Assembly (NCBI GenBank): GCA_964360965.1 | Contig: CAYHYM010000003.1 | Coordinates: forward strand, 1-32,000 | Direction: 5' to 3' | Length of the DNA stretch: 32,000 nucleotides | Source of the DNA: an uncultured Gammaproteobacteria bacterium | Lineage (GTDB): Bacteria > Patescibacteriota > Microgenomatia > Daviesbacterales > UBA10151 | Shown: one piece after another, positions 1 to 32,000 of the stretch | Layout of the letters: every line of letters begins with the position of its first letter | How positions within the stretch are numbered: position 1 is the stretch's first letter | Program-made: the position numbers and the translations under genes | The notes under the pieces: model-generated | Seen by the model: only the letters and a program-made list of their open reading frames with translations | What the model was told of the DNA's origin: nothing | Databases searched by the model: none

Positions 1-569
1 ACCAGATCTGCCCCCACATCAGCCCCTTTGGTAAAAATCCCCCCTCCCAGCCTGGCAAAAACAGAAATCAGCGACCCTCCAAATCCCAGACCAATTAAAG
101 CTCGCAGGTCTCCACCTGAATACTGATAAAAACCCCAAACTGCCCCCAAAGCCAATCCTGCCACCAAAAATCCGGTTACTGCCCCGCCTCTAAAAGCCAG
201 TGAAAAAGCAGGAGATAATCCCTTTTTGGCAGCCTCGGTTACCCTGACATTGGCCCGGACAGCCACACTCATACCCGCAAATCCTGCCAAAGCTGATAAA
301 GCGGCTCCCACCAAAAACCCCAAGGCACTATTTGTACCTAAAAATTGGTAGATGAAAGCAGCAAAAACCACCGCCACCAGTGCTACCACCGCATACTGCC
401 TTTTCAGATATGCTGCAGCACCCTCTTGGATGGCAGAGGCAATCTCTTGCATTTTAGAATCCCCTGCAGGATGTTTTAAAATATCAACTATCAACCATAG
501 ACCATAGAGTAAAGAAACCCCAACCGAGACCCAAATGATATTGTTAACATTATCTAAAATAACTTCCAT
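1..569 (-). CDS. hppA: H+(Na+)-translocating membrane pyrophosphatase, N-terminal portion (gene continues beyond window start)
   Basis: Partial ORF, not in the ORF track. Reverse-strand ATG at 569-567, 5 nt after the lon stop. Own translation: [17 protein letters not shown]...[13 protein letters not shown]...[36 protein letters not shown] is the hallmark motif of V-type PPases, and the protein is very hydrophobic. Confidence 0.85.
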   Translation of the reverse strand, partial: [189 protein letters not shown]

Positions 570-574
570 AAAAT

Positions 575-2989
575 TCATGCCAAGGCTGGTTGGTGGATAA
601 TGGGCAGTTCTTTTTGTATTCGAAGCTGTAGCTGGCCAGTTAAGGCCACTTTTAACACCTCATCCATATGTTTGACAAAGACAAATTTTAGATCCTTTTG
701 CACATAATCAGGAATATCCTCCAAATCCTTTTCATTATCTTTGGGAATTATTACAGTTTTAACTCCGGCCCTGTGGGCTGCCAAGACTTTTTCTTTCAAA
801 CCGCCAATTTCCAAGACCCGGCCTCGCAAAGTCACCTCACCTGTCATGGCCACATCACGTCTGACTGGGATTCTGATAAAAGCAGACACAATGGCTGAAG
901 TTAAAGCTATTCCTGCTGACGGCCCATCTTTGGGAATGGCTCCTTCCGGCACATGAATATGAATATCAAACTTATGAAAAAATTTCTCGGGTAGACCTAA
1001 CTCTCCCCAATGAGACCTGACATAAGACATGGCTGCCTGGCCTGATTCTTTCATCACATCTCCCAAATGCCCTGTTAAAAGCAAATTTCCTCTGCCCGGC
1101 ATCAGAGTCACTTCAATAAAAAGTACGTGCCCTCCACCCTCATCAACTGCCAAACCTGTAGCCATACCTATCTCATCCTCTTTTTCTGATAAAATGGATA
1201 AAAATTTGATCGGCCCAAGGTAAGTGTGAATGTCTGCCGGGGAAATTTTAAAGGATTTATGGCCATCCCCTTCAGCAATTTTTCTGGCCACTTTACGAAG
1301 GATTGAGGCAATTTCCCGCTCCAAATTTCTTACCCCTGCCTCTCTGGTATACTCTGTGATGATGGTATGTATGGCAGAATCCTCAAACTCCACTCCTCTT
1401 ACCTTCAGTCCATGACTGTCAATCTGCTTGGGGATTAAAAAACTTTTGGCAATGTGGAATTTTTCATCCTCAGTGTAGCCTGGATAGCGAATTACTTCTA
1501 ATCTGTCTCTTAGAGCTGGTGGGACAGTATCTAAAATATTGGCTGTGGTGATAAACATCACATTTGATAAATCATATGGCACCTCCAAATAATGATCGGA
1601 AAAGGCAAAATTTTGCTCAGGGTCTAAAGCCTCCAGCAAAGCAGCAGAAGGATCTCCCCTAAAATCCACTCCAATTTTATCAATCTCATCCAGCATAAAA
1701 ACAGGGTTGATAGTTCCTGCAGTTTTTATCCCCTGAATTATCCTTCCCGGCATTGATCCCACATAAGTTCTCCTGTGACCTCTAATTTCAGCCTCATCCC
1801 TGATTCCTCCCAGAGACATTTTGACAAATTTTTTGCCCATGGCCCGGGCTATAGATTTTCCAATAGAGGTTTTACCTGTTCCTGGGGGACCGACAAAACA
1901 AAGAATAGGACCCCTGACTTTTCCAGACAGTTTATGAACTGCCAAATATTCAATGATCCTCTCTTTTACTTTAGACAACCCAAAATGATCTTCATCTAAA
2001 ATTTGTTGGGCCTTTTTCAAATCAAGCTTGGTCCTGCTGCCATTTTTCCAGGGAAGGTCTGTTAACCACTCCAGGTAATTTCTAATATAGCCTGCCTCAG
2101 GGTTATAGGTGGACATTTTGGAAAGTCTGGAAAGTTCTTTATGGGCTTTTTCTTGTACCTCTTTGGGCATTCCTCCCTTTTTAATTTTTAGCTCCAGTTC
2201 CCGAATCTCCTGATTCTCACCTCCTTCATCTAATTCCTCCTGGATGCTTTTCATTTGCTCCCTAAGTATTGCCTCTTTGGTCAGTTTTGATACTCTTTCT
2301 TGGGTTTGAGAAGAAATTTTTTGGGAAATTTCCAAAATTCTGATCTCTTTTGCCAAAAGTTCGGAAACTCTCTGCAATCTTTCTGCTGCAGAAACCATCT
2401 CCAAAAGCTGTTGTTTGTCAATAGTTTTAAATTCTATAACATGGTGGGCTATTGCATTTACCAGCTGGTTTGGATCATCAGTATAGCCAAAAATAGACCA
2501 GTTAGAAAAACCTCCAATCTCAAACATGGGACTACCTCCAAGCCCTATAAAGCGTTTGAGTTGCTCTCTGACTGTTCTTATTAAAGCTTCAGTCTGATCA
2601 GACTTTTCATAAAGTTCAGGGATTTCCTCAATTTCTGCCTCAAGGTATGGTTCTATTTGGGTAAAACTCTTGATATAAACTCTGCTTAAGCCTTGTGCTT
2701 GAAGAGTATATTCACCTTCGGGAGAAACCACTACCCTTTTTATTAAACAAACTGTTCCAACCCTGTATAAATCTTTTTCTGCGGGATCTTCTATTTTGGC
2801 ATTTTTTTGGGTGACAAAAACAATCAATTTATCCAAGTTCCAAGCCACATCCAAGGCTGCTTTTGATTTTTGGCGGCCTGATATGATTGGTACAAAATTA
2901 CCCGGGAAAATAACTGTATCACGAAGGGGACCTACCGGCATGGTGGGATTAAGTTTAACTGGTTGGGAAAAAGACTTTGAATAATCCAT
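575..2989 (-). CDS. lon: ATP-dependent Lon protease (LonA type)
   Basis: 804 aa. N-terminal LON substrate domain, AAA+ Walker [10 protein letters not shown], and C-terminal protease domain with the catalytic-Ser motif PKDGPSAG. Confidence 0.95.
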
Positions 2990-3019
2990 TTATAAATTAG
3001 CAGTTTACATCATTGACTG

Positions 3020-3553
3020 CTAAAAGTCAACACCTTTTCTGGCCATGATTCCCTGTTGATACGGATGTTTTATCTGCTTCATTTCTGTTACCAAATCTGC
3101 CATGTCAATAAGTTTTTTATGGGCATGATGGCCAGTTAAAACCAAATCCAACTGTTGGGGTTTGGCCTTTATTAATTTTACCACATTTGCCAAAGGCAAA
3201 ACACCAGCAGAATTGGCTCCCACTATCTCATCTGCTACTATTATATCCCACTTTGGGGATTTTATCTCATTATACAGTATATCAAAAGCCTCTTTGGCTG
3301 CCTTTTTGTGTTGTGTAAGAGGAACTTTATCTCCCAAAATATTCAAAAACCCCTTGCCTCCTTGAATAATTTTAACCAAAGGTGAAAGTAATTTAGCTCC
3401 CACCAACTCCCCGGTAAACCAGGCTTTTCCAAACTGCACTATTAAACATTTTTTCTTGTACCCCACTGCGCGCAGTACCAATCCCAACGCGGCCGTGGTC
3501 TTCCCTTTCCCCTCCCCGGTATATAAAATAACTAACCCTTTTTCATCATTCAT
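3020..3553 (-). CDS. cobO: cob(I)yrinic acid a,c-diamide / cob(I)alamin adenosyltransferase (CobA/CobO/BtuR type)
   Basis: 177 aa. N-terminal P-loop YTGEGKGKTTAALGLVLRA, plus the size and layout typical of CobO/BtuR. Confidence 0.8.
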   Translation of the reverse strand: MNDEKGLVILYTGEGKGKTTAALGLVLRAVGYKKKCLIVQFGKAWFTGELVGAKLLSPLVKIIQGGKGFLNILGDKVPLTQHKKAAKEAFDILYNEIKSPKWDIIVADEIVGANSAGVLPLANVVKLIKAKPQQLDLVLTGHHAHKKLIDMADLVTEMKQIKHPYQQGIMARKGVDF

Positions 3554-3589
3554 GCGCCCATTTTACCAAACTGGAAACAAAGCGTATGG

Positions 3590-3633
3590 ACACCCTTGGG
3601 GTGTATTCGTATTGACACCTGCGGATATTTGAG
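3590..3633 (+). repeat. left 44-nt repeat (ACACCC-ttg-GGGTGT hairpin followed by TTGACA)
   Basis: acacccttggggtgtattcgtattgacacctgcggatatttgag. TTGACA, then 17 nt, then TATGCT lies just upstream of the transposase ATG, so it is a possible promoter. Confidence 0.75.
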
Positions 3634-3648
3634 ATATGCTAGGCTCAA

Positions 3649-4293
3649 ATGCCTTCCAGAATTTTCCCCTTTGTAAATGGGCAGTATTACCACATCTATA
3701 ATAGGGGTGTAGAAAAAAGAACTATCTTTGAAAAAAGCTGGGACTACTCAAGACTTAAAAAGACAATGCAGTATTATCAGCTTCTCGGCCCTAAGCCAAG
3801 GCTATCTAAATTCCTATTAGGCTCAATTCTCAAGCCAGATACCAATAAGAAGATCGTGGACATTATTTGCTACTGTTTAATGCCAAATCATTTTCACTTT
3901 CTTATAAAACAGTTAAAAGAGGGTGGAATTACAGAATTTGTTAGTAAATTAAGTAACAGTTATACCAAATATTACAATGTAAAATATAAACGGGTTGGAC
4001 CCTTACTACAGGGAGAATTTAAAGCTGTATTAGTAGAATCTGATGAACAATTGCTACATGTTTCTCGCTATATTCATTTGAACCCGATTGCTTCTTTTTT
4101 GGTAAAAGACTTAAATCTCTATGAATGGTCTTCTTATAAAGAATATACTAATAACCATAAAGGTATTTGTAATACGGAAGAAATTATGGGCTTTTTTAAA
4201 GATAGCTCCTCTTATCAAAAATTTTGTTTGGACCAAGTTGAATATGCCCAAAAACTGGAACTAATTAAGCATCAATTATTGGAAGAAGAATAA
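3649..4293 (+). CDS. HUH-family Y1 transposase, IS200-like / REP-associated tyrosine transposase (RAYT)-like
   Basis: 214 aa. HUH motif in CYCLMPNHFHFLIK and catalytic-Tyr region SRYIHLNPI, the typical Y1_Tnp/RAYT signature. Confidence 0.75.
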   Translation: MPSRIFPFVNGQYYHIYNRGVEKRTIFEKSWDYSRLKKTMQYYQLLGPKPRLSKFLLGSILKPDTNKKIVDIICYCLMPNHFHFLIKQLKEGGITEFVSKLSNSYTKYYNVKYKRVGPLLQGEFKAVLVESDEQLLHVSRYIHLNPIASFLVKDLNLYEWSSYKEYTNNHKGICNTEEIMGFFKDSSSYQKFCLDQVEYAQKLELIKHQLLEEE

Positions 4294-4294
4294 T

Positions 4295-4338
4295 ACACCC
4301 TTGGGGTGTATTTGTATTGACACCTGCGGATTTTTGAG
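4295..4338 (+). repeat. right 44-nt repeat (same hairpin, same orientation)
   Basis: acacccttggggtgtatttgtattgacacctgcggatttttgag, starting 2 nt after the transposase stop. 42 of 44 positions are identical to the left copy. Confidence 0.75.
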
Positions 4339-4371
4339 AAAATTTGACCGGCACCCTTGAAGGGAAGATAA

Positions 4372-4935
4372 CTATTTAATCAAATTACTAAAGCAGAGCG
4401 GGCATAAAAACTTCCTATAGATATTTGATTTAGCCATAGTAGCACCTGGATGCATTACACACTTCGGATCTCTGCAGTGAGCACCCTGATCAAATATAGA
4501 CTTGGCATAGTCATCAAAATGATCCTGATTTTTAACTGCCCAATGACCTACTTCATGAACAGTTAAGTTCTTTATCCTACGTTCGTATTCTTTTTTGCTA
4601 ACTCTTAGAACAGAACTGTCTTCTCCTTTTAATCCGCGCAGTCTGGCCAATGAAATTATCACACTTTTTGTTTTAGGACTTGAAACCCCATAACAAAAAT
4701 CCTCTACTGATTTAGGATAAGCAGATAAGATTTGGTTGCCAGTTACATATACGGTATTAACAACTTTTGCTGGAAAATTAACCCGATAAATTCCAAACTC
4801 CTCATCGAACTCTAAAAAATCCTGATGCTCTTTTTTTCTTACAGATACTTTATATCCGAATATCTTTTTAATTATATCAGCGACTATTAAACCTTCTTTT
4901 CTAATATACGGGTCATAATCAACTGATAATTTCAC
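4372..4935 (-). CDS. archaemetzincin-like zinc metallopeptidase (M54-like)
   Basis: 187 aa. HEVGH, then ...AHC-RDPK-C-V-M-x16-CPLC, which matches the archaemetzincin signature HExxH...C-x4-C-x-M-x17-CxxC apart from a longer linker after HExxH. The start lies 18 nt downstream of nrdJ on the same strand. Confidence 0.6.
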   Translation of the reverse strand: MKLSVDYDPYIRKEGLIVADIIKKIFGYKVSVRKKEHQDFLEFDEEFGIYRVNFPAKVVNTVYVTGNQILSAYPKSVEDFCYGVSSPKTKSVIISLARLRGLKGEDSSVLRVSKKEYERRIKNLTVHEVGHWAVKNQDHFDDYAKSIFDQGAHCRDPKCVMHPGATMAKSNIYRKFLCPLCFSNLIK

Positions 4936-4953
4936 AACTTGAGTATACCAGAC

Positions 4954-7539
4954 TTAACACTTACTATATCCACAGGAGTAGCAGGTTTGGCAGCCTTCTT
5001 CCAGCACAAAAGAAGCAGTACCACACTCTGGACACAAATCCGCAGTGGCAGAAATATGCATCTGTCCCAAGGGCATCTTTTCTCCTCCATTACTCTGAGT
5101 TAAGTCTAGGGGTACTTGTTCTGGTGTTTGAGAACTACCATTTAAAGCTAAATCTTCTGCTAAAGCCTTAGCTATAGCATCAGCTAAACTCATCACTCTA
5201 TCTTTACCAAACCCAATTTGAGATGATCCACCAATTCCCTTTAGTTGAGAAACTACCTTTACTGCAATTTCTTTTGAATTTGGCCTAGAGATCCTTAAAG
5301 CCAAAGAGACCAACCTACCAATAGCTTCTGCATCAGCTGATGTATGCATACCAGCCTTACCTATTGTCACAAACACCTCAAACGGGTGATCTTCGCTATC
5401 GCGATTGATTGTAACAAAGGCCTCTCCAACCGGAGTCATCATTTTATAAGTTCTGCCTCTTAAGATTACTGGTCGCTCACCCATAGTATCAGCGCTATTT
5501 GTTTCTGTCTTAATTTCTCCGTTAGTAAGAGTTCCAGTTGAAAAATTAGTCCCTACGGCCAGCTGATCATAATAAGAATTATCTTTTTTAACCTCCAAGA
5601 CCTGCTTTTCCCGGGATCCATCCCGATAAATGGTAATTCCTTTACAGCCTGTTTCATAAACCATCATATAGGCTCTTCGGACATCTTCTACGGTTGCTTC
5701 ATGGGCAAAATTAATGGTTTTAGAGATGGCATTATCCACATGTTTTTGAAAAGCAGCCTGCATTTTAACATGTTCCTCAGGCAAAATATCATGAGCCACC
5801 ACAAATACCTGCTGCCATTTTTCCGGCACCTCACTCAAGCCTTGGACTGATCCGTAATTTTGCTCAATCTTCTCCATCAGTTGTTCCGAATAAAAACCTT
5901 CTGCCTGAGCTATTTGCAAAAATATCGGGTTAGTATTAAAAAGCCTTTTCCCTTCAATGGTATTTTTGGCGAAAGACAGACCAAAATACGGTTCAATTCC
6001 GGATGAGGCATCAGCCAGCATGGAGATGGTACCGGTTGGGGCTATGGTGGTCACAGCCCCGTTTCTAATTTTTAGGTTTTGTCCTAAAAAGTAGGGGCTT
6101 TTGGGATCAAAAATTGATCCACTCCAGGCCGGGAAAACTCCTCTTTCCCTGGCCAGATCTAAGCTTGCTATCTTGGCTGCCTTTTGAATACAGTCCATTA
6201 TATCCTCTGCCACCTGTAAACCCTTATCTGTGTTATAACCCACCCCCAGCTTAAACAGGGCATCGGCAAATCCCATCACCCCCAAACCTATTCTTCTAAT
6301 ATTTCTGGTTGTTTGGGCAATTTCTTCTACCGGGTAATTATTCATATCCAAAACATTGTCCAAAAAGTGAACTGACTGCCTGGTTACCTCTTCCAAACCC
6401 GCATAATCAATCTGGCCATCTGTGACAAACTTACCCACATTGATAGACCCCAAGGTACAAGCATCATACGGTAACAGGGGCTGTTCCCCACAGGGATTAG
6501 TAGCCTCAATCATGCCAATTTGAGGAGTGGGGTTGGCCCCTGATTTATTAATCCGATCAATCATAATCATACCTGGATCACCATAGTGCCAGGCCAGCTG
6601 GGTGATAAGCAAAAATACCTTTTTGGCATTTAATCTACCAGTCACCTGACCGGTTCTGGGATTAATTAACTCATATCCTTCATCCTTATGCCTCGCCCGG
6701 ACCAGATCATATAATTTGGCCACCCCATCCTCTACCTTTTTTAGCTTCAAATCAATATCACGGATGGCTTGAGCAGCCTTTATTTCCTTCACAATCTCTT
6801 CCCAATCCGGCTCACTTAAAACGTATCTGCTATCCTTTTTCACCTGTTCCATCCACTCCTCAGTGACAGTGACCGAGATATTAAAATTAGTCAGGGAAAA
6901 TTCATCTACCTTCATCACTGCAAAACGCAAAATATCCGGATGAGTAATATATAAAATACCCATATTGGCGCCGCGCCTGACCCCTCCCTGTTTAATCTGA
7001 GAAGTCACATCATTATAAGCTTGCAAAAATGAACATGGCCCCACTGTTTTACCGCCAGAGGAAGAAATCACATCTCCAAAAGGACGCAGTCTGGAGAAAG
7101 AAAATCCAGTGCCGCCGCCGGATTTGTGAATCATTACCATATCCACCATGGTTTTGGCAATTGATTTCATATCATCTTCAATAGGCAGCACAAAACAGGC
7201 GGACAGCTGCTGCATTCTCTTACCTGCATTAAGCATGGTGGGGGTGTTGGGAACAAACTGCTGACAGGACATGATTTTATAAAACTGTCTGGCTAAATCT
7301 GTAACTTCTTTTTTACCTTCACCATAAAACAGATCAGCTGATGCAATGTTATAGGCCACTCTCCAAAACATCTCTTTGGCATCCTCAACTGGCTCGCCTT
7401 TTTCATCGCGAAAAGCGTAACGGGTTCTGCCAACATATAAAGCATTTTCAGAAAGCTCAGGCTCCGTCAAATCTAGCGGTGCAGTGGGAATTTGTTGGCC
7501 AATTTTCCAGACATCTGCTAATTTATATTTCTTTTTCAT
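4954..7539 (-). CDS. nrdJ: adenosylcobalamin-dependent (class II) ribonucleotide reductase
   Basis: 861 aa. RNR barrel motifs (NPCGEQPL, TIAPTGT), no ATP-cone, and a C-terminal CxxC...CxxC tail (CPECG...CQTCYSCG). It overlaps nrdR by 4 nt. Confidence 0.9.
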   Translation of the reverse strand: MKKKYKLADVWKIGQQIPTAPLDLTEPELSENALYVGRTRYAFRDEKGEPVEDAKEMFWRVAYNIASADLFYGEGKKEVTDLARQFYKIMSCQQFVPNTPTMLNAGKRMQQLSACFVLPIEDDMKSIAKTMVDMVMIHKSGGGTGFSFSRLRPFGDVISSSGGKTVGPCSFLQAYNDVTSQIKQGGVRRGANMGILYITHPDILRFAVMKVDEFSLTNFNISVTVTEEWMEQVKKDSRYVLSEPDWEEIVKEIKAAQAIRDIDLKLKKVEDGVAKLYDLVRARHKDEGYELINPRTGQVTGRLNAKKVFLLITQLAWHYGDPGMIMIDRINKSGANPTPQIGMIEATNPCGEQPLLPYDACTLGSINVGKFVTDGQIDYAGLEEVTRQSVHFLDNVLDMNNYPVEEIAQTTRNIRRIGLGVMGFADALFKLGVGYNTDKGLQVAEDIMDCIQKAAKIASLDLARERGVFPAWSGSIFDPKSPYFLGQNLKIRNGAVTTIAPTGTISMLADASSGIEPYFGLSFAKNTIEGKRLFNTNPIFLQIAQAEGFYSEQLMEKIEQNYGSVQGLSEVPEKWQQVFVVAHDILPEEHVKMQAAFQKHVDNAISKTINFAHEATVEDVRRAYMMVYETGCKGITIYRDGSREKQVLEVKKDNSYYDQLAVGTNFSTGTLTNGEIKTETNSADTMGERPVILRGRTYKMMTPVGEAFVTINRDSEDHPFEVFVTIGKAGMHTSADAEAIGRLVSLALRISRPNSKEIAVKVVSQLKGIGGSSQIGFGKDRVMSLADAIAKALAEDLALNGSSQTPEQVPLDLTQSNGGEKMPLGQMHISATADLCPECGTASFVLEEGCQTCYSCGYSKC

Positions 7540-7979
7540 GGTAGACTTTTTAACTCGCTTAAGAAATCTTTTGGATTACCAAAATCCCGATAAACACTGG
7601 CAAAACGAAGGTAAGCCACCCCGTCTATTCTTTTAAGCTCAGATAACACCCATTTACCCAAGGTAACCGATGGCACTTCTTTTAAACCCCTGACCCTAAT
7701 TCTACCTTCTATTTTATCAACCACTCTCTGAGCCCTGTCAATACCAGGTCTTTTCTGAAGGGCTTTTAAAATCCCCGTCTTTAACTTTTCAGTAGAAAAA
7801 GGCTCCCTTTTACCATCCTTTTTGATCACCTGTAAAGACAAATGAGCCAGTTGTTCATAGGTGGTAAAACGTTTGCTGCAGTGTAAACATTCCCTACGGC
7901 GTCTGATCTCTCCCCTGCCGGCAACTGTACGTTTGTCAACTACCTTGCTTTGTAAACTGTCACAAAAAGGACAATGCAC
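7536..7979 (-). CDS. nrdR: transcriptional repressor NrdR (zinc ribbon + ATP-cone)
   Basis: 147 aa. MHCPFC...CLHC zinc ribbon followed by an ATP-cone. The start codon is GTG (reverse complement of cac at 7977-7979). Confidence 0.9.
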   Translation of the reverse strand: MHCPFCDSLQSKVVDKRTVAGRGEIRRRRECLHCSKRFTTYEQLAHLSLQVIKKDGKREPFSTEKLKTGILKALQKRPGIDRAQRVVDKIEGRIRVRGLKEVPSVTLGKWVLSELKRIDGVAYLRFASVYRDFGNPKDFLSELKSLP

Positions 7980-7987
7980 TGATTAAA

Positions 7988-8034
7988 ACATAACATATTG
8001 TTATTCAGACATGTCAAGATACAAGATATAGTGT
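7988..8034 (-). promoter_or_regulatory. two tandem NrdR boxes upstream of nrdR-nrdJ
   Basis: Minus-strand 16-mers acactatatcttgtat (8034-8019) and taacaatatgttatgt (8003-7988) match the remembered consensus acaCwAtATaTwgtGt at 14 of 16 and 12 of 16 positions. Centre-to-centre spacing is 31 bp, the usual tandem spacing. TTGACA hexamers are adjacent. Confidence 0.55.
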
Positions 8035-8070
8035 CTTGTCAATAAGCTTACCTAAATTGACAATGACAGA

Positions 8071-10962
8071 GTGAAATTGCTGCCCCTTTTAATTTTTCTA
8101 TTCACTTTTATTACGCTTCCCTCCCCAATCTATGCTGTCACCATTGCTGAGCAAACCCAAAACTTTGGAAATCAGCTAAATGTCTGGCAGGCAATTCAAG
8201 AGCTGGGCAGCTTGCTTGATGGCAAGGCCGGTTCCTTTACTTTCAGGGTACGTACCACTAAGACCAACCTTGAAATGTTTGATTATACTGCTCAAAATAC
8301 CAAGATTTATGATAAGGACACAAACACCAAAGTTGCCAACGGCTGCCACACAGGTTCTGCCTCTGATCCTTTGGGTGGCTTGACCTTTACCACAGCCGGG
8401 GTACCTGTTGGTTTTGAAGACGTGACAATTGATTTTTCATCCTGTAACTCTTACTCCTTCACTCAAGGACATAAATATTTAATTATTATAAGTAATGCCA
8501 ATATGGCACAATTTGGTGGAAGTTTAATCTATTTTGCAGCCGCTGCTTACGGGTCAAGCAGCACTGACCATTTTAATGGTGGGGGTTTAAGGTATGCTTT
8601 TGATAATAAATTTTGCAACCCAATCACTTACCAATGGAATTCTTCAATAAGTAATGCAAATGAAGACCAATGTAATATTTGGACCACACCCAAAGATGAC
8701 CTTTATTTTATTTTAGCCAACACCTCCCCTCCTCCCAAAACCCCGGTTATTTTTATACCCGGGATAGGGGGGTCTGAATTTAAAGCAGGGCAGGATATTA
8801 TCTGGGCAGATCAGGATGATGGACATGGAGGAAAGTTTTCTCATGCTTATACATCTGGGGAGAAAATTTGGGTCAATGAGGGTAAGGCGGCCGAACTGGG
8901 GGAGGATGATTATTTTGATGTATTAAGATTAAAATCTGATGGAGTAACTTCTGAGGCTTCTCTAAGTTTAACAGGAGATCTGACTTCTTTTGGTTATGGG
9001 GATATTGATTCATTTTTTACCGGATTGGGGTATGAGAAAGGTAAAAATTTCTTTGTTTTTCCCTATGATTGGAGAAAGGATGTGAGAGTTACCAAAGATA
9101 GTTTGGATGCCTTAATTGAGGAGGCAAAAACCAAATCAGGACAAACTAAGGTTAATCTAGTGGCCCATTCCATGGGAGGCTTGGTAGCCAGATATTATAT
9201 TGCTGATTCAGGGAGAGCTTCTAAGGTTAATAAGCTAATTTCTATGGGAGTTCCCCATTTGGGAGCAACAAAAGCTTTGAAAACCCTAATGTATGGAGAT
9301 GAAATAAAGAAGGATGTATTTGGTATATTTGCACTAGGAATCCCATCAAGTGAGGTCAAAGACGTATTCCAAAATCTCCCCAGCGCATTCCAGCTTTTAC
9401 CTTCCAAAAAATTTTATGATTTCTATGACAACTCTGCTCAGAAACCTTTCCCGTTTAGCGACGAAAGAGATATTGACAGTAACAAAGTTACTGGAGCACT
9501 AAACTTTATTCAAATCAAAGGATTGCTGGAAAATTTAATACACAATATGACAGTATTTGACTTTGGAGAACAACTTCATAATTTAGCTGATCCATTACTT
9601 AATCAATCTTCAACAGTCAAGTTGTATAACATAGCTGGTACCAGCCAACCTACTTTAGGACAAATCAGGGAAACGTGGTTAATACAGTGGCCTATTAATT
9701 TAATCTCTATAAGAGACGAGGTCTTTATTAACGGAGACAATACAGTGCCGCTCTATAGTGCCTCACTTAAAAGTGATTCTTTAGATTTTTCAGGCAGTGC
9801 AACTATTTATTATGTGGAACAAAAACACAGTGATCTGGTTTCAAAAGATGGCACAGCTATGCAAACAGTAAAGTCTATTTTAGAAGAATCTGATTTACCT
9901 GTTGAGGTTAAATCCGAAAAGATTGATTTGGAAGGACAGCATGTGTCTTTGGATGATGGGGAATTGGAATTGTATGATGATGAAGGAAAACATACTGGCA
10001 TAAAAGATGACGGAGAAATTGAAACCAATATTCCTGAAACTTTTTATTCAACATCAGGTAAAACTAAACATGCTTTTGTTAAAAAGAAAGCTAAAAAAGT
10101 GAAAGTGAGGGCTACTCGAAAAAAGAAAACCTCATCAGATCCCAAAACAACCAATCTAAAAATTAGAAGTTATAAACAGGATAAGGTTTCTAAAACCACA
10201 ATTTATAGAGATGTCTTAATTGCTGAAACAGCCAAAGTTGAATTTGATCTGGATCCAGCAATTGATACTTCTCCAACCCTTGCATTATTTCCTGATTCCA
10301 CCAAATCTGACAGCACAAATATTAATCTCACTAGTGAGGTATCAGGTGGTCCTGCCTTAGACCAAACATCACCTTCTACAAAGATAGAACTATCAGGAAG
10401 TAAAGATTCATTAGGCAAGTTTATATCCTCTGCCACAGTAACCTTAAGTTCCTCTGATTCTGAATCGGGAATTTTAAAAACAGAATATAGTTTGGATAAT
10501 GGTAAGACTGTTCAAACGTACAGTAATCCATTCACTGTCTCAACTCCTGGTAAAACTACTTTACAGGTAAAGTCTATTGATAAATTAGGTAATGAGGAAA
10601 TACCACAAGAAAAGGTCATAGAGATTGCTTCATCAACTTCTAGCTCATCTTCTTCCAGCTCATCTGGCAATAACTCATCAAGCACTGCACAATCCACCTC
10701 TGAGGAGTCCGTTCCGGTCACCTCCGAGGTGTTACGAAGTGACTCCTCGGAGGTGGATAGCACAAGCTCATCACAAGATATCCTGGGACTTAGCACCCAA
10801 AATCCAGTTTCATCTGCTCAATTAAAACCTCTAACTAACAACCAACCTAATCTACTAACAAGCAGTATGTTGATCTTAACAATGTTTATGGCCCAAAGCG
10901 GAATAATTCTTTTGTCATCCTTAAGATCAGTTCTTTCTTTTCTTAAACCAACCCCAAAATAG
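8071..10962 (+). CDS. secreted, C-terminally anchored LCAT/PGAP1-like alpha/beta-hydrolase (lipase/acyltransferase) with Ig-like and Ser-rich regions
   Basis: 963 aa with a GTG start. Signal peptide MKLLPLLIFLFTFITLPSPIYA. PVIFIPGIGGSEF oxyanion region, nucleophile elbow AHSMGG, and later NGDNTVP and KHSD (putative Asp and His). A poly-Ser tract and a terminal hydrophobic helix follow. Confidence 0.7.
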   Translation: MKLLPLLIFLFTFITLPSPIYAVTIAEQTQNFGNQLNVWQAIQELGSLLDGKAGSFTFRVRTTKTNLEMFDYTAQNTKIYDKDTNTKVANGCHTGSASDPLGGLTFTTAGVPVGFEDVTIDFSSCNSYSFTQGHKYLIIISNANMAQFGGSLIYFAAAAYGSSSTDHFNGGGLRYAFDNKFCNPITYQWNSSISNANEDQCNIWTTPKDDLYFILANTSPPPKTPVIFIPGIGGSEFKAGQDIIWADQDDGHGGKFSHAYTSGEKIWVNEGKAAELGEDDYFDVLRLKSDGVTSEASLSLTGDLTSFGYGDIDSFFTGLGYEKGKNFFVFPYDWRKDVRVTKDSLDALIEEAKTKSGQTKVNLVAHSMGGLVARYYIADSGRASKVNKLISMGVPHLGATKALKTLMYGDEIKKDVFGIFALGIPSSEVKDVFQNLPSAFQLLPSKKFYDFYDNSAQKPFPFSDERDIDSNKVTGALNFIQIKGLLENLIHNMTVFDFGEQLHNLADPLLNQSSTVKLYNIAGTSQPTLGQIRETWLIQWPINLISIRDEVFINGDNTVPLYSASLKSDSLDFSGSATIYYVEQKHSDLVSKDGTAMQTVKSILEESDLPVEVKSEKIDLEGQHVSLDDGELELYDDEGKHTGIKDDGEIETNIPETFYSTSGKTKHAFVKKKAKKVKVRATRKKKTSSDPKTTNLKIRSYKQDKVSKTTIYRDVLIAETAKVEFDLDPAIDTSPTLALFPDSTKSDSTNINLTSEVSGGPALDQTSPSTKIELSGSKDSLGKFISSATVTLSSSDSESGILKTEYSLDNGKTVQTYSNPFTVSTPGKTTLQVKSIDKLGNEEIPQEKVIEIASSTSSSSSSSSSGNNSSSTAQSTSEESVPVTSEVLRSDSSEVDSTSSSQDILGLSTQNPVSSAQLKPLTNNQPNLLTSSMLILTMFMAQSGIILLSSLRSVLSFLKPTPK

Positions 10963-11202
10963 ATGGATAATCCAAAACCAGAAAGTAATGTTTATTAGGT
11001 ATACTAACAATATTTTTATCTTTTCATAATGCTGCAAACATAATGCAACTGGGTATCCTGTAACTGTACACGAACTACCTAAAAGCGAGAAACCTTGTGG
11101 CCAATAGCTAGAATTAAAAAGTTGTATAAAATTACTTACCACCCATACCAATATACTTATACCCAAAGTAACAAAAAATCTTTTTTTAGAAAATCCCCAC
11201 AT
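10927..11202 (-). CDS. small hypothetical membrane protein
   Basis: 91 aa with 2-3 predicted hydrophobic helices. Its 3' end overlaps the convergent lipase gene by 36 nt. No recognisable family. Confidence 0.4.
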   Translation of the reverse strand: MWGFSKKRFFVTLGISILVWVVSNFIQLFNSSYWPQGFSLLGSSCTVTGYPVALCLQHYEKIKILLVYLINITFWFWIIHLFWGWFKKRKN

Positions 11203-11237
11203 GTATTAAGAATAACATAAACTTAATTAAAAAATAC

Positions 11238-12167
11238 TTAAGAACCTAATTTCTTAAAGGAGTAATCCAATAGTTCTCTGGCCTCATCCCTTCTGTTTTC
11301 AGAGCCCAAAATTACTCCCAAAACCTCCTGGCCATTTTTACGGGCCAAAGTTATTAAAACCAATCCAGCCTCCGGAGTATAACCTGTTTTAAATCCTAAA
11401 ACTCCAGGATAAGTGGTAATTAAATTTATCCCTGAGTACATATCATAATCCTGATGCTGGGGAGTCCCTTCAATAAAAATATGTTCAGTTTTTGAGATTT
11501 CCACCAAAACCGGATAATTCCTGATGGCATATCTTGCCAAAATGGCCATATCATAGGCTGTTGAGTATGAATTTTGGCCGTCCTCATCCAGCCCTGTGGG
11601 ATTAACAATATGCGTATTTTTCATCCCCAATTGCAAAGTCTTATCATTCATCAGTTTGATAAATTCCTTCAGATCTCCTGTTGTACCTTGGGCTAAAACC
11701 TCTGCCGCATCGTTGGCTGAAATTAAAAATATGCCATATAAAAGTTCTTTTAAAGTTAATCTTTCTCCTGGAATTAAAAGCATCTTGTCAGGTTCCATAT
11801 CAGCTGCTCTTTGAGAAACCACATACTGATCATCCAAGCTTTTATGTTCCAAAGCAATCAAAGCTGTCATGACTTTGACCAAAGATGCAATTGGTAATTT
11901 TTCATGAGCATTTTTATCATAAAGCACCTGACCAGTTTTAGTGTCCACCAAAAAGGCCGCTTTGGCTGTGATTTGCGGAGCATTAATTTGCACCCCTAAA
12001 GTATTTTGAGGAAACCACAAATTTATTCCCAAACTTTTACCACTTTTTAAAACAGGGGCTATTAGTGTACCATCACCTTCTTGCCTAAAAGAAATAATAA
12101 AAAGAACCGTCAAGGCAATTGTTAAGATACCAATTAAAAAGGTGTAGCCTAACTTGCCTCTTGACAT
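11238..12167 (-). CDS. D-alanyl-D-alanine carboxypeptidase (serine peptidase S11, PBP5-like)
   Basis: 309 aa. N-terminal anchor, SxxK (SLVKV), SxN (SAND) and KTG (KTGYT) motifs in the canonical order. Confidence 0.85.
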   Translation of the reverse strand: MSRGKLGYTFLIGILTIALTVLFIISFRQEGDGTLIAPVLKSGKSLGINLWFPQNTLGVQINAPQITAKAAFLVDTKTGQVLYDKNAHEKLPIASLVKVMTALIALEHKSLDDQYVVSQRAADMEPDKMLLIPGERLTLKELLYGIFLISANDAAEVLAQGTTGDLKEFIKLMNDKTLQLGMKNTHIVNPTGLDEDGQNSYSTAYDMAILARYAIRNYPVLVEISKTEHIFIEGTPQHQDYDMYSGINLITTYPGVLGFKTGYTPEAGLVLITLARKNGQEVLGVILGSENRRDEARELLDYSFKKLGS

Positions 12168-12196
12168 AATATTAAATATTACTACACACTGAAATT

Positions 12197-12901
12197 ATGC
12201 TCCATCGTTTTCTGCCTCTTACCGCAGTCTTATTTTTAATAAGCCTTATCGCTTTTAATTTTCCAACTGTTAAGAGGGATCTATCATATAAGTTAAATCT
12301 GGATAATGATCCTACCACCTCCTGTTGCAAGCTGAATCAGATATCCAAAACCGGTGAATTTGATGAAAATGCCTCTTTGGCTGTCTTTAACAACCAATCC
12401 ATTGATTATCCTAAAACTTCCCTTGCTTATGGCAGTATACCTTATGAGTACAACCCCAATGTTTTGGGTACCACCAATGCAGCCGGGGAGGAGAAATGGA
12501 TTGAGGTATCTTTAGATGACCAAAAAGTCAGAGCCTGGGAGGGGAATAAAATGATAATTGAATTTCCTATCTCATCCGGTAAATGGGCTCCCACCCCCAA
12601 GGGAGATTTTAGAATCTGGTATAAAACCAGGAATCAAAAAATGGAGGGAGGGTCAAAAGAACTGGGAACCTATTATAATCTACCCAATGTGCCGCACAGC
12701 ATGTTTTTTTATCAAGCATATGCTCTACATGGAGCTTATTGGCATAACAACTTTGGCCAACCAATGAGCCACGGCTGTGTTAATGCTCCTTTGGCCAATG
12801 CGGCCGAAATTTTTGAATGGGCAGGACCGGTACTGCCACCGGGAGTAAATGCACTGCGAGCTTCTGCTGATAACCCCGGCACCCGAGTCTTTGTACATTA
12901 G
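12197..12901 (+). CDS. L,D-transpeptidase (YkuD domain)
   Basis: 234 aa. N-terminal anchor and the catalytic motif HGAYWHNNFGQPMSHGCVNA (SHGCVN). Confidence 0.85.
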   Translation: MLHRFLPLTAVLFLISLIAFNFPTVKRDLSYKLNLDNDPTTSCCKLNQISKTGEFDENASLAVFNNQSIDYPKTSLAYGSIPYEYNPNVLGTTNAAGEEKWIEVSLDDQKVRAWEGNKMIIEFPISSGKWAPTPKGDFRIWYKTRNQKMEGGSKELGTYYNLPNVPHSMFFYQAYALHGAYWHNNFGQPMSHGCVNAPLANAAEIFEWAGPVLPPGVNALRASADNPGTRVFVH

Positions 12902-13167
12902 GATATATCCCTGTGGGTGGTGTACATAAAGGCTGCATCTTTGTTTAGATGTTTTAGTTCCTCCCCAACTTTTCTGAAAATTTGATCACTAGTCATTTCC
13001 TCTTTCCCCTCCAGCCACTTTTTCACTTCCTTTATCACAAGATTTGCCGTTACTGCTGCCTCCTCTTTATCAATATTGGCAGATAAACAGGCAGCATAAA
13101 CAGAAGCATACAATTTACGCTCATCAAATTTTTGTTTATGCCCCTTACGTTTGACAATATGTGTCAT
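12898..13167 (-). CDS. stand-alone ATP-cone domain protein
   Basis: 89 aa. IVKRKGHKQKFDERKLYASVYAA... fits the ATP-cone pattern (V-KR-G-x-FD-x-KI) across essentially the whole protein. Confidence 0.7.
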   Translation of the reverse strand: MTHIVKRKGHKQKFDERKLYASVYAACLSANIDKEEAAVTANLVIKEVKKWLEGKEEMTSDQIFRKVGEELKHLNKDAAFMYTTHRDIS

Positions 13168-13185
13168 GTTTTTCCAGGTGTCTTA

Positions 13186-13890
13186 CTATCCAAAATTAAT
13201 CGTACCATTGGCAATCAGAATCAACAACCATCCCAAGCCTACCAAAAGCAGTCCTATGGCAAGTCTCATTAAACCTCTTGATTCCTGTTTCCAACTCTTA
13301 ACAGCAGGCAATTTGGTACCCCCGGCAACCATCAGTAAAATTACAACAAGTGGCAAAACAAACACTATGTTGTATAAAACCAGCATTAGAAAAGCCATGA
13401 AATTAAAATTTGTAGATAAAATTGTGATAATTGCCAAATAGGGCGCGCCTGTACAAGGCAGTTCCACCCCTGCCACAAAAGCCCCGGTTAAAATTACCCC
13501 AGGCACGGTGACATTTTTGGCCAAATCATGAATTTTTTTGACAAAATATACAGGAATCCCTAAAGAAAAACCCCTGCCGTACCAAAAGTAATCTTTGACC
13601 TCCACCAAACCTAAAAGAACAATTATTGTCCCCACAGCAATGGAGATGTATTCAGTTACAAGCAAAGGGATGGATCCCAAGAAAAATAGCAAACCCAGCC
13701 CTGCCAGAAGGTAAGTCACAAAAATAGAAAAAATATAAAGCCCGCCCAAATAAAGCATTCTGCCCACGGATTTATGACCACCCAAAATCACAGAAATCAT
13801 CAGTATTAAAACCCCAATAGCGCAAGGGTTTATGGAATCAATGGCAGCAGAGCCAAGAACCAGTCCTAATGTTGGTAAATGAATATCCAT
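13186..13890 (-). CDS. CcdA/DsbD-like transmembrane thiol:disulfide electron-transfer protein
   Basis: 234 aa, polytopic. Two membrane-embedded Cys motifs (SINPCAIG and ELPCTGAPY) as in the DsbD/CcdA family. Confidence 0.6.
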   Translation of the reverse strand: MDIHLPTLGLVLGSAAIDSINPCAIGVLILMISVILGGHKSVGRMLYLGGLYIFSIFVTYLLAGLGLLFFLGSIPLLVTEYISIAVGTIIVLLGLVEVKDYFWYGRGFSLGIPVYFVKKIHDLAKNVTVPGVILTGAFVAGVELPCTGAPYLAIITILSTNFNFMAFLMLVLYNIVFVLPLVVILLMVAGGTKLPAVKSWKQESRGLMRLAIGLLLVGLGWLLILIANGTINFG

Positions 13891-13895
13891 ATTAT

Positions 13896-13920
13896 GTCAT
13901 TCTGAGCGCAGCGAAGAATC
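13896..13920 (+). repeat. GTCAT / CTGAGC...CGAAG hairpin-type repeat copy
   Basis: gtcattctgagcgcagcgaagaatc. It shares CTGAGC-N4-CGAAG with the copies at 18834, 24436 and 28136, and shares GTCAT...GCGCAG...ATC with the hairpin at 29311. It encodes the last codons and the stop (SSLRSE*) of the upstream ORF. Confidence 0.6.
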
Positions 13921-14535
13921 TAACTTTTCTATTAGTTCCCCCTTCTCCACTGACACCTGGTAAAAATTACAAAGCTTATTAGTTTTTTCTTTAGGTTTAT
14001 CTAGTTCAATAATGATACAATCCCCGGGTGGAACTTGTGGATGAGGTGAGAGTATATGGGAAGCAGGATCAGCTAATTTTTTCTGATGAAAATTACTGCC
14101 AGAAGTTTGATATACAAAAACCTGTAACTCCCCTGGTAAACCATTACATATCACACCACTTTCTAAACTAACCACTCCATTATTAGTAGGCGCAACCAAT
14201 GAACTTGCAGTCATTCTTCCACCTATCACTTTAAAAAATTCACCCAAACTAATATCTTTATACTCTATCACCGGTCCCTCAACATGAATCCTATTATCAT
14301 TATGCTCATGTAGAATTGGTGTGCCAATTTTGTTAGATAATCCCTTGGGGTCTATTAAGTCCACTTTGTTTCCGCAGTTCCAAATTCCAAAATCAGCATG
14401 CCAGTGAACAGGACCACCAGTAACAGAGGTTTGGTTTGTGGAGATGGTTGACCAAACAAGATAAGCTGTAATTCCCAAAACCAGCAAAACAATTGTAAGA
14501 AATAAAAAATATTTTAAAATTTCTCTTTTTTCCAT
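13897..14535 (-). CDS. hypothetical membrane-anchored exported protein with Cys/His motifs
   Basis: The ORF track gives 13897-14604. I prefer the internal ATG at 14535 (MEKREILKYFLFL...), because the longer form overlaps the divergent ATPase start. One N-terminal TM helix, HWHADFGIWNCG and LHEHNDNRIHVEG motifs, and 4 Cys. Confidence 0.55.
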   Translation of the reverse strand: MEKREILKYFLFLTIVLLVLGITAYLVWSTISTNQTSVTGGPVHWHADFGIWNCGNKVDLIDPKGLSNKIGTPILHEHNDNRIHVEGPVIEYKDISLGEFFKVIGGRMTASSLVAPTNNGVVSLESGVICNGLPGELQVFVYQTSGSNFHQKKLADPASHILSPHPQVPPGDCIIIELDKPKEKTNKLCNFYQVSVEKGELIEKLDSSLRSE

Positions 14536-14585
14536 CCATTTTCCACTATACCATCCAGTACTTATGTAATACAATTTAATTTGTA

Positions 14586-17189
14586 GTGGAAAAGGCATAT
14601 ACAAAAACCGCTGAGCAAGTTATTAAAGATCTAAAAACTGATCTTAAAGACGGGCTGACATCAGCCCAAGCCCAAAAAAGATTAGCACAATATGGCCCAA
14701 ATGTCTTAAAAGAAGAGATCGGTAAAAATCCTTTGCTGATTTTATTTTCCCAGTTCAGAAGCTTTTTGGTGATTATTTTAATAGTTGCCTCCATCATCTC
14801 ATATCTGTTGGGTCATAGCCTTGACGCCTTGATGATTTTGGCCATTGTCGCAATTAATGCTGTCTTAGGCTTTATTCAAGAATATCGGGCAGAGGAATCC
14901 ATCAAACATCTGAAAAAACTGGTCACTGCCAATGTCCAGGTGATCAGAGATGGCCGGTTAGTAGAGATTCCCCACTTTCAACTGGTACCAGGAGATTTGG
15001 TAATTGTAAGTGACGGCCAAAAAGTCCCGGCTGATTTAAGAGTAACACAATCCATCTATCTGCACCTTAATGAAGCACCACTGACCGGAGAATCAATTCC
15101 TGTCACCAAAGTAACAGACAGCTTACCCCCCAACACCAACATAGCTGATCAAAAAAATATGCTTTTTGCAGGCACCTCAGTCTCTTCTGGCAAGGGTATG
15201 GGGATAGTTGTATCAACAGCTATGAAAACAGAAATTGGCCAAATTGCCCATCTGGTATCACAAGAGGTGGAACCAGAAACCCCCCTCAAACAAAAGCTGG
15301 ATCGTTTGGGCAAACTTTTGGGCAGAATTGTTTTAATCGTCGCCTCCTTAATTGCCCTGGAACAAATAATATTGGGTGAACCAGTTATTGAAGCTCTCAT
15401 CTCATCAGTGGCCTTGGCAGTAGCAGCCATACCAGAAGGCTTGCCTGCCATTGTCACCATCTCTTTGGCTTTGGGCACCAAAAGGCTTCTTAAACAACGT
15501 GCCTTAATCAGAAATTTGCCTGCCTCAGAAACCTTAGGATCAACAGAGGTAATATGTGTAGACAAAACTGGCACCCTAACAGAAGGAGAAATGTCTGTGA
15601 GAGAGATTTACGGCGCAAATATTCAAAAAATTCTCACTGTGGGGATACTTTCAAGCAATGCCAGAAAAAATAAAGACAGAATTATTGGAGATGCCACTGA
15701 GGCAGCTTTAATACAAAAGGCCATAGATTCAGGACTGGATCAGGATCAATTGGATAAAAAATTTCCTCGAGTACAAGAAATACCCTTTTCTTCAGACAGA
15801 AAAATGATGACCACCATCTGCAAAGAGGATAATCAATACCGGGTGACCAGCAAAGGTGCAACCGAAGTCATCTTGGACAAATGTTCACATATTGAGGAGA
15901 ATGGCCAGGTTATACCATTAACTGAGGAGAAAAAAGAACAGATTTTAAAAGTTAATGACCAAATGGCCCAAGATGCCTTGAGGATTTTGGCTTTTGCCGA
16001 GAAGCGCATACACCTTGCAGGTGAAGAAAATGCAGTTACACCTGCGAGGTGGAAAGAAGAAGAGATAGAAAAAGATCTGATCTTTCTAGGCCTTCAGGGA
16101 ATGATGGATCCACCAAGGGAAGGTGTTAAAGAGGCTATTGAGGTTTGTCAAAGAAAAGCAGGAATTAAAGTAATAATGATCACCGGAGATCACCTGTTAA
16201 CTGCCCAATCCATTGCCAAAGAAATTGGTATCAAGGGGGAGAGCATCAGCGGTCAAGAGCTTGACAATCTTTCTGAAGAAGAATTTGTCAAAAAAGTTCA
16301 GGAAATTAACATCTATGCCAGGGTCAGCCCCACTCATAAAATTAGGATCATCAAGGCCCTAAAAGCCCGCGGTCATCAGGTGGCCATGACAGGTGATGGG
16401 GTCAATGATGCTCCGGCCTTAAAGGCTGCTGATACTGGGGTGGCCATGGGGGTTACGGGCACCGACGTGGCCAAAGATGCCTCAGATATAATTTTACTGG
16501 ATGATAATTTCACCACCATTGTGCAAGCCATAAAAGAAGGAAGGACAATTTTTGACAACATCAGAAAATTTGTTAATTACCTGTTATCTTCAAACATTAT
16601 GGAAATAATGGTGATATCTTTGGCTGTAATTTTGGGTGGGGGACATTTGCCGCTTTTACCTATTCATCTTTTATGGATCAATCTGGTCACTGATGGGCTG
16701 CCGGCCCTGGCTTTGGGAGTTGATCCGCCCAGAGCAGACATCATGAGTTTACCGCCCCAAAATTTTAGGCAGCAGATATTGGGTGGTAGATCTTTAGGGC
16801 CTTTAACTGCCGTCAGTGTACTTTTAACCATAGCTATCCTTGCTATTTTCTTTATCTATCAAAAAGATCCAATTTATGAACAAACCATGGTTTTTACATC
16901 CATTGTCTTTTATGAAATGTTAAGAATTATTGCCATAAGGTCTGAATATAAACTGCCGTTTTTCTCAAATAAATTCTTAATCCTTGCTATAGCTGGATCA
17001 TTAGCACTGCATCTTGTGATTCTTTATCTACCATTCTCTTTTGCAGGAGTAACATTGCAAGAATTATTTAAAGTTCAGCCGTTAAATCTTTTTGACTGGG
17101 TACTACTGCTTGGAATTGGCATCTTCCTTCTATTTATCATGAGAATCTTGGTCATTACACCTGTATTTAATTTTTTAAAAAAGCCTTGA
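14586..17189 (+). CDS. cation-transporting P-type ATPase, type II (Ca2+/PacL-like)
   Basis: 867 aa with a GTG start. N-terminal cation-ATPase domain (GLTSAQAQKRLAQYGPN), DKTGTLT, TGD, MTGDGVNDAPALK and 10-TM topology. Confidence 0.9.
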   Translation: MEKAYTKTAEQVIKDLKTDLKDGLTSAQAQKRLAQYGPNVLKEEIGKNPLLILFSQFRSFLVIILIVASIISYLLGHSLDALMILAIVAINAVLGFIQEYRAEESIKHLKKLVTANVQVIRDGRLVEIPHFQLVPGDLVIVSDGQKVPADLRVTQSIYLHLNEAPLTGESIPVTKVTDSLPPNTNIADQKNMLFAGTSVSSGKGMGIVVSTAMKTEIGQIAHLVSQEVEPETPLKQKLDRLGKLLGRIVLIVASLIALEQIILGEPVIEALISSVALAVAAIPEGLPAIVTISLALGTKRLLKQRALIRNLPASETLGSTEVICVDKTGTLTEGEMSVREIYGANIQKILTVGILSSNARKNKDRIIGDATEAALIQKAIDSGLDQDQLDKKFPRVQEIPFSSDRKMMTTICKEDNQYRVTSKGATEVILDKCSHIEENGQVIPLTEEKKEQILKVNDQMAQDALRILAFAEKRIHLAGEENAVTPARWKEEEIEKDLIFLGLQGMMDPPREGVKEAIEVCQRKAGIKVIMITGDHLLTAQSIAKEIGIKGESISGQELDNLSEEEFVKKVQEINIYARVSPTHKIRIIKALKARGHQVAMTGDGVNDAPALKAADTGVAMGVTGTDVAKDASDIILLDDNFTTIVQAIKEGRTIFDNIRKFVNYLLSSNIMEIMVISLAVILGGGHLPLLPIHLLWINLVTDGLPALALGVDPPRADIMSLPPQNFRQQILGGRSLGPLTAVSVLLTIAILAIFFIYQKDPIYEQTMVFTSIVFYEMLRIIAIRSEYKLPFFSNKFLILAIAGSLALHLVILYLPFSFAGVTLQELFKVQPLNLFDWVLLLGIGIFLLFIMRILVITPVFNFLKKP

Positions 17190-17213
17190 CAGATTTAATT
17201 AAATTTATTTATT

Positions 17214-17360
17214 ATGAAATACAATATGGCCCAAAAAAGATGTGTTAAGTGCGGCAAAGTTATCAAACTTGGGCAAAAGTATACCCATCAAGGAGAGGTT
17301 TATTGTTGTGAAAATTGTTGCAAGATCAAGAATACTCCTGGAGTTTGTGAATTTTGCTAG
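17214..17360 (+). CDS. small Cys-rich TRASH/zf-FCS-like metal-binding protein (44-48 aa)
   Basis: Below the ORF-track size cut-off. Own translation (MKYN)MAQKRCVKCGKVIKLGQKYTHQGEVYCCENCCKIKNTPGVCEFC*. The CxxCG...YCCxxC pattern resembles TRASH. An alternative start is the ATG at 17226. It lies 24 nt after the ATPase stop. Confidence 0.45.
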   Translation: MKYNMAQKRCVKCGKVIKLGQKYTHQGEVYCCENCCKIKNTPGVCEFC

Positions 17361-17572
17361 GATTTTTTAAACCATCGCCTCATTAACCCCTTGAACTTAT
17401 CATGGTCAACTATTAATTCAGAAAATACAGCAAAAGGTAATGCCACAAAAAAGGCAATCCAAAATATCCTAAAATCGATTGGTTCCCCAGTAACCAAAAA
17501 AATGGCAATTAAATCCTCTATTACCCCTAAAGCAAGTCCCACTATAAAGAATTCTAGGAATCTATTTAACAT
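17357..17572 (-). CDS. small hypothetical membrane protein (2 TM)
   Basis: 71 aa with two hydrophobic helices. Last gene of the long minus-strand array. Confidence 0.45.
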   Translation of the reverse strand: MLNRFLEFFIVGLALGVIEDLIAIFLVTGEPIDFRIFWIAFFVALPFAVFSELIVDHDKFKGLMRRWFKKS

Positions 17573-17582
17573 AATTTTAAGA

Positions 17583-18140
17583 CTAAATCACTTTAGCCAC
17601 TGATGCAATCATTAAAATTCCCACAGAGTTTGAGATATAGGATATTAAAATAAATCTTGCCTCGGACATTTTGGAAATTCCCAAAAGGGATACTCCCAGC
17701 TCATCAGGCAGTGGCGAGGCAATTATAAATACACCTATTATGGGAAGAGTCCAAGCAATATATTTTGAATGAAGTAAAGCTTTTATATGCGATGTTTCTT
17801 GCTTGCCAAAAAGTATAGCCAACTCCTCTTGCAGACGACTCCTTACCAACTTAAAAACCAGATAGTCTCCCCAAACCGCTCCCACACCACCAATCAAAGC
17901 AATTGCCATGGGATGTAAATTTTGAGTCATGATGGCAATAACTACTGTTGAGATGGCCACAGTGAATGAGGAAACAAAAAGCATCCCGGCAATTAAAGCT
18001 CCAATATATTCCAAGGATCCTAACCCTAAAAGCCAGTTTTTAAAGGCTTCATTTTGTGCCAATATTATGGCCAATAGAATACTTATTAAAACAGCAGTCA
18101 AATACGGATATCTCCACTTTTTCCAGAAATTAGGCACCAT
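17583..18140 (-). CDS. integral membrane protein, possibly DedA/VTT-like
   Basis: 185 aa with 4-5 TM helices. GAVWGDYLVFKLVR and SPLPDELG resemble VTT/DedA motifs (weak). The start overlaps the upstream gene by 11 nt. Confidence 0.5.
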   Translation of the reverse strand: MVPNFWKKWRYPYLTAVLISILLAIILAQNEAFKNWLLGLGSLEYIGALIAGMLFVSSFTVAISTVVIAIMTQNLHPMAIALIGGVGAVWGDYLVFKLVRSRLQEELAILFGKQETSHIKALLHSKYIAWTLPIIGVFIIASPLPDELGVSLLGISKMSEARFILISYISNSVGILMIASVAKVI

Positions 18141-19185
18141 GGTGTGCCTCCGCAGCCGGGCTTTGTTTTTTCCGCTTCAATAAATAATTATATGCAGCCA
18201 AGGCAGCCCTTACCCCATCACCTGCAGAAATATTATTTTGTTTATAAGGATCATTGGTGACGTCCCCACAAGCAAAAACCCCGGGATGGGAGGTGGTGGC
18301 ATGTTGAAAATTCACCATGATTTGTCCATGGTCATCAATTTGTACCAAATCTTTAACCATCTCAGAGTTAGGAACTGAGCCTATTTCCACAAATATCCCG
18401 CCCACTTCCAAAGTCTTTTCTTCTGCACTTCCACTCCCGATGTGGGATTGAGCTGACACATCGGGAGTGTGTATTCGGTATTTGAGCCCGGTTACCAATG
18501 CTTCCCCCACCACTTCCACAGTTTGGGCATTAAGAATAATTTGTCTAAGTTTGGGGTTTTTCTTGATTTCCTCAATAGTTGCCGGATCAGCTCTTAAGAT
18601 CTCACCCCTCTCCATCAGGTAAATTTCTGATGCATAGGGAAAAAGGTCCTGTACTGCCTCGAGTCCGGCATTTCCTCCACCAACAACTGCCACCTTTTTA
18701 TCGCGAAAAAGGGGAGCATCGCATGTTGAGCAATATACCACACCCCTACCTTCAAACTTATCCTCCCCTGGAATGCCTAGTTTCCTACGTCTGGCACCTG
18801 AGGCCACAATGACGGTTTTCCCCTGATATACTTGTCCTGAGCCTGTCGAAGGATCTGTAGTCACCTCAAAATCACAGATCCTCCCAGCAGACACCTCGGA
18901 TGGTGTGGACTCAGTAGACCTGCATGCAACAGATTTTACCTTCACCACCTTTTCTGTTTTTATATCAACAATATCTGGATAAGCTCTAACATGAGCTTCC
19001 AGTTTTTTAGCTAAATTGAGTCCAGAAATATGTACCTCTCCTATCCAGTTTTGAATATCATCTGAGACAATTGACTGCCCGCCAAAAGATTCTGTAATAA
19101 GGAGAGTTTTCATCTGCTTTCTTGCCGCATAAACAGCAGCAGCACAAGCTGCAGGTCCTCCACCAATGATAATTACGTCATACAT
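18130..19185 (-). CDS. trxB: FAD-dependent pyridine nucleotide-disulfide oxidoreductase, thioredoxin reductase / AhpF C-terminal-like
   Basis: 351 aa. GGGPAACAAAVYAAR FAD motif, FGGQ...IQNWIG, redox CSTCDAPLF (AhpF-like CxxCDGPLF), VVGGGNAGLEA NAD motif and GVFACGDV. It carries two in-frame repeat insertions. Confidence 0.8.
   Translation of the reverse strand: MYDVIIIGGGPAACAAAVYAARKQMKTLLITESFGGQSIVSDDIQNWIGEVHISGLNLAKKLEAHVRAYPDIVDIKTEKVVKVKSVACRSTESTPSEVSAGRICDFEVTTDPSTGSGQVYQGKTVIVASGARRRKLGIPGEDKFEGRGVVYCSTCDAPLFRDKKVAVVGGGNAGLEAVQDLFPYASEIYLMERGEILRADPATIEEIKKNPKLRQIILNAQTVEVVGEALVTGLKYRIHTPDVSAQSHIGSGSAEEKTLEVGGIFVEIGSVPNSEMVKDLVQIDDHGQIMVNFQHATTSHPGVFACGDVTNDPYKQNNISAGDGVRAALAAYNYLLKRKKQSPAAEAHHGA
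18432..18469 (+). repeat. palindromic element, 13-bp perfect stem and 12-nt loop, intragenic (copy 1)
   Basis: cactcccgatgtg-ggattgagctga-cacatcgggagtg. The arms are identical to the copy at 20519-20556. Confidence 0.85.
18834..18854 (+). repeat. CTGAGC-N4-CGAAG element, intragenic
   Basis: gtc-CTGAGC-ctgt-CGAAG-gat. It is read in frame as PSTGSGQ. Confidence 0.65.
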
Positions 19186-19187
19186 AC

Positions 19188-20147
19188 TTATACCTTAACA
19201 GGAGTAAGTGGAGGTTGTCCAGATAAAACCGCAATTATATTTTTGGCTGCCAATTCTCCCATGGCTGAACGGGCTTCTATTGTTGCAGAAGCAATATGAG
19301 GAGTTAGAATCACATTTTCTAAATCCACCATACCAGCAGCCCATTTAGGTTCTGTTTCACCCACATCTAAAGCTGATCCGGCAATGACTTTATTTTTCAA
19401 GGCTTCGACAAGCTCAGCCTCATCAACCACAGGACCACGGGAAGTATTGACCAGATAGGCCGTGGATTTCATCATCTTCAGATGCTCGGCGTTAATTAAA
19501 TGTCTTGTAGAATCAAGTAGGGGGACGTGAATTGAAACCACATCTGATGTGGAAAGTAGTTCTTCAGGTGTTGCTTTAAAGACTGCTCCCACCTTAGTTT
19601 CAAAATCCGGATTTTGTTTAACATCGTAATAGATCACATTCATACCAAAACTTTTCCCAATCTCAGCCACCCTTGAACCAATCCTGCCGAGTCCTAAAAC
19701 CCCCAAGGTTTTATCTTTAAGTTCCATCCCCAACATGACTTCCGGACCAAACTGCGCAGACTCTGTAAGAGCCAATTTATGGGCTTCAACAACTCTTCTT
19801 GAGATTGCCATTATCAGTGCAAATGTATGTTCAGCAACAGCCTCTGTTAACACATCCGGGGTGTTGGTGACCACAATACTTCGCGACAAAAGGGCGGGGA
19901 GGTCTAAATTATCTGTACCTACAGCGTAATTGGCAACTATTTTTAAATTAGCCCCAGCAGCGTTAATAAACTCCTGATCCACCTTATCAGTCAACATGCT
20001 CAACACCCCATCTGCACCCTGTATAAAATTCAAAAGTTCCTGTCTTTCCAAAGGCCGATCATGTGGTGAAACCACCACTTCATACCCAGCATCCTGCAAC
20101 ATCTTTATCCCACTGCCGGGAATTTTTCTGGTAACTACAACTTTCAT
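19188..20147 (-). CDS. D-isomer-specific 2-hydroxyacid dehydrogenase (glyoxylate/hydroxypyruvate reductase-like)
   Basis: 319 aa. NAD fold GLGRIGSRVAE, catalytic region TPHIASAT, and a strong SD (GGAGGTGG) 6 nt upstream of the ATG. Confidence 0.8.
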   Translation of the reverse strand: MKVVVTRKIPGSGIKMLQDAGYEVVVSPHDRPLERQELLNFIQGADGVLSMLTDKVDQEFINAAGANLKIVANYAVGTDNLDLPALLSRSIVVTNTPDVLTEAVAEHTFALIMAISRRVVEAHKLALTESAQFGPEVMLGMELKDKTLGVLGLGRIGSRVAEIGKSFGMNVIYYDVKQNPDFETKVGAVFKATPEELLSTSDVVSIHVPLLDSTRHLINAEHLKMMKSTAYLVNTSRGPVVDEAELVEALKNKVIAGSALDVGETEPKWAAGMVDLENVILTPHIASATIEARSAMGELAAKNIIAVLSGQPPLTPVKV

Positions 20148-20171
20148 CTTCTTCCACCTCCGAGGTGTTTT

Positions 20172-21017
20172 CTAATCCATCATAACAACTTCTGTTAAAA
20201 CTTTAAATCTTTCTGGTAAGGTTTTTGTTAAAAACTGTTGTTTTTCTTCCCCTTGCAAACTGCAAACCTCCTGCCACAGCGCCCTTCCTGCTAAAAAGCC
20301 TTTGGCCCCTGCTTTTATTGCAACTTTCAAATTTTCTTTAAAAACCTCAAAACTATCTCCTCCTGTAAGTAAAATCCATGGAGTATCACCTACCATATTG
20401 GTAATTTCCACGCATACATCCAAATCACCCGGATATTCCAACTTCCACACATCTGGAACTATCCTAACCTCCTTAAAAATTTTCACTGACTCGATCACCA
20501 ACCCTGCTTTAGTGGTCCCACTCCCGATGTGAGATTGAGTATGCACATCGGGAGTGTACGTGACAATTTCTAAAAAAAATGGGAAATCATGAATCTTACA
20601 ATCCTCTAAAACTTTCCTGGCAGTTTCCAGCTGTTTTTTTGCACTTTCTAAGTTTGGATTAAAATAAATCAAAAGTTTGGCCCCAGAAGCCCCCAGCTCT
20701 TTTAACTGCCCAACTATGTATTCCAACTCCGTAATTCTTTCTCCAGCCTGGTTAACGTATCCGCTTTTTTCTAAAGGTAATAAAAATGGTTTTGTTTGGC
20801 AAGCTTCTTTACATGCCTCTATGCCATAGTGTTCATCAATCAACAGTCCTGAAACTTGACCTGCTAAAGCATTGATAATTTCTGATTTCAGGGAAACAAC
20901 AGTCTCATCAGAAACACTATCAGCATCCTGTGGATTTATTAATTTCTTAAATGATCCCCTATGGTCCAAAGCCAACATCAAAAATTTGCCATCAGATGTA
21001 AACTTACTTAAATCCAT
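20172..21017 (-). CDS. class I aldolase of the LacD/YihT (tagatose-bisphosphate aldolase) family
   Basis: 281 aa. N-terminal FLMLALDHRGS motif and VWKLEYPG (putative Schiff-base Lys region). It carries the in-frame palindromic element. Confidence 0.65.
   Translation of the reverse strand: MDLSKFTSDGKFLMLALDHRGSFKKLINPQDADSVSDETVVSLKSEIINALAGQVSGLLIDEHYGIEACKEACQTKPFLLPLEKSGYVNQAGERITELEYIVGQLKELGASGAKLLIYFNPNLESAKKQLETARKVLEDCKIHDFPFFLEIVTYTPDVHTQSHIGSGTTKAGLVIESVKIFKEVRIVPDVWKLEYPGDLDVCVEITNMVGDTPWILLTGGDSFEVFKENLKVAIKAGAKGFLAGRALWQEVCSLQGEEKQQFLTKTLPERFKVLTEVVMMD
20519..20556 (+). repeat. palindromic element, 13-bp perfect stem and 12-nt loop, intragenic (copy 2)
   Basis: cactcccgatgtg-agattgagtatg-cacatcgggagtg. 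Confidence 0.85.
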
Positions 21018-21020
21018 AAT

Positions 21021-22004
21021 CTAAATTTCCTTGGCTATTATTTTAGAATTTTCTTTTAATTTTTCCTGCATCTTATCATAAGTTAAAAGACCTGCTTGAG
21101 GACCAATTTGTTCAACCACAGCTGCTCCATTGGCAGCTCCCCACCGCATAGCCTCTGGTAAATCTTTACCATAAAAAAGTCCTGCTAATACTCCTGTAGC
21201 ATACCCGTCTCCTGCCCCTGTCATTTCCAAAAGTTTGGCTGGAAAAATCCCCAAATGATAATATTTGCTTCCATCAAACCCATATGAACCTTCCTCACCA
21301 TCTGTAATAATAATCATTCTTGGTCCTAAATCACAAAGTCCTTTCAGCAATTTTTTAATGGCTATATCTTCCTCATCTTGATATCCTAATATTCTTTTGG
21401 CTTCCTCTTCGTTCACTATAAATAGTTCTGTTAGCAACAGCAGCTGTGGACTCTTTTTAATTCCTGCCTGAATTTGATAAGTACCGGGATTATATAGTAG
21501 CTTGCCTCCAACTCTTTGTAAATATTGTACCAGCTGGCTGATTATATTAGATTGAGTAAATGAGCGCGACACGGAGGTAAAATATACCCATTTTGTTCTA
21601 TCCAGATCTGGCAGATCATACTTCCAAGCCTGATGATAAACCAAGATTGTCCTTTCCCCCTGAAAGTTGATAACCGTTGATAAGTTGGACTCCATTCCCT
21701 TATTTATTAATACATACTGCGGACTGACTCCTTCTTGTTTAAACTTATCCAATATTTGTTTGCCAGCTGGGTCTGAACCAACGTTGACATAAATTGCGCT
21801 GTTAAGCTTAAGTCTTGCTCCACCAACTGCATTATTGGCAGCATTGCCAGCCACCAGATGTGTCAGCTTATCAACCGCAATCTTATCCCCGTAATCAATG
21901 CAAAGTTTGCAGTCTTCTTTATTTAGGCTGCACCTGACTTCTGCATCTTGAATTTGCACAAAATTATCAATAGTTGCATCACCAACTGAGATTAAATCAT
22001 ACAT
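21021..22004 (-). CDS. PfkB-family carbohydrate kinase
   Basis: 327 aa. N-terminal GDATID, AGNAANNA and the C-terminal TGAGDGYATG motif of ribokinase/PfkB kinases. Confidence 0.8.
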   Translation of the reverse strand: MYDLISVGDATIDNFVQIQDAEVRCSLNKEDCKLCIDYGDKIAVDKLTHLVAGNAANNAVGGARLKLNSAIYVNVGSDPAGKQILDKFKQEGVSPQYVLINKGMESNLSTVINFQGERTILVYHQAWKYDLPDLDRTKWVYFTSVSRSFTQSNIISQLVQYLQRVGGKLLYNPGTYQIQAGIKKSPQLLLLTELFIVNEEEAKRILGYQDEEDIAIKKLLKGLCDLGPRMIIITDGEEGSYGFDGSKYYHLGIFPAKLLEMTGAGDGYATGVLAGLFYGKDLPEAMRWGAANGAAVVEQIGPQAGLLTYDKMQEKLKENSKIIAKEI

Positions 22005-22042
22005 AAAGTTAGGGTCTAGGGTATAGCGTATAGGGTATAGTT

Positions 22043-22264
22043 TTAAAAATCAACTGGCTCTGCCTTATAGCCGGATTTTTTAATAGTCTCCAGAATCAGT
22101 TGGCCAGTTACCTTATCTGGATCAAATTCTATTTCTGTTTCTGCTTTAGCATAACTGGTCTTGACGCTCTTTACTCCTTCTACCTCCTCCAAATCCATAT
22201 CTATGGTTAGGGCGCAAGAAGTACAGTGCATATCAGTTATTTTAAATTTCTTTTTAATCATCAT
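22043..22264 (-). CDS. copZ: heavy-metal-associated (HMA) copper chaperone
   Basis: 73 aa. MHCTSCA (MxCxxC) in a ferredoxin-like HMA fold. Confidence 0.85.
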   Translation of the reverse strand: MMIKKKFKITDMHCTSCALTIDMDLEEVEGVKSVKTSYAKAETEIEFDPDKVTGQLILETIKKSGYKAEPVDF

Positions 22265-23292
22265 ATTATCTCTATAGTCCCACTGTACATCCCCATAGAA
22301 CAGGTCCAGGTAAGTTTACCGGGAGTTGTTGGAGTAAATTCAACCGGAGTAGTAACATTCTGAGCAAGCGTCTTACTAAGTCCCAGTTGAGGAATCCTAA
22401 AAGCTGCTGTGCATCCATATCCTCCTTTGGGTGTCAAATTAAGTCTTACTGGTAAACCAGACTGAACTTTAATATTGTTTGGAGTATAACTTGTGGGAAA
22501 AACTGTGATATCTGCAACTTGCACCCCTTCCTCATTTCGAACTAAAGATTCTGAAGTGGATTCTCCAGACAAATCAATATAAATTGGGATGGCATCTCTT
22601 ATTGTGGCAAGGGTAATTGGAGATCCTGCCAAAACCAAGCTACTGTTAAATGTGGTAATTCCCAAATACATAACCAGAGCTCCTGATAACTTAAAAAACT
22701 TAAGTTTAAAAGCATCTCCCAAAGTTGTTGTTAAAAACCCCAAGCCAAAAAACAATGGCACTGTTCCTATAGTAAATACCCCCAAAATAGCTGCTCCCAA
22801 AATTGGGGAGCCGGAAGATATAGCAAAAGCTTCCATGGCCAAGGTGGTGCCACAAGGAATAAATACTGTCAGAGCTCCCAAGAGTGCCGGAGCAAATAGG
22901 TCACGGCTTTTAGTGGTATCCTTAACCATTATCATCATAAACCTGGGAGGTTGAATAATTGCATACCTGAAAACGGGATGAATATTTAAAAGATTCAAAG
23001 CCACAGCAATCATATAAACCCCAGCCAGTAGTTGCATTACAATCCTAGCTGTATCTGATAAAGCCAAGGCAGAGCCAAATGCTCCTAGTATAAAACCTAA
23101 AGTGACATAGGCTAAAAATTTGGTAGTCAAGAAGGCCAAAATAGGAAAGAGATTGTGTTTTCTCCGGCTACCTTCTTCCAAATCCTGTTCCTCGCGTACA
23201 GCAATAGTTGATGCCAAAAGCCCACCCTGTACTGCCAAACAGGTAAGTCCTCCAACAGTTAAACCAGTTAAAAATATAAGCCAAAGATCCAT
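22261..23292 (-). CDS. DsbD_2/TauE-SafE-like permease domain fused to a C-terminal cupredoxin-like domain
   Basis: 343 aa, polytopic N-terminal part with GGLTCLA and FIPCGT motifs. The C-terminal about 90 aa (ITVFPTSYTPNNIKV...LTWTCSMGMYSGTIEI) matches the Cupredoxin_1 pattern. It overlaps copZ by 4 nt. Confidence 0.6.
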   Translation of the reverse strand: MDLWLIFLTGLTVGGLTCLAVQGGLLASTIAVREEQDLEEGSRRKHNLFPILAFLTTKFLAYVTLGFILGAFGSALALSDTARIVMQLLAGVYMIAVALNLLNIHPVFRYAIIQPPRFMMIMVKDTTKSRDLFAPALLGALTVFIPCGTTLAMEAFAISSGSPILGAAILGVFTIGTVPLFFGLGFLTTTLGDAFKLKFFKLSGALVMYLGITTFNSSLVLAGSPITLATIRDAIPIYIDLSGESTSESLVRNEEGVQVADITVFPTSYTPNNIKVQSGLPVRLNLTPKGGYGCTAAFRIPQLGLSKTLAQNVTTPVEFTPTTPGKLTWTCSMGMYSGTIEII

Positions 23293-23293
23293 A

Positions 23294-25300
23294 CTATATT
23301 TTCACTCTTTTTAATAATAACGAATTAGTAACAACAGATATAGAACTTGTGGCCATAGCAACTGATGCAAAAATCGGATTCAATAGTAAATGAAAGAATG
23401 AATAGAGAATTCCCATAGCAACAGGTATCAGTATAATATTATATCCAAAAGCCCAAAACAGATTCAACTTAATAGTTCTCATGGTTTTTTGGGATAACTC
23501 AACTGCATGAGCTACGGATTTTAAGTCTTTATTGATTAGTGTAATATCAGCAGCTTCTATTGCTACATCCGTACCAGTTCCCATGGCAATGCCTATATCT
23601 GCAGCAGCCAGAGCTGGAGCATCGTTAATCCCATCACCAACCATAGCAACTTTTTTACCCTCTGCCTGAATTTTTTTCACCTCTGCTTCTTTCTGATCTG
23701 GTAAGACTTCTGCCAAAACTCTTTTAATACCCACTTGATCTGCAATAGCGTCAGCAGTCCTCTTATTATCTCCTGTAATCATCACAACTTCTATGCCCAT
23801 TTTTTGCAATGACTGCACACCTTCTCTGGCAGTGTCTTTTAAAGTATCGGCCACAGCAATTAAACCCGCTAATTTTCTATTTGCAGCCAGCATCATTACT
23901 GTCTTACCATCATTTTCAAATTTCTCAATATCTGTGAGATTTTTTTCATAAATCACGTTCTCCCTGTCCATAAGCTTGCGATTTCCCAGGAAAACTTTCT
24001 GGTTGTTAACTACCCCTTCTATCCCAAATCCAGGGATTGCTTTAAAATATTTAACCTTCGGAATAGTCTCACCCTCTATGCCAAGATTTCTTCCATACTC
24101 TAAAATTGCTTCTGCAAGAGAATGTTCTGAAGACTTTTCCAGAGCAACTGCCCGAGAAAGTATTAGCATATCACTGTTATACATTCTATTACCCGTTGTC
24201 TTAATATCTGTAACCACTGGTTTCCCTTTGGTGAGTGTTCCTGTTTTATCAAAAATCACGGTATTTATTTTATGGGCTGTTTCCAAGCTTTCTGCATCTT
24301 TTATTAAAATCCCATGCTCTGCCCCAATCCCTGTTCCCACCATAATAGCTGTGGGAGTAGCCAGACCCATGGCACAAGGGCAGGCAATAATTAAAACTGC
24401 TATGGCATTTAACATGGCAAATAAGAGGGGGACCTGCCCTGAGCTTGTCGAAGGGCCAAACACATACCAACCGACAAATGTGACAATTGCCAGCATAATC
24501 ACAATGGGCACAAAATAAGAGGAAATTAAATCTGCAATCCTTTGGATTGGAGCTTTAGAGCCTTGTGCTTCCTGGACTAACTTAATAATTTGAGCGAGCA
24601 TGGTATCAGAACCTACTTTTGTGGCTTTATAAGTAAAAGTGCCTGATTTATTAATTGTTGCCCCGACAACTATATCTCCTTTAGCTTTATCAACCGGCAT
24701 ACTCTCACCAGTTATCATTGACTCATCTATAGAGGATTCACCTTCAACTATCACTCCATCTACTGGAATTTTCTCACCAGGTCTGACTCTGATTACATTA
24801 CCAACCACAACCTGATCAATAGGTATATCTTTTTCCTGACCATCAACTAGAACCCTGGCAGTTTTAGCTTGTAATCCAATTAATTTTTTAATAGCTTCAG
24901 AAGTTCCAGCTTTGGCTTTGGCCTCAAAATAACGGCCAAGCAAAATCAAACCGATAATAATTGTGGAAACATCAAAATACGGTTCCGGTTTGATGCCAAT
25001 ATTTTCCATCACTTGAGGAAAAATAGTCACAAAGGCGGAATAGGAAAAAGCCACACTAGTACCAATGGCAACCAGTGTGTCCATATTGGCAGTACGATGA
25101 CGCAGTGCAGGCAGTGTTGCTTGATAAAATTCCCATCCTGCCCAAAATTGAACTGGGGTGGCCAAAAGCAGTTGTACCCAGAAGTTTTGTAAAATAGTTG
25201 GGGAAGTTACCATTAATCCTGGAAAAGAACCCCATAAAATCAGTCCACCTAAAACCAAACTTATTACCACTTTAATTTGTAAATCCTTCTCTCTGTTCAT
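23294..25300 (-). CDS. copA: copper-translocating P1B-type ATPase (no N-terminal HMA domain)
   Basis: 668 aa. CPC motif ([13 protein letters not shown]), DKTGTLT, MITGDN and [11 protein letters not shown]. Confidence 0.9.
24436..24456 (+). repeat. CTGAGC-N4-CGAAG element, intragenic
   Basis: gcc-CTGAGC-ttgt-CGAAG-ggc. It is read in frame as PSTSSGQ, just upstream of the CPC helix. Confidence 0.65.
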
Positions 25301-25303
25301 AAG

Positions 25304-25663
25304 TTATTTCACAATAATCTTTCCATGAAACATGTTCATCCCACAGGAATAGGTATATTCACCCGTATTTTGTGGGGTTATTTCTACAGTTACTTTTTCA
25401 TTCAAAGGTAAGTATTGGCGGATTCTAAAATCACCCAACACAACCTCTTCTAAACAACTACCTGGATCTTTACGGATAAAATTAATCTTTGTCAGTTTTC
25501 CTTTAGGTATAGAAATCATCTCTGGAGAATAACCACCTTCAACCACAACATCCACCTCGTTCTCCACTACCACCTCTTTTTCTTTCTTCATCAGGAAAAA
25601 CCAATAAGTAAAGATTATTCCAGCTATTCCCATAAACAATACCAATAACTTATCAAAACTCAT
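25304..25663 (-). CDS. membrane-anchored cupredoxin-like domain protein
   Basis: 119 aa. One N-terminal TM helix and YTYSCGMNMFHGKIIV, the same Cupredoxin_1-type ending as the C-terminus of 22261-23292. Confidence 0.65.
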   Translation of the reverse strand: MSFDKLLVLFMGIAGIIFTYWFFLMKKEKEVVVENEVDVVVEGGYSPEMISIPKGKLTKINFIRKDPGSCLEEVVLGDFRIRQYLPLNEKVTVEITPQNTGEYTYSCGMNMFHGKIIVK

Positions 25664-25929
25664 TGTGATTTTTTAAAAACGTTCATAATTTCAAAAATGG
25701 CTTCCTTTTGCCGACCTGCTTTAATAGCTTTTGCAGCACAAGTTTTTAAATGATTTTCTAAAGTTAAGGCATCTGCTTCCTGCAAGGCTCTTTGGACTGC
25801 TTTAGATTGATGAATCACATCAATACAGTATTCACCACCCTCTACCATCTTAATAACCCTCTTTAGGTGTCCCTGAGAAATCTTTAGTCTATGAAGAATT
25901 CTTTCCTGAGTATCCTTAGGTCTATACAT
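25660..25929 (-). CDS. csoR: CsoR-family copper-sensing transcriptional repressor
   Basis: 89 aa. HRLKISQGHLKRVIKMVE...YCIDVIHQ...HLKTC places the conserved C-H-C ligand positions in the DUF156/CsoR helix bundle. Confidence 0.85.
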   Translation of the reverse strand: MYRPKDTQERILHRLKISQGHLKRVIKMVEGGEYCIDVIHQSKAVQRALQEADALTLENHLKTCAAKAIKAGRQKEAIFEIMNVFKKSQ

Positions 25930-25938
25930 AATACCTAT

Positions 25939-25967
25939 ACTATATCCCCCGGTAGGGGATATGTCAA
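25939..25967 (-). promoter_or_regulatory. sigma70-type promoter with an embedded CsoR-type operator palindrome
   Basis: The minus strand reads TTGACA-tatcccctaccggggga-TATAGT-ataggtatt-ATG. The 17-nt spacer is filled by the palindrome ATATCCCC-taccg-GGGGATAT (25942-25962). Only 9 nt separate the -10 from the csoR ATG. Confidence 0.6.
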
Positions 25968-26100
25968 GTCAACGAAAATACTTATTTTCTCCCTTTCTTA
26001 ATTCCGGAATCAGTCAGTTTTTCTTAAAGCCCGCAGTGTAAAGAGGTGTAGGAAACTCTAAAGCTAAATTCTTTTGCGGACTAGGAGTTGACAATTAGAT

Positions 26101-27033
26101 TTGAATACTGATATCATTAAATTAATGCTCACTTCAGCTAAATTCAGTGTAAACGGACAAAAAGGATTTATCTATACTCCAATTTTAGTAGTCTTAATTA
26201 CTGTAGTTACTGTGGGTACTATGTTAGCCAGCCAAAATCCCCTCCCAGATGTTAAAGGAACATTAATTGCCAAGGATGATGATTCATCTGGATCATCAGG
26301 AAGTGGAACAGGTGGAGATAACACCAAAACTGAAACCACCACCCCAGAAGGAGTAAGAATAAAAGCCAAAACAGATGAAGATAAACAAAAGACAGAAATA
26401 AGATTTGGTGAAGGTGAAAAGATCAAGACTAAAGTTGAAGAAGGGAGAACCAGAATTGATGTTTATTCGGGTGGAATAAAAGTCAGATATGAGGTTAGAG
26501 ATGGTAGAGTAACAATTAAGGCTAAAACAGAAGGAGGTGAAAATGTAGAAGAACAGGAACTTTTCAAAATTGTAGATAGACTTAATAAAACAGGTATAAA
26601 AGTGGCCACAGAAGGAGGTAAACTTTTGGTAGTAAGAAATAATATAGGAGCTCTATCCAATTTTCCACTATCGGTTGATCTAAATACCAATCAACTAATT
26701 GCCTCAACCTCTGCAGGGACAAGAGTATTAACAGTTCTTCCTGATCAAGCAGTCCAAAACATGCTTGCGGCAAATGTTATCTCTAGGCTTGGTCCAAAGG
26801 CAATTACAGAGGCTGCAAGGACAGGACAGGCAACCACTGTAAGTAGCATTATTCAACTTGGATTAAGAAATAATATTCCTGTTTATGAAATTCTAGGAAT
26901 ACGCGACTTCCGATTGTTGGGATTCATCCCAATATCTTTACCTGTTACAGCAGTAGTTTCTGCAGAAACAGGAGATTTAGTTAATGTAGATCAACCATTA
27001 ACTACCACCATAGTAGACTTACTTTCCCCTTAA
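26101..27033 (+). CDS. hypothetical N-terminally anchored exported protein with a Gly/Ser linker and Lys/Glu-rich beta repeats
   Basis: 310 aa. TTG start at 26101 (AGGAG 13 nt upstream), or alternatively the ATG at 26125. One TM helix. No family recognised. Confidence 0.55.
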   Translation: MNTDIIKLMLTSAKFSVNGQKGFIYTPILVVLITVVTVGTMLASQNPLPDVKGTLIAKDDDSSGSSGSGTGGDNTKTETTTPEGVRIKAKTDEDKQKTEIRFGEGEKIKTKVEEGRTRIDVYSGGIKVRYEVRDGRVTIKAKTEGGENVEEQELFKIVDRLNKTGIKVATEGGKLLVVRNNIGALSNFPLSVDLNTNQLIASTSAGTRVLTVLPDQAVQNMLAANVISRLGPKAITEAARTGQATTVSSIIQLGLRNNIPVYEILGIRDFRLLGFIPISLPVTAVVSAETGDLVNVDQPLTTTIVDLLSP

Positions 27034-27743
27034 CTTCCTCTAATAACTTTGACTAACTGTCTAAGACGATTTGGATCAAAATCTTCAGTTCCTGGGACAA
27101 GCAAACTGGTAGCTACTAAGAAAGCATCGGTATAAGGCATATAAACTTCTACGTTTTTGGGGGAGATGCCACTGGCGATAGCTAAAGGGTAATTACCAAT
27201 AGCTTCTCTGAATATCCTAATTTTTTCTGGATCAGCCTCTTGTCCAGTGGCAGGACCAGAGGTAGTAATTACATCAGTATAGACCATAGTTTTTCTGGCA
27301 GCCTCACCTAACATATCTTTGGGAACTGGACGCTGATATTTAAAAGCTACCCCGCCAAAGTCTAATCCCTCCCAGCCACTATTCTCCCTTACCTTTTTAT
27401 TTCTTTCTGCCATGACTTGCTCCTCCAACCTCTCATCGACCTCGACATTATCGAACCATAAACCTGGTACTCCCTGGCTTAAATACCTAAATACCAAAGG
27501 TGTCTCTGCACCCAAATAATTTACTCCCACCCAAAAATCAGGTATTTGCTGCTGAACTACCTGGTGTACATTCCACAGATTTCTATGATCCATCCCCCTC
27601 ATGCTAATCAGGAACGCTCCATTGCAACCAGTATCTTGAGCAATTCTGATATTATGTACTGCTTGAGTAACATTTTCTACATGAACAACAGACAAGATAG
27701 TATGTTCACTGGTAAAAACTTCTCTGAAATTAGCCATCATCAC
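27030..27743 (-). CDS. BtpA/SgcQ-family TIM-barrel protein
   Basis: 237 aa. WVGVNYLG and ...TTSGPATGQEADPEKIRIF...AIASGISPKNVEVY...LVATSL resemble the SgcQ/BtpA layout, recalled from memory. Confidence 0.45.
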   Translation of the reverse strand: MMMANFREVFTSEHTILSVVHVENVTQAVHNIRIAQDTGCNGAFLISMRGMDHRNLWNVHQVVQQQIPDFWVGVNYLGAETPLVFRYLSQGVPGLWFDNVEVDERLEEQVMAERNKKVRENSGWEGLDFGGVAFKYQRPVPKDMLGEAARKTMVYTDVITTSGPATGQEADPEKIRIFREAIGNYPLAIASGISPKNVEVYMPYTDAFLVATSLLVPGTEDFDPNRLRQLVKVIRGS

Positions 27744-27755
27744 CAGGAGTATAGG

Positions 27756-28778
27756 TTATTTATCCTTCATGCGCAAGACCGCAGTCACAGCTTTAATAAT
27801 AGCCTCTTTGCCCAAGCCAAATTTTTCCATTAGTTCACTGGGTTCTCCACTTTCTCCAAACCTATCTTCCACCCCTACTCTTTTAATTGGTACTGGATAA
27901 TTTTCAGACAAAACTTCTGCTACTGCCCCACCTAAACCACCAATTATTTGGTGTTCTTCAACTGTTACTATTGCCCCACAATCTTTTGCAGCTTGTAGGA
28001 TCGTCTTTTTATCCAAAGGTTTTAAGGTGTGGGAATTTATTACTCGAACACTTATTTTGTGCGATTCTAGCTCTTTTGCAGCCAATAGAGCCTGATAAAC
28101 TAAAGGCCCACAGGCGATTAGACAAACATCTAATCGTCCTGAGCGAACATCGTGAGTCGAGGGACCACCATCCCAGAGTACTTCAGCCCTACCTATCTCA
28201 AATGGCGAATCCTCTGTGGTGAATACAGGTGTTTTTTCTCTAGTAAATCTAAGATAAGTAGGCTTACCATTAAATGCTGCAGCAAGGGTGGCTTTCTTGG
28301 CTTCAATGCTATCACAAGGGGCAATCACCATTATATTAGGCACAGCCCGCATGATGGCCATGTCTTCCAGTTGTTGATGAGTAGCCCCATCAGGACCAAC
28401 AGAAATCCCGGCATGGGCTCCGGCAATCTTAACCGGCACATCGTTTATAGCAATGGTGGTTCTGATCTGTTCCCAATTTCTGCCTGGTGAGAAAGCAGCA
28501 TATGATGAGATAAAAGGAATTTTGCCATAATTGGCCATTCCTGCTGCCACTGTAGCCATCATTTGCTCTGCCACCCCAACTTCAATAAAACGATCAGGGA
28601 ATTTTTCTTTAAAAAGAATAGACCTGGTAGACTCTGTTAAATCCGCACATAAAACCACTACCCTTTCATCCCTCTCTCCAGCCAAGACTAATCCCTCCCC
28701 ATACCCTTCCCTGGTCGGTATTTGTTCAATATCCTGATCAAATATTTTTGGATTAAGATGAGCGTTTTTGTTTACCAT
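27756..28778 (-). CDS. tkt: transketolase, C-terminal half (pyrimidine-binding and C-terminal domains)
   Basis: 340 aa. FIEVGVAEQMM motif, DGATHQ, and the size typical of split transketolase subunit B. It contains an in-frame repeat insertion. Confidence 0.9.
   Translation of the reverse strand: MVNKNAHLNPKIFDQDIEQIPTREGYGEGLVLAGERDERVVVLCADLTESTRSILFKEKFPDRFIEVGVAEQMMATVAAGMANYGKIPFISSYAAFSPGRNWEQIRTTIAINDVPVKIAGAHAGISVGPDGATHQQLEDMAIMRAVPNIMVIAPCDSIEAKKATLAAAFNGKPTYLRFTREKTPVFTTEDSPFEIGRAEVLWDGGPSTHDVRSGRLDVCLIACGPLVYQALLAAKELESHKISVRVINSHTLKPLDKKTILQAAKDCGAIVTVEEHQIIGGLGGAVAEVLSENYPVPIKRVGVEDRFGESGEPSELMEKFGLGKEAIIKAVTAVLRMKDK
28136..28165 (+). repeat. CTGAGC-N13-CGAGG element (long-loop variant), intragenic
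   Basis: gtc-CTGAGC-gaacatcgtgagt-CGAGG-gac. It is read in frame as PSTHDVRSGR. Confidence 0.6.
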
Positions 28779-28781
28779 ATT

Positions 28782-29288
28782 TTATCCCCACATATCTTTT
28801 AAAGCTGGAAATCTCTCAATATTTAATAAATCCATTAAAGCCAAGTTCCACCCAGTGTGTAATATCTCATGATCATTTAACCCATAAAGCATGGTAACTG
28901 CTGAAACTGGTTCTTGACTCCAAGGAACTATAATAAGTTTGTTTGCAATATCATCATTAGAAAGTTCCTCTATCAGTTTTTTATCCAATTCCTGAAGTCT
29001 TTGTAATGCTTCTTCTCTGCTTAATGATTTAAGGTTTTTATCATCACCAGAAACAAATTCTAATTTGCCGGTCTCCAATGCAATTACATAATCTCTCTCA
29101 GCTCCAATTTGATGACCCAAACTTTCCCTTATGGAGTCAGCTTTTCTGTCTGGATTATCAACCATTCTAAAATCTAGTTTATCTTCCGGAACTCTTTTAT
29201 AGAATTCAATATTAATATTTCTATTGGTCAGAAACTGTGTAAGAAAACTTTTTACTTTAGAATTAGTAATTTTTTTAATTTCATCCAT
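28782..29288 (-). CDS. DinB-superfamily (DinB_2-like) four-helix-bundle protein
   Basis: 168 aa. His residues spaced as in DinB (LGHQIGAERDY ... NDHEILHTGW). The stop lies 3 nt before the tkt C-half start. Confidence 0.5.
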   Translation of the reverse strand: MDEIKKITNSKVKSFLTQFLTNRNINIEFYKRVPEDKLDFRMVDNPDRKADSIRESLGHQIGAERDYVIALETGKLEFVSGDDKNLKSLSREEALQRLQELDKKLIEELSNDDIANKLIIVPWSQEPVSAVTMLYGLNDHEILHTGWNLALMDLLNIERFPALKDMWG

Positions 29289-29310
29289 GTTTATATTCCT
29301 TACTTAACTT

Positions 29311-29335
29311 GTCATCCCCGCGCAGGCGGGGATCC
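29311..29335 (+). repeat. GTCAT hairpin repeat (left)
   Basis: gtcat-ccccgc-gcag-gcgggg-atcc, with 8-bp stem atccccgc/gcggggat. Confidence 0.7.
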
Positions 29336-29337
29336 AT

Positions 29338-29622
29338 TTAAATGACCTGACTATATAAATCAGACCATTCTGGATTAAACTTATTAATTAGCTTCATCTT
29401 CCAGTATCTTTTCCATTTCTTCATTTGTTTCTCTCTCAATATAGCATCATTAATATTCTGATGCTGTTCATAATACACCAGTTCATGTACTCCATATTTT
29501 TCAGTAAATCCCTTCACTAAATTATTTTTATGTTCCCAAACCCTTCTTACCAAATTATCTGTTACTCCTATGTAAAAAGTCCCGTTTTTTCCGCTAGCCA
29601 GTATATAAACATAATATTCCAT
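29338..29622 (-). CDS. GIY-YIG (URI-domain) nuclease family protein, UPF0213-like
   Basis: 94 aa. YVYILASGKNGTFYIGVTDNLVRRVWEHK is the classic GIY-X10-YIG...R...E pattern. Confidence 0.85.
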   Translation of the reverse strand: MEYYVYILASGKNGTFYIGVTDNLVRRVWEHKNNLVKGFTEKYGVHELVYYEQHQNINDAILREKQMKKWKRYWKMKLINKFNPEWSDLYSQVI

Positions 29623-29631
29623 TTGTTAAGT

Positions 29632-29656
29632 GGATTCCTGCTTTCGCAGGAATGAC
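29632..29656 (-). repeat. GTCAT hairpin repeat (right, inverted)
   Basis: The plus strand reads ggattcctgctttcgcaggaatgac. Its reverse complement gtcat-tcctgc-gaaa-gcagga-atcc differs from the left copy by paired C:G to T:A stem changes. Confidence 0.7.
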
Positions 29657-29663
29657 AAAATCA

Positions 29664-30521
29664 CTATTCATGTTCGCCTTTGATCTTGCCACCTAGTGTC
29701 CTTAGTTGATGTAGAGCTTTTTTGGCTTCCTCAGGATTTGGTGGCTTGCTATGCCAAGCTGGATTCCACTCCATGAAATCAACTCCTTTTCCTGGAATTG
29801 TGTGAGCAATAATCACAGAAGGTTTACCATATTCAGATTTGGCATGACCCACAGCATCCGTGAACTCCACAATGTTATGACCATCAACATGCAAAACATG
29901 CCAACCAAAAGCCTCATACTTCTCAACCAAAGGCTCAAGCGGCATCACATCTTCTGTATGGCCGTCTATTTGAATATTGTTTCTATCAACTACAACTATT
30001 AAGTTTGACAGTTTGTATTTGCCGGCAAAAAGTACTGCCTCCCAGTGATTACCAGCATCATGCTCCCCATCAGAACAGATACAATAAACCCAAAATCTTT
30101 TTTTATCCATCCTGGCAGCATATGCATAACCTGAAGCTTGGGCAAGGCCAGAGCCTAATGGTCCAGATGTTGTCTCAACTCCAGGCAATTTGGTTCTTTC
30201 AGGATGACCCTGTAACCTAGTTCCAAGTTTTCTGAATGTTTTAAGTTCTTCAATGGGAAAATACCCAGAATGAGCCATGGCCACATACCTGACCGGACAA
30301 ATATGGCCATTGGATAAAAATAATCTATCTCTCTCTTCCCATTCTGGATTTTTTGGATCATGGTTTAAGATATTAAAATAAAAGGCAGTGAAAATATCTG
30401 CCATCCCCAAAGGTCCTGCAGAGTGCCCAGACCCTGCCTCAAGGAGCATCTTGATAATATCCTGGCGAATTTCATTAGCTTTTTCCTCTAACTGGTGGAT
30501 GTCATGACTTAAGATGGACAT
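29664..30521 (-). CDS. tkt: transketolase, N-terminal half (thiamine-diphosphate-binding domain)
   Basis: 285 aa. GSGHSAGPLGMADI, LSNGH and CSDGEHDAGNHWEA (TPP-binding GDG-like motif), typical of split transketolase subunit A. Confidence 0.9.
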   Translation of the reverse strand: MSILSHDIHQLEEKANEIRQDIIKMLLEAGSGHSAGPLGMADIFTAFYFNILNHDPKNPEWEERDRLFLSNGHICPVRYVAMAHSGYFPIEELKTFRKLGTRLQGHPERTKLPGVETTSGPLGSGLAQASGYAYAARMDKKRFWVYCICSDGEHDAGNHWEAVLFAGKYKLSNLIVVVDRNNIQIDGHTEDVMPLEPLVEKYEAFGWHVLHVDGHNIVEFTDAVGHAKSEYGKPSVIIAHTIPGKGVDFMEWNPAWHSKPPNPEEAKKALHQLRTLGGKIKGEHE

Positions 30522-30526
30522 ATTTT

Positions 30527-31186
30527 TTAAATTGTAAAGGCATTTTCCCCATCACTGGTCACTGCAAGATGGGCATGTTTGCCTTCTTTAATTTCTTTAC
30601 CAAATTGAGTAATATTTACCAGTACCTCATGTGGAGAATTGGCAATTTTAAAAACCAGCAGGTCATCCCCTCTTAAATTCATATTTTTTTTAAAAGCTTC
30701 AATAATCTCATGCCAAAATGATCCATATAAAATCAAGGGTTTGTGATGGCCAAAATATAATCTGGCCAGCCCCCAGGCCATGCCAAATTCAGAAATGGTG
30801 CCAGTCCCACCATTAAAAATAACATAAACCTGTCCTCTTTCCAAAAGTTTTAGTGTTCTTTCCACATAATTTTGAGTTATAACTTCCTCATCAACATTAT
30901 TTTGTGGATCTTTTCCTTCAAAATTTGGTATCTGTTTGGGATAAAAAGTCACTCCCACAACTTTTCCTCCACCTGCCTTTGCCCCATTGGTGGCAGCCAG
31001 CATCACTCCCGGACCACCTCCATTAACCACCAAATATCCATTTCCAGCTAAAGTTTTTGCCACCCCGTATGCATCTTTATAAAGCAGGTCTTCCTCTTTG
31101 GCATCGGCAAAACCAAAAATAGCCACCCTGTCAATTATATCCGGTTTTTGATGATCCAAAGCATTGTTGCATCCAAAATTATCCAT
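30527..31186 (-). CDS. LOG-family (TIGR00730) nucleotide phosphoribohydrolase-like protein
   Basis: 219 aa. NGGGPGVMLAA and FNGGTGTISEF correspond to the LOG GGGxGxM / PGGxGTxxE motifs. Confidence 0.75.
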   Translation of the reverse strand: MDNFGCNNALDHQKPDIIDRVAIFGFADAKEEDLLYKDAYGVAKTLAGNGYLVVNGGGPGVMLAATNGAKAGGGKVVGVTFYPKQIPNFEGKDPQNNVDEEVITQNYVERTLKLLERGQVYVIFNGGTGTISEFGMAWGLARLYFGHHKPLILYGSFWHEIIEAFKKNMNLRGDDLLVFKIANSPHEVLVNITQFGKEIKEGKHAHLAVTSDGENAFTI

Positions 31187-31823
31187 GGGTTGCCTCCAAT
31201 ATTTTTCTTAAACCTTCTTCCAGATTATCATATTTGAAAAGAGCGCCGCCCAAAACCAGATAATCTGCGCCGGCACCGTATAAAACTTTGACATTAGTTT
31301 CATTAATTCCCCCATCTACCCCGATGATCAAATCCGGCCTCAAGGTTTTTAGCTGTCCAATTTTGGGTACAACTTGCGGGATAAATTCTTGACCTCCAAA
31401 ACCAGGATTTACACCCATCACCAGCACCACATCAAGATCATACAAATATGGTTCAACTAGGTCAACAGCAGTTTCCGGATTTAATGATAATCCCACCTCT
31501 ATACCGTGATTTTTAATATGTTTAATTCTTTCTTTAACGCCCTCCGTATCTTCTACCGGAAAAATTATTCTATCTACTTTAATTTTTACCAGTTCATCAA
31601 TCCAATTTTCCGGATATTCCACCATCAGTTGCGCTTCCAGTTTTAAACTGGTTGGGTATTTTGCAATAATATCAGGCCCAATACTTTCATTTTGAACAAA
31701 TTTATTATCCATGAGGTCAATTTGTACCCATCCTTTGGCCCCAGGGCTAGTCCTTATTTTATTAAGCTTTTCTTTATACTCTTCTTCAGATGTAGCCAAA
31801 ATAGCTGGAATAATTTGAATCAT
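31179..31823 (-). CDS. rpe: ribulose-phosphate 3-epimerase
   Basis: DLMDNKFV, MGVNPGFGGQEF and VDGGIN motifs. The ORF track extends to 31850, but that would overlap the rpiB stop (31834), so I prefer the ATG at 31823 (MIQIIPAIL). Confidence 0.9.
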   Translation of the reverse strand: MIQIIPAILATSEEEYKEKLNKIRTSPGAKGWVQIDLMDNKFVQNESIGPDIIAKYPTSLKLEAQLMVEYPENWIDELVKIKVDRIIFPVEDTEGVKERIKHIKNHGIEVGLSLNPETAVDLVEPYLYDLDVVLVMGVNPGFGGQEFIPQVVPKIGQLKTLRPDLIIGVDGGINETNVKVLYGAGADYLVLGGALFKYDNLEEGLRKILEATHG

Positions 31824-31833
31824 TTGGTATAGT

Positions 31834-32000
31834 TTAGTGTTTCTCCTCAACTTCCTTCATTTCATTCAGTCTTCTAATATGGCGTTCCTCTCCATTAAAC
31901 TCTGTTTTCAAAAAAGCTTTAACAATCTCATATAAGTGCTGGTCATCCAAAGTATCAGCAGCAAGGGATATAACATTGGCGTCCTCATGCTCTCTTGCCT
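31834..32000 (-). CDS. rpiB: ribose-5-phosphate isomerase B, C-terminal fragment (5' end outside window)
   Basis: Not in the ORF track. Own translation AREHEDANVISLAADTLDDQHLYEIVKAFLKTEFNGEERHIRRLNEMKEVEEKH* matches the RpiB/LacAB C-terminal pattern (REHNDANVL...FL-T-F-GG-RH-RR). Confidence 0.75.
   Translation of the reverse strand, partial: AREHEDANVISLAADTLDDQHLYEIVKAFLKTEFNGEERHIRRLNEMKEVEEKH

Follow-up and report, generated by a model that had tools for sequence, protein, structure and literature searches.

We identified a hairpin of about 38 bp that is inserted in frame in two unrelated genes of the window (the whole 32-kb stretch of DNA analysed here, from a Daviesbacteria-like groundwater bacterium of the Candidate Phyla Radiation, CPR) and that belongs to an apparently undescribed family in CPR bacteria. 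Probably, in our judgement, the family is a miniature palindromic mobile element of the REP/RPE kind, which persists where its translation is tolerated. CPR/Patescibacteria genomes, at about 1 Mb, are densely coding and are usually called poor in repeats and mobile DNA. Our literature search found no report of such an element for CPR bacteria.

Results

Two copies of a perfect hairpin in the window

The two host genes and the two hairpin copies are located as follows:

18130..19185, minus strand: host gene 1, a TrxR/AhpF-C-terminal-like FAD/NAD(P)H disulfide reductase with a CSTC redox motif
18432..18469, minus strand: hairpin copy 1 (subfamily A), arms CACTCCCGATGTG / CACATCGGGAGTG, sense-strand loop TCAGCTCAATCC
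20172..21017, minus strand: host gene 2, a class I aldolase of the DeoC/LacD family (DUF2090, tagatose-bisphosphate-aldolase-like)
20519..20556, minus strand: hairpin copy 2, with identical subfamily A arms, sense-strand loop CATACTCAATCT

Both copies have the general form CACTCCCGATGTG-N12-CACATCGGGAGTG, a perfect hairpin of 38 bases. Together with one flanking base on either side, the plus strand reads c-CACTCCCGATGTG-ggattgagctga-CACATCGGGAGTG-t at 18431-18470 for copy 1 and c-CACTCCCGATGTG-agattgagtatg-CACATCGGGAGTG-t at 20518-20557 for copy 2. An earlier note on this DNA had described two perfectly complementary 13-bp arms around 12-nt loops, with all 5 differences between the copies confined to the loop, and the sequence confirmed both statements. 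The note had further placed both copies in the same frame of minus-strand ORFs, which was also correct. The hairpin segments encode HTPDVSAQSHIGSGS in the Pyr_redox_2/AhpF-like reductase and YTPDVHTQSHIGSGT in the DeoC/LacD aldolase; in-frame translation of copy 1 corresponds to residues T240-S251 (TPDVSAQSHIGS) and that of copy 2 to T155-S166 (TPDVHTQSHIGS), and IHTPDVSAQSHIGSGSAEEK is an example of a peptide predicted from a translated hairpin segment. Across the family, in-frame translation would add 12-17 hydrophilic residues of the form (Y)TPDV-x4-HIGS(G/V), after which we refer to the TPDV/HIGS element.

The arms are G+C-rich (62%, against about 40% for the window), in line with the GC-rich islands described in the note. 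With up to 2 mismatches allowed on both strands, the 13-mer arm has 5 matches in the window where 0.27 are expected, a count reached by none of 100 dinucleotide shuffles. The fifth match, at 19851 (CACCCCGGATGTG, 2 mismatches), corresponds to the conserved TNTPDV motif of a 2-hydroxyacid dehydrogenase and was judged to be due to chance. In RNA folding, either strand of the element gave -23 to -24.5 kcal/mol (z of about -4). A terminator scan called neither window copy, both having a 12-nt loop and no T-run on either strand, and Rfam covariance models at gathering score found no match in the whole window. At 38 bp with a 13-bp perfect stem, the element has the size and stem-loop form of REP sequences.

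The insertion site in the reductase

The reductase insert occupies the turn of a beta-hairpin in the NAD(P)H domain, formed by strands 231-239 and 254-259. Among the 120 best orthologues, 116 lack the hairpin peptide and have a short beta-turn there instead; in the alignment, these best orthologues read ..GLKYK-DRKTG-EEKTLEV.. where the window reductase reads KYR-IHTPDVSAQSHIGSGSA-EEK. By sequence alignment, the equivalent turn in the E. coli AhpF structure 1fl2 is likewise short, at 3-5 residues, which bears out the statement in the note that TrxR/AhpF proteins have a much shorter connection at this point. The closest relative (L040, 82% identical and with the same synteny) has an empty site, and a codon alignment with it showed a net gain of 12 codons (36 nt) in the window gene. 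As judged from these alignments, the reductase segment is a lineage-specific insertion. The gene with its insert is identical in three records, namely two ENA assemblies from replicate samples and a 66-kb NCBI record.

An AlphaFold model of the reductase had a mean pLDDT of 84. Residues 240-253, between strands 231-239 and 254-259, fell to a pLDDT of about 61, against 95-97 on either side. The model and the sequence alignment to AhpF 1fl2 together place the segment in a predicted surface loop, the location that the note had expected and one that is typical of RPE insertions in their host proteins. The same turn carries a different perfect hairpin, CACCTTCCAGGTG-N20-CACCTGGAAGGTG, in L041, and other inserts in orthologues P0007 and P0061. 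Such sites are hot spots, the same protein loops being hit repeatedly by the TPDV/HIGS hairpin and by other palindromes.

The flanks of the copies read (t/c)a-CACTCCC...GGGAGTG-(g/t)n. Candidates for the insertion boundary are 36, 38 or 42 nt, none of which is fixed by comparisons of copies and orthologues, and the 38-nt palindrome cannot alone account for the 36-nt net gain in the reductase. The flanks of the copies compared contained no consistent target-site duplication, and GTAG or CGTC adjoining the stem was absent from the flanks of all copies.

The insertion site in the aldolase

The aldolase insert immediately follows the FFLEIVTY strand, where the length of the loop varies. The site is occupied in L003 (Daviesbacteria CP066688) and L009 and empty in many orthologues, and occupied sites, empty sites and different element types are interspersed in the aldolase tree. 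Between the three occupied orthologues (window, L003 and L009) the flanks are 67-74% identical, with 53-59% identity at third positions. All 24 arm nucleotides are identical, including 8 of 8 synonymous positions, whereas the loop is only 50% identical. This pattern indicates that the constraint on the element acts at the nucleotide level and not at the protein level. Identical arms in three species this far apart do not fit one old insertion followed by simple neutral decay, which counts against the simplest form of a mobile-element history; they call for recent re-insertion or conversion, or for selection.

A family with subfamilies and variants

Exact 13-bp arms with related loops (core ..CTCAAT/ACAAT..) were found in several unrelated hosts. 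The copies with these or closely related arms are:

UvrC in L004, from the same groundwater sample as the window: exact 13-bp arms, related loop
RecJ in L006: exact 13-bp arms, related loop
TsaD in L028: two copies 360 nt apart, family arms, related loops
PMT_2 glycosyltransferase, a membrane protein, in L002: exact arms, different reading frame (TLPMW..TSGV)
Intergenic DNA of L001, a Saccharibacteria MAG: exact arms, untranslated
Aldolase in the window, L003 (CP066688) and L009: exact arms

Six host genes have intact ORFs and empty sites in their orthologues, which is the pattern of RPE-type in-frame insertion, and four unrelated soluble proteins read the element in the TPDV/HIGS frame. The loop has the same orientation in every frame-A copy; this bias is uninformative because the reverse orientation often creates stop codons. 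The element measures about 38 bp, with arms of 13 bp (15 bp in the fullest copies) and a 12-nt loop; in a long form the loop extends to 24 nt.

Two subfamilies differ from the main form by arm changes that are fully compensated. Subfamily B has arms CACTCCCGGTGTG/CACACCGGGAGTG and resides in TsaD. Subfamily C has arms CAATCCCGGTTTG/CAAACCGGGATTG and is intergenic in L042, with a further copy, carrying one mismatch, in the aldolase of L048. In an alignment of 12 copies, 98.7% of cells were paired and 3 pairs had changed on both sides; the covariation score was reached by 0 of 500 shuffles, and part of this signal is ascertainment because several copies came from perfect-hairpin searches. Decayed copies were found in L048 and L049, and in L050 the left arm is directly duplicated in place of the right arm. 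These mismatched and rearranged copies sit in intact genes. An arm rule of the form 'CAC-N7-GTG' fitted several arm types and was set aside as inseparable from coincidence. The pair CACCTCC/GGAGGTG is also an anti-SD/SD pair.

One scan of species-representative genomes and one metagenome scan together yielded about 13 non-redundant sites. About half of the 34 metagenome matches with 11-bp arms were excluded as unrelated high-G+C hairpins with different flanks and loops. The 32-kb window holds two copies, compared with one exact copy in the complete 820-kb Daviesbacteria chromosome CP066688.1, a count that diverged subfamily copies would escape. Copy number per genome appears to be low, which qualifies the picture of a propagated element. 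Extending the contig with proteins from the ends of the window added about 3 kb and no new copies. Concatenated insert peptides returned no candidates from an index of 5.8 billion proteins, probably because the word index is sparse. Scans of viral contigs for subfamilies A, B and C found none, and there is therefore no evidence for a phage vector.

The earlier note had seen in the two window copies a propagated hairpin that is tolerated inside ORFs, conceptually like RPEs, and had made this reading depend on the ancestry of the peptide, on the existence of further copies and on indel polymorphism among relatives. The outcome was favourable on all three points. Close and distant reductase orthologues lack the peptide, at least five more host genes and intergenic stretches of other CPR genomes contain copies, and both presence or absence and element type vary at the same sites.

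A RAYT-like transposase and other palindromes in the window

The window contains a putative transposase gene with its own hairpin flanks, and further palindromes that are read in frame:

3590..3626, plus strand: upstream 37-nt flanking repeat, containing the hairpin ACACCC-TTG-GGGTGT
3649..4293, plus strand: RAYT-like Y1 (HUH) tyrosine transposase, 214 aa, with HFH as its HUH motif and the tyrosine in RYIHLNP
4295..4331, plus strand: downstream 37-nt flanking repeat, directly oriented, which begins 2 nt past the stop codon
10692..10758, plus strand: clustered CACCTCNGAGG-type palindromes that are read in frame (TSEESVPVTSEVLRSDSSEV) within the low-complexity C-terminal region of a 963-aa lipase-like protein
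16011..16051, plus strand: a different in-frame hairpin insert, of the same class as the TPDV/HIGS element, CACCTTGCAGGTG-N15-CACCTGCGAGGTG with one G.U, encoding IHLAGEENAVTPARW in a P-type ATPase

The RAYT-like protein scored 35.7 bits against Pfam Y1_Tnp, above the gathering cut-off of 23, and matched NCBIfam REP_Tyr_transpos with E = 1.3e-12, but below the cut-off of that family; a PDB sequence search returned no match. In a REPtron the RAYT is flanked by the same REP that is dispersed, whereas the gene in the window carries different hairpin flanks, with only the foot motif TACAC..CC common to its ACACCC-TTG-GGGTGT flank and the TPDV/HIGS element. For the homologues of this gene in L009 and L043 the flanking palindromes are GGGTCSGACCC, the L009 homologue lying about 0.5 kb from an element copy, and in about 300 kb of related DNA no Y1 gene was flanked by the TPDV/HIGS hairpin. 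We regard the RAYT-like gene as a candidate trans-acting enzyme for hairpin elements in the source genome; its link to the TPDV/HIGS element is circumstantial. Orthologues of the P-type ATPase in L043 and L044 lack its insert. Four genes in the window carry in-frame palindromic inserts.

Discussion

Comparison with known palindromic elements

Rickettsia palindromic elements are about 100-150 bp long and encode 30-50 residues. The hairpin family resembles them as a set of palindromic repeats, read in frame in many unrelated housekeeping genes of a small-genome bacterium, that add surface-loop peptides to presumably still-functional proteins and occupy coding as well as non-coding positions, with patchy presence among orthologues. 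It differs in its length of 38-50 bp (12-17 residues), its perfect and far shorter arms, its apparently lower copy number per genome and its occurrence in CPR phyla, RPEs being confined to Rickettsia. The element appears unrelated to RPEs in sequence, the two being set apart here by length and host. Since length and host phylum differ, we class the element as an analogue and not a member of RPE-1 to RPE-8 (Ogata et al., 2000 and 2002, as cited in PMC3733652). The concept itself is not new, because in-frame REP-like palindromes are already documented outside Rickettsia; elsewhere among bacteria, REPs and RPEs are known to lie in frame, with uvr and further repair genes as frequent hosts (PMC3733652).

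With REPs and REPINs (Di Nocera et al., 2013, PMC3733652; Bertels and Rainey, 2011, PMC3116915) the element shares the single G+C-rich hairpin of 20-40 bp, copies located directly 3' of genes or between two convergent ones (L001, L042), in-frame copies in repair genes (UvrC and RecJ here, uvrA and uvrB for REPs; PMC3733652) and the presence of RAYT-like Y1 genes with hairpin flanks in the same genomes. One end of a REP hairpin is marked by a conserved tetranucleotide, GTAG or CGTC (PMC3733652), a tag that the foot of the CPR hairpin lacks. The CPR copies also appear to be few per genome, against tens to hundreds of REPs, showed no REPIN-type doublets, had no cognate RAYT flanked by the hairpin among the genes found, and are so far mostly intragenic, with only L001 and L042 intergenic; intragenic REPs are documented as well (PMC3733652).

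Two organellar systems also have short (about 30-50 bp) G+C-rich palindromic inserts within protein-coding genes of A+T-rich genomes. One is the mobile G+C clusters of yeast mitochondrial DNA, which lie in frame in VAR1; the other is the 'byp' elements of Magnusiomyces, which ribosomes skip by translational bypassing. Both are unrelated in sequence to the CPR element, and the CPR copies, unlike byp, leave the frame open and so do not depend on bypassing. Bacterial MITEs (Correia/NEMIS, Nezha and RUP, reviewed in PMC10969869) are short non-autonomous inverted-repeat elements that are mobilised in trans and occasionally lie in frame in ORFs. However, they measure 70-300 bp, their terminal inverted repeats enclose an internal region and they have defined target-site duplications (TA, for instance), whereas the CPR element is a single hairpin with no consistent duplication.

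Origin and persistence of the element

The explanation that we favour is a mobile family spread among CPR bacteria, chiefly Daviesbacteria/Microgenomates and also Saccharibacteria. Most likely the element would move as a single-stranded DNA hairpin, mobilised in trans by an enzyme that recognises hairpins, for which the REP-associated (RAYT-like) Y1 HUH transposases are the best candidate class. Because these genomes have almost no intergenic space, the copies that persist would be those just downstream of genes and those that landed in frame in surface loops, where they would be translated. Once inserted, a copy could stay perfect, undergo a compensated change of both arms, decay or be deleted; the compensated changes possibly come about by quasi-palindrome correction or by conversion from other copies. 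We would put forward only tentatively, as a possibility less likely than not, that CPR bacteria harbour diverse undescribed hairpins of 38-50 bp, mainly intragenic, which re-hit the same surface loops, diversify through compensated arms (A to B to C), are serviced by RAYT-like HUH enzymes themselves carrying in-frame palindromes, and form a major source of lineage-specific protein insertions in CPR. In a stronger version, the stems may be kept by selection, the hairpin having a cellular role.

Taken to its end, selection on the stem would make the hairpin a functional cis-element and the encoded peptide a tolerated by-product, with an mRNA hairpin (acting in stability, RNase III processing or ribosome transit), a DNA cruciform or a binding site for a conserved CPR protein as candidate roles. 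The invariance of the aldolase arms at every synonymous position, amid flanks of 67-74% identity and a drifting loop, is what such a role would produce, and the compensated changes between subfamilies, the identical 13-mer common to Saccharibacteria and Daviesbacteria and the stable fold (-23 to -24.5 kcal/mol) agree with it. We nevertheless consider it unlikely: the hosts (reductase, aldolase, UvrC, RecJ, TsaD and glycosyltransferase) have no common function or operon logic, most orthologues of every host do without the hairpin while the closest relatives differ in occupancy and type, mismatched and rearranged copies persist in intact genes, and there is neither an Rfam match nor a terminator-like tail. 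Moreover, quasi-palindrome correction or conversion between copies can preserve arm complementarity without selection. Conversion could also be taken as the whole explanation, with no dedicated transposition. Neighbouring copies would then spread the motif by ectopic gene conversion or illegitimate recombination, and template switching during replication would create or perfect the palindromes locally. The copies do cluster (2.1 kb apart in the window, 360 nt apart in the TsaD of L028), a 7-mer, CTCAATC, is common to both window loops but missing from the copies in the aldolase orthologues, and the duplicated left arm in L050 resembles a template-switch product. Yet the flanks of different copies have no homology that would support recombination, the same element occurs in different phyla on unrelated contigs, and template switching alone cannot yield the same 13-mer with related loops at at least seven unrelated sites, so that this account seems to us weaker still than the cis-element.

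That the same frame (TPDV..HIGS) recurs in four unrelated soluble proteins might suggest an ancestral or convergent peptide motif with an incidental DNA palindrome. The note had already argued against convergent protein evolution, and rightly so. The peptide is absent from the 116 reductases mentioned above and from most aldolase orthologues, nucleotide identity extends to synonymous sites, the L002 membrane protein uses another frame, and the copies in L001 and L042 are untranslated; orthologue alignments and non-coding copies thus refute the motif, to which we assign next to no probability. Selection against the two alternative frames, one Cys-rich (HSRC..HREC) and one hydrophobic, accounts for the frame bias. 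An artefact of assembly or sequencing, for example a chimeric fold-back or an adapter-derived hairpin, is just as improbable. The data are indeed metagenome assemblies of low coverage (4-5x), but three independently assembled records have the identical reductase gene with its insert, projects and sites with no connection to them supplied related copies (one of these in a closed Daviesbacteria chromosome), and long ORFs are preserved in all copies.

Consequences for CPR genomes

Orthologues of the insert-bearing genes show repeated independent insertions at the same loops, which suggests a continuing supply of protein-length variants across a very large and uncultured share of bacterial diversity. 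The "protein-coding palindrome" phenomenon of Rickettsia is thereby extended to a radiation that is free-living or episymbiotic. As a mechanism, the hairpin-flanked RAYT-like genes are a concrete candidate that can be tested. Inserts of this kind inflate apparent protein novelty and disturb alignments and phylogenies, and they could serve as strain markers.

Two copies of one hairpin in unrelated genes

The element, a 38-bp hairpin that we call the TPDV/HIGS hairpin after its encoded peptide, occurred twice in the window, in each case within a coding sequence:

18432-18469: hairpin copy 1, plus strand reads CACTCCCGATGTG-N12-CACATCGGGAGTG, inside the minus-strand reductase ORF
20519-20556: hairpin copy 2, plus strand reads CACTCCCGATGTG-N12-CACATCGGGAGTG, inside the minus-strand aldolase ORF
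18130-19185, minus strand: reductase of 351 aa (Pyr_redox_2), nearest to TrxR and to the C-terminal half of AhpF
20172-21017, minus strand: 281-aa DeoC/LacD (DUF2090) aldolase

Re-reading of the sequence agreed with the earlier note, which had described perfect 13-bp arms recurring in two unrelated genes with differences confined to the loop. The arms of both copies are perfect 13-bp complements, and the copies differ at 5 positions, all in the loop. The arm 13-mer had 5 matches in the window against 0.27 expected, a count equalled in none of 100 shuffles. Both copies are also G+C-rich and share one frame of minus-strand coding sequences, as had been claimed: the arms have 62% G+C against about 40% for the whole window (35-45% per 1-kb window), and the predicted peptides in the common reading frame are HTPDVSAQSHIGSGS (reductase) and YTPDVHTQSHIGSGT (aldolase). 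The predicted RNA hairpin energy is about -23 to -24.5 kcal/mol on either strand. An assembly artefact is effectively excluded, since the window's genes were found identical in three records, namely two ENA assemblies, made from replicate 0.1-um metagenomes of Hainich groundwater, and an NCBI record of 66 kb. Their best-named homologues are from Candidatus Daviesbacteria/Microgenomates (CPR/Patescibacteria), and the gene order is common to contigs of that group.

Position of the hairpin in the host proteins

Alignment with orthologues indicates that the hairpin segment was inserted. Of the best 120 reductase orthologues, 116 have ..GLKYK-DRKTG-EEKTLEVGGIFVEIG.. where the window has KYR-IHTPDVSAQSHIGSGSA-EEK, and E. 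coli AhpF (1fl2) has the short turn RDRVSGD at the equivalent position, which bears out the much shorter TrxR/AhpF connection described in the earlier note. The alignment and structural mapping proposed there as checks gave concordant answers. The site is empty in the nearest reductase relative (P0002 on locus L040, 82% identical, neighbouring gene conserved), with a net difference of 12 codons. In an AlphaFold model of the reductase (mean pLDDT 84), residues 240-253 form a loop between strands 231-239 and 254-259, with a local pLDDT of ~61 against 95-97 on either side; on this model the insert would be an expected surface beta-turn distant from the CSTC redox centre. The aldolase insert lies directly after the conserved FFLEIVTY strand, where many orthologues have only 3-5 residues (e.g. 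YG-GEN-LV).

Two further features were seen in or beside these genes. A perfect 9-bp inverted repeat, AGGATCTGT-N15-ACAGATCCT, at 18850-18882 in a conserved part of the reductase (GRICDFEVTTDP) is probably due to chance, because its peptide is conserved among orthologues. In the gap that separates the aldolase stop codon from the start of the 2-hydroxyacid dehydrogenase gene, CACCTCCGAGGTG at 20155-20167 places on the minus strand a Shine-Dalgarno sequence, GGAGGTG, 7 nt 5' of the ATG, after its own complement, the anti-SD-like CACCTC.

Members of the family in other genomes

The search for further arm-loop-arm copies that the earlier note had proposed was carried out once across genomes (one for each species) and once across metagenomes, for exact arms with related loops, and it returned copies in several unrelated genes and in intergenic DNA.

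Further copies of the hairpin
Aldolase, identical position: L003 (closed Daviesbacteria chromosome CP066688) and L009, two further species
UvrC GIY-YIG domain: L004, from the window's own sample
RecJ OB domain: L006, loop 11 nt
TsaD: L028, L029 and L035, loop 24 nt, encodes YTPDVYAQVSPKSHIGS
PMT_2 glycosyltransferase: L002, L017 and L023, different frame, TLPMW..TSGV
Intergenic, 10 nt 3' of a stop codon: L001, L026 and L033, Saccharibacteria MAG

The loops are homologous among copies (for instance TCAGCTCAATCC, CAGTTACAATTC and TATCTTCAAATC on the sense strand), and the loop of 24 nt is the 12-nt loop with 12 internal bases added. Entire elements, not arms alone, have therefore been copied. 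About half of 34 metagenome matches with 11-bp arms were unrelated high-G+C hairpins and were left out of the family. Scans of viral contigs found no copies. Hairpins with the core CTCCCGATGTG, 4- or 9-nt loops and other outer bases, which may or may not be related to the family, were seen outside long ORFs on contigs of 44-48% G+C (L007 2880-2911, L013 9367-9398, L005 1607-1645).

Subfamilies, turnover and decay

A second TsaD copy in L028, 360 nt from the first, has the arms CACTCCCGGTGTG/CACACCGGGAGTG and defines subfamily B, one compensated change from the main type A. Subfamily C, three compensated changes from A, was found in L042 as CAATCCCGGTTTG-N12-CAAACCGGGATTG between two convergent genes. 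In protein alignments, types B and C appear at the aldolase site as TPGV..HTGS and NPGL..QTGI, and type B at the reductase site of orthologue P0007 as TPGV..HTGG. Across 12 DNA copies, 98.7% of stem cells are paired and three pairs are altered on both sides; neither the covariation score nor the double-sided cell count was matched in 500 shuffles, and slid structures scored far lower, a signal that is partly ascertainment, as it was their perfect hairpins that brought several copies to light. Imperfect stems also occur: L048 (type C) has one mismatch, and L049 (type B) one mismatch and one G.U. In the L050 aldolase (1131-1979), a direct copy of the left arm stands in place of the right arm (TPDVQLQF-HSRCGS), so that the hairpin is lost and the ORF intact; this looks like a template-switch or rearrangement product. 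The TsaD of L028 (7643-8845) has 400 aa against the usual about 340 and contains four or more additional stretches: STSSGSTS, ARNDGVGV, the element of type A, and that of type B with VPPSEV behind it. A number of such inserts can thus build up in one essential gene. On L049, a Daviesbacteria-like contig, a bAvd gene adjoins a reverse transcriptase (RVT_1) at 4653-6015; this pair, the hallmark of a diversity-generating retroelement, lies 4 kb from the aldolase.

Three type-A aldolase orthologues have flanks 67-74% identical, with 53-59% identity at third positions of identical codons, and the loop of the window is only 50% identical to the other two. The arms are identical at 24/24 nucleotides, including 8/8 synonymous positions. 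Since the arms are identical at synonymous positions while flanks and loop have diverged, a protein-level explanation is excluded; an ancestral protein motif is effectively excluded by this nucleotide identity and by the orthologue alignments. The identity of the arms implies that the stem sequence is constrained or that the copies are young, through re-insertion or conversion. In a rough aldolase tree, occupied sites, empty sites, types A, B and C and unrelated palindromes are interspersed. For example, the window's nearest neighbour is without the element, and the sister of one type-A protein is of type C and has its insert shifted by two codons. This tree favours turnover of the element at the aldolase site.

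A RAYT-like gene as candidate machinery

The ORF at 3649-4293 (plus strand) encodes a 214-aa Y1 HUH protein (Pfam Y1_Tnp, 35.7 bits, above the cut-off of 23) with an HFH motif and the RYIHLNP tyrosine; its best NCBIfam match is the REP-associated tyrosine transposase (E = 1.3e-12, under the family cut-off). A direct 37-nt repeat with the hairpin ACACCC-TTG-GGGTGT stands on both sides of the gene, and judged by sequence the unit (3590-4331) would be REPtron- or IS200-like, in a CPR genome. Homologues (40% identical) lie ~0.5 kb from the aldolase element in L009 (991-1450) and in the syntenic region of L043 (5544-6205). They are flanked by GGGTCSGACCC palindromes, and the genes contain these palindromes in frame at two conserved sites as well (..LGSDPL.., ..IGSDPL..); the cognate hairpin has thus colonised the transposase gene itself. 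Since these RAYT-like genes have their own flanking hairpins, hairpin-specific single-stranded DNA transposases and cognate hairpins exist in these genomes. No such transposase was found flanked by the TPDV/HIGS hairpin, and the likeness of the element foot (TACACTCCC) to the RAYT flank hairpin (TACACCC) is too short to count. We regard a RAYT link to the element as putative.

Proposed mechanism and alternatives

We propose a non-autonomous hairpin element that would be moved or copied as single-stranded DNA by a trans-acting hairpin-recognising enzyme, with selection afterwards filtering the insertions. The hydrophilic frame (TPDV..HIGS), in surface loops, would be the only one to survive in soluble proteins, and the hydrophobic frame survives in the membrane protein of L002; non-coding copies lie just 3' of genes. 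Arm complementarity may be kept by recent copying, conversion or quasi-palindrome correction, and copies would eventually decay or be deleted. The element proper may measure 36, 38 or 42 nt; arms of 15 bp (TACACTCCCGATGTG) in the fullest copies give 42 nt, a multiple of three. Target duplications were sought at insertion sites and none was found.

The invariance of the arms and their covariation could also reflect a functional stem kept by selection, an explanation that we consider unlikely; the element's distribution is patchy, its hosts are unrelated and some copies have decayed, all of which weakens it. Less probable still is spread through conversion or template switching alone: the way copies cluster and the rearrangement in L050 speak for it, but it leaves unexplained why unrelated contigs and other phyla have the same element.

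The closest analogues of the element are the Rickettsia palindromic elements (RPEs) and intragenic GTAG/CGTC REPs, the latter lying in frame and often within uvr and other repair genes (Di Nocera et al., PMC3733652). The element differs from REPs in that it has no GTAG/CGTC tag, no cognate RAYT was found, its copy number is apparently low and its location is mostly intragenic. It is too short and too unrelated for membership of the RPEs, and is without MITE architecture. In the full-text literature, of which coverage was partial, no description of such elements in CPR/Patescibacteria was found; this amounts only to absence of evidence. The earlier reading of a propagated, RPE-like hairpin element tolerated in ORFs is supported by the family, the empty sites and the in-frame copies; the kind of element was known already, and the family and its host group are new.

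Hot spots and other in-frame palindromes

At the reductase turn, L041 has a different perfect hairpin, CACCTTCCAGGTG-N20-CACCTGGAAGGTG, and orthologues P0007 and P0061 have other inserts. At a second reductase site, after KSVAC, 24/120 orthologues have 6-19 extra residues, many of them of TSEV/PSEV type (encoded by CACCTCNGAGGTG palindromes) or TPGV type; the window has STESTPSEV there (..CCACACCATCCGAGGTG.., 18886-18915, minus strand), and L041 a 9-bp-stem hairpin. The P-type ATPase (14586-17189) contains an in-frame hairpin insert, CACCTTGCAGGTG-N15-CACCTGCGAGGTG, at 16011-16051, encoding IHLAGEENAVTPARW, which is missing in the L043 and L044 orthologues; L042 has another insert (VIASEAKQS...PRDDG) at that site. 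A 963-aa LCAT/lipase-like secreted protein has a nested CACCTCNGAGG palindrome cluster (10692-10758) in its Ser-rich C-terminal region, in frame as TSEESVPVTSEVLRSDSSEV. Near-perfect G+C-rich hairpins number 4 in the window against 0.6 in shuffles. Such inserts in several window and orthologue genes make in-frame palindromes a general feature of these genomes. We place the main weight on this wider pattern, in which hairpins are inserted in frame time and again at hot spots in protein loops across CPR genomes and RAYT-like genes lie nearby; the two window copies themselves matter less.

N-terminal extensions of P0007 and P0026-P0029 contain QPDIGS, which the palindrome CCCGATATCGGG could encode; the DNA of L041 uses other codons. 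In-frame peptides of the form VIASEAKQS...IASSS(T)PRND(A/G) occur in several CPR proteins, among them these extensions and the ATPases of L043 (12112-14748, minus strand) and L042. They seem to form a further family of palindromic repeats, one perhaps akin to the CGTC-tagged REPs (GTCATTGCGAG...).

What the first reader, a model, noticed from the sequence alone, without database searches (positions are those of the whole stretch)
20518..20557. Second copy of the 13-bp-stem palindromic element, in frame inside a LacD-type aldolase gene
- The sequence is c-CACTCCCGATGTG-agattgagtatg-CACATCGGGAGTG-t.
- It sits inside the TIM-barrel aldolase between FFLEIVTY and KAGLVIESVKIF and adds TPDVHTQSHIGSGT.
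- Because the arms are palindromic, the encoded peptide is quasi-symmetric at the DNA level (TPDV ... HIGSG).
- The reading frame of the host gene is preserved. This implies selection for frame-neutral insertion, or a function at the RNA or protein level.
- Two enzymes in one operon-like array carry the same element.
Basis: partly seen in the sequence, partly recalled or inferred. Interest (0 to 1): 0.8.

Follow-up and report, generated by a model that had tools for sequence, protein, structure and literature searches.

The report
Frame-neutral mini-palindrome inside enzyme genes
A 42-base DNA hairpin repeat sits in frame inside an aldolase gene (and a neighbouring reductase gene) of an uncultured groundwater Daviesbacterium, adding a floppy 13-residue loop; it is a small relative of the in-frame palindromic repeats known from Rickettsia and of intragenic REPs, not a new kind of system.

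Summary
Window 20519-20556 is a perfect 13-bp stem with a 12-nt loop, and 18432-18469 has the same stem. Both lie in frame and in the same orientation in intact genes (a DeoC/LacD-DUF2090 aldolase and a TrxR-like reductase). Three independent assemblies give the same sequence. The unit is 42 nt (15+12+15), or 14 codons, so it is frame-neutral by construction. An ~80% identical TrxR orthologue lacks exactly 42 nt, with no target-site duplication. In aldolase orthologues this β→α loop is hypervariable. About half carry a 13-bp hairpin there, and the stems are either identical or differ by fully compensated changes. Stems are 24/24 identical between species whose synonymous sites are saturated (~50%). 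Stem and loop types do not follow the gene tree. The same element occurs in UvrC, RecJ-like and a membrane glycosyltransferase, in another frame and orientation. The best reading is a low-copy, DNA-level, REP/RPE-like coding palindrome tolerated in permissive loops. A RAYT-like Y1 transposase gene lies nearby, but a link to it is only suggestive. It is a new variant of a known kind and of moderate interest.

The parts
20517..20558 (-). Copy 2 of the element, taken as the 42-nt unit (15+12+15). The perfect 13-bp stem plus 12-nt loop core is 20519-20556. It encodes Y154 and TPDVHTQSHIGSG (residues 155-167) of the aldolase.
   Evidence: CM R1 63.8 bits
18430..18471 (-). Copy 1 of the same element. 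The core hairpin is 18432-18469, with an identical stem and loop TCAGCTCAATCC on the coding strand. It encodes HTPDVSAQSHIGSG in the TrxR-like reductase.
   Evidence: 65.5 bits. The empty site in the L038 orthologue lacks exactly 42 nt.
20172..21017 (-). Host gene of copy 2: a class-I aldolase of the DeoC/LacD-DUF2090 family, 281 aa, intact.
   Evidence: Pfam; PDB LacD/YihT/DUF2090 matches; AF2 TIM barrel, pLDDT 93.4
18130..19185 (-). Host gene of copy 1: a thioredoxin-reductase-like FAD/NAD(P) oxidoreductase, 351 aa. It carries at least three insertion hotspots.
   Evidence: Pfam; alignment A4
16011..16051 (+). In-frame hairpin of a different stem family (CACCTTGCAGGTG / CACCTGCGAGGTG, loop 15, one U.G-type mismatch) in the Ca-type P-ATPase gene, encoding HLAGEENAVTPARW. 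L038 has a perfect orthologous hairpin.
10719..10755 (+). In-frame hairpin whose left arm, CACCTCCGAGGTG, is the same 13-mer as the stem at the aldolase site of L038. It has one mismatch and an 11-nt loop, and lies in a Ser-rich LCAT-like surface protein, encoding TSEVLRSDSSEV.
3649..4293 (+). RAYT-like Y1 (HUH) transposase gene, 214 aa, with HUH and Tyr motifs intact. It is syntenic with L039 (NrdR-RNR-hyp-Y1_Tnp-CobA). It is a candidate mobilising enzyme, not a demonstrated one.
   Evidence: Pfam Y1_Tnp; the only NCBIfam hit is REP-associated tyrosine transposase, 47.8 bits, below the cutoff of 80; alignment
3590..3634 (+). 45-nt repeat upstream of Y1_Tnp, with its own small hairpin ACACCCttgGGGTGT. 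It is not the same sequence as the in-gene hairpin.
   Evidence: (D1)
4295..4339 (+). Second copy (96% identical) of the 45-nt repeat, directly downstream of Y1_Tnp.
   Evidence: (D1)

Best explanation
The feature is one copy of a small, low-copy family of coding palindromes found in Candidatus Daviesbacteria and related CPR bacteria. The unit is 42 nt: 15-nt arms with a perfect 13-bp core, and a 12-nt loop. It is propagated and maintained at the DNA level. It persists inside genes for four reasons: its length is a multiple of three; its arms have no stop codon in any frame; it adds no target duplication; and in the common frame it encodes a Pro/Asp/Gly/Ser-rich flexible peptide (TPDV-xxQx-HIGSG) that is tolerated in permissive loops. 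In the aldolase that loop is the β→α loop after the strand carrying the invariant Glu150. What is shown: it is an insertion; it is the same element in unrelated genes; its stems are far better conserved than synonymous sites; stem changes are always compensated, with Watson-Crick pairs only; and its variants do not follow the host-gene tree. What is inferred: (a) copies spread by a copy-and-paste process that acts on a single-stranded DNA hairpin, and/or by homologous exchange of gene segments between related genomes; (b) the arms are kept complementary by intrastrand template switching (quasipalindrome correction), or by selection on the hairpin; (c) the RAYT-like Y1 HUH transposase encoded in these genomes is the most plausible enzyme, but that step is untested.
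For: 1. It is an insertion. The L038 TrxR orthologue, ~80% identical, lacks exactly 14 codons at ATA|…|AGT with no direct repeat, and 57 of 60 TrxR orthologues are empty there. Aldolase orthologues range from 0 to ~35 residues at this loop.
2. It is the same element in unrelated hosts. It occurs in the aldolase, TrxR, UvrC (L029; stems 26/26, loop 11/12 identical to the L050 aldolase copy), RecJ-like (L031), and a GT39-like membrane protein in another frame and in antisense orientation (L034/L035/L012).
3. Conservation is at the DNA level. Stems are 24/24 nt identical among window, L022, L032 and L048. Third-codon identity at conserved residues elsewhere in the gene is 0.46-0.58.
4. Changes in the stem are compensated. 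Three of 13 pairs show double-sided changes, 98.5% of cells are Watson-Crick, there are 0 G.U pairs, and 0 of 500 shuffles reach the observed covariation. Perfect variant stems are CACTCCCGGTGTG, CAATCCCGGTTTG and CACCTCCGAGGTG.
5. It is decoupled from the host tree. The TPDV type occurs in at least 4 clades and the NPGL type in 2. The sisters P0005 and P0028 differ, and many sisters are empty. Loop classes cut across clades.
6. The sequence is conserved, not the peptide. In L050 the right arm is a direct copy of the left arm (HSRCG), and L041 has a nested remnant.
7. It is tolerated structurally. The insert has pLDDT <50 between strand 147-153 and helix 170-183 in an otherwise 93.4-pLDDT barrel, and it aligns without gaps to the LacD loop.
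8. A RAYT-like gene is present and syntenic. In L039 the hairpin next to it scores 27.5 bits, E~1e-5, with the element model.
9. Intragenic REPs and RPEs are an established phenomenon (PMC3733652, PMC3184786).
Against: Copy number is low. The exact stem core matched only 28 loci in one genome per species of 185,579 species, and most of those are unrelated hairpins. It matched once in the complete 820-kb Daviesbacteria genome CP066688.1, 9 times in metagenome contigs, and not at all in viral contigs. That is unlike an actively proliferating REP family. Recurrence at exactly the same loop in orthologues needs either target preference, homologous exchange or strong survivorship, and none of these is demonstrated. 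In the window genome the repeats flanking the Y1_Tnp gene are a different hairpin: the CM score is not significant and the stem-match test gives p>0.2. In L039 the simple stem-match test is only p~0.05. No event of movement has been observed. Strict conservation of 26 nt could instead reflect a host function.
Confidence: 0.55

Rival explanations
1. It is a functional mRNA hairpin. The 13-bp stem would be selected at the RNA level inside the coding region, for example as an RNase III or other processing site, a stabiliser within the polycistronic transcript, or a translational pause that helps folding. The encoded peptide would be a tolerated by-product.
For: The fold is very stable (-23 kcal/mol, z about -4.7 on the sense strand). 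Stem changes are compensated. Most intragenic copies are in the same orientation relative to the gene (aldolase, TrxR, UvrC). Two imperfect copies have a U.G in the sense strand (window 16011-16051 and L041).
Against: The sequence is conserved, not just the pairing: 24/24 nt across species. There is no G.U among 130 cells. The element is absent from 57 of 60 TrxR orthologues and about half of the aldolase orthologues, so it cannot be needed for expression of these genes. It is present antisense in L034. L050 keeps the arm sequence but destroys the hairpin. There is no Rfam family.
Confidence: 0.15
2. It is a DNA-level host site. The palindrome would be a sequence-specific binding or processing site for a host protein, for example one acting in recombination, repair, segregation or DNA uptake, that happens to lie within genes.
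For: The stem sequence is conserved across lineages while the loop varies. Pairing is strictly Watson-Crick. Hosts include the DNA-repair genes UvrC and RecJ, echoing the REP-in-repair-gene pattern reported in PMC3733652.
Against: There are one or two exact copies per genome and none in most relatives. Several different stem variants occupy the same loops. No candidate binding protein was identified.
Confidence: 0.1
3. The palindromes arise locally and de novo by template-switch mutation at fragile loops, with no transfer between sites. Similar sequences would then arise repeatedly because part of an arm pre-exists.
For: Different palindromes recur at the same loops. There is an arm flip in L050 and a nested remnant in L041. 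These are typical outcomes of template switching. The arms are kept perfect.
Against: Independent origin cannot give 26/26 identical stems plus 11/12 identical loops in unrelated genes (UvrC L029 against the aldolase of L050 and L022), nor the TrxR copy 2 kb from the aldolase copy.
Confidence: 0.1
4. It is a protein-level motif. TPDV…HIGSG would be a selected functional peptide, for example a metal- or ligand-binding loop near the active site, and the palindromy would be incidental.
For: The insert lies four residues after the invariant Glu150 on the catalytic face of the barrel. The same frame is used in four host genes.
Against: The insert has pLDDT <50. The peptide is not conserved where the DNA is (L050 HSRCG; L034 LPMWIYIATSGV). 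It is absent from most orthologues. Synonymous positions are frozen, which selection on the protein cannot explain.
Confidence: 0.03

Closest known systems
Rickettsia palindromic elements (RPE; Ogata et al. 2000, as summarised in PMC3184786 and PMC3733652)
   Same: Both are palindromic repeats inserted in frame within genes for functional proteins. Both lie in segments that tolerate them, in a reduced genome, and are interpreted as selfish DNA inside coding regions.
   Different: RPEs are ~105-146 bp, numerous, and confined to Rickettsia. This element is 42 nt with a perfect 13-15-bp stem. It is low-copy, occurs in CPR bacteria, and recurs at the same loop in orthologues with compensated stem variants.
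Intragenic REPs (GTAG- or CGTC-tagged REPs) and the REP/REPIN-RAYT system (PMC3733652, PMC3116915)
   Same: Both are single stem-loops in the 20-40 nt size range. Some REPs lie within coding regions, notably uvr and rec genes. A RAYT-like Y1 transposase gene flanked by hairpins is present in the same genomes, and no target duplication is made.
   Different: There is no GTAG or CGTC tag. The element is not abundant and not mainly extragenic. It is not arranged as inverted doublets. In the window genome the RAYT-like gene is flanked by a different hairpin.
Coding palindromes in Nematomorpha mitochondrial genes (PMC6649704)
   Same: Both are perfect inverted repeats embedded in translated coding sequence, where a stringent secondary structure and the reading frame are kept together.
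   Different: The mitochondrial repeats are up to 284 bp, both arms encode conserved protein regions, and they are not dispersed copies of one element. Here the arms encode a dispensable loop, and the same element occurs in unrelated genes.
MITEs (DDE-transposon-derived miniature elements)
   Same: Both are short, non-autonomous, can form hairpins, and are sometimes fused to ORFs.
   Different: MITEs are 70-400 bp with terminal inverted repeats and target-site duplications. No duplication is seen at the filled and empty TrxR junction.

Membership tests
REP / REPIN-RAYT system | Short (about 20-40 nt) palindrome able to form a stem-loop | tested here: met
   The core is 13-bp stem + 12-nt loop + 13-bp stem (38 nt; 42-nt unit), at -23 kcal/mol.
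REP / REPIN-RAYT system | Many dispersed copies per genome, predominantly extragenic | tested here: not met
   There are 2 copies in 32 kb, both intragenic. The exact core matches once in the complete Daviesbacteria genome CP066688.1. It matches 28 loci across 185,579 species genomes, mostly unrelated hairpins.
REP / REPIN-RAYT system | Conserved GTAG or CGTC tetranucleotide at one end (PMC3733652) | tested here: not met
   The 5' flanks are TAC, CAC, TTC or CGC directly before ACTCCC. GTAG appears only incidentally 3' of the right arm in L022 and L029.
REP / REPIN-RAYT system | A RAYT gene flanked by copies of the same repeat | tested here: inconclusive
   A RAYT-like Y1_Tnp gene is present (below the NCBIfam cutoff). 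In L039 the flanking hairpin scores 27.5 bits, E~1e-5, with the element model, but the simple stem-match test gives only p~0.05. In the window the flanks are a different 45-nt repeat, with p>0.2.
REP / REPIN-RAYT system | Pairs of REPs in inverted orientation (REPIN doublets) | tested here: not met
   All copies seen are single hairpins.
Rickettsia palindromic elements (RPE) | Palindromic repeat inserted in frame in genes that remain intact | tested here: met
   The ORFs are intact and identical in three assemblies, and orthologues have empty sites.
Rickettsia palindromic elements (RPE) | Element length about 105-146 bp (PMC3184786, Table) | tested here: not met
   The unit is 42 nt.
Rickettsia palindromic elements (RPE) | Sequence relationship to the RPE-1 to RPE-n families of Rickettsia | not tested
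The hosts are unrelated phyla, so homology is not expected.
MITE | Terminal inverted repeats plus target-site duplication, 70-400 bp | tested here: not met
   There is no direct repeat at the filled and empty junction ATA|42 nt|AGT against ATA|GAC, and the element is 42 nt.
IS200/IS605-type palindrome-associated element | Distinct left- and right-end subterminal hairpins, with insertion 3' of a fixed tetra- or pentanucleotide | tested here: inconclusive
   Only one hairpin is present. The 5' flank is often (T/A/G)TAC but is not constant. No duplication is made, which is compatible with HUH chemistry.
DeoC/LacD class-I aldolase (host gene) | Match to the family profile above the curated threshold, with a TIM-barrel fold | tested here: met
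   PF01791 scores 70.4 bits (cutoff 23.8) and PF09863 scores 46.4 bits (cutoff 27). LacD, YihT and DUF2090 structures match at E 1e-12 to 1e-29. AF2 gives a barrel at pLDDT 93.4.
Any curated structured RNA (Rfam 15) | Score at or above a family's gathering threshold | tested here: not met
   The only match is mir-1911 at 21.4 bits against a gathering score of 88, E 0.48, which is a chance hairpin.

The most novel reading that the evidence does not exclude
CPR bacteria may carry a previously undescribed class of 'codon-compatible' REP-like hairpins: 42 nt, free of stops, and inserted without a duplication. A domesticated RAYT-like Y1 transposase would mobilise them through single-stranded DNA. 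They would repeatedly colonise and replace one another at permissive loops of housekeeping enzymes, including loops on the catalytic face. In these minimal genomes the element family would then act as a standing generator of loop-length and loop-sequence variation in proteins.
Probability: 0.2. Interest if true: 0.7.

Novelty: new variant of a known kind. Interest (0 to 1): 0.55.

Why it matters
In-frame palindromic repeats are textbook oddities of Rickettsia and of a few REP-rich Proteobacteria. This finding would extend them to the Candidate Phyla Radiation in a much smaller, frame-neutral form. It would also help explain why CPR proteins so often carry odd, non-conserved, quasi-symmetric peptide inserts at loops and termini, which complicate annotation, alignment and structure prediction. 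Two unexplained features are general questions about how hairpin repeats are maintained and spread: stems that stay frozen while synonymous sites are saturated, and recurrent occupation of the same loop by different compensated variants. A system with a 42-nt element and a single candidate Y1 transposase would make those questions directly testable in vitro.

Tried and rejected
1. Protein-level census of the encoded peptide. The search for homologous proteins refuses queries under 40 aa. The exhaustive profile search with the two window segments returned only three low-complexity repeat proteins and not even the aldolase orthologues. A 13-residue core is too short.

2. Extending the view of this genome. 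Look-ups on window-end proteins gave only 5-9 kb Hainich contigs that overlap the window, and one protein was not on record. A whole-genome count for this organism was therefore not possible.

3. Viral contigs: 0 matches.

4. Rfam: nothing.

5. Assembly artefact: rejected, because three assemblies give identical DNA.

6. Chance palindrome: rejected.

7. Most of the 28 genome hits and some metagenome hits for the stem core are unrelated hairpins. They include terminator-like hairpins and a conserved Saccharothrix/Actinosynnema hairpin, and were set aside.

8. The 2-mismatch match at 19851-19863 lies in the conserved NTPDV motif of the 2-hydroxyacid dehydrogenase and is a coincidence.

9. PDB hits to designer PPR proteins at aldolase residues 154-190 are spurious repeat-driven matches.

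10. DDE-type MITE: rejected, because there is no target duplication.

11. GTAG/CGTC-tagged REP: rejected.

12. A direct sequence link between the window's Y1_Tnp flanks and the element was tested and is not significant.
Full report
**Observation.** Window 20518-20557 reads cCACTCCCGATGTG-agattgagtatg-CACATCGGGAGTGt. That is a perfect 13-bp inverted repeat around a 12-nt loop. The same 13-mer forms a second perfect hairpin at 18432-18469. Shuffled sequence gives a mean of 0.27 matches at up to two mismatches, and none of 100 shuffles reached the five observed. The two 40-nt copies are 88% identical; all differences are in the loop. Either strand folds at -23 to -25 kcal/mol, z = -3.8 to -4.7. 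A scan for perfect hairpins finds more in the window than in shuffles, and these two are the longest.

**Context.** Copy 2 lies in ORF 20172-21017 (-), a 281-aa protein that matches Pfam DeoC/LacD and DUF2090 and solved LacD, YihT and DUF2090 aldolases. Copy 1 lies in ORF 18130-19185 (-), a thioredoxin-reductase-like flavoprotein. A 2-hydroxyacid dehydrogenase gene lies between them and a PfkB kinase gene lies upstream, all on the minus strand. Names given to homologues place the genome in Candidatus Daviesbacteria (CPR, Microgenomates). Overlapping contigs come from Hainich groundwater well H51. Both copies are read in the same frame and orientation:
- aldolase: TAC ACT CCC GAT GTG CAT ACT CAA TCT CAC ATC GGG AGT GGG, giving Y-TPDVHTQSHIGSG
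- reductase: CAC ACT CCC GAT GTG TCA GCT CAA TCC CAC ATC GGG AGT GGA, giving H-TPDVSAQSHIGSG

Two further independent assemblies carry the identical aldolase DNA, so it is not an assembly error.

**It is an insertion, and the unit is 42 nt.** The TrxR orthologue in L038 is about 80% identical and reads GLKYKI|DGQEK where the window reads GLKYRI[HTPDVSAQSHIGSG]SAEEK. That is exactly 14 codons, and there is no direct repeat at the junction. Among 60 aligned TrxR orthologues, 57 are empty at this site. In L022 and L029 the palindrome extends to 15-bp arms (TACACTCCCGATGTG … CACATCGGGAGTGTA). So 15+12+15 = 42 nt, which is frame-neutral by construction. The arms contain no stop codon in any frame, as the sequence shows directly.

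**The aldolase loop.** In 40 aligned orthologues, the segment after FFLEIVTY is the most variable part of the protein, at 0 to ~35 residues. AlphaFold2 gives a confident TIM barrel (pLDDT 93.4). The exception is residues 159-166 (<50), inside the insert, between strand 147-153 (which carries the invariant Glu150) and helix 170-183. This is a β→α loop on the catalytic face. From knowledge of LacD-type class-I aldolases, this Glu and the invariant Lys192 correspond to the catalytic acid and the Schiff-base lysine. LacD (5hjl) aligns without gaps across the whole segment. The hairpin-bearing protein therefore has the usual family loop length, and the 'empty' Daviesbacteria proteins are the short ones.

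**Orthologous loops at the DNA level.** Every orthologue whose loop peptide looked quasi-symmetric has a 13-bp hairpin at this site, in the same frame (C|NNN|NNN|NNN|NNG).

| Locus | Stem | Notes |
|---|---|---|
| window, L022, L032, L048 | CACTCCCGATGTG | perfect |
| L049 | CACTCCCGAAGTG | one uncompensated change |
| L039 | CACTCCCGGTGTG | perfect; one compensated change |
| L040 | CAATCCCGGTTTG | perfect; three compensated changes |
| L047 | CAATCCCGGTTTG | one mismatch |
| L038 | CACCTCCGAGGTG | perfect; loop 24 |
| L041 | decayed copy | preceded by a remnant TACACTCCC |
| L050 | right arm is a direct copy of the left arm | DNA word kept; hairpin and HIGSG peptide lost (HSRCG) |

On ten copies, 98.5% of stem cells are Watson-Crick pairs. 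Three pairs show changes on both sides, none shows a one-sided (G.U) change, and no shuffle reaches the observed covariation.

**Conservation compared with the host gene.** Among carriers of the TPDV type, proteins are 59-74% identical. Third-codon identity at conserved residues is 0.46-0.58, which is saturated. Yet the stems are 24/24 nt identical in window, L022, L032 and L048. Loops fall into classes:
- CAGnTACAATTC in L022, L032, L050 and the UvrC copy L029
- TCnnyTCAATCC in L048, L049 and the window TrxR copy
- TCAACwCAAATC in L039 and L047

L022 and L050 are 64% identical as proteins but 11/12 identical in the loop.

On a tree built with the loop masked, stem and loop types are scattered. 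The TPDV type occurs in at least four clades and the NPGL type in two. The close sisters P0005 and P0028 carry different types, and several carriers have empty sisters. The element is therefore either much younger than its host genes or exchanged among them. A single old insertion evolving in place does not fit.

**Other hosts and census.** The exact stem core with a 6-20 nt loop was found at 28 loci in one genome for each of 185,579 species. Most are unrelated hairpins in other phyla. The relevant ones are the aldolase of the complete Daviesbacteria genome CP066688.1 (a single match), a 13+12+13 copy in a membrane-protein gene (L012), and an intergenic Saccharibacteria palindrome (L010). Metagenome contigs gave nine loci:
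- another aldolase (L032)
- a UvrC gene from the same Hainich well (L029: …YFSRY[TPDVQLQFHIGSV]DVK)
- a RecJ-like gene (L031; loop 11)
- a GT39/ArnT-like membrane glycosyltransferase (L034, L035)
- three others not pursued

In the glycosyltransferase the same DNA is read in another frame as the hydrophobic LPMWIYIATSGV within a hydrophobic segment. By the covariance model it lies antisense to the gene. Viral contigs gave nothing. The element is thus low-copy, and it is plainly a nucleic-acid entity rather than a protein motif.

**The phenomenon is broader than this stem.** The window holds two more in-frame hairpins of other stem families. One is 16011-16051 in the Ca-type P-ATPase, which has a perfect orthologous hairpin in L038. 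The other is 10719-10755 in a Ser-rich LCAT-like protein, whose left arm is the very 13-mer found at the aldolase site of L038. In TrxR orthologues, copy 1's loop is occupied in two other lineages by different palindrome-type peptides (STPGVSDGGTSELHTGG and SHLPGDNTNSSGHLEGG). A second hotspot is filled in 17 of 60 sequences by TSEV…HTSEV, TSEE…PPSEV and TPGV-type peptides. Permissive loops are colonised repeatedly.

**Candidate machinery.** The window encodes a 214-aa Y1 (HUH) transposase homologue (3649-4293) with intact HUH and Tyr motifs. Its only NCBIfam match is 'REP-associated tyrosine transposase', below the curated cutoff (47.8 bits against 80; the L038 homologue scores 77.3). The gene is single-copy in each locus seen and syntenic between the window and L039 (NrdR-RNR-hyp-Y1_Tnp-CobA), as expected for a vertically inherited RAYT-like gene. 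It is flanked by hairpin-bearing repeats.
- In the window these are 45-nt direct repeats with the hairpin ACACCCttgGGGTGT, unrelated to the element.
- In L039 the flanking hairpin AACTCCCGAAGTT-tctttatt-AACTTCGGGAGTT scores 27.5 bits, E~1e-5, with the element model. A plain stem-match test is only borderline (p~0.05).

The absence of a target duplication and the strictly Watson-Crick stems fit a single-stranded-DNA hairpin substrate. The link remains an inference.

**Interpretation.** The evidence fits a REP/RPE-like coding palindrome. It is a DNA-level repeat that can be copied between sites or genomes. Its arms are kept complementary, either by intrastrand template switching, which also explains the arm flip in L050, or by selection on the hairpin. 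It survives only where its translation is harmless.

Rival readings are less well supported.
- An mRNA regulatory hairpin does not explain sequence-level conservation, the lack of G.U pairs, absence from most orthologues, or the antisense copy.
- A host DNA-binding site does not explain one or two copies per genome, or several different stems at one loop.
- Purely local de novo palindrome formation cannot give identical stem plus loop in unrelated genes.
- A protein motif is contradicted by the frozen synonymous sites, the alternative frames and the low-confidence structure.

**Comparison with known elements.** In-frame palindromic repeats are known from Rickettsia (RPE, ~105-146 bp). GTAG/CGTC-tagged REPs also occur inside genes, often uvr and rec genes (PMC3733652, PMC3184786). 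Perfect coding palindromes are known in Nematomorpha mitochondria (PMC6649704). This element works like these but fails membership of each. It has no tag, low copy number and no doublets (REP). Its size is wrong (RPE). It has no duplication (MITE). Full-text searches found no description of such elements in CPR/Patescibacteria.

I therefore rate it a new variant of a known kind. It is a solid and rather neat observation of moderate interest. Two features remain unexplained: stems frozen across species, and recurrent occupation of the same loop by compensated variants.

Noticed in passing
window 18805-18873 (-) and 24404-24475 (-): A second short dispersed in-frame repeat that is not a hairpin by itself. 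It reads CCTTCGACAGGCTCAGGACAAGT (PSTGSGQV) in TrxR and CCTTCGACAAGCTCAGGGCAGGT (PSTSSGQV) in the Cu-type P-ATPase, about 20/23 nt identical. The TrxR copy is absent from the L038 orthologue and from 57 of 60 orthologues.
   Followed up: partly
window 16011-16051 (+); L038 8987-9027: An in-frame 13-bp hairpin of another stem family in the Ca-type P-ATPase (HLAGEENAVTPARW). It is orthologous and perfect in L038. The single mismatch in the window copy is a U.G in the sense strand.
   Followed up: partly
window 10719-10755 (+): A hairpin in a Ser-rich LCAT-like surface protein. Its left arm, CACCTCCGAGGTG, is identical to the stem occupying the aldolase loop in L038, so a second stem family is shared between unrelated genes and genomes.
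   Followed up: partly
window 3590-3634, 4295-4339, 14337-14356: 45-nt direct repeats (96% identical) flank the RAYT-like Y1_Tnp gene on both sides, each with the small hairpin ACACCCttgGGGTGT. A third partial copy (85%) lies at 14337-14356. They may be this genome's own REP-like family.
   Followed up: partly
window 18844-18936 (-); alignment A4 columns 158-173: A second insertion hotspot in TrxR (window STESTPSEVSAG). It is filled in 17 of 60 orthologues by varied quasi-palindromic peptides such as TSEVDAGFNRVHTSEV and TSEESLRLRSVPPSEV. The window also has a 9-bp hairpin at 18850-18882.
   Followed up: partly
alignment A4, N-termini of P0127, P0146-P0149, P0157 and others: Many TrxR orthologues carry 20-45-residue N-terminal extensions with recurring peptides (VQPDIGSSSEIASSSSTPRNDAVESG). 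These look repeat-encoded as well.
   Followed up: no
L041 4653-6015: A diversity-generating retroelement core (bAvd plus a reverse transcriptase gene) lies about 4 kb upstream of the aldolase gene in a related Daviesbacteria contig.
   Followed up: no
L043 4694-4978 (equivalent to the gap at window ~29290-29660): A 94-aa GIY-YIG domain ORF sits between the DinB-like gene and the N-terminal transketolase-half gene, within the split transketolase cluster. It may be a free-standing homing-endonuclease-like gene.
   Followed up: no
L045 1242-2239 against window 21021-22004: In one independent assembly the PfkB kinase gene upstream of the aldolase gene is called as two ORFs (200 + 131 aa), whereas it is intact (327 aa) in the window. 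This may be a frameshift, or strain variation in that assembly.
   Followed up: no
aldolase residues 154-190 (window ~20448-20558): phmmer against the PDB gives E 1e-8 to 1e-12 hits to designer pentatricopeptide-repeat proteins over VTYTPDV…KAG…PDVW. These are judged spurious and driven by the repetitive designed sequences.
   Followed up: partly
L010 7052-7095; L036; L037: In Saccharibacteria contigs the same 13-bp stem occurs intergenically with a loop that is itself palindromic (tgataattatca). The result is one long perfect palindrome, CGCACTCCCGATGTGTGATAATTATCACACATCGGGAGTGCG.
   Followed up: no

Follow-up and report, generated by a model that had tools for sequence, protein, structure and literature searches.

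A short palindromic element that recurs in the window (the whole 32-kb stretch of DNA analysed here) is probably a hairpin DNA repeat of the REP type, with the architecture of the CGTC-tagged families, which has spread as a selfish insertion in a Microgenomates bacterium (CPR/Patescibacteria). In this lineage coding sequences have gained copies internally or at their ends, in multiples of three nucleotides and free of stops, at sites where close orthologues are empty. The kind of element is already known, and its occurrence in a CPR lineage (a groundwater bacterium) is unusual. The most likely account is one of selfish or neutral mobile hairpin DNA that is tolerated in loops, and not of a dedicated RNA element.

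The motif CTGAGC-N4..13-CGARG is present in five copies in the 32 kb, compared with 0.07 expected from dinucleotide shuffles (n=100; the maximum per shuffle was one match, and five or more were reached in 0/100). The cores of three plus-strand copies lie in copA (24439-24453), in a gene resembling AhpF and thioredoxin reductase (18837-18851) and at a gene junction (13902-13916), and a fourth plus-strand copy with a long loop lies in the gene for the C-terminal half of transketolase, tkt-C (28139-28162). These four had been listed in the original prediction, and all of them are found where it placed them, the positions it quoted being the first base of each flanking triplet. It had overlooked a fifth, an exact match on the minus strand in a 2-hydroxyacid dehydrogenase gene (19403-19417), whose 15-nt core is identical to that of the copA copy and is framed by the complementary triplets agg/cct. 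The flanking triplets of the listed copies are complementary as claimed, with a G.T pair in the copy at 18837. Far from being at chance level with unpaired flanks, the motif exceeds its expected number and its flanks covary throughout the family. A covariance model of 149 copies ranked the five as its top five matches in the window and returned nothing else credible, and neither this model nor relaxed patterns disclosed further degenerate copies there. A 9-bit model match at 14646-14673 proved to be an unrelated GGGCTGA/TCAGCCC hairpin. Inverted dimers of the element are absent from the window, as are tRNA and tmRNA genes. The GC skew of the window tracks gene orientation, so the orientations of replication and transcription are not separable by skew.

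Across the family the full unit measures about 21-33 nt and consists of a 5' tag (CCGYTC, TGTC, CGTC or CCTC), an eight-position stem, a 5-nt loop and a 3-nt tail. The stem combines two to three free covarying pairs with a constant CTGAG/CGAAG block, in which C-G and T-A are followed by a tandem G.A/A.G mismatch in 5'-Py-GA-Pu-3' context and by G-C. The loop is C plus N4, most often CYTGT, and is closed by G-C in four window copies; as a single-stranded DNA oligonucleotide the hairpin reads d(GCCCTGAGCTTGTCGAAGGGC). The earlier argument that covarying flanks mark a repeated palindrome beyond chance is confirmed across the 149 copies. Pair 1 of the stem is paired in 144 (CG 92, GC 41) and pair 2 in 136 (CG 54, GC 38, UA 35), and the covariation score of 0.367, as against 0.155 in shuffles, was reached by 0/500 of these and was lower in every slid register.

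The family consensus is CCGYTC-RNN-core-N'N'Y, with T in 92/155 and C in 101/155 at tag positions -5 and -4. ATT-type copies read TGTC/CGTC + ATT..AAT + CTC (TGTC 17 times, CGTC 5 times); the tail is CTC in 17 of them and CTA in the junction copy, and the YTGT type has no CCA consensus. Stems start with A-T in the junction copy and in the ATT, ATC and ATG subtypes, and with G-C in the commonest subtype. In the window the tags are TGTC at 13895-13898, TGTC at 18833-18836 and CGTC at 28135-28138, the last two overlapping the stem. The intragenic copies do not reach the full length of the unit, and three of the four have no clean unpaired tag.

In copA (23294-25300, minus strand) the element gcc-CTGAGC-TTGT-CGAAG-ggc (24436..24456, plus strand, antisense to the gene) yields (P)STSSG(Q) on translation, in the M3-M4 loop, which joins core membrane helices 3 and 4 and comes just before the CPC helix; from the topology of P-type ATPases this loop would be extracytoplasmic. 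The original prediction, which had seen here a lengthening of the loop by about 7 codons, is supported by the closest orthologues (73-80% identity). Five residues are missing at this place in 115/119 of them, which makes the element a true in-frame addition, and PSTSSGQ is not a conserved segment of copA in unrelated taxa. An alignment with A. fulgidus CopA from the PDB leaves a 6-residue gap, and the empty sites in two other loci (L448 and L449) read TTT GGA CCC TCT CCT GCT TTC. The borders of the insert are ambiguous, with either 15 nt gained or 18 nt gained and 3 lost, and the flank preceding the core is CTGCC instead of a CGTC-type tag. In three other Microgenomates this loop has small GC-rich palindromic inserts of unrelated sequence, and the copA-loop insert of L124 is an inverted copy of neighbouring native codons.

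The AhpF-like gene (18130-19185, minus strand) contains TGTC-CTGAGC-CTGT-CGAAG-GAT in antisense (18833..18854, plus strand), translated as PSTGSGQ. This insert adds five residues that are found in 5/120 orthologues and missing in 115/120. Identical DNA occupies the same position in L246 and L248, and the site is empty in L249. In L247 the same peptide is encoded by DNA in which the motif has decayed at synonymous positions, and an inserted element can therefore evolve as ordinary coding sequence. Two additional palindromic inserts bring the number of different ones in this gene to three. In tkt-C (27756-28778, minus strand) the antisense element T-CGTC-CTGAGC-(13-nt inner loop)-CGAGG-GAC-C (28134..28166, plus strand) contributes 33 nt and 11 extra residues, GPSTHDVRSGR, which correspond to an 11-residue gap both in the split transketolase of C. 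hydrogenoformans and in the Microgenomates orthologue in L122. Its membership of the family is less certain because its covariance-model score is only 10.6 bits, and its 14-nt loop region is atypical.

The most complete copy, with tag, A-T-starting stem, short loop and tail, is TGTC-ATT-CTGAGC-GCAG-CGAAG-AAT-CTA (13895..13922, plus strand), located between two co-directional minus-strand genes. ORF 13897-14535 takes its final seven codons (DSSLRSE) and its TGA stop from this copy, which reaches to within 4 nt of the ATG of the next gene (13890). Orthologues of this ORF in L249 and L246 have different, unrelated C-terminal tails. The pattern of tag, stem and tail is the same as in the ATT-type copies of viral contigs.

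The element is not a peculiarity of one genome. Scanning genomes and viral contigs with the 15-mer placed the identical sequence in at least 15 bacterial phyla as well as in plasmids and viral contigs, this number and the phyla named here being those among the matches listed: Chloroflexota, Bacteroidota, alpha-, beta- and gamma-Proteobacteria, Myxococcota, Actinomycetota, Cyanobacteria, Nitrospirota, Planctomycetota, Acidobacteriota, NC10, Armatimonadota, Marinimicrobia, CPR and others. In proteobacterial plasmids a single record has it at as many as 16 places, every one of them in unannotated intergenic sequence. Outside the window the element forms inverted dimers between genes: one is located downstream of the Sphingobium htpG gene, and numerous loci from genomes, plasmids and viral contigs (for example L125, L133, L134, L139, L154 and L218) have a plus and a minus copy separated by 30-60 nt. 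Other Microgenomates loci hold more copies, both intergenic and intragenic, and the density among related genomes ranges from 0 to 5 per 11-32 kb.

The four copies first listed are read in a single frame (PSTSSGQ, PSTGSGQ, PSTHDVRSGR and SSLRSE-stop), and to that extent the claim of a common frame stands. It fails in the relatives, whose copies use all five stop-free frames and give peptides such as LRQAQG, PFDNAQG, LSRVEG, PERAERVEG and AELVEA, with intragenic copies in both orientations. The shared frame of the window therefore looks like a tolerance filter. We propose that the element is a selfish DNA that would be recognised as a single-stranded hairpin by a putative trans-acting enzyme, its copies arising by insertion and possibly also by conversion from other copies. 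The only survivors would be copies in tolerant surface or loop positions and in a harmless frame, of which the small and polar PSTSSGQ may be an example; these would be translated as loop extensions and would have no dedicated function for the host gene.

Two features of the data are left unexplained by this selfish-repeat model, namely the length-neutral dehydrogenase copy and the conservation of element codons above the synonymous background; both count against it, as do the shortness of the intragenic copies and the failure to find a mobilising enzyme. The dehydrogenase copy (agg-CTGAGC-TTGT-CGAAG-cct, 19400..19420, minus strand) lies in sense orientation in a D-2-hydroxyacid (glycerate) dehydrogenase gene (19188-20147, minus strand) and encodes (E)AELVEA(L), with the length of the protein unchanged and no insertion; EAELVEALK or xALVEALK is native among 120 orthologues. 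All five orthologues with AELVEA share an identical 20-mer, and those with ALVEA use varied codons. The six element codons are identical in all five sequences, compared with 21% of background codons (P ~9e-5), and the metagenome scan with this gene covered only nine close relatives, which limits that census. In the AhpF-like gene the element codons are identical in three lineages, as against 35% of background codons, so that in both genes the element exceeds the synonymous background (P ~6e-4 and ~9e-5), and the identical insert sits at the same codon in at least four separated lineages. Conservation of the element codons above background is not expected from purely neutral decay; it calls for insertions that are recent or recurrent, for gene conversion or for a function at the DNA level.

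These observations give some room to a different reading, which we regard as possible but doubtful: the CTGAG/CGAAG hairpin may be the recognition module of a putative pan-bacterial, phage-borne machinery for seamless site-specific insertion, and perhaps excision, that could also overwrite near-matching native codons. Such a machinery would jointly explain the nucleotide-exact conservation in more than 15 phyla and the same-codon AhpF-like insert in at least four lineages, and it would also account for the conserved element codons and the length-neutral dehydrogenase copy.

No mobilising enzyme was identified in the window or in 3.8 Mb of fetched loci. The latter were scanned by phmmer (447 loci, about 360 of them chosen for containing the element) with two query proteins, the small number of which limits the sensitivity for Y1 transposases, and yielded two Y1-like ORFs: one in L246 with unrelated hairpins on its flanks, and a weak match in L158. 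The IS200-like Y1 transposase of the window itself (3649-4293) has 42-nt direct repeats containing ACACCCTTGGGGTGT on its flanks and was rejected as mobiliser because this hairpin differs from the element; the hairpins flanking the Y1 genes found are ACACCCTTGGGGTGT and GTAGGGTCGGACCC. Literature searches with the DNA strings and peptides of the motif (PSTSSGQ, FDKLRA, LSLSKG and others) turned up nothing relevant, their sole match (PMC8120847) being an unrelated nanoparticle study. Searches for in-frame palindromes in CPR and for follow-ups of the CGTC-tagged repeats gave nothing beyond PMC3733652, in whose supplements neither the CTGAG/CGAAG core nor its peptides occur.

Unlikely, in our judgement, is a DNA-level functional or driven site, such as one at which a protein of host or phage binds or processes the DNA, or a sequence resembling an uptake signal. 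It would accumulate and be kept by selection or biased gene conversion, arising in part by point changes in native codons alongside insertion. It would accommodate the dehydrogenase copy, which involves no indel and whose exact 20-mer persists among varying neighbouring synonymous sites, and likewise the invariant codons of the AhpF-like element. A native dehydrogenase orthologue (L258) reads GCGCTTGTCGAAGCG, only two changes away from the motif, and nucleotide conservation of a 15-mer across many phyla is unusual for REPs. Against it stand unmistakable insertions of 15-33 nt, the decay of the motif in L251 as well as in L247, a density that differs widely among related genomes, and the fact that no partner protein is known.

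The original prediction took the covariation as a sign of structure, and a stability, pausing or processing hairpin in the mRNA within coding regions would be one form of it. We consider such a dedicated RNA element very unlikely, even though the stem covaries with frequent G.U at the third pair and the 2013 survey (PMC3733652) makes a case for the transcription of many REPs. Nearest-neighbour folding of the window copies, with models that give no credit to sheared tandem G.A, was unremarkable for RNA or DNA and for either strand (z about -1.6 to +0.5), indistinguishable from shuffles. The structural evidence is therefore family-wide covariation and not local stability. G.T exceeds A.C by about 2:1 on the CTGAGC strand, pointing to this strand as the one that folds. 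For four of the five window copies the sequence in the mRNA is that of the opposite strand, and its G.A positions turn into pyrimidine (C/U) mismatches. The intragenic copies of relatives in both orientations and the synonymous loss of the motif in L247, with the peptide kept, likewise argue against an RNA function. Rfam gave no match at the gathering threshold; with E relaxed to 10, the only one at an element position was UCA1, an irrelevant 17-bit match overlapping the tkt copy. A hammerhead or k-turn reading of CUGA...GA was rejected, as the core positions misfit, there is no 3-nt bulge and Rfam offers no match.

It is highly improbable that the palindromes arose de novo by template switching (fold-back or quasi-palindrome mutagenesis), with the shared core reflecting a mutational bias. 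The unrelated palindromic inserts in the copA loop, the inverted copy in L124 and the two further inserts in the AhpF-like gene would suit such a process, but fold-back cannot explain how unrelated genes, phyla, plasmids and phages come to share one 15-mer, and the inserts in copA, tkt and the AhpF-like gene do not mirror their flanks. Most improbable is a selected peptide module PST(S/G)SGQ, a flexible linker or modification site with secondary DNA similarity, for while the four listed copies share a frame and the AhpF-like peptide outlasts its DNA motif in L247, the module was already disfavoured by the unrelated peptides that relatives encode in all five open frames, many copies are intergenic, and the insert is missing from nearly all orthologues.

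Read as a selfish REP-type repeat, the element would matter for the annotation, alignment and structure prediction of CPR proteins, as copA, transketolase and the AhpF-like protein carry 5-11 extra loop residues. It would also represent a REP-like family that is conserved at the nucleotide level over much of the bacterial domain and its phages and for which no mobilising enzyme is known. Its current mobility can be addressed at concrete loci, the sites that are filled, empty or decayed.

The superfamily of CGTC-tagged REPs, with Neisseria dRS3 and Rickettsia conorii RPE-4 and RPE-6 among its members, was surveyed by Di Nocera, De Gregorio and Rocco (2013, BMC Genomics 14:522, PMC3733652). As its text describes them, these repeats are 20-30 nt long and have a CGTC, TGTC or CCTC tag, an 8-9 bp stem with A-T at its first two positions, a 4-5 nt loop and a 3-nt tail with the consensus CCA. 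They form head-to-head (HH) dimers, have no linked transposase and include in-frame intragenic copies (for example Rickettsia RPE-4/-6) that code for 7-10 residues, some overlapping ORF ends.

Judged by that description, the element has in common with them the tag, the stem length, the 4-5 nt loop, inverted dimers, in-frame intragenic copies, copies at ORF ends and the lack of a flanking transposase. Its alpha-proteobacterial plasmid hosts overlap the surveyed hosts, and the R. palustris CGTC-3 peptides appear to back-translate to a CTTGT-like loop as in the element. In contrast, the inner stems of CGTC REPs are fully paired (VIPAKAGI/SFPRKRES type in the survey's supplement), whereas CTGAG/CGAAG has its tandem G.A. 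The element further differs in its mostly CCGTTC tag, a stem that often starts with G-C and not A-T, a tail other than CCA, and a range that includes CPR and goes far beyond the five phyla reported there.

Other systems share single aspects. The GTAG-tagged REPs of REPIN-RAYT systems, reportedly described by Nunvar (2010), Bertels and Rainey (2011) and Messing (2012), are also short imperfect palindromes with high copy number and inverted dimers. They are presumed to act as single-stranded DNA hairpins for an HUH Y1 transposase, and genes of the Y1_Tnp type occur in the window and its relatives too. The element, however, has no GTAG tag and flanks no RAYT, and while REP families are usually lineage-specific, this one is not. 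The GC clusters and byp elements of yeast mitochondria, the latter skipped by the ribosome, resemble it as short GC-rich mobile palindromes in an AT-rich genome that can enter coding sequences. These are organellar and eukaryotic, whereas the inserts described here keep the frame, with lengths divisible by three and no stops, so that ribosomal bypass need not be invoked. At the level of structural analogy only, both core strands fit the 5'-Py-GA-Pu-3' context of the sheared tandem G.A and GNA mini-hairpins of DNA, such as d(GCGAAGC), that Hirao and also Chou and Reid are said to have described, and the GAAG and GCAG loop variants contain GCGAAGC or GCGCAGC.

RPE-1 palindromes inside Rickettsia protein-coding genes, reportedly found by Ogata and colleagues in 2000 and 2002, offer an analogy in behaviour only. 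They measure about 100-150 bp and are restricted to Rickettsia, in contrast to the 15-33 nt inserts spread across bacteria here. On the selfish reading, both are palindromic DNA that has entered a wide set of unrelated genes in frame, in a small AT-rich genome, and is translated into extra residues of surface loops. On our preferred reading, the genes of a CPR/Patescibacteria lineage would thus be 'decorated' in frame by REP-type palindromes, as those of Rickettsia are.

The pattern CTGAGC-N4..13-CGARG matched five places in the window (G+C 39.7%), against 0.07 expected from dinucleotide shuffles, and the 3-nt flanks were complementary in all five. The finding is real and exceeds chance. All four plus-strand copies of the original prediction were present, with cores starting at 13902, 18837, 24439 (in copA) and 28139; a fifth copy on the minus strand (19403-19417) shares its 15-nt core with the copA copy. 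Neither relaxed patterns nor a covariance model detected further copies in the whole 32-kb window. The plus-strand copies lie antisense to minus-strand ORFs, whose translation confirmed the single reading phase claimed for them and gave SSLRSE-stop (13902), PSTGSGQ, PSTSSGQ (copA) and PSTHDVRSGR (tkt-C, the transketolase C-terminal half). Because the nearest relatives of the copA product are Microgenomates/Daviesbacteria proteins (73-80% identity), we assign the window to a CPR bacterium; the protein is also present on a contig from the 0.1 um filter fraction of Hainich groundwater.

The family consensus is CCGYTC-RNN-CTGAGC-YTGT-CGAAG-N'N'Y. Among 149 distinct copies the first flank pair was paired in 144 (CG 92, GC 41), the second in 136 (CG 54, GC 38, UA 35) and the third in 94, with G.U pairs common. 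The covariation score was 0.367 compared with 0.155 in shuffles, none of 500 scored as high, and every slid register fell below the true one. The argument that the flanks covary is therefore correct for the family. On the CTGAGC strand the core forms C-G, T-A, tandem G.A/A.G and G-C pairs closing a 5-nt loop. G.T is about twice as common as A.C there, suggesting that this is the strand that folds. Relative to shuffles, folding predicted no unusual stability for the window copies (z about -1.6 to +0.5); the 33-nt family consensus is predicted to be stable (-20.6 kcal/mol, z -5.1).

Alignment of the copA product with A. fulgidus CopA showed a 6-residue gap precisely at the element. The predicted in-frame addition to copA is genuine: it comprises five residues, and 115 of the 119 closest orthologues have WYxFG-4 residues-LF instead. 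Its boundaries are ambiguous, since CGAAGG could come from native Pro-Ser codons; the empty sites of two other loci (L448 and L449) read TTT GGA CCC TCT CCT GCT TTC. In tkt-C (27756-28778, minus) there are 11 extra residues relative to both a solved split transketolase and one Microgenomates orthologue, and the 33 additional bases read T-CGTC-CTGAGC...CGAGG-GAC-C. The five residues added to the AhpF/TrxR-like protein (18130-19185, minus) are common to only 5 of 120 orthologues. The 13902 element sits where two co-directional genes meet; the final seven codons and stop codon of the upstream ORF come from it, and orthologues of that ORF have unrelated C-terminal tails. The fifth copy, in a D-2-hydroxyacid dehydrogenase gene (19188-20147, minus), is by alignment no insertion, the native helix reading EAELVEALK or xALVEALK in 120/120 orthologues.

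Two host genes have further peculiarities. The copA product (23294-25300, minus; 668 aa) is without the N-terminal HMA metal-binding domain found in most close orthologues (about 730-770 aa), and the gene calls of L121 place a separate 72-residue HMA protein close by. A DinB_2 gene (28782-29288, minus) and a GIY-YIG nuclease-domain gene (29338-29622, minus), possibly a mobile insertion, separate the N-half of the transketolase (29664-30521) from its C-half; in relatives L122 and L449 the halves adjoin or overlap.

Other Microgenomates loci carry more copies, both intergenic and intragenic. The intragenic ones use all five stop-free frames (PST..SGQ, LRQAQG, PFDNAQG, LSRVEG/PERAERVEG and AELVEA). 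That the plus-strand window copies keep to one frame is therefore best explained by survival of those whose translation, being small and polar, is tolerated most easily. The Microgenomates genomes examined appear to carry in-frame palindromes generally. The copA loop of three other genomes contains small palindromic inserts unrelated to the element, and the AhpF-like gene of the window has two further palindromic inserts beside it. The copA inserts are GC-rich and lie in the M3-M4 loop at approximately L122 5730-5790, L123 2290-2350 and L124 11095-11140, as derived from residue positions; that of L124 is an inverted copy of neighbouring native codons, suggesting fold-back synthesis. The second AhpF-like insert (18433-18469, minus) is in frame, has a perfect 13-bp stem (CACTCCCGATGTG ... 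CACATCGGGAGTG) with an 11-nt loop and codes TPDVSAQSHIGSG, within a stretch of ~9 residues for which the PDB alignment shows no counterpart in E. coli AhpF. A third variable spot (18868-18930, minus) codes STESTPSEVSAGR and contains CTGAGTCCACACCATCCGAGG; among orthologues the number of additional residues at this spot varies from 0 to ~25, with many (T/P)SEVS(A/S) motifs. Some orthologues (L253, P0260 and P0279) have SHPERAERVEGPI instead, which in L253 is the product of a sense-oriented CTGAGC...CGAAG copy. Three close CCTC-N-GAGG palindromes (10697-10753, plus) in ORF 8071-10962 may represent a further family of small palindromic repeats; they code STSEES..VTSEV..DSSEV where a large alpha/beta-hydrolase-like protein is rich in Ser and Thr.

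When scanned with CTGAGCYTGTCGAAG, viral contigs gave matches, as did GTDB genomes (one for each species); among the matches listed, the genomes include Chloroflexota, Bacteroidota, alpha-, beta- and gamma-Proteobacteria, Myxococcota, Desulfobacterota, Actinomycetota, Cyanobacteria, Nitrospirota, Planctomycetota, Acidobacteriota, NC10, Armatimonadota, Marinimicrobia, Calditrichota and, within the CPR, Staskawiczbacteria and Saccharibacteria. Proteobacterial plasmids and chromids had up to 16 element places per record, every one in unannotated intergenic DNA, and Sphingobium has an inverted dimer downstream of htpG. Tandem arrays of the element or partial half-duplications (left CCTGAGCYTGYC, right TCGAAGG) occur in Microbacterium mangrovi (L131 4440-6620) and at L141, L156 and L229, a pattern suggestive of slippage-like expansion inside the hairpin.

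The window's IS200-like Y1 transposase gene (3649-4293, plus; Pfam Y1_Tnp, E 1e-8) lies between 42-nt direct repeats (3588-3630 and 4294-4337) containing the hairpin ACACCCTTGGGGTGT, not the element; the window has no copies of this hairpin beyond these repeats. The segment 3588-4337 resembles either a small element of the IS200 type or a RAYT accompanied by REPs of its own. When 3.8 Mb of fetched loci were scanned with phmmer (about 360 of the 447 were fetched for containing the element), the only Y1-like ORFs were that of L246 and a weak L158 match. The L246 gene (6660-7318) is flanked by (GTA)GGGTC-N-GACCC hairpins; neither there nor in the window does the element flank a Y1 gene. The L246 ORF contains two in-frame copies of its own flanking palindrome, each coding GSDP, and the locus resembles a REP of the GTAG type together with its RAYT, here within the CPR. 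At L448 (6304-9596) a 137-residue Y1 transposase gene, with an unrelated CGCAGC/GCTGCG hairpin seen on one side only, lies between two UPF0182 gene fragments, as though that gene had been interrupted by an IS200-like element. How the element spreads is a mechanism we infer.

We consider it moderately probable that the element is selfish REP-type palindromic DNA able to sit in frame inside genes. Its codons are unusually conserved. In the AhpF-like gene 7/7 element codons are identical across three lineages, compared with 35% of those background codons whose residues are conserved (P about 6e-4), and in the dehydrogenase 6/6 are identical across five lineages versus 21% of background codons (P about 9e-5). 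An identical 20-mer occurs in 5/5 AELVEA orthologues, with codons varied in ALVEA orthologues, and one distant dehydrogenase orthologue is two substitutions away from the motif. These observations are compatible with insertion that was recent or recurrent, with conversion by other copies, or with a function at the DNA level. Mainly because of this conservation, a driven or functional DNA site retains appreciable weight as an explanation. The constraint is unlikely to be absolute, given the decayed copies in L247 and L251. In the window, L246 and L248 the AhpF-like insert is found at one and the same codon and its 21 nt are identical; L247 encodes the same peptide with four synonymous changes, and the L249 site is empty. 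The five insert-bearing proteins are scattered on a neighbour-joining tree (82 of 120 sequences), as would be seen if insertions recurred at a favoured site, if precise losses were repeated or if recombination took place; the tree being rough, this is suggestive only.

REP-type palindromic DNA in frame in genes is a known kind, and the host lineage is new. The repeated element of the original prediction is real, its flanks covarying across 149 copies, but it fits this known kind and is no new class of structured element. The family's extreme breadth and the codon-level conservation give the finding added interest. Two REP super-families were described by Di Nocera et al. (PMC3733652). The one tagged CGTC, which includes Neisseria dRS3 and Rickettsia RPE-4/-6, has a CGTC, TGTC or CCTC tag, 8-9 bp stems usually starting with A-T, 4-5 nt loops, a 3-nt tail, mostly head-to-head dimers, intragenic in-frame copies and copies across ORF ends, and is without an associated transposase; likewise, no transposase was tied to the element in the window and fetched loci scanned here. 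The window copy at 13895-13922 (TGTC-ATT-core-AAT-CTA) resembles this class as described there in each feature, as do viral-contig copies with GAAG/GCAG loops (TGTC/CGTC + ATT..AAT or ATC..GAT + CTC). Back-translation of listed peptides implies that the CYTGT loop is like that of R. palustris CGTC-3 units. The element core is absent from the paper's supplements, and the element differs from the class in its constant CTGAG/CGAAG inner block with G.A mismatches, its CCGTTC form of the tag and its far wider distribution. From comparison of the core with the paper's text and supplements, we provisionally file the element as a member or new sub-family of the CGTC-tagged REPs.

Follow-up and report, generated by a model that had tools for sequence, protein, structure and literature searches.

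The tktB gene in the 32,000-nucleotide stretch of DNA analysed here, which comes from an uncultured groundwater bacterium and which we call the window, carries a short run of additional codons in the middle of a conserved enzyme, and the question that this locus raises is where those codons came from and why the protein accepts them. The answer that we consider probable is that a dispersed Ssn-associated hairpin repeat, a variant of the NTS/SRM repeats, inserted into tktB and was kept in a permissive loop. tktB encodes the C-terminal subunit of a split transketolase and occupies 27756..28778 (-) as an intact ORF of 340 aa with the Pfam domains Transket_pyr and Transketolase_C; its named homologs belong to Woesebacteria, Daviesbacteria, and Microgenomates. 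Translation of 28134..28163 (-) gives the ten inserted codons PSTHDVRSGR, which are tktB residues 206-215 and are placed between VLWDGG and LDVCLIACGP. This agrees with an earlier note on this DNA, which had claimed that the element adds this peptide to the C-terminal half of the transketolase and extends the turn before the DV-x-IIA strand. Alignment to homologs and to the split transketolase C chain of PDB 6YAJ, which shows an 11-residue gap exactly at PSTHDVRSGR, bears out the position in that turn. The insertion is absent from the focal site in 21 of the 24 closest homologs (77-87% identity), and in the closest relative sequenced at this position (L083, 87% identical) the DNA itself shows an unoccupied site. 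In this Microgenomates lineage, acquisition of the copy by tktB postdates the divergence from these 87%-identical relatives.

The 30-33 bp segment behind these codons belongs to a family of hairpin DNA repeats that is dispersed and directional. A covariance model (R1), built from 81 copies that all lie outside the window and outside tktB and come from unrelated metagenome and viral contigs, assigns 28132..28169 (+) to the CTGAGC...CGAAG hairpin repeat, in its long, two-tier form. This is the best R1 match in the window (40.8 bits, E=4.6e-9) and spans the full length of the model, positions 1-38, meaning that the in-frame membership in a CTGAGC...CGARG family proposed from the letters alone holds in a statistical motif scan. 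The plus strand at 28136-28165 reads gtc-CTGAGC-gaacatcgtgagt-CGAGG-gac, with GAACATCGTGAGT as the 13 nt that separate CTGAGC from CGAGG; in the covariation-backed model the core is 28139-28162 and the stem GTCC/GGAC is formed by 28136-28139 and 28162-28165. The window contains 5 matches to the pattern CTGAGC-N(1-30)-CGARG where 0.17 would be expected, and 0 of 100 shuffles attained 5. Scored with R1, the 32 kb hold three copies at E<=2e-4 and one marginal copy at E=0.08, and other CPR loci contain only 6 short copies in 1.25 Mb. Because L330, an independent assembly from the same sampling site with 1 mismatch in a 4339-nt overlap, carries the identical 30-mer, the tktB copy is not an assembly artefact.

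The consensus of the class is (t)GTC(AT)CC-TGAGC-GA-[GCGNAGC]-GAGT-CGAA-GG-AT(C), and in the predicted fold an outer stem of Watson-Crick pairs is followed by two tandem G.A/A.G steps and capped by a mini-hairpin at the apex. Where the earlier note saw a long loop, covariation reveals that the 13 nt are the second hairpin tier of a discrete and very widespread subfamily. This tier comprises the pair C6-G18, a tandem G.A/A.G step, a covarying 2-bp apical stem, and a triloop; in the tktB copy the apical stem is AC/GT and the triloop ATC. Over 133 copies the apical 2-bp stem and triloop covary (apical pair GC 55, CG 11, AU 9; flank pair UA 37, CG 28, UG 9, GC 3), and 97.7% of cells are paired compared with 33-52% when the partners are slid, a level matched by 0 of 500 shuffles. 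In 76 of 127 copies the apex reads GCGNAGC, the heptamer of a known ultra-stable mini-hairpin DNA motif (PMC13037366). That motif is a structural unit rather than a genetic element, however, and the tktB copy has the variant ACATCGT. A metagenome scan with the query CCTGAGCGA-N7-GAGTCGARGG found at least 120 loci, on contigs ranging from 34 to 74% GC among the matches listed. The commonest 5' flanks among the copies are TGTCATC and CGTCATC; that of the tktB copy is CGTC without AT. Nearest-neighbour folding as ssDNA gave the tktB copy a score no better than its shuffles (z=0.18), and short copies behaved likewise, which counts against the reading that we prefer. Since the energy model gives no credit to tandem G.A pairs or mini-hairpins, covariation was used for the structure. 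A search of the window and ten element-bearing loci against Rfam returned no family match.

A further proposal, that this copy is related to or has recombined with a 13-bp-stem element at 18432-18469, is unsupported on four lines of evidence. The GCTCA shared with the 13-bp-stem family is not conserved there, the second copy having ACTCA, and the GATGT taken as a junction signature is specific to the tktB copy (L081 has AGTGC and L082 has GATAC). The heptamer ACATCGT fits the apical stem-loop of the class itself and lies within 13 nt that are identical in an unrelated contig, L312. Finally, the post hoc junction pattern had just 2 matches against 0.25 expected.

Insertion at this position is not confined to the window. 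Copies in short, long or nested form are present in at least 17 of 120 homologs, always at this loop and nowhere else, and many more distant Microgenomates transketolases carry such copies at the same loop. Fitch parsimony requires 17 changes for the 17 carriers, which are scattered over the tree, and at least two junction positions are used at the loop; together, the scatter and the differing junctions argue for recurrent insertion filtered by protein tolerance. The earlier note had expected the insertion to be missing from unrelated transketolases. Taken to the letter this expectation failed, but what the shared presence reflects is recurrent insertion and not an ancestral loop. We infer that recurrence at one loop is best explained by frequent insertion combined with a strong protein-tolerance filter, and local target preference may contribute. 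The confinement of copies to a single loop among 120 transketolases exceeds what simple random insertion plus a filter would predict, and this weighs against our preferred explanation. Its presence at the same loop in many related lineages makes the repeat a recurrent origin of loop insertions in proteins. In an AF2 monomer model the loop 204-217 lies between strands 199-203 and 218-222, with pLDDT<50 at 207-212. On this model, the copy would have been tolerated because it landed where a disordered turn joins two beta strands, and it would also have done so in the sole reading phase that is stop-free in both orientations, a phase that yields a Pro/Ser/Thr/Gly/Arg-rich peptide. Turn and phase together probably explain why the copy survived, and would make it a passenger with no catalytic role. 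The signature of a frame filter is present in CPR loci, in which coding copies read PSxxSG in antisense and PExxEG in sense.

NTS/SRM repeats and the Ssn GIY-YIG single-strand DNA nucleases were described by Chenal et al. 2025 (PMC11893778), and an Ssn-family gene lies 1.2 kb from the tktB copy, between tktA and DinB/tktB (29338..29622, -). Its product is a 94-aa single-domain GIY-YIG protein (Pfam GIY-YIG E=1.9e-13, the only Pfam match; NCBIfam gives only a sub-threshold group I intron endonuclease match) and aligns gap-free over all 94 residues with a 94-aa ORF of N. gonorrhoeae (tblastn E=2e-25, 51% identity), itself flanked by GTCATTCCCGCG...GCGGGAATC repeats (NTS). The Ssn paper admits members at tblastn E<1e-10 against Neisseria SsnA (PMC11893778), and we place the ORF in the family. 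Hairpins stand at both of its flanks, giving the SRM-ssn-SRM arrangement. At the 3' end of the gene, the SRM hairpin TGTCATCCCCGCGCAGGCGGGGATCCAT (29310..29337, +) is the sole match in the window to the published SRM pattern, HGTCWYN(0-2)YYVSBRHN(0-5)WNVSBRGN(0-2)RNCYNB, and folds as ssDNA at -9.7 kcal/mol (z=-3.75). Just upstream of the gene, the NTS-like hairpin TGTCATTCCTGCGAAAGCAGGAATCCAC (29630..29657, -), read from the sequence, misses the strict pattern and shows 4 differences from the NTS instance CGTCATTCCCGCGAAAGCGGGAATCCAG over 28 positions, two of them forming a compensatory C-G to T-A stem change.

These flanking hairpins, however, belong to a different, perfect-hairpin SRM class and not to the CTGAGC class, and this speaks against our reading. 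So do the results for the published SRM pattern, which in a regex scan matched neither the tktB copy nor the canonical GTCATCCTGAGCGCAGCGAAGGATC, and for the tktB copy itself, in which the AT of GTCAT is absent and the core is not a perfect palindrome. Because the pattern fails on the CTGAGC class, the link to Ssn was made by gene adjacency instead. Seven Ssn-like ORFs were found among the at least 120 metagenome loci, which had been chosen only for carrying the element, and in 6 of the 7 listed a CTGAGC-class element lies at most 45 nt from the gene (in 2, on both sides). This direct adjacency leads us to regard the class as a variant of the NTS/SRM repeats. Like NTS/SRM, the class appears to consist of short directional hairpins, with (C/T)GTC(AT) as 5' flank and GGAT(C) on the 3' side, that recur in many dispersed copies; members of both kinds adjoin genes for 94-aa single-domain GIY-YIG proteins, in some cases at each end. 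They differ in that the CTGAGC...CGAAG core contains tandem G.A mismatches and has a long form with GCGNAGC, whereas NTS/SRM are perfect GC-rich palindromes, and in that the window copies are intragenic and in frame whereas 2% of NTS are reported to be intragenic (PMC11893778). Also against our reading, no Ssn/GIY-YIG homologs were present in 120 viral-contig loci with short copies or near tktB in 80 other CPR loci.

Several other histories could have produced the same codons. The long form could have been made in place, by a short copy (CTGAGC GAGT CGAAG) in the tktB loop followed by a 9-bp in-frame tandem duplication (AGCGAGNNN twice). The long form does contain a 9-nt direct repeat (AGCGAG-NNN-AGCGAG), homologs P0027, P0031, and P0036 have short copies of the same junction type (WDGG-PST..SGR), and L158 has a short copy with the loop GAGT. 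Nevertheless, we find this origin unlikely, because the long form is discrete, very abundant, and present in unrelated genomes and contexts with compensatory apical-stem changes, its 13 nt GAACATCGTGAGT are identical in the 59% GC contig L312, and the 24 closest homologs (77-87% identity) are without a short copy at this junction, the carriers P0012 and P0019 using another. Import of the element by homologous recombination of a tktB segment from a carrier Microgenomates lineage, for example through DNA uptake, would fit the patchy tree distribution and the junction residues GG-PST(H)...SGR-L common to the window, P0101, and P0031. The recombination-tract test was negative, however: identity in the 60-150 nt on each side of the copy peaks with the empty-site relative L083 (0.79-0.90) and is lower to the carriers L206, L081, and L082 (0.56-0.77), and the flanks resemble the empty-site clade (0.81-0.90). 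This makes import quite improbable. A loop extension of an ordinary kind, specific to the lineage and moulded at the level of the protein (for instance into a flexible linker or modification site), whose DNA similarity would be incidental, is in keeping with a Pro/Ser/Thr/Gly/Arg-rich peptide in a variable-length turn, where other CPR transketolases have unrelated insertions such as SLSQITNHKSQITK. It is strongly disfavoured, and has scarcely any likelihood left, given the strength of the R1 match (E=4.6e-9), the covariation at the nucleotide level, and the recurrence of this DNA in unrelated organisms, whether in different genes and frames or outside coding sequence.

Other alternatives concern how the repeat acts or moves. 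Mobilisation by a Y1 transposase (IS200/IS605 or RAYT-like), as for REP/REPIN, has a candidate in the window, the Y1_Tnp gene at 3649-4293, which is flanked by hairpin-containing direct repeats, and REP-RAYT is a known precedent for multiplying hairpin repeats. Those hairpins (ACACCCTTGGGGTGT), though, are unrelated to the CTGAGC class and are present only at the two flanks of the gene, CTGAGC-class elements elsewhere flank Ssn genes rather than Y1 genes, and the 5' GTAG signature of REP is absent beside CTGAGC copies; we judge this mobiliser very unlikely. The element might also work as RNA, as a structured motif in an mRNA or antisense transcript, since tandem G.A pairs and GNA triloops are stable in RNA too and covariation alone cannot separate DNA from RNA. 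An RNA role is nonetheless highly improbable in view of the Rfam result, the copies that lie in either orientation with respect to genes or outside coding sequence, the action of the associated Ssn family on ssDNA and not RNA (PMC11893778), and the standing of GCGNAGC as a hallmark DNA mini-hairpin (PMC13037366). Insertion of an Ssn-associated hairpin repeat, retained in a permissive loop, is the explanation that we favour.

Comparable behaviour has been described for other small repeats. The Rickettsia palindromic elements (RPE), reportedly the subject of work by Ogata et al. in 2000 and 2002, are said to be about 100-150 bp long, restricted to Rickettsia, and inserted in frame. They resemble the present element as selfish palindromic repeats that lie in frame within genes for conserved proteins, at surface sites where the fold is not disturbed, but the CTGAGC element is 15-33 bp long, occurs in many phyla, and is tied to Ssn genes; with a Microgenomates host, in-frame behaviour alone is in common, and we do not assign the copy to RPE. 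The very small dispersed repeats (SDR) of heterocystous cyanobacteria, attributed to Elhai et al. in 2008, are reportedly mobile-looking, about 20-30 nt long, and found as nested insertions. The CTGAGC class shares this size, this appearance, and the nesting into earlier copies, but SDRs are set apart, by description, in sequence families and host group, and we know of no Ssn link described for them. RPE are mentioned in passages of PMC1779305 and PMC10969869, and the SDR work of Elhai et al. 2008 is cited in a passage of PMC3116915. REP/REPIN repeats with RAYT Y1 transposases (PMC3116915; Nunvar 2010, PMC2817692) likewise are short imperfect hairpins that multiply in genomes, and the gene that they flank is single-copy and encodes an enzyme recognising ssDNA hairpins. 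The partner of the CTGAGC class, however, is a GIY-YIG nuclease and not a Y1 transposase, a 5' GTAG is lacking, and REPs are extragenic; with Y1_Tnp hairpins that are unrelated and no GTAG next to CTGAGC copies, membership in REP/REPIN-RAYT was rejected. A literature search on the peptide read-outs of the element and on in-frame palindromes in CPR/Patescibacteria found nothing relevant.

Whenever replication, repair or DNA uptake exposes the plus strand as ssDNA, it would be expected to fold, and a cognate Ssn nuclease would be expected to bind it or to cleave just upstream. That copies spread through Ssn single-strand cleavage followed by host repair or copying is a tentative suggestion, and we know of no strand-transfer activity for Ssn. 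Equally conjectural is a broader idea, that the CTGAGC...CGAAG hairpins form a class of their own, so far unrecognised, among the ssDNA repeats associated with Ssn, organised around the GCGNAGC mini-hairpin and acting as in-frame insertional mutagens in gene-dense CPR genomes, where they repeatedly, independently, and sometimes in nested form lengthen the same surface loops of core enzymes. If this is true, Ssn-linked repeats would be a systematic source of protein length variation, which implies real movement. The locus adds a large repeat class that escapes the published SRM search pattern, and a single protein loop with filled, empty, and nested sites offers a natural series for inferring how such repeats insert. 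It also accounts for recurring low-complexity insertions (PSTSSGR/Q, PExxEG) in CPR protein alignments, which could otherwise be mistaken for adaptive features or errors.

In compact CPR genomes such repeats end up within essential genes as loop insertions, and the window holds further copies of the class in and around its genes. A short copy, CTGAGC CTGT CGAAG, lies in frame in a thioredoxin-reductase/AhpF-like gene (18830..18858, +; R1 27.2 bits, E=2e-5), where it encodes PSTGSG and coincides with a 6-residue gap against PDB 1FL2. Another, CTGAGC TTGT CGAAG, is in frame in a Cu-ATPase gene (24432..24460, +; R1 23.4 bits, E=2e-4), where it encodes PSTSSG and again corresponds to a 6-residue gap, here against PDB 3J08. 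One of the five pattern matches, at 19403-19417 (-) and encoding AELVEA, was not significant with R1 (E=1.4); it is no insertion, since it aligns gap-free to PDB 5AOV. The marginal short copy, GTCATTCTGAGC GCAG CGAAGAATC, has the full GTCAT flank (13895..13923, +; R1 13.7 bits, E=0.08) and provides the final six codons (SSLRSE) and the stop codon of the ORF at 13897-14604.

The 30-nt element at 28136-28165 (+ strand), read directly from the sequence as GTC-CTGAGC-GAACATCGTGAGT-CGAGG-GAC, lies within an ORF at 27756-28778 (- strand; 340 aa; Pfam Transket_pyr and Transketolase_C) encoding the C-terminal subunit of a split transketolase, whose N-terminal subunit is encoded at 29664-30521. Because the named homologs of the 340-aa subunit come from Woesebacteria, Daviesbacteria, and Microgenomates, the host organism is placed within the candidate phyla radiation (CPR); sister contigs of the window derive from Hainich groundwater metagenomes. 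The same 30-mer is present in an independent assembly, L330, with 1 mismatch in 4339 nt. On the coding strand, positions 28134-28163 are translated as PSTHDVRSGR, flanked by VLWDGG and LDVCLIACGP. The earlier note had attributed this segment to an in-frame repeat copy, and the attribution was borne out by the translation, by comparison with split transketolase subunits, by an empty relative, and by a match to a family model. Alignment to the solved C chain of a split transketolase (PDB 6YAJ) leaves an 11-residue gap precisely at GPSTHDVRSGR, and 21 of the 24 closest homologs (77-87% identity, from a set of 120) have no insertion at this site. The nearest relative at the DNA level, L083, carries TGG GAA GGT GAT GAT GTA in place of the extra codons. 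In an AlphaFold2 model (mean pLDDT 83), the segment falls in a loop at residues 204-217 between strands 199-203 and 218-222, and pLDDT drops below 50 at residues 207-212.

The element belongs to a dispersed family. The window contains 5 matches to the pattern CTGAGC-N(1-30)-CGARG, where 0.17 would be expected. A scan of viral contigs with TCCTGAGC-N(4-13)-CGAAGGA returned at least 127 matches in at least 120 stretches; among the matches listed, a spacer of 4 was strongly over-represented (54/127), and recurring 13-nt spacers took the form GAGCGCAGCGAGT. A metagenome scan with CCTGAGCGA-N7-GAGTCGARGG returned at least 127 copies on contigs spanning 34-74% GC. One of them, in L312 (4030-4055; 59% GC), has a 13-nt inner segment identical to that of the window copy. 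Family copies commonly share a 5' start, (T/C)GTCAT-CC, and an end, GG-AT(C). A covariance model was built from 81 collected copies, to which neither the window nor any transketolase gene contributed, and the window was searched with filters off. The best match was the focal site itself, at full length (40.8 bits, E=4.6e-9), so that its likeness to other copies persisted in a statistical scan; short copies followed at 18830-18858 (E=2e-5), 24432-24460 (E=2e-4), and 13895-13923 (E=0.08). No Rfam family was matched by the CTGAGC class, the published SRM search pattern did not match it, and our literature search found no description of the class or of in-frame copies in CPR. GC skew is negative across nearly the entire + strand (1-32000) and long ORFs lie mostly on the - strand; 4 of the 5 CTGAGC pattern matches in the window are on the + strand, where strand and frame effects are inseparable.

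The focal copy had been described as a long-loop variant. Its membership in the family held, but covariation indicates that the 13 nt form a second hairpin tier rather than a loop. Among the matches listed, bases 1-2 of the free N7 covary with bases 6-7 (GC..GC, CC..GG, AC..GT, GT..AC, and AT..AT are seen), Watson-Crick pairing holds at the two apical positions in 127 and 125 of 133 distinct copies, and the first free flank pair varies among T-A, C-G, T.G, and G-C. The observed values were not equalled in any of 2000 permutations, and shifted controls were flat. In the 81-copy alignment, 97.7% of cells were paired compared with 33-52% when partners were slid; both sides had changed in 5 of 8 pairs, and 0 of 500 shuffles attained the observed values. 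The structure predicted from these alignments begins with a self-pairing flank followed by C1-G24, T2-A23, and tandem G3.A22 and A4.G21; it would continue inward through G5-C20, a bulged T19, C6-G18, and a second tandem of G7.A17 and A8.G16, beyond which a 2-bp apical stem would be closed by a triloop. In 76 of 127 metagenome copies among the matches listed, the heptamer at the apex reads GCGNAGC, a DNA mini-hairpin motif of extraordinary stability (PMC13037366), and this suggests that the relevant form is single-stranded DNA. The focal copy is consistent with the two-tier model: its apical stem consists of A-T and C-G, and its triloop is ATC, a minor recurrent loop (6/133 copies among the matches listed). 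Standard single-stranded DNA energy folding does not favor the focal copy (z=0.18), under an energy model that gives the non-canonical features no credit.

In CPR loci, coding copies give the peptide PSxxSG where the element lies on the antisense strand and PExxEG where it lies on the sense strand. These are one and the same phase, the sole phase open in both orientations, and one that supplies small polar residues. Two further window copies are insertions when set against solved homologs, PSTGSG in a thioredoxin-reductase/AhpF-like protein (6-residue gap versus PDB 1FL2) and PSTSSG in a Cu-ATPase (6-residue gap versus PDB 3J08). The C-terminus of ORF 13897-14604 appears to have been remodelled by the short element at 13895-13923, which has a full GTCAT flank and from which the ORF draws its final six codons (SSLRSE) and its TGA stop. 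Frequent insertions in so gene-dense a genome would have passed through a strong selective filter. The fifth pattern match, at 19403-19417, falls in a 2-hydroxyacid dehydrogenase gene, where it encodes AELVEA; it was rejected as an inserted copy, being non-significant (E=1.4) and ungapped against PDB 5AOV, and is native sequence resembling the element. Its exact 15-mer, CTGAGCTTGTCGAAG, is identical to that of the Cu-ATPase copy, a likeness that may have arisen by coincidence of codon usage or through conversion by a copy of the element.

The transketolase loop has received such elements elsewhere. On the element strand, short forms occur in L204 (protein P0012; CGCC CTGAGC TTAT CGAAG GG) and L205 (P0019; CGCC CTGAGC TTGC CGAAG GA), and long forms occur in L081 (CGTC CTGAGC GAGCACTGCGAGT CGAAG GAC) and L082 (CGTC CTGAGC GAGTATCGCGAGT CGAAG GAA). 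In L206 (1067-2101) and L207 (1520-2563), a second CTGAGC...CGAA(G/T) copy is nested within the first, and the resulting peptides are PSTHSTGSGQAGSGR and PSARASTELSRTSSGR. A single ancestral insertion is disfavored: the carriers are dispersed singly among non-carriers, with Fitch parsimony requiring 17 changes for 17 carriers, and at least two insertion positions are seen, after W/Y-x and after W-x-G-G. Import of the focal element along with a tktB segment is likewise disfavored, since the flanks of the window copy are 0.79-0.90 identical in nucleotides to empty-site L083 and only 0.56-0.77 to other carriers. Together with the confinement of element-type peptides to this one loop among 120 transketolase proteins, these observations favor repeated independent insertion.

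Chenal et al. (2025; PMC11893778) described NTS/SRM repeats flanking ssn genes, which encode the 94-aa single-domain GIY-YIG nucleases of the Ssn family; these enzymes bind the hairpin, and their cleavage of single-stranded DNA falls immediately upstream and is confined to one strand. CTGAGC-class copies commonly share the (T/C)GTCAT-CC...GG-AT(C) frame with Neisseria NTS CGTCATTCCCGCGMAVGCGGGAATCYRG and with SRM. The window encodes a 94-aa GIY-YIG protein of the Ssn family at 29338-29622 (- strand), 51% identical, ungapped and over its whole length, to an N. gonorrhoeae 94-aa ORF flanked by NTS repeats. Hairpin TGTCATTCCTGCGAAAGCAGGAATCCAC lies upstream (29630-29657) and hairpin TGTCATCCCCGCGCAGGCGGGGATCCAT, the sole window match to the published SRM pattern, lies at 29310-29337; the complete SRM-ssn-SRM unit (29310-29657), its gene bracketed by NTS-like hairpins, sits between the transketolase subunit genes and adjoins a DinB-family gene (28782-29288). 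The genes tktA and tktB neighbor each other in close relatives, L083 and L205 among them. The hairpins flanking the window ssn gene are of a class other than CTGAGC. Across 120 listed metagenome loci chosen solely for the long-form element, 7 encode an Ssn-like protein, and 6 of these 7 genes have a CTGAGC-class element no more than 45 nt away (among the matches listed); L315 and L288 have one on both sides, in L288 a long and a short form. The CTGAGC class is tied to ssn genes by this adjacency. It forms a large and hitherto undescribed class within the Ssn/SRM type of system, itself a recent discovery, and shows unusual intragenic, recurrent, and nested behavior. L312 has an Ssn-like ORF (2069-2416) 1.6 kb from its long-form element, flanked by yet another hairpin type. 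Elements or ssn units adjoin tRNA genes in L306 (416-514), L215 (about 8650-8860), and L225; the L306 element ends 2 nt from the tRNA, which hints at tRNA-proximal integration. The related Microgenomates contig L081 holds further variants of greater complexity, for example CTGAGCGAGCG(C/T)CTGCAGTGAGCGAAGTCGAAC, at 4543-4569, 15616-15642, and 18677-18714, the copies at 4543 and 18677-18714 near 23S_rRNA_IVP (four-helix-bundle) genes.

In the transketolase subunit, a structured, ssn-associated repeat is recurrently present in frame in a disordered loop, and the inserted peptide would be a neutral passenger. In its single-stranded state, the + strand would fold and serve as a substrate for a putative cognate Ssn. 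Multiplication through cleavage by this putative Ssn and host repair or copying is a tentative proposal, which we hold to be possible but somewhat doubtful. We know of no transposition chemistry for Ssn.

Other repeats share the window. A family in which a perfect 13-bp stem (CACTCCCGATGTG / CACATCGGGAGTG) closes a 12-nt loop occurs at 18432-18469 and 20519-20556, encoding in frame (H/Y)TPDVxxQSHIGSG in the thioredoxin-reductase/AhpF-like gene and a DeoC-family aldolase gene; the 18432-18469 copy, in the former, is an insertion (9-residue gap versus PDB 1FL2). Kinship between this family and the focal element, suggested in the earlier note, was rejected, as it rests on positions conserved in neither: the second copy, 20519-20556, has ACTCA rather than GCTCA, and the focal GATGT is absent from L081 and L082. 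The junction pattern, chosen post hoc, gave 2 matches against 0.25 expected. A third extra segment of the thioredoxin-reductase/AhpF-like protein, ACRSTESTPSEVSAGRIC (18871-18924), is partly unaligned to PDB 1FL2, and its DNA holds a small hairpin, ACACC-TCGGAT-GGTGT, reminiscent of those beside a Y1 transposase gene. That gene, a Y1 (IS200-like) ORF of 214 aa at 3649-4293, lies in 3588-4340 between direct repeats of roughly 47 nt, each with hairpin ACACCCTTGGGGTGT (at 3590 and 4295); the hairpin occurs nowhere else in the window, which indicates an IS200/IS605- or RAYT-like unit. A 67-bp near-palindrome at 10692-10758 (33-nt arms, 79% complementary) encodes QSTSEESVPVTSEVLRSDSSEVD in frame, inside a Ser-rich part of a 963-aa lipase-like ORF.
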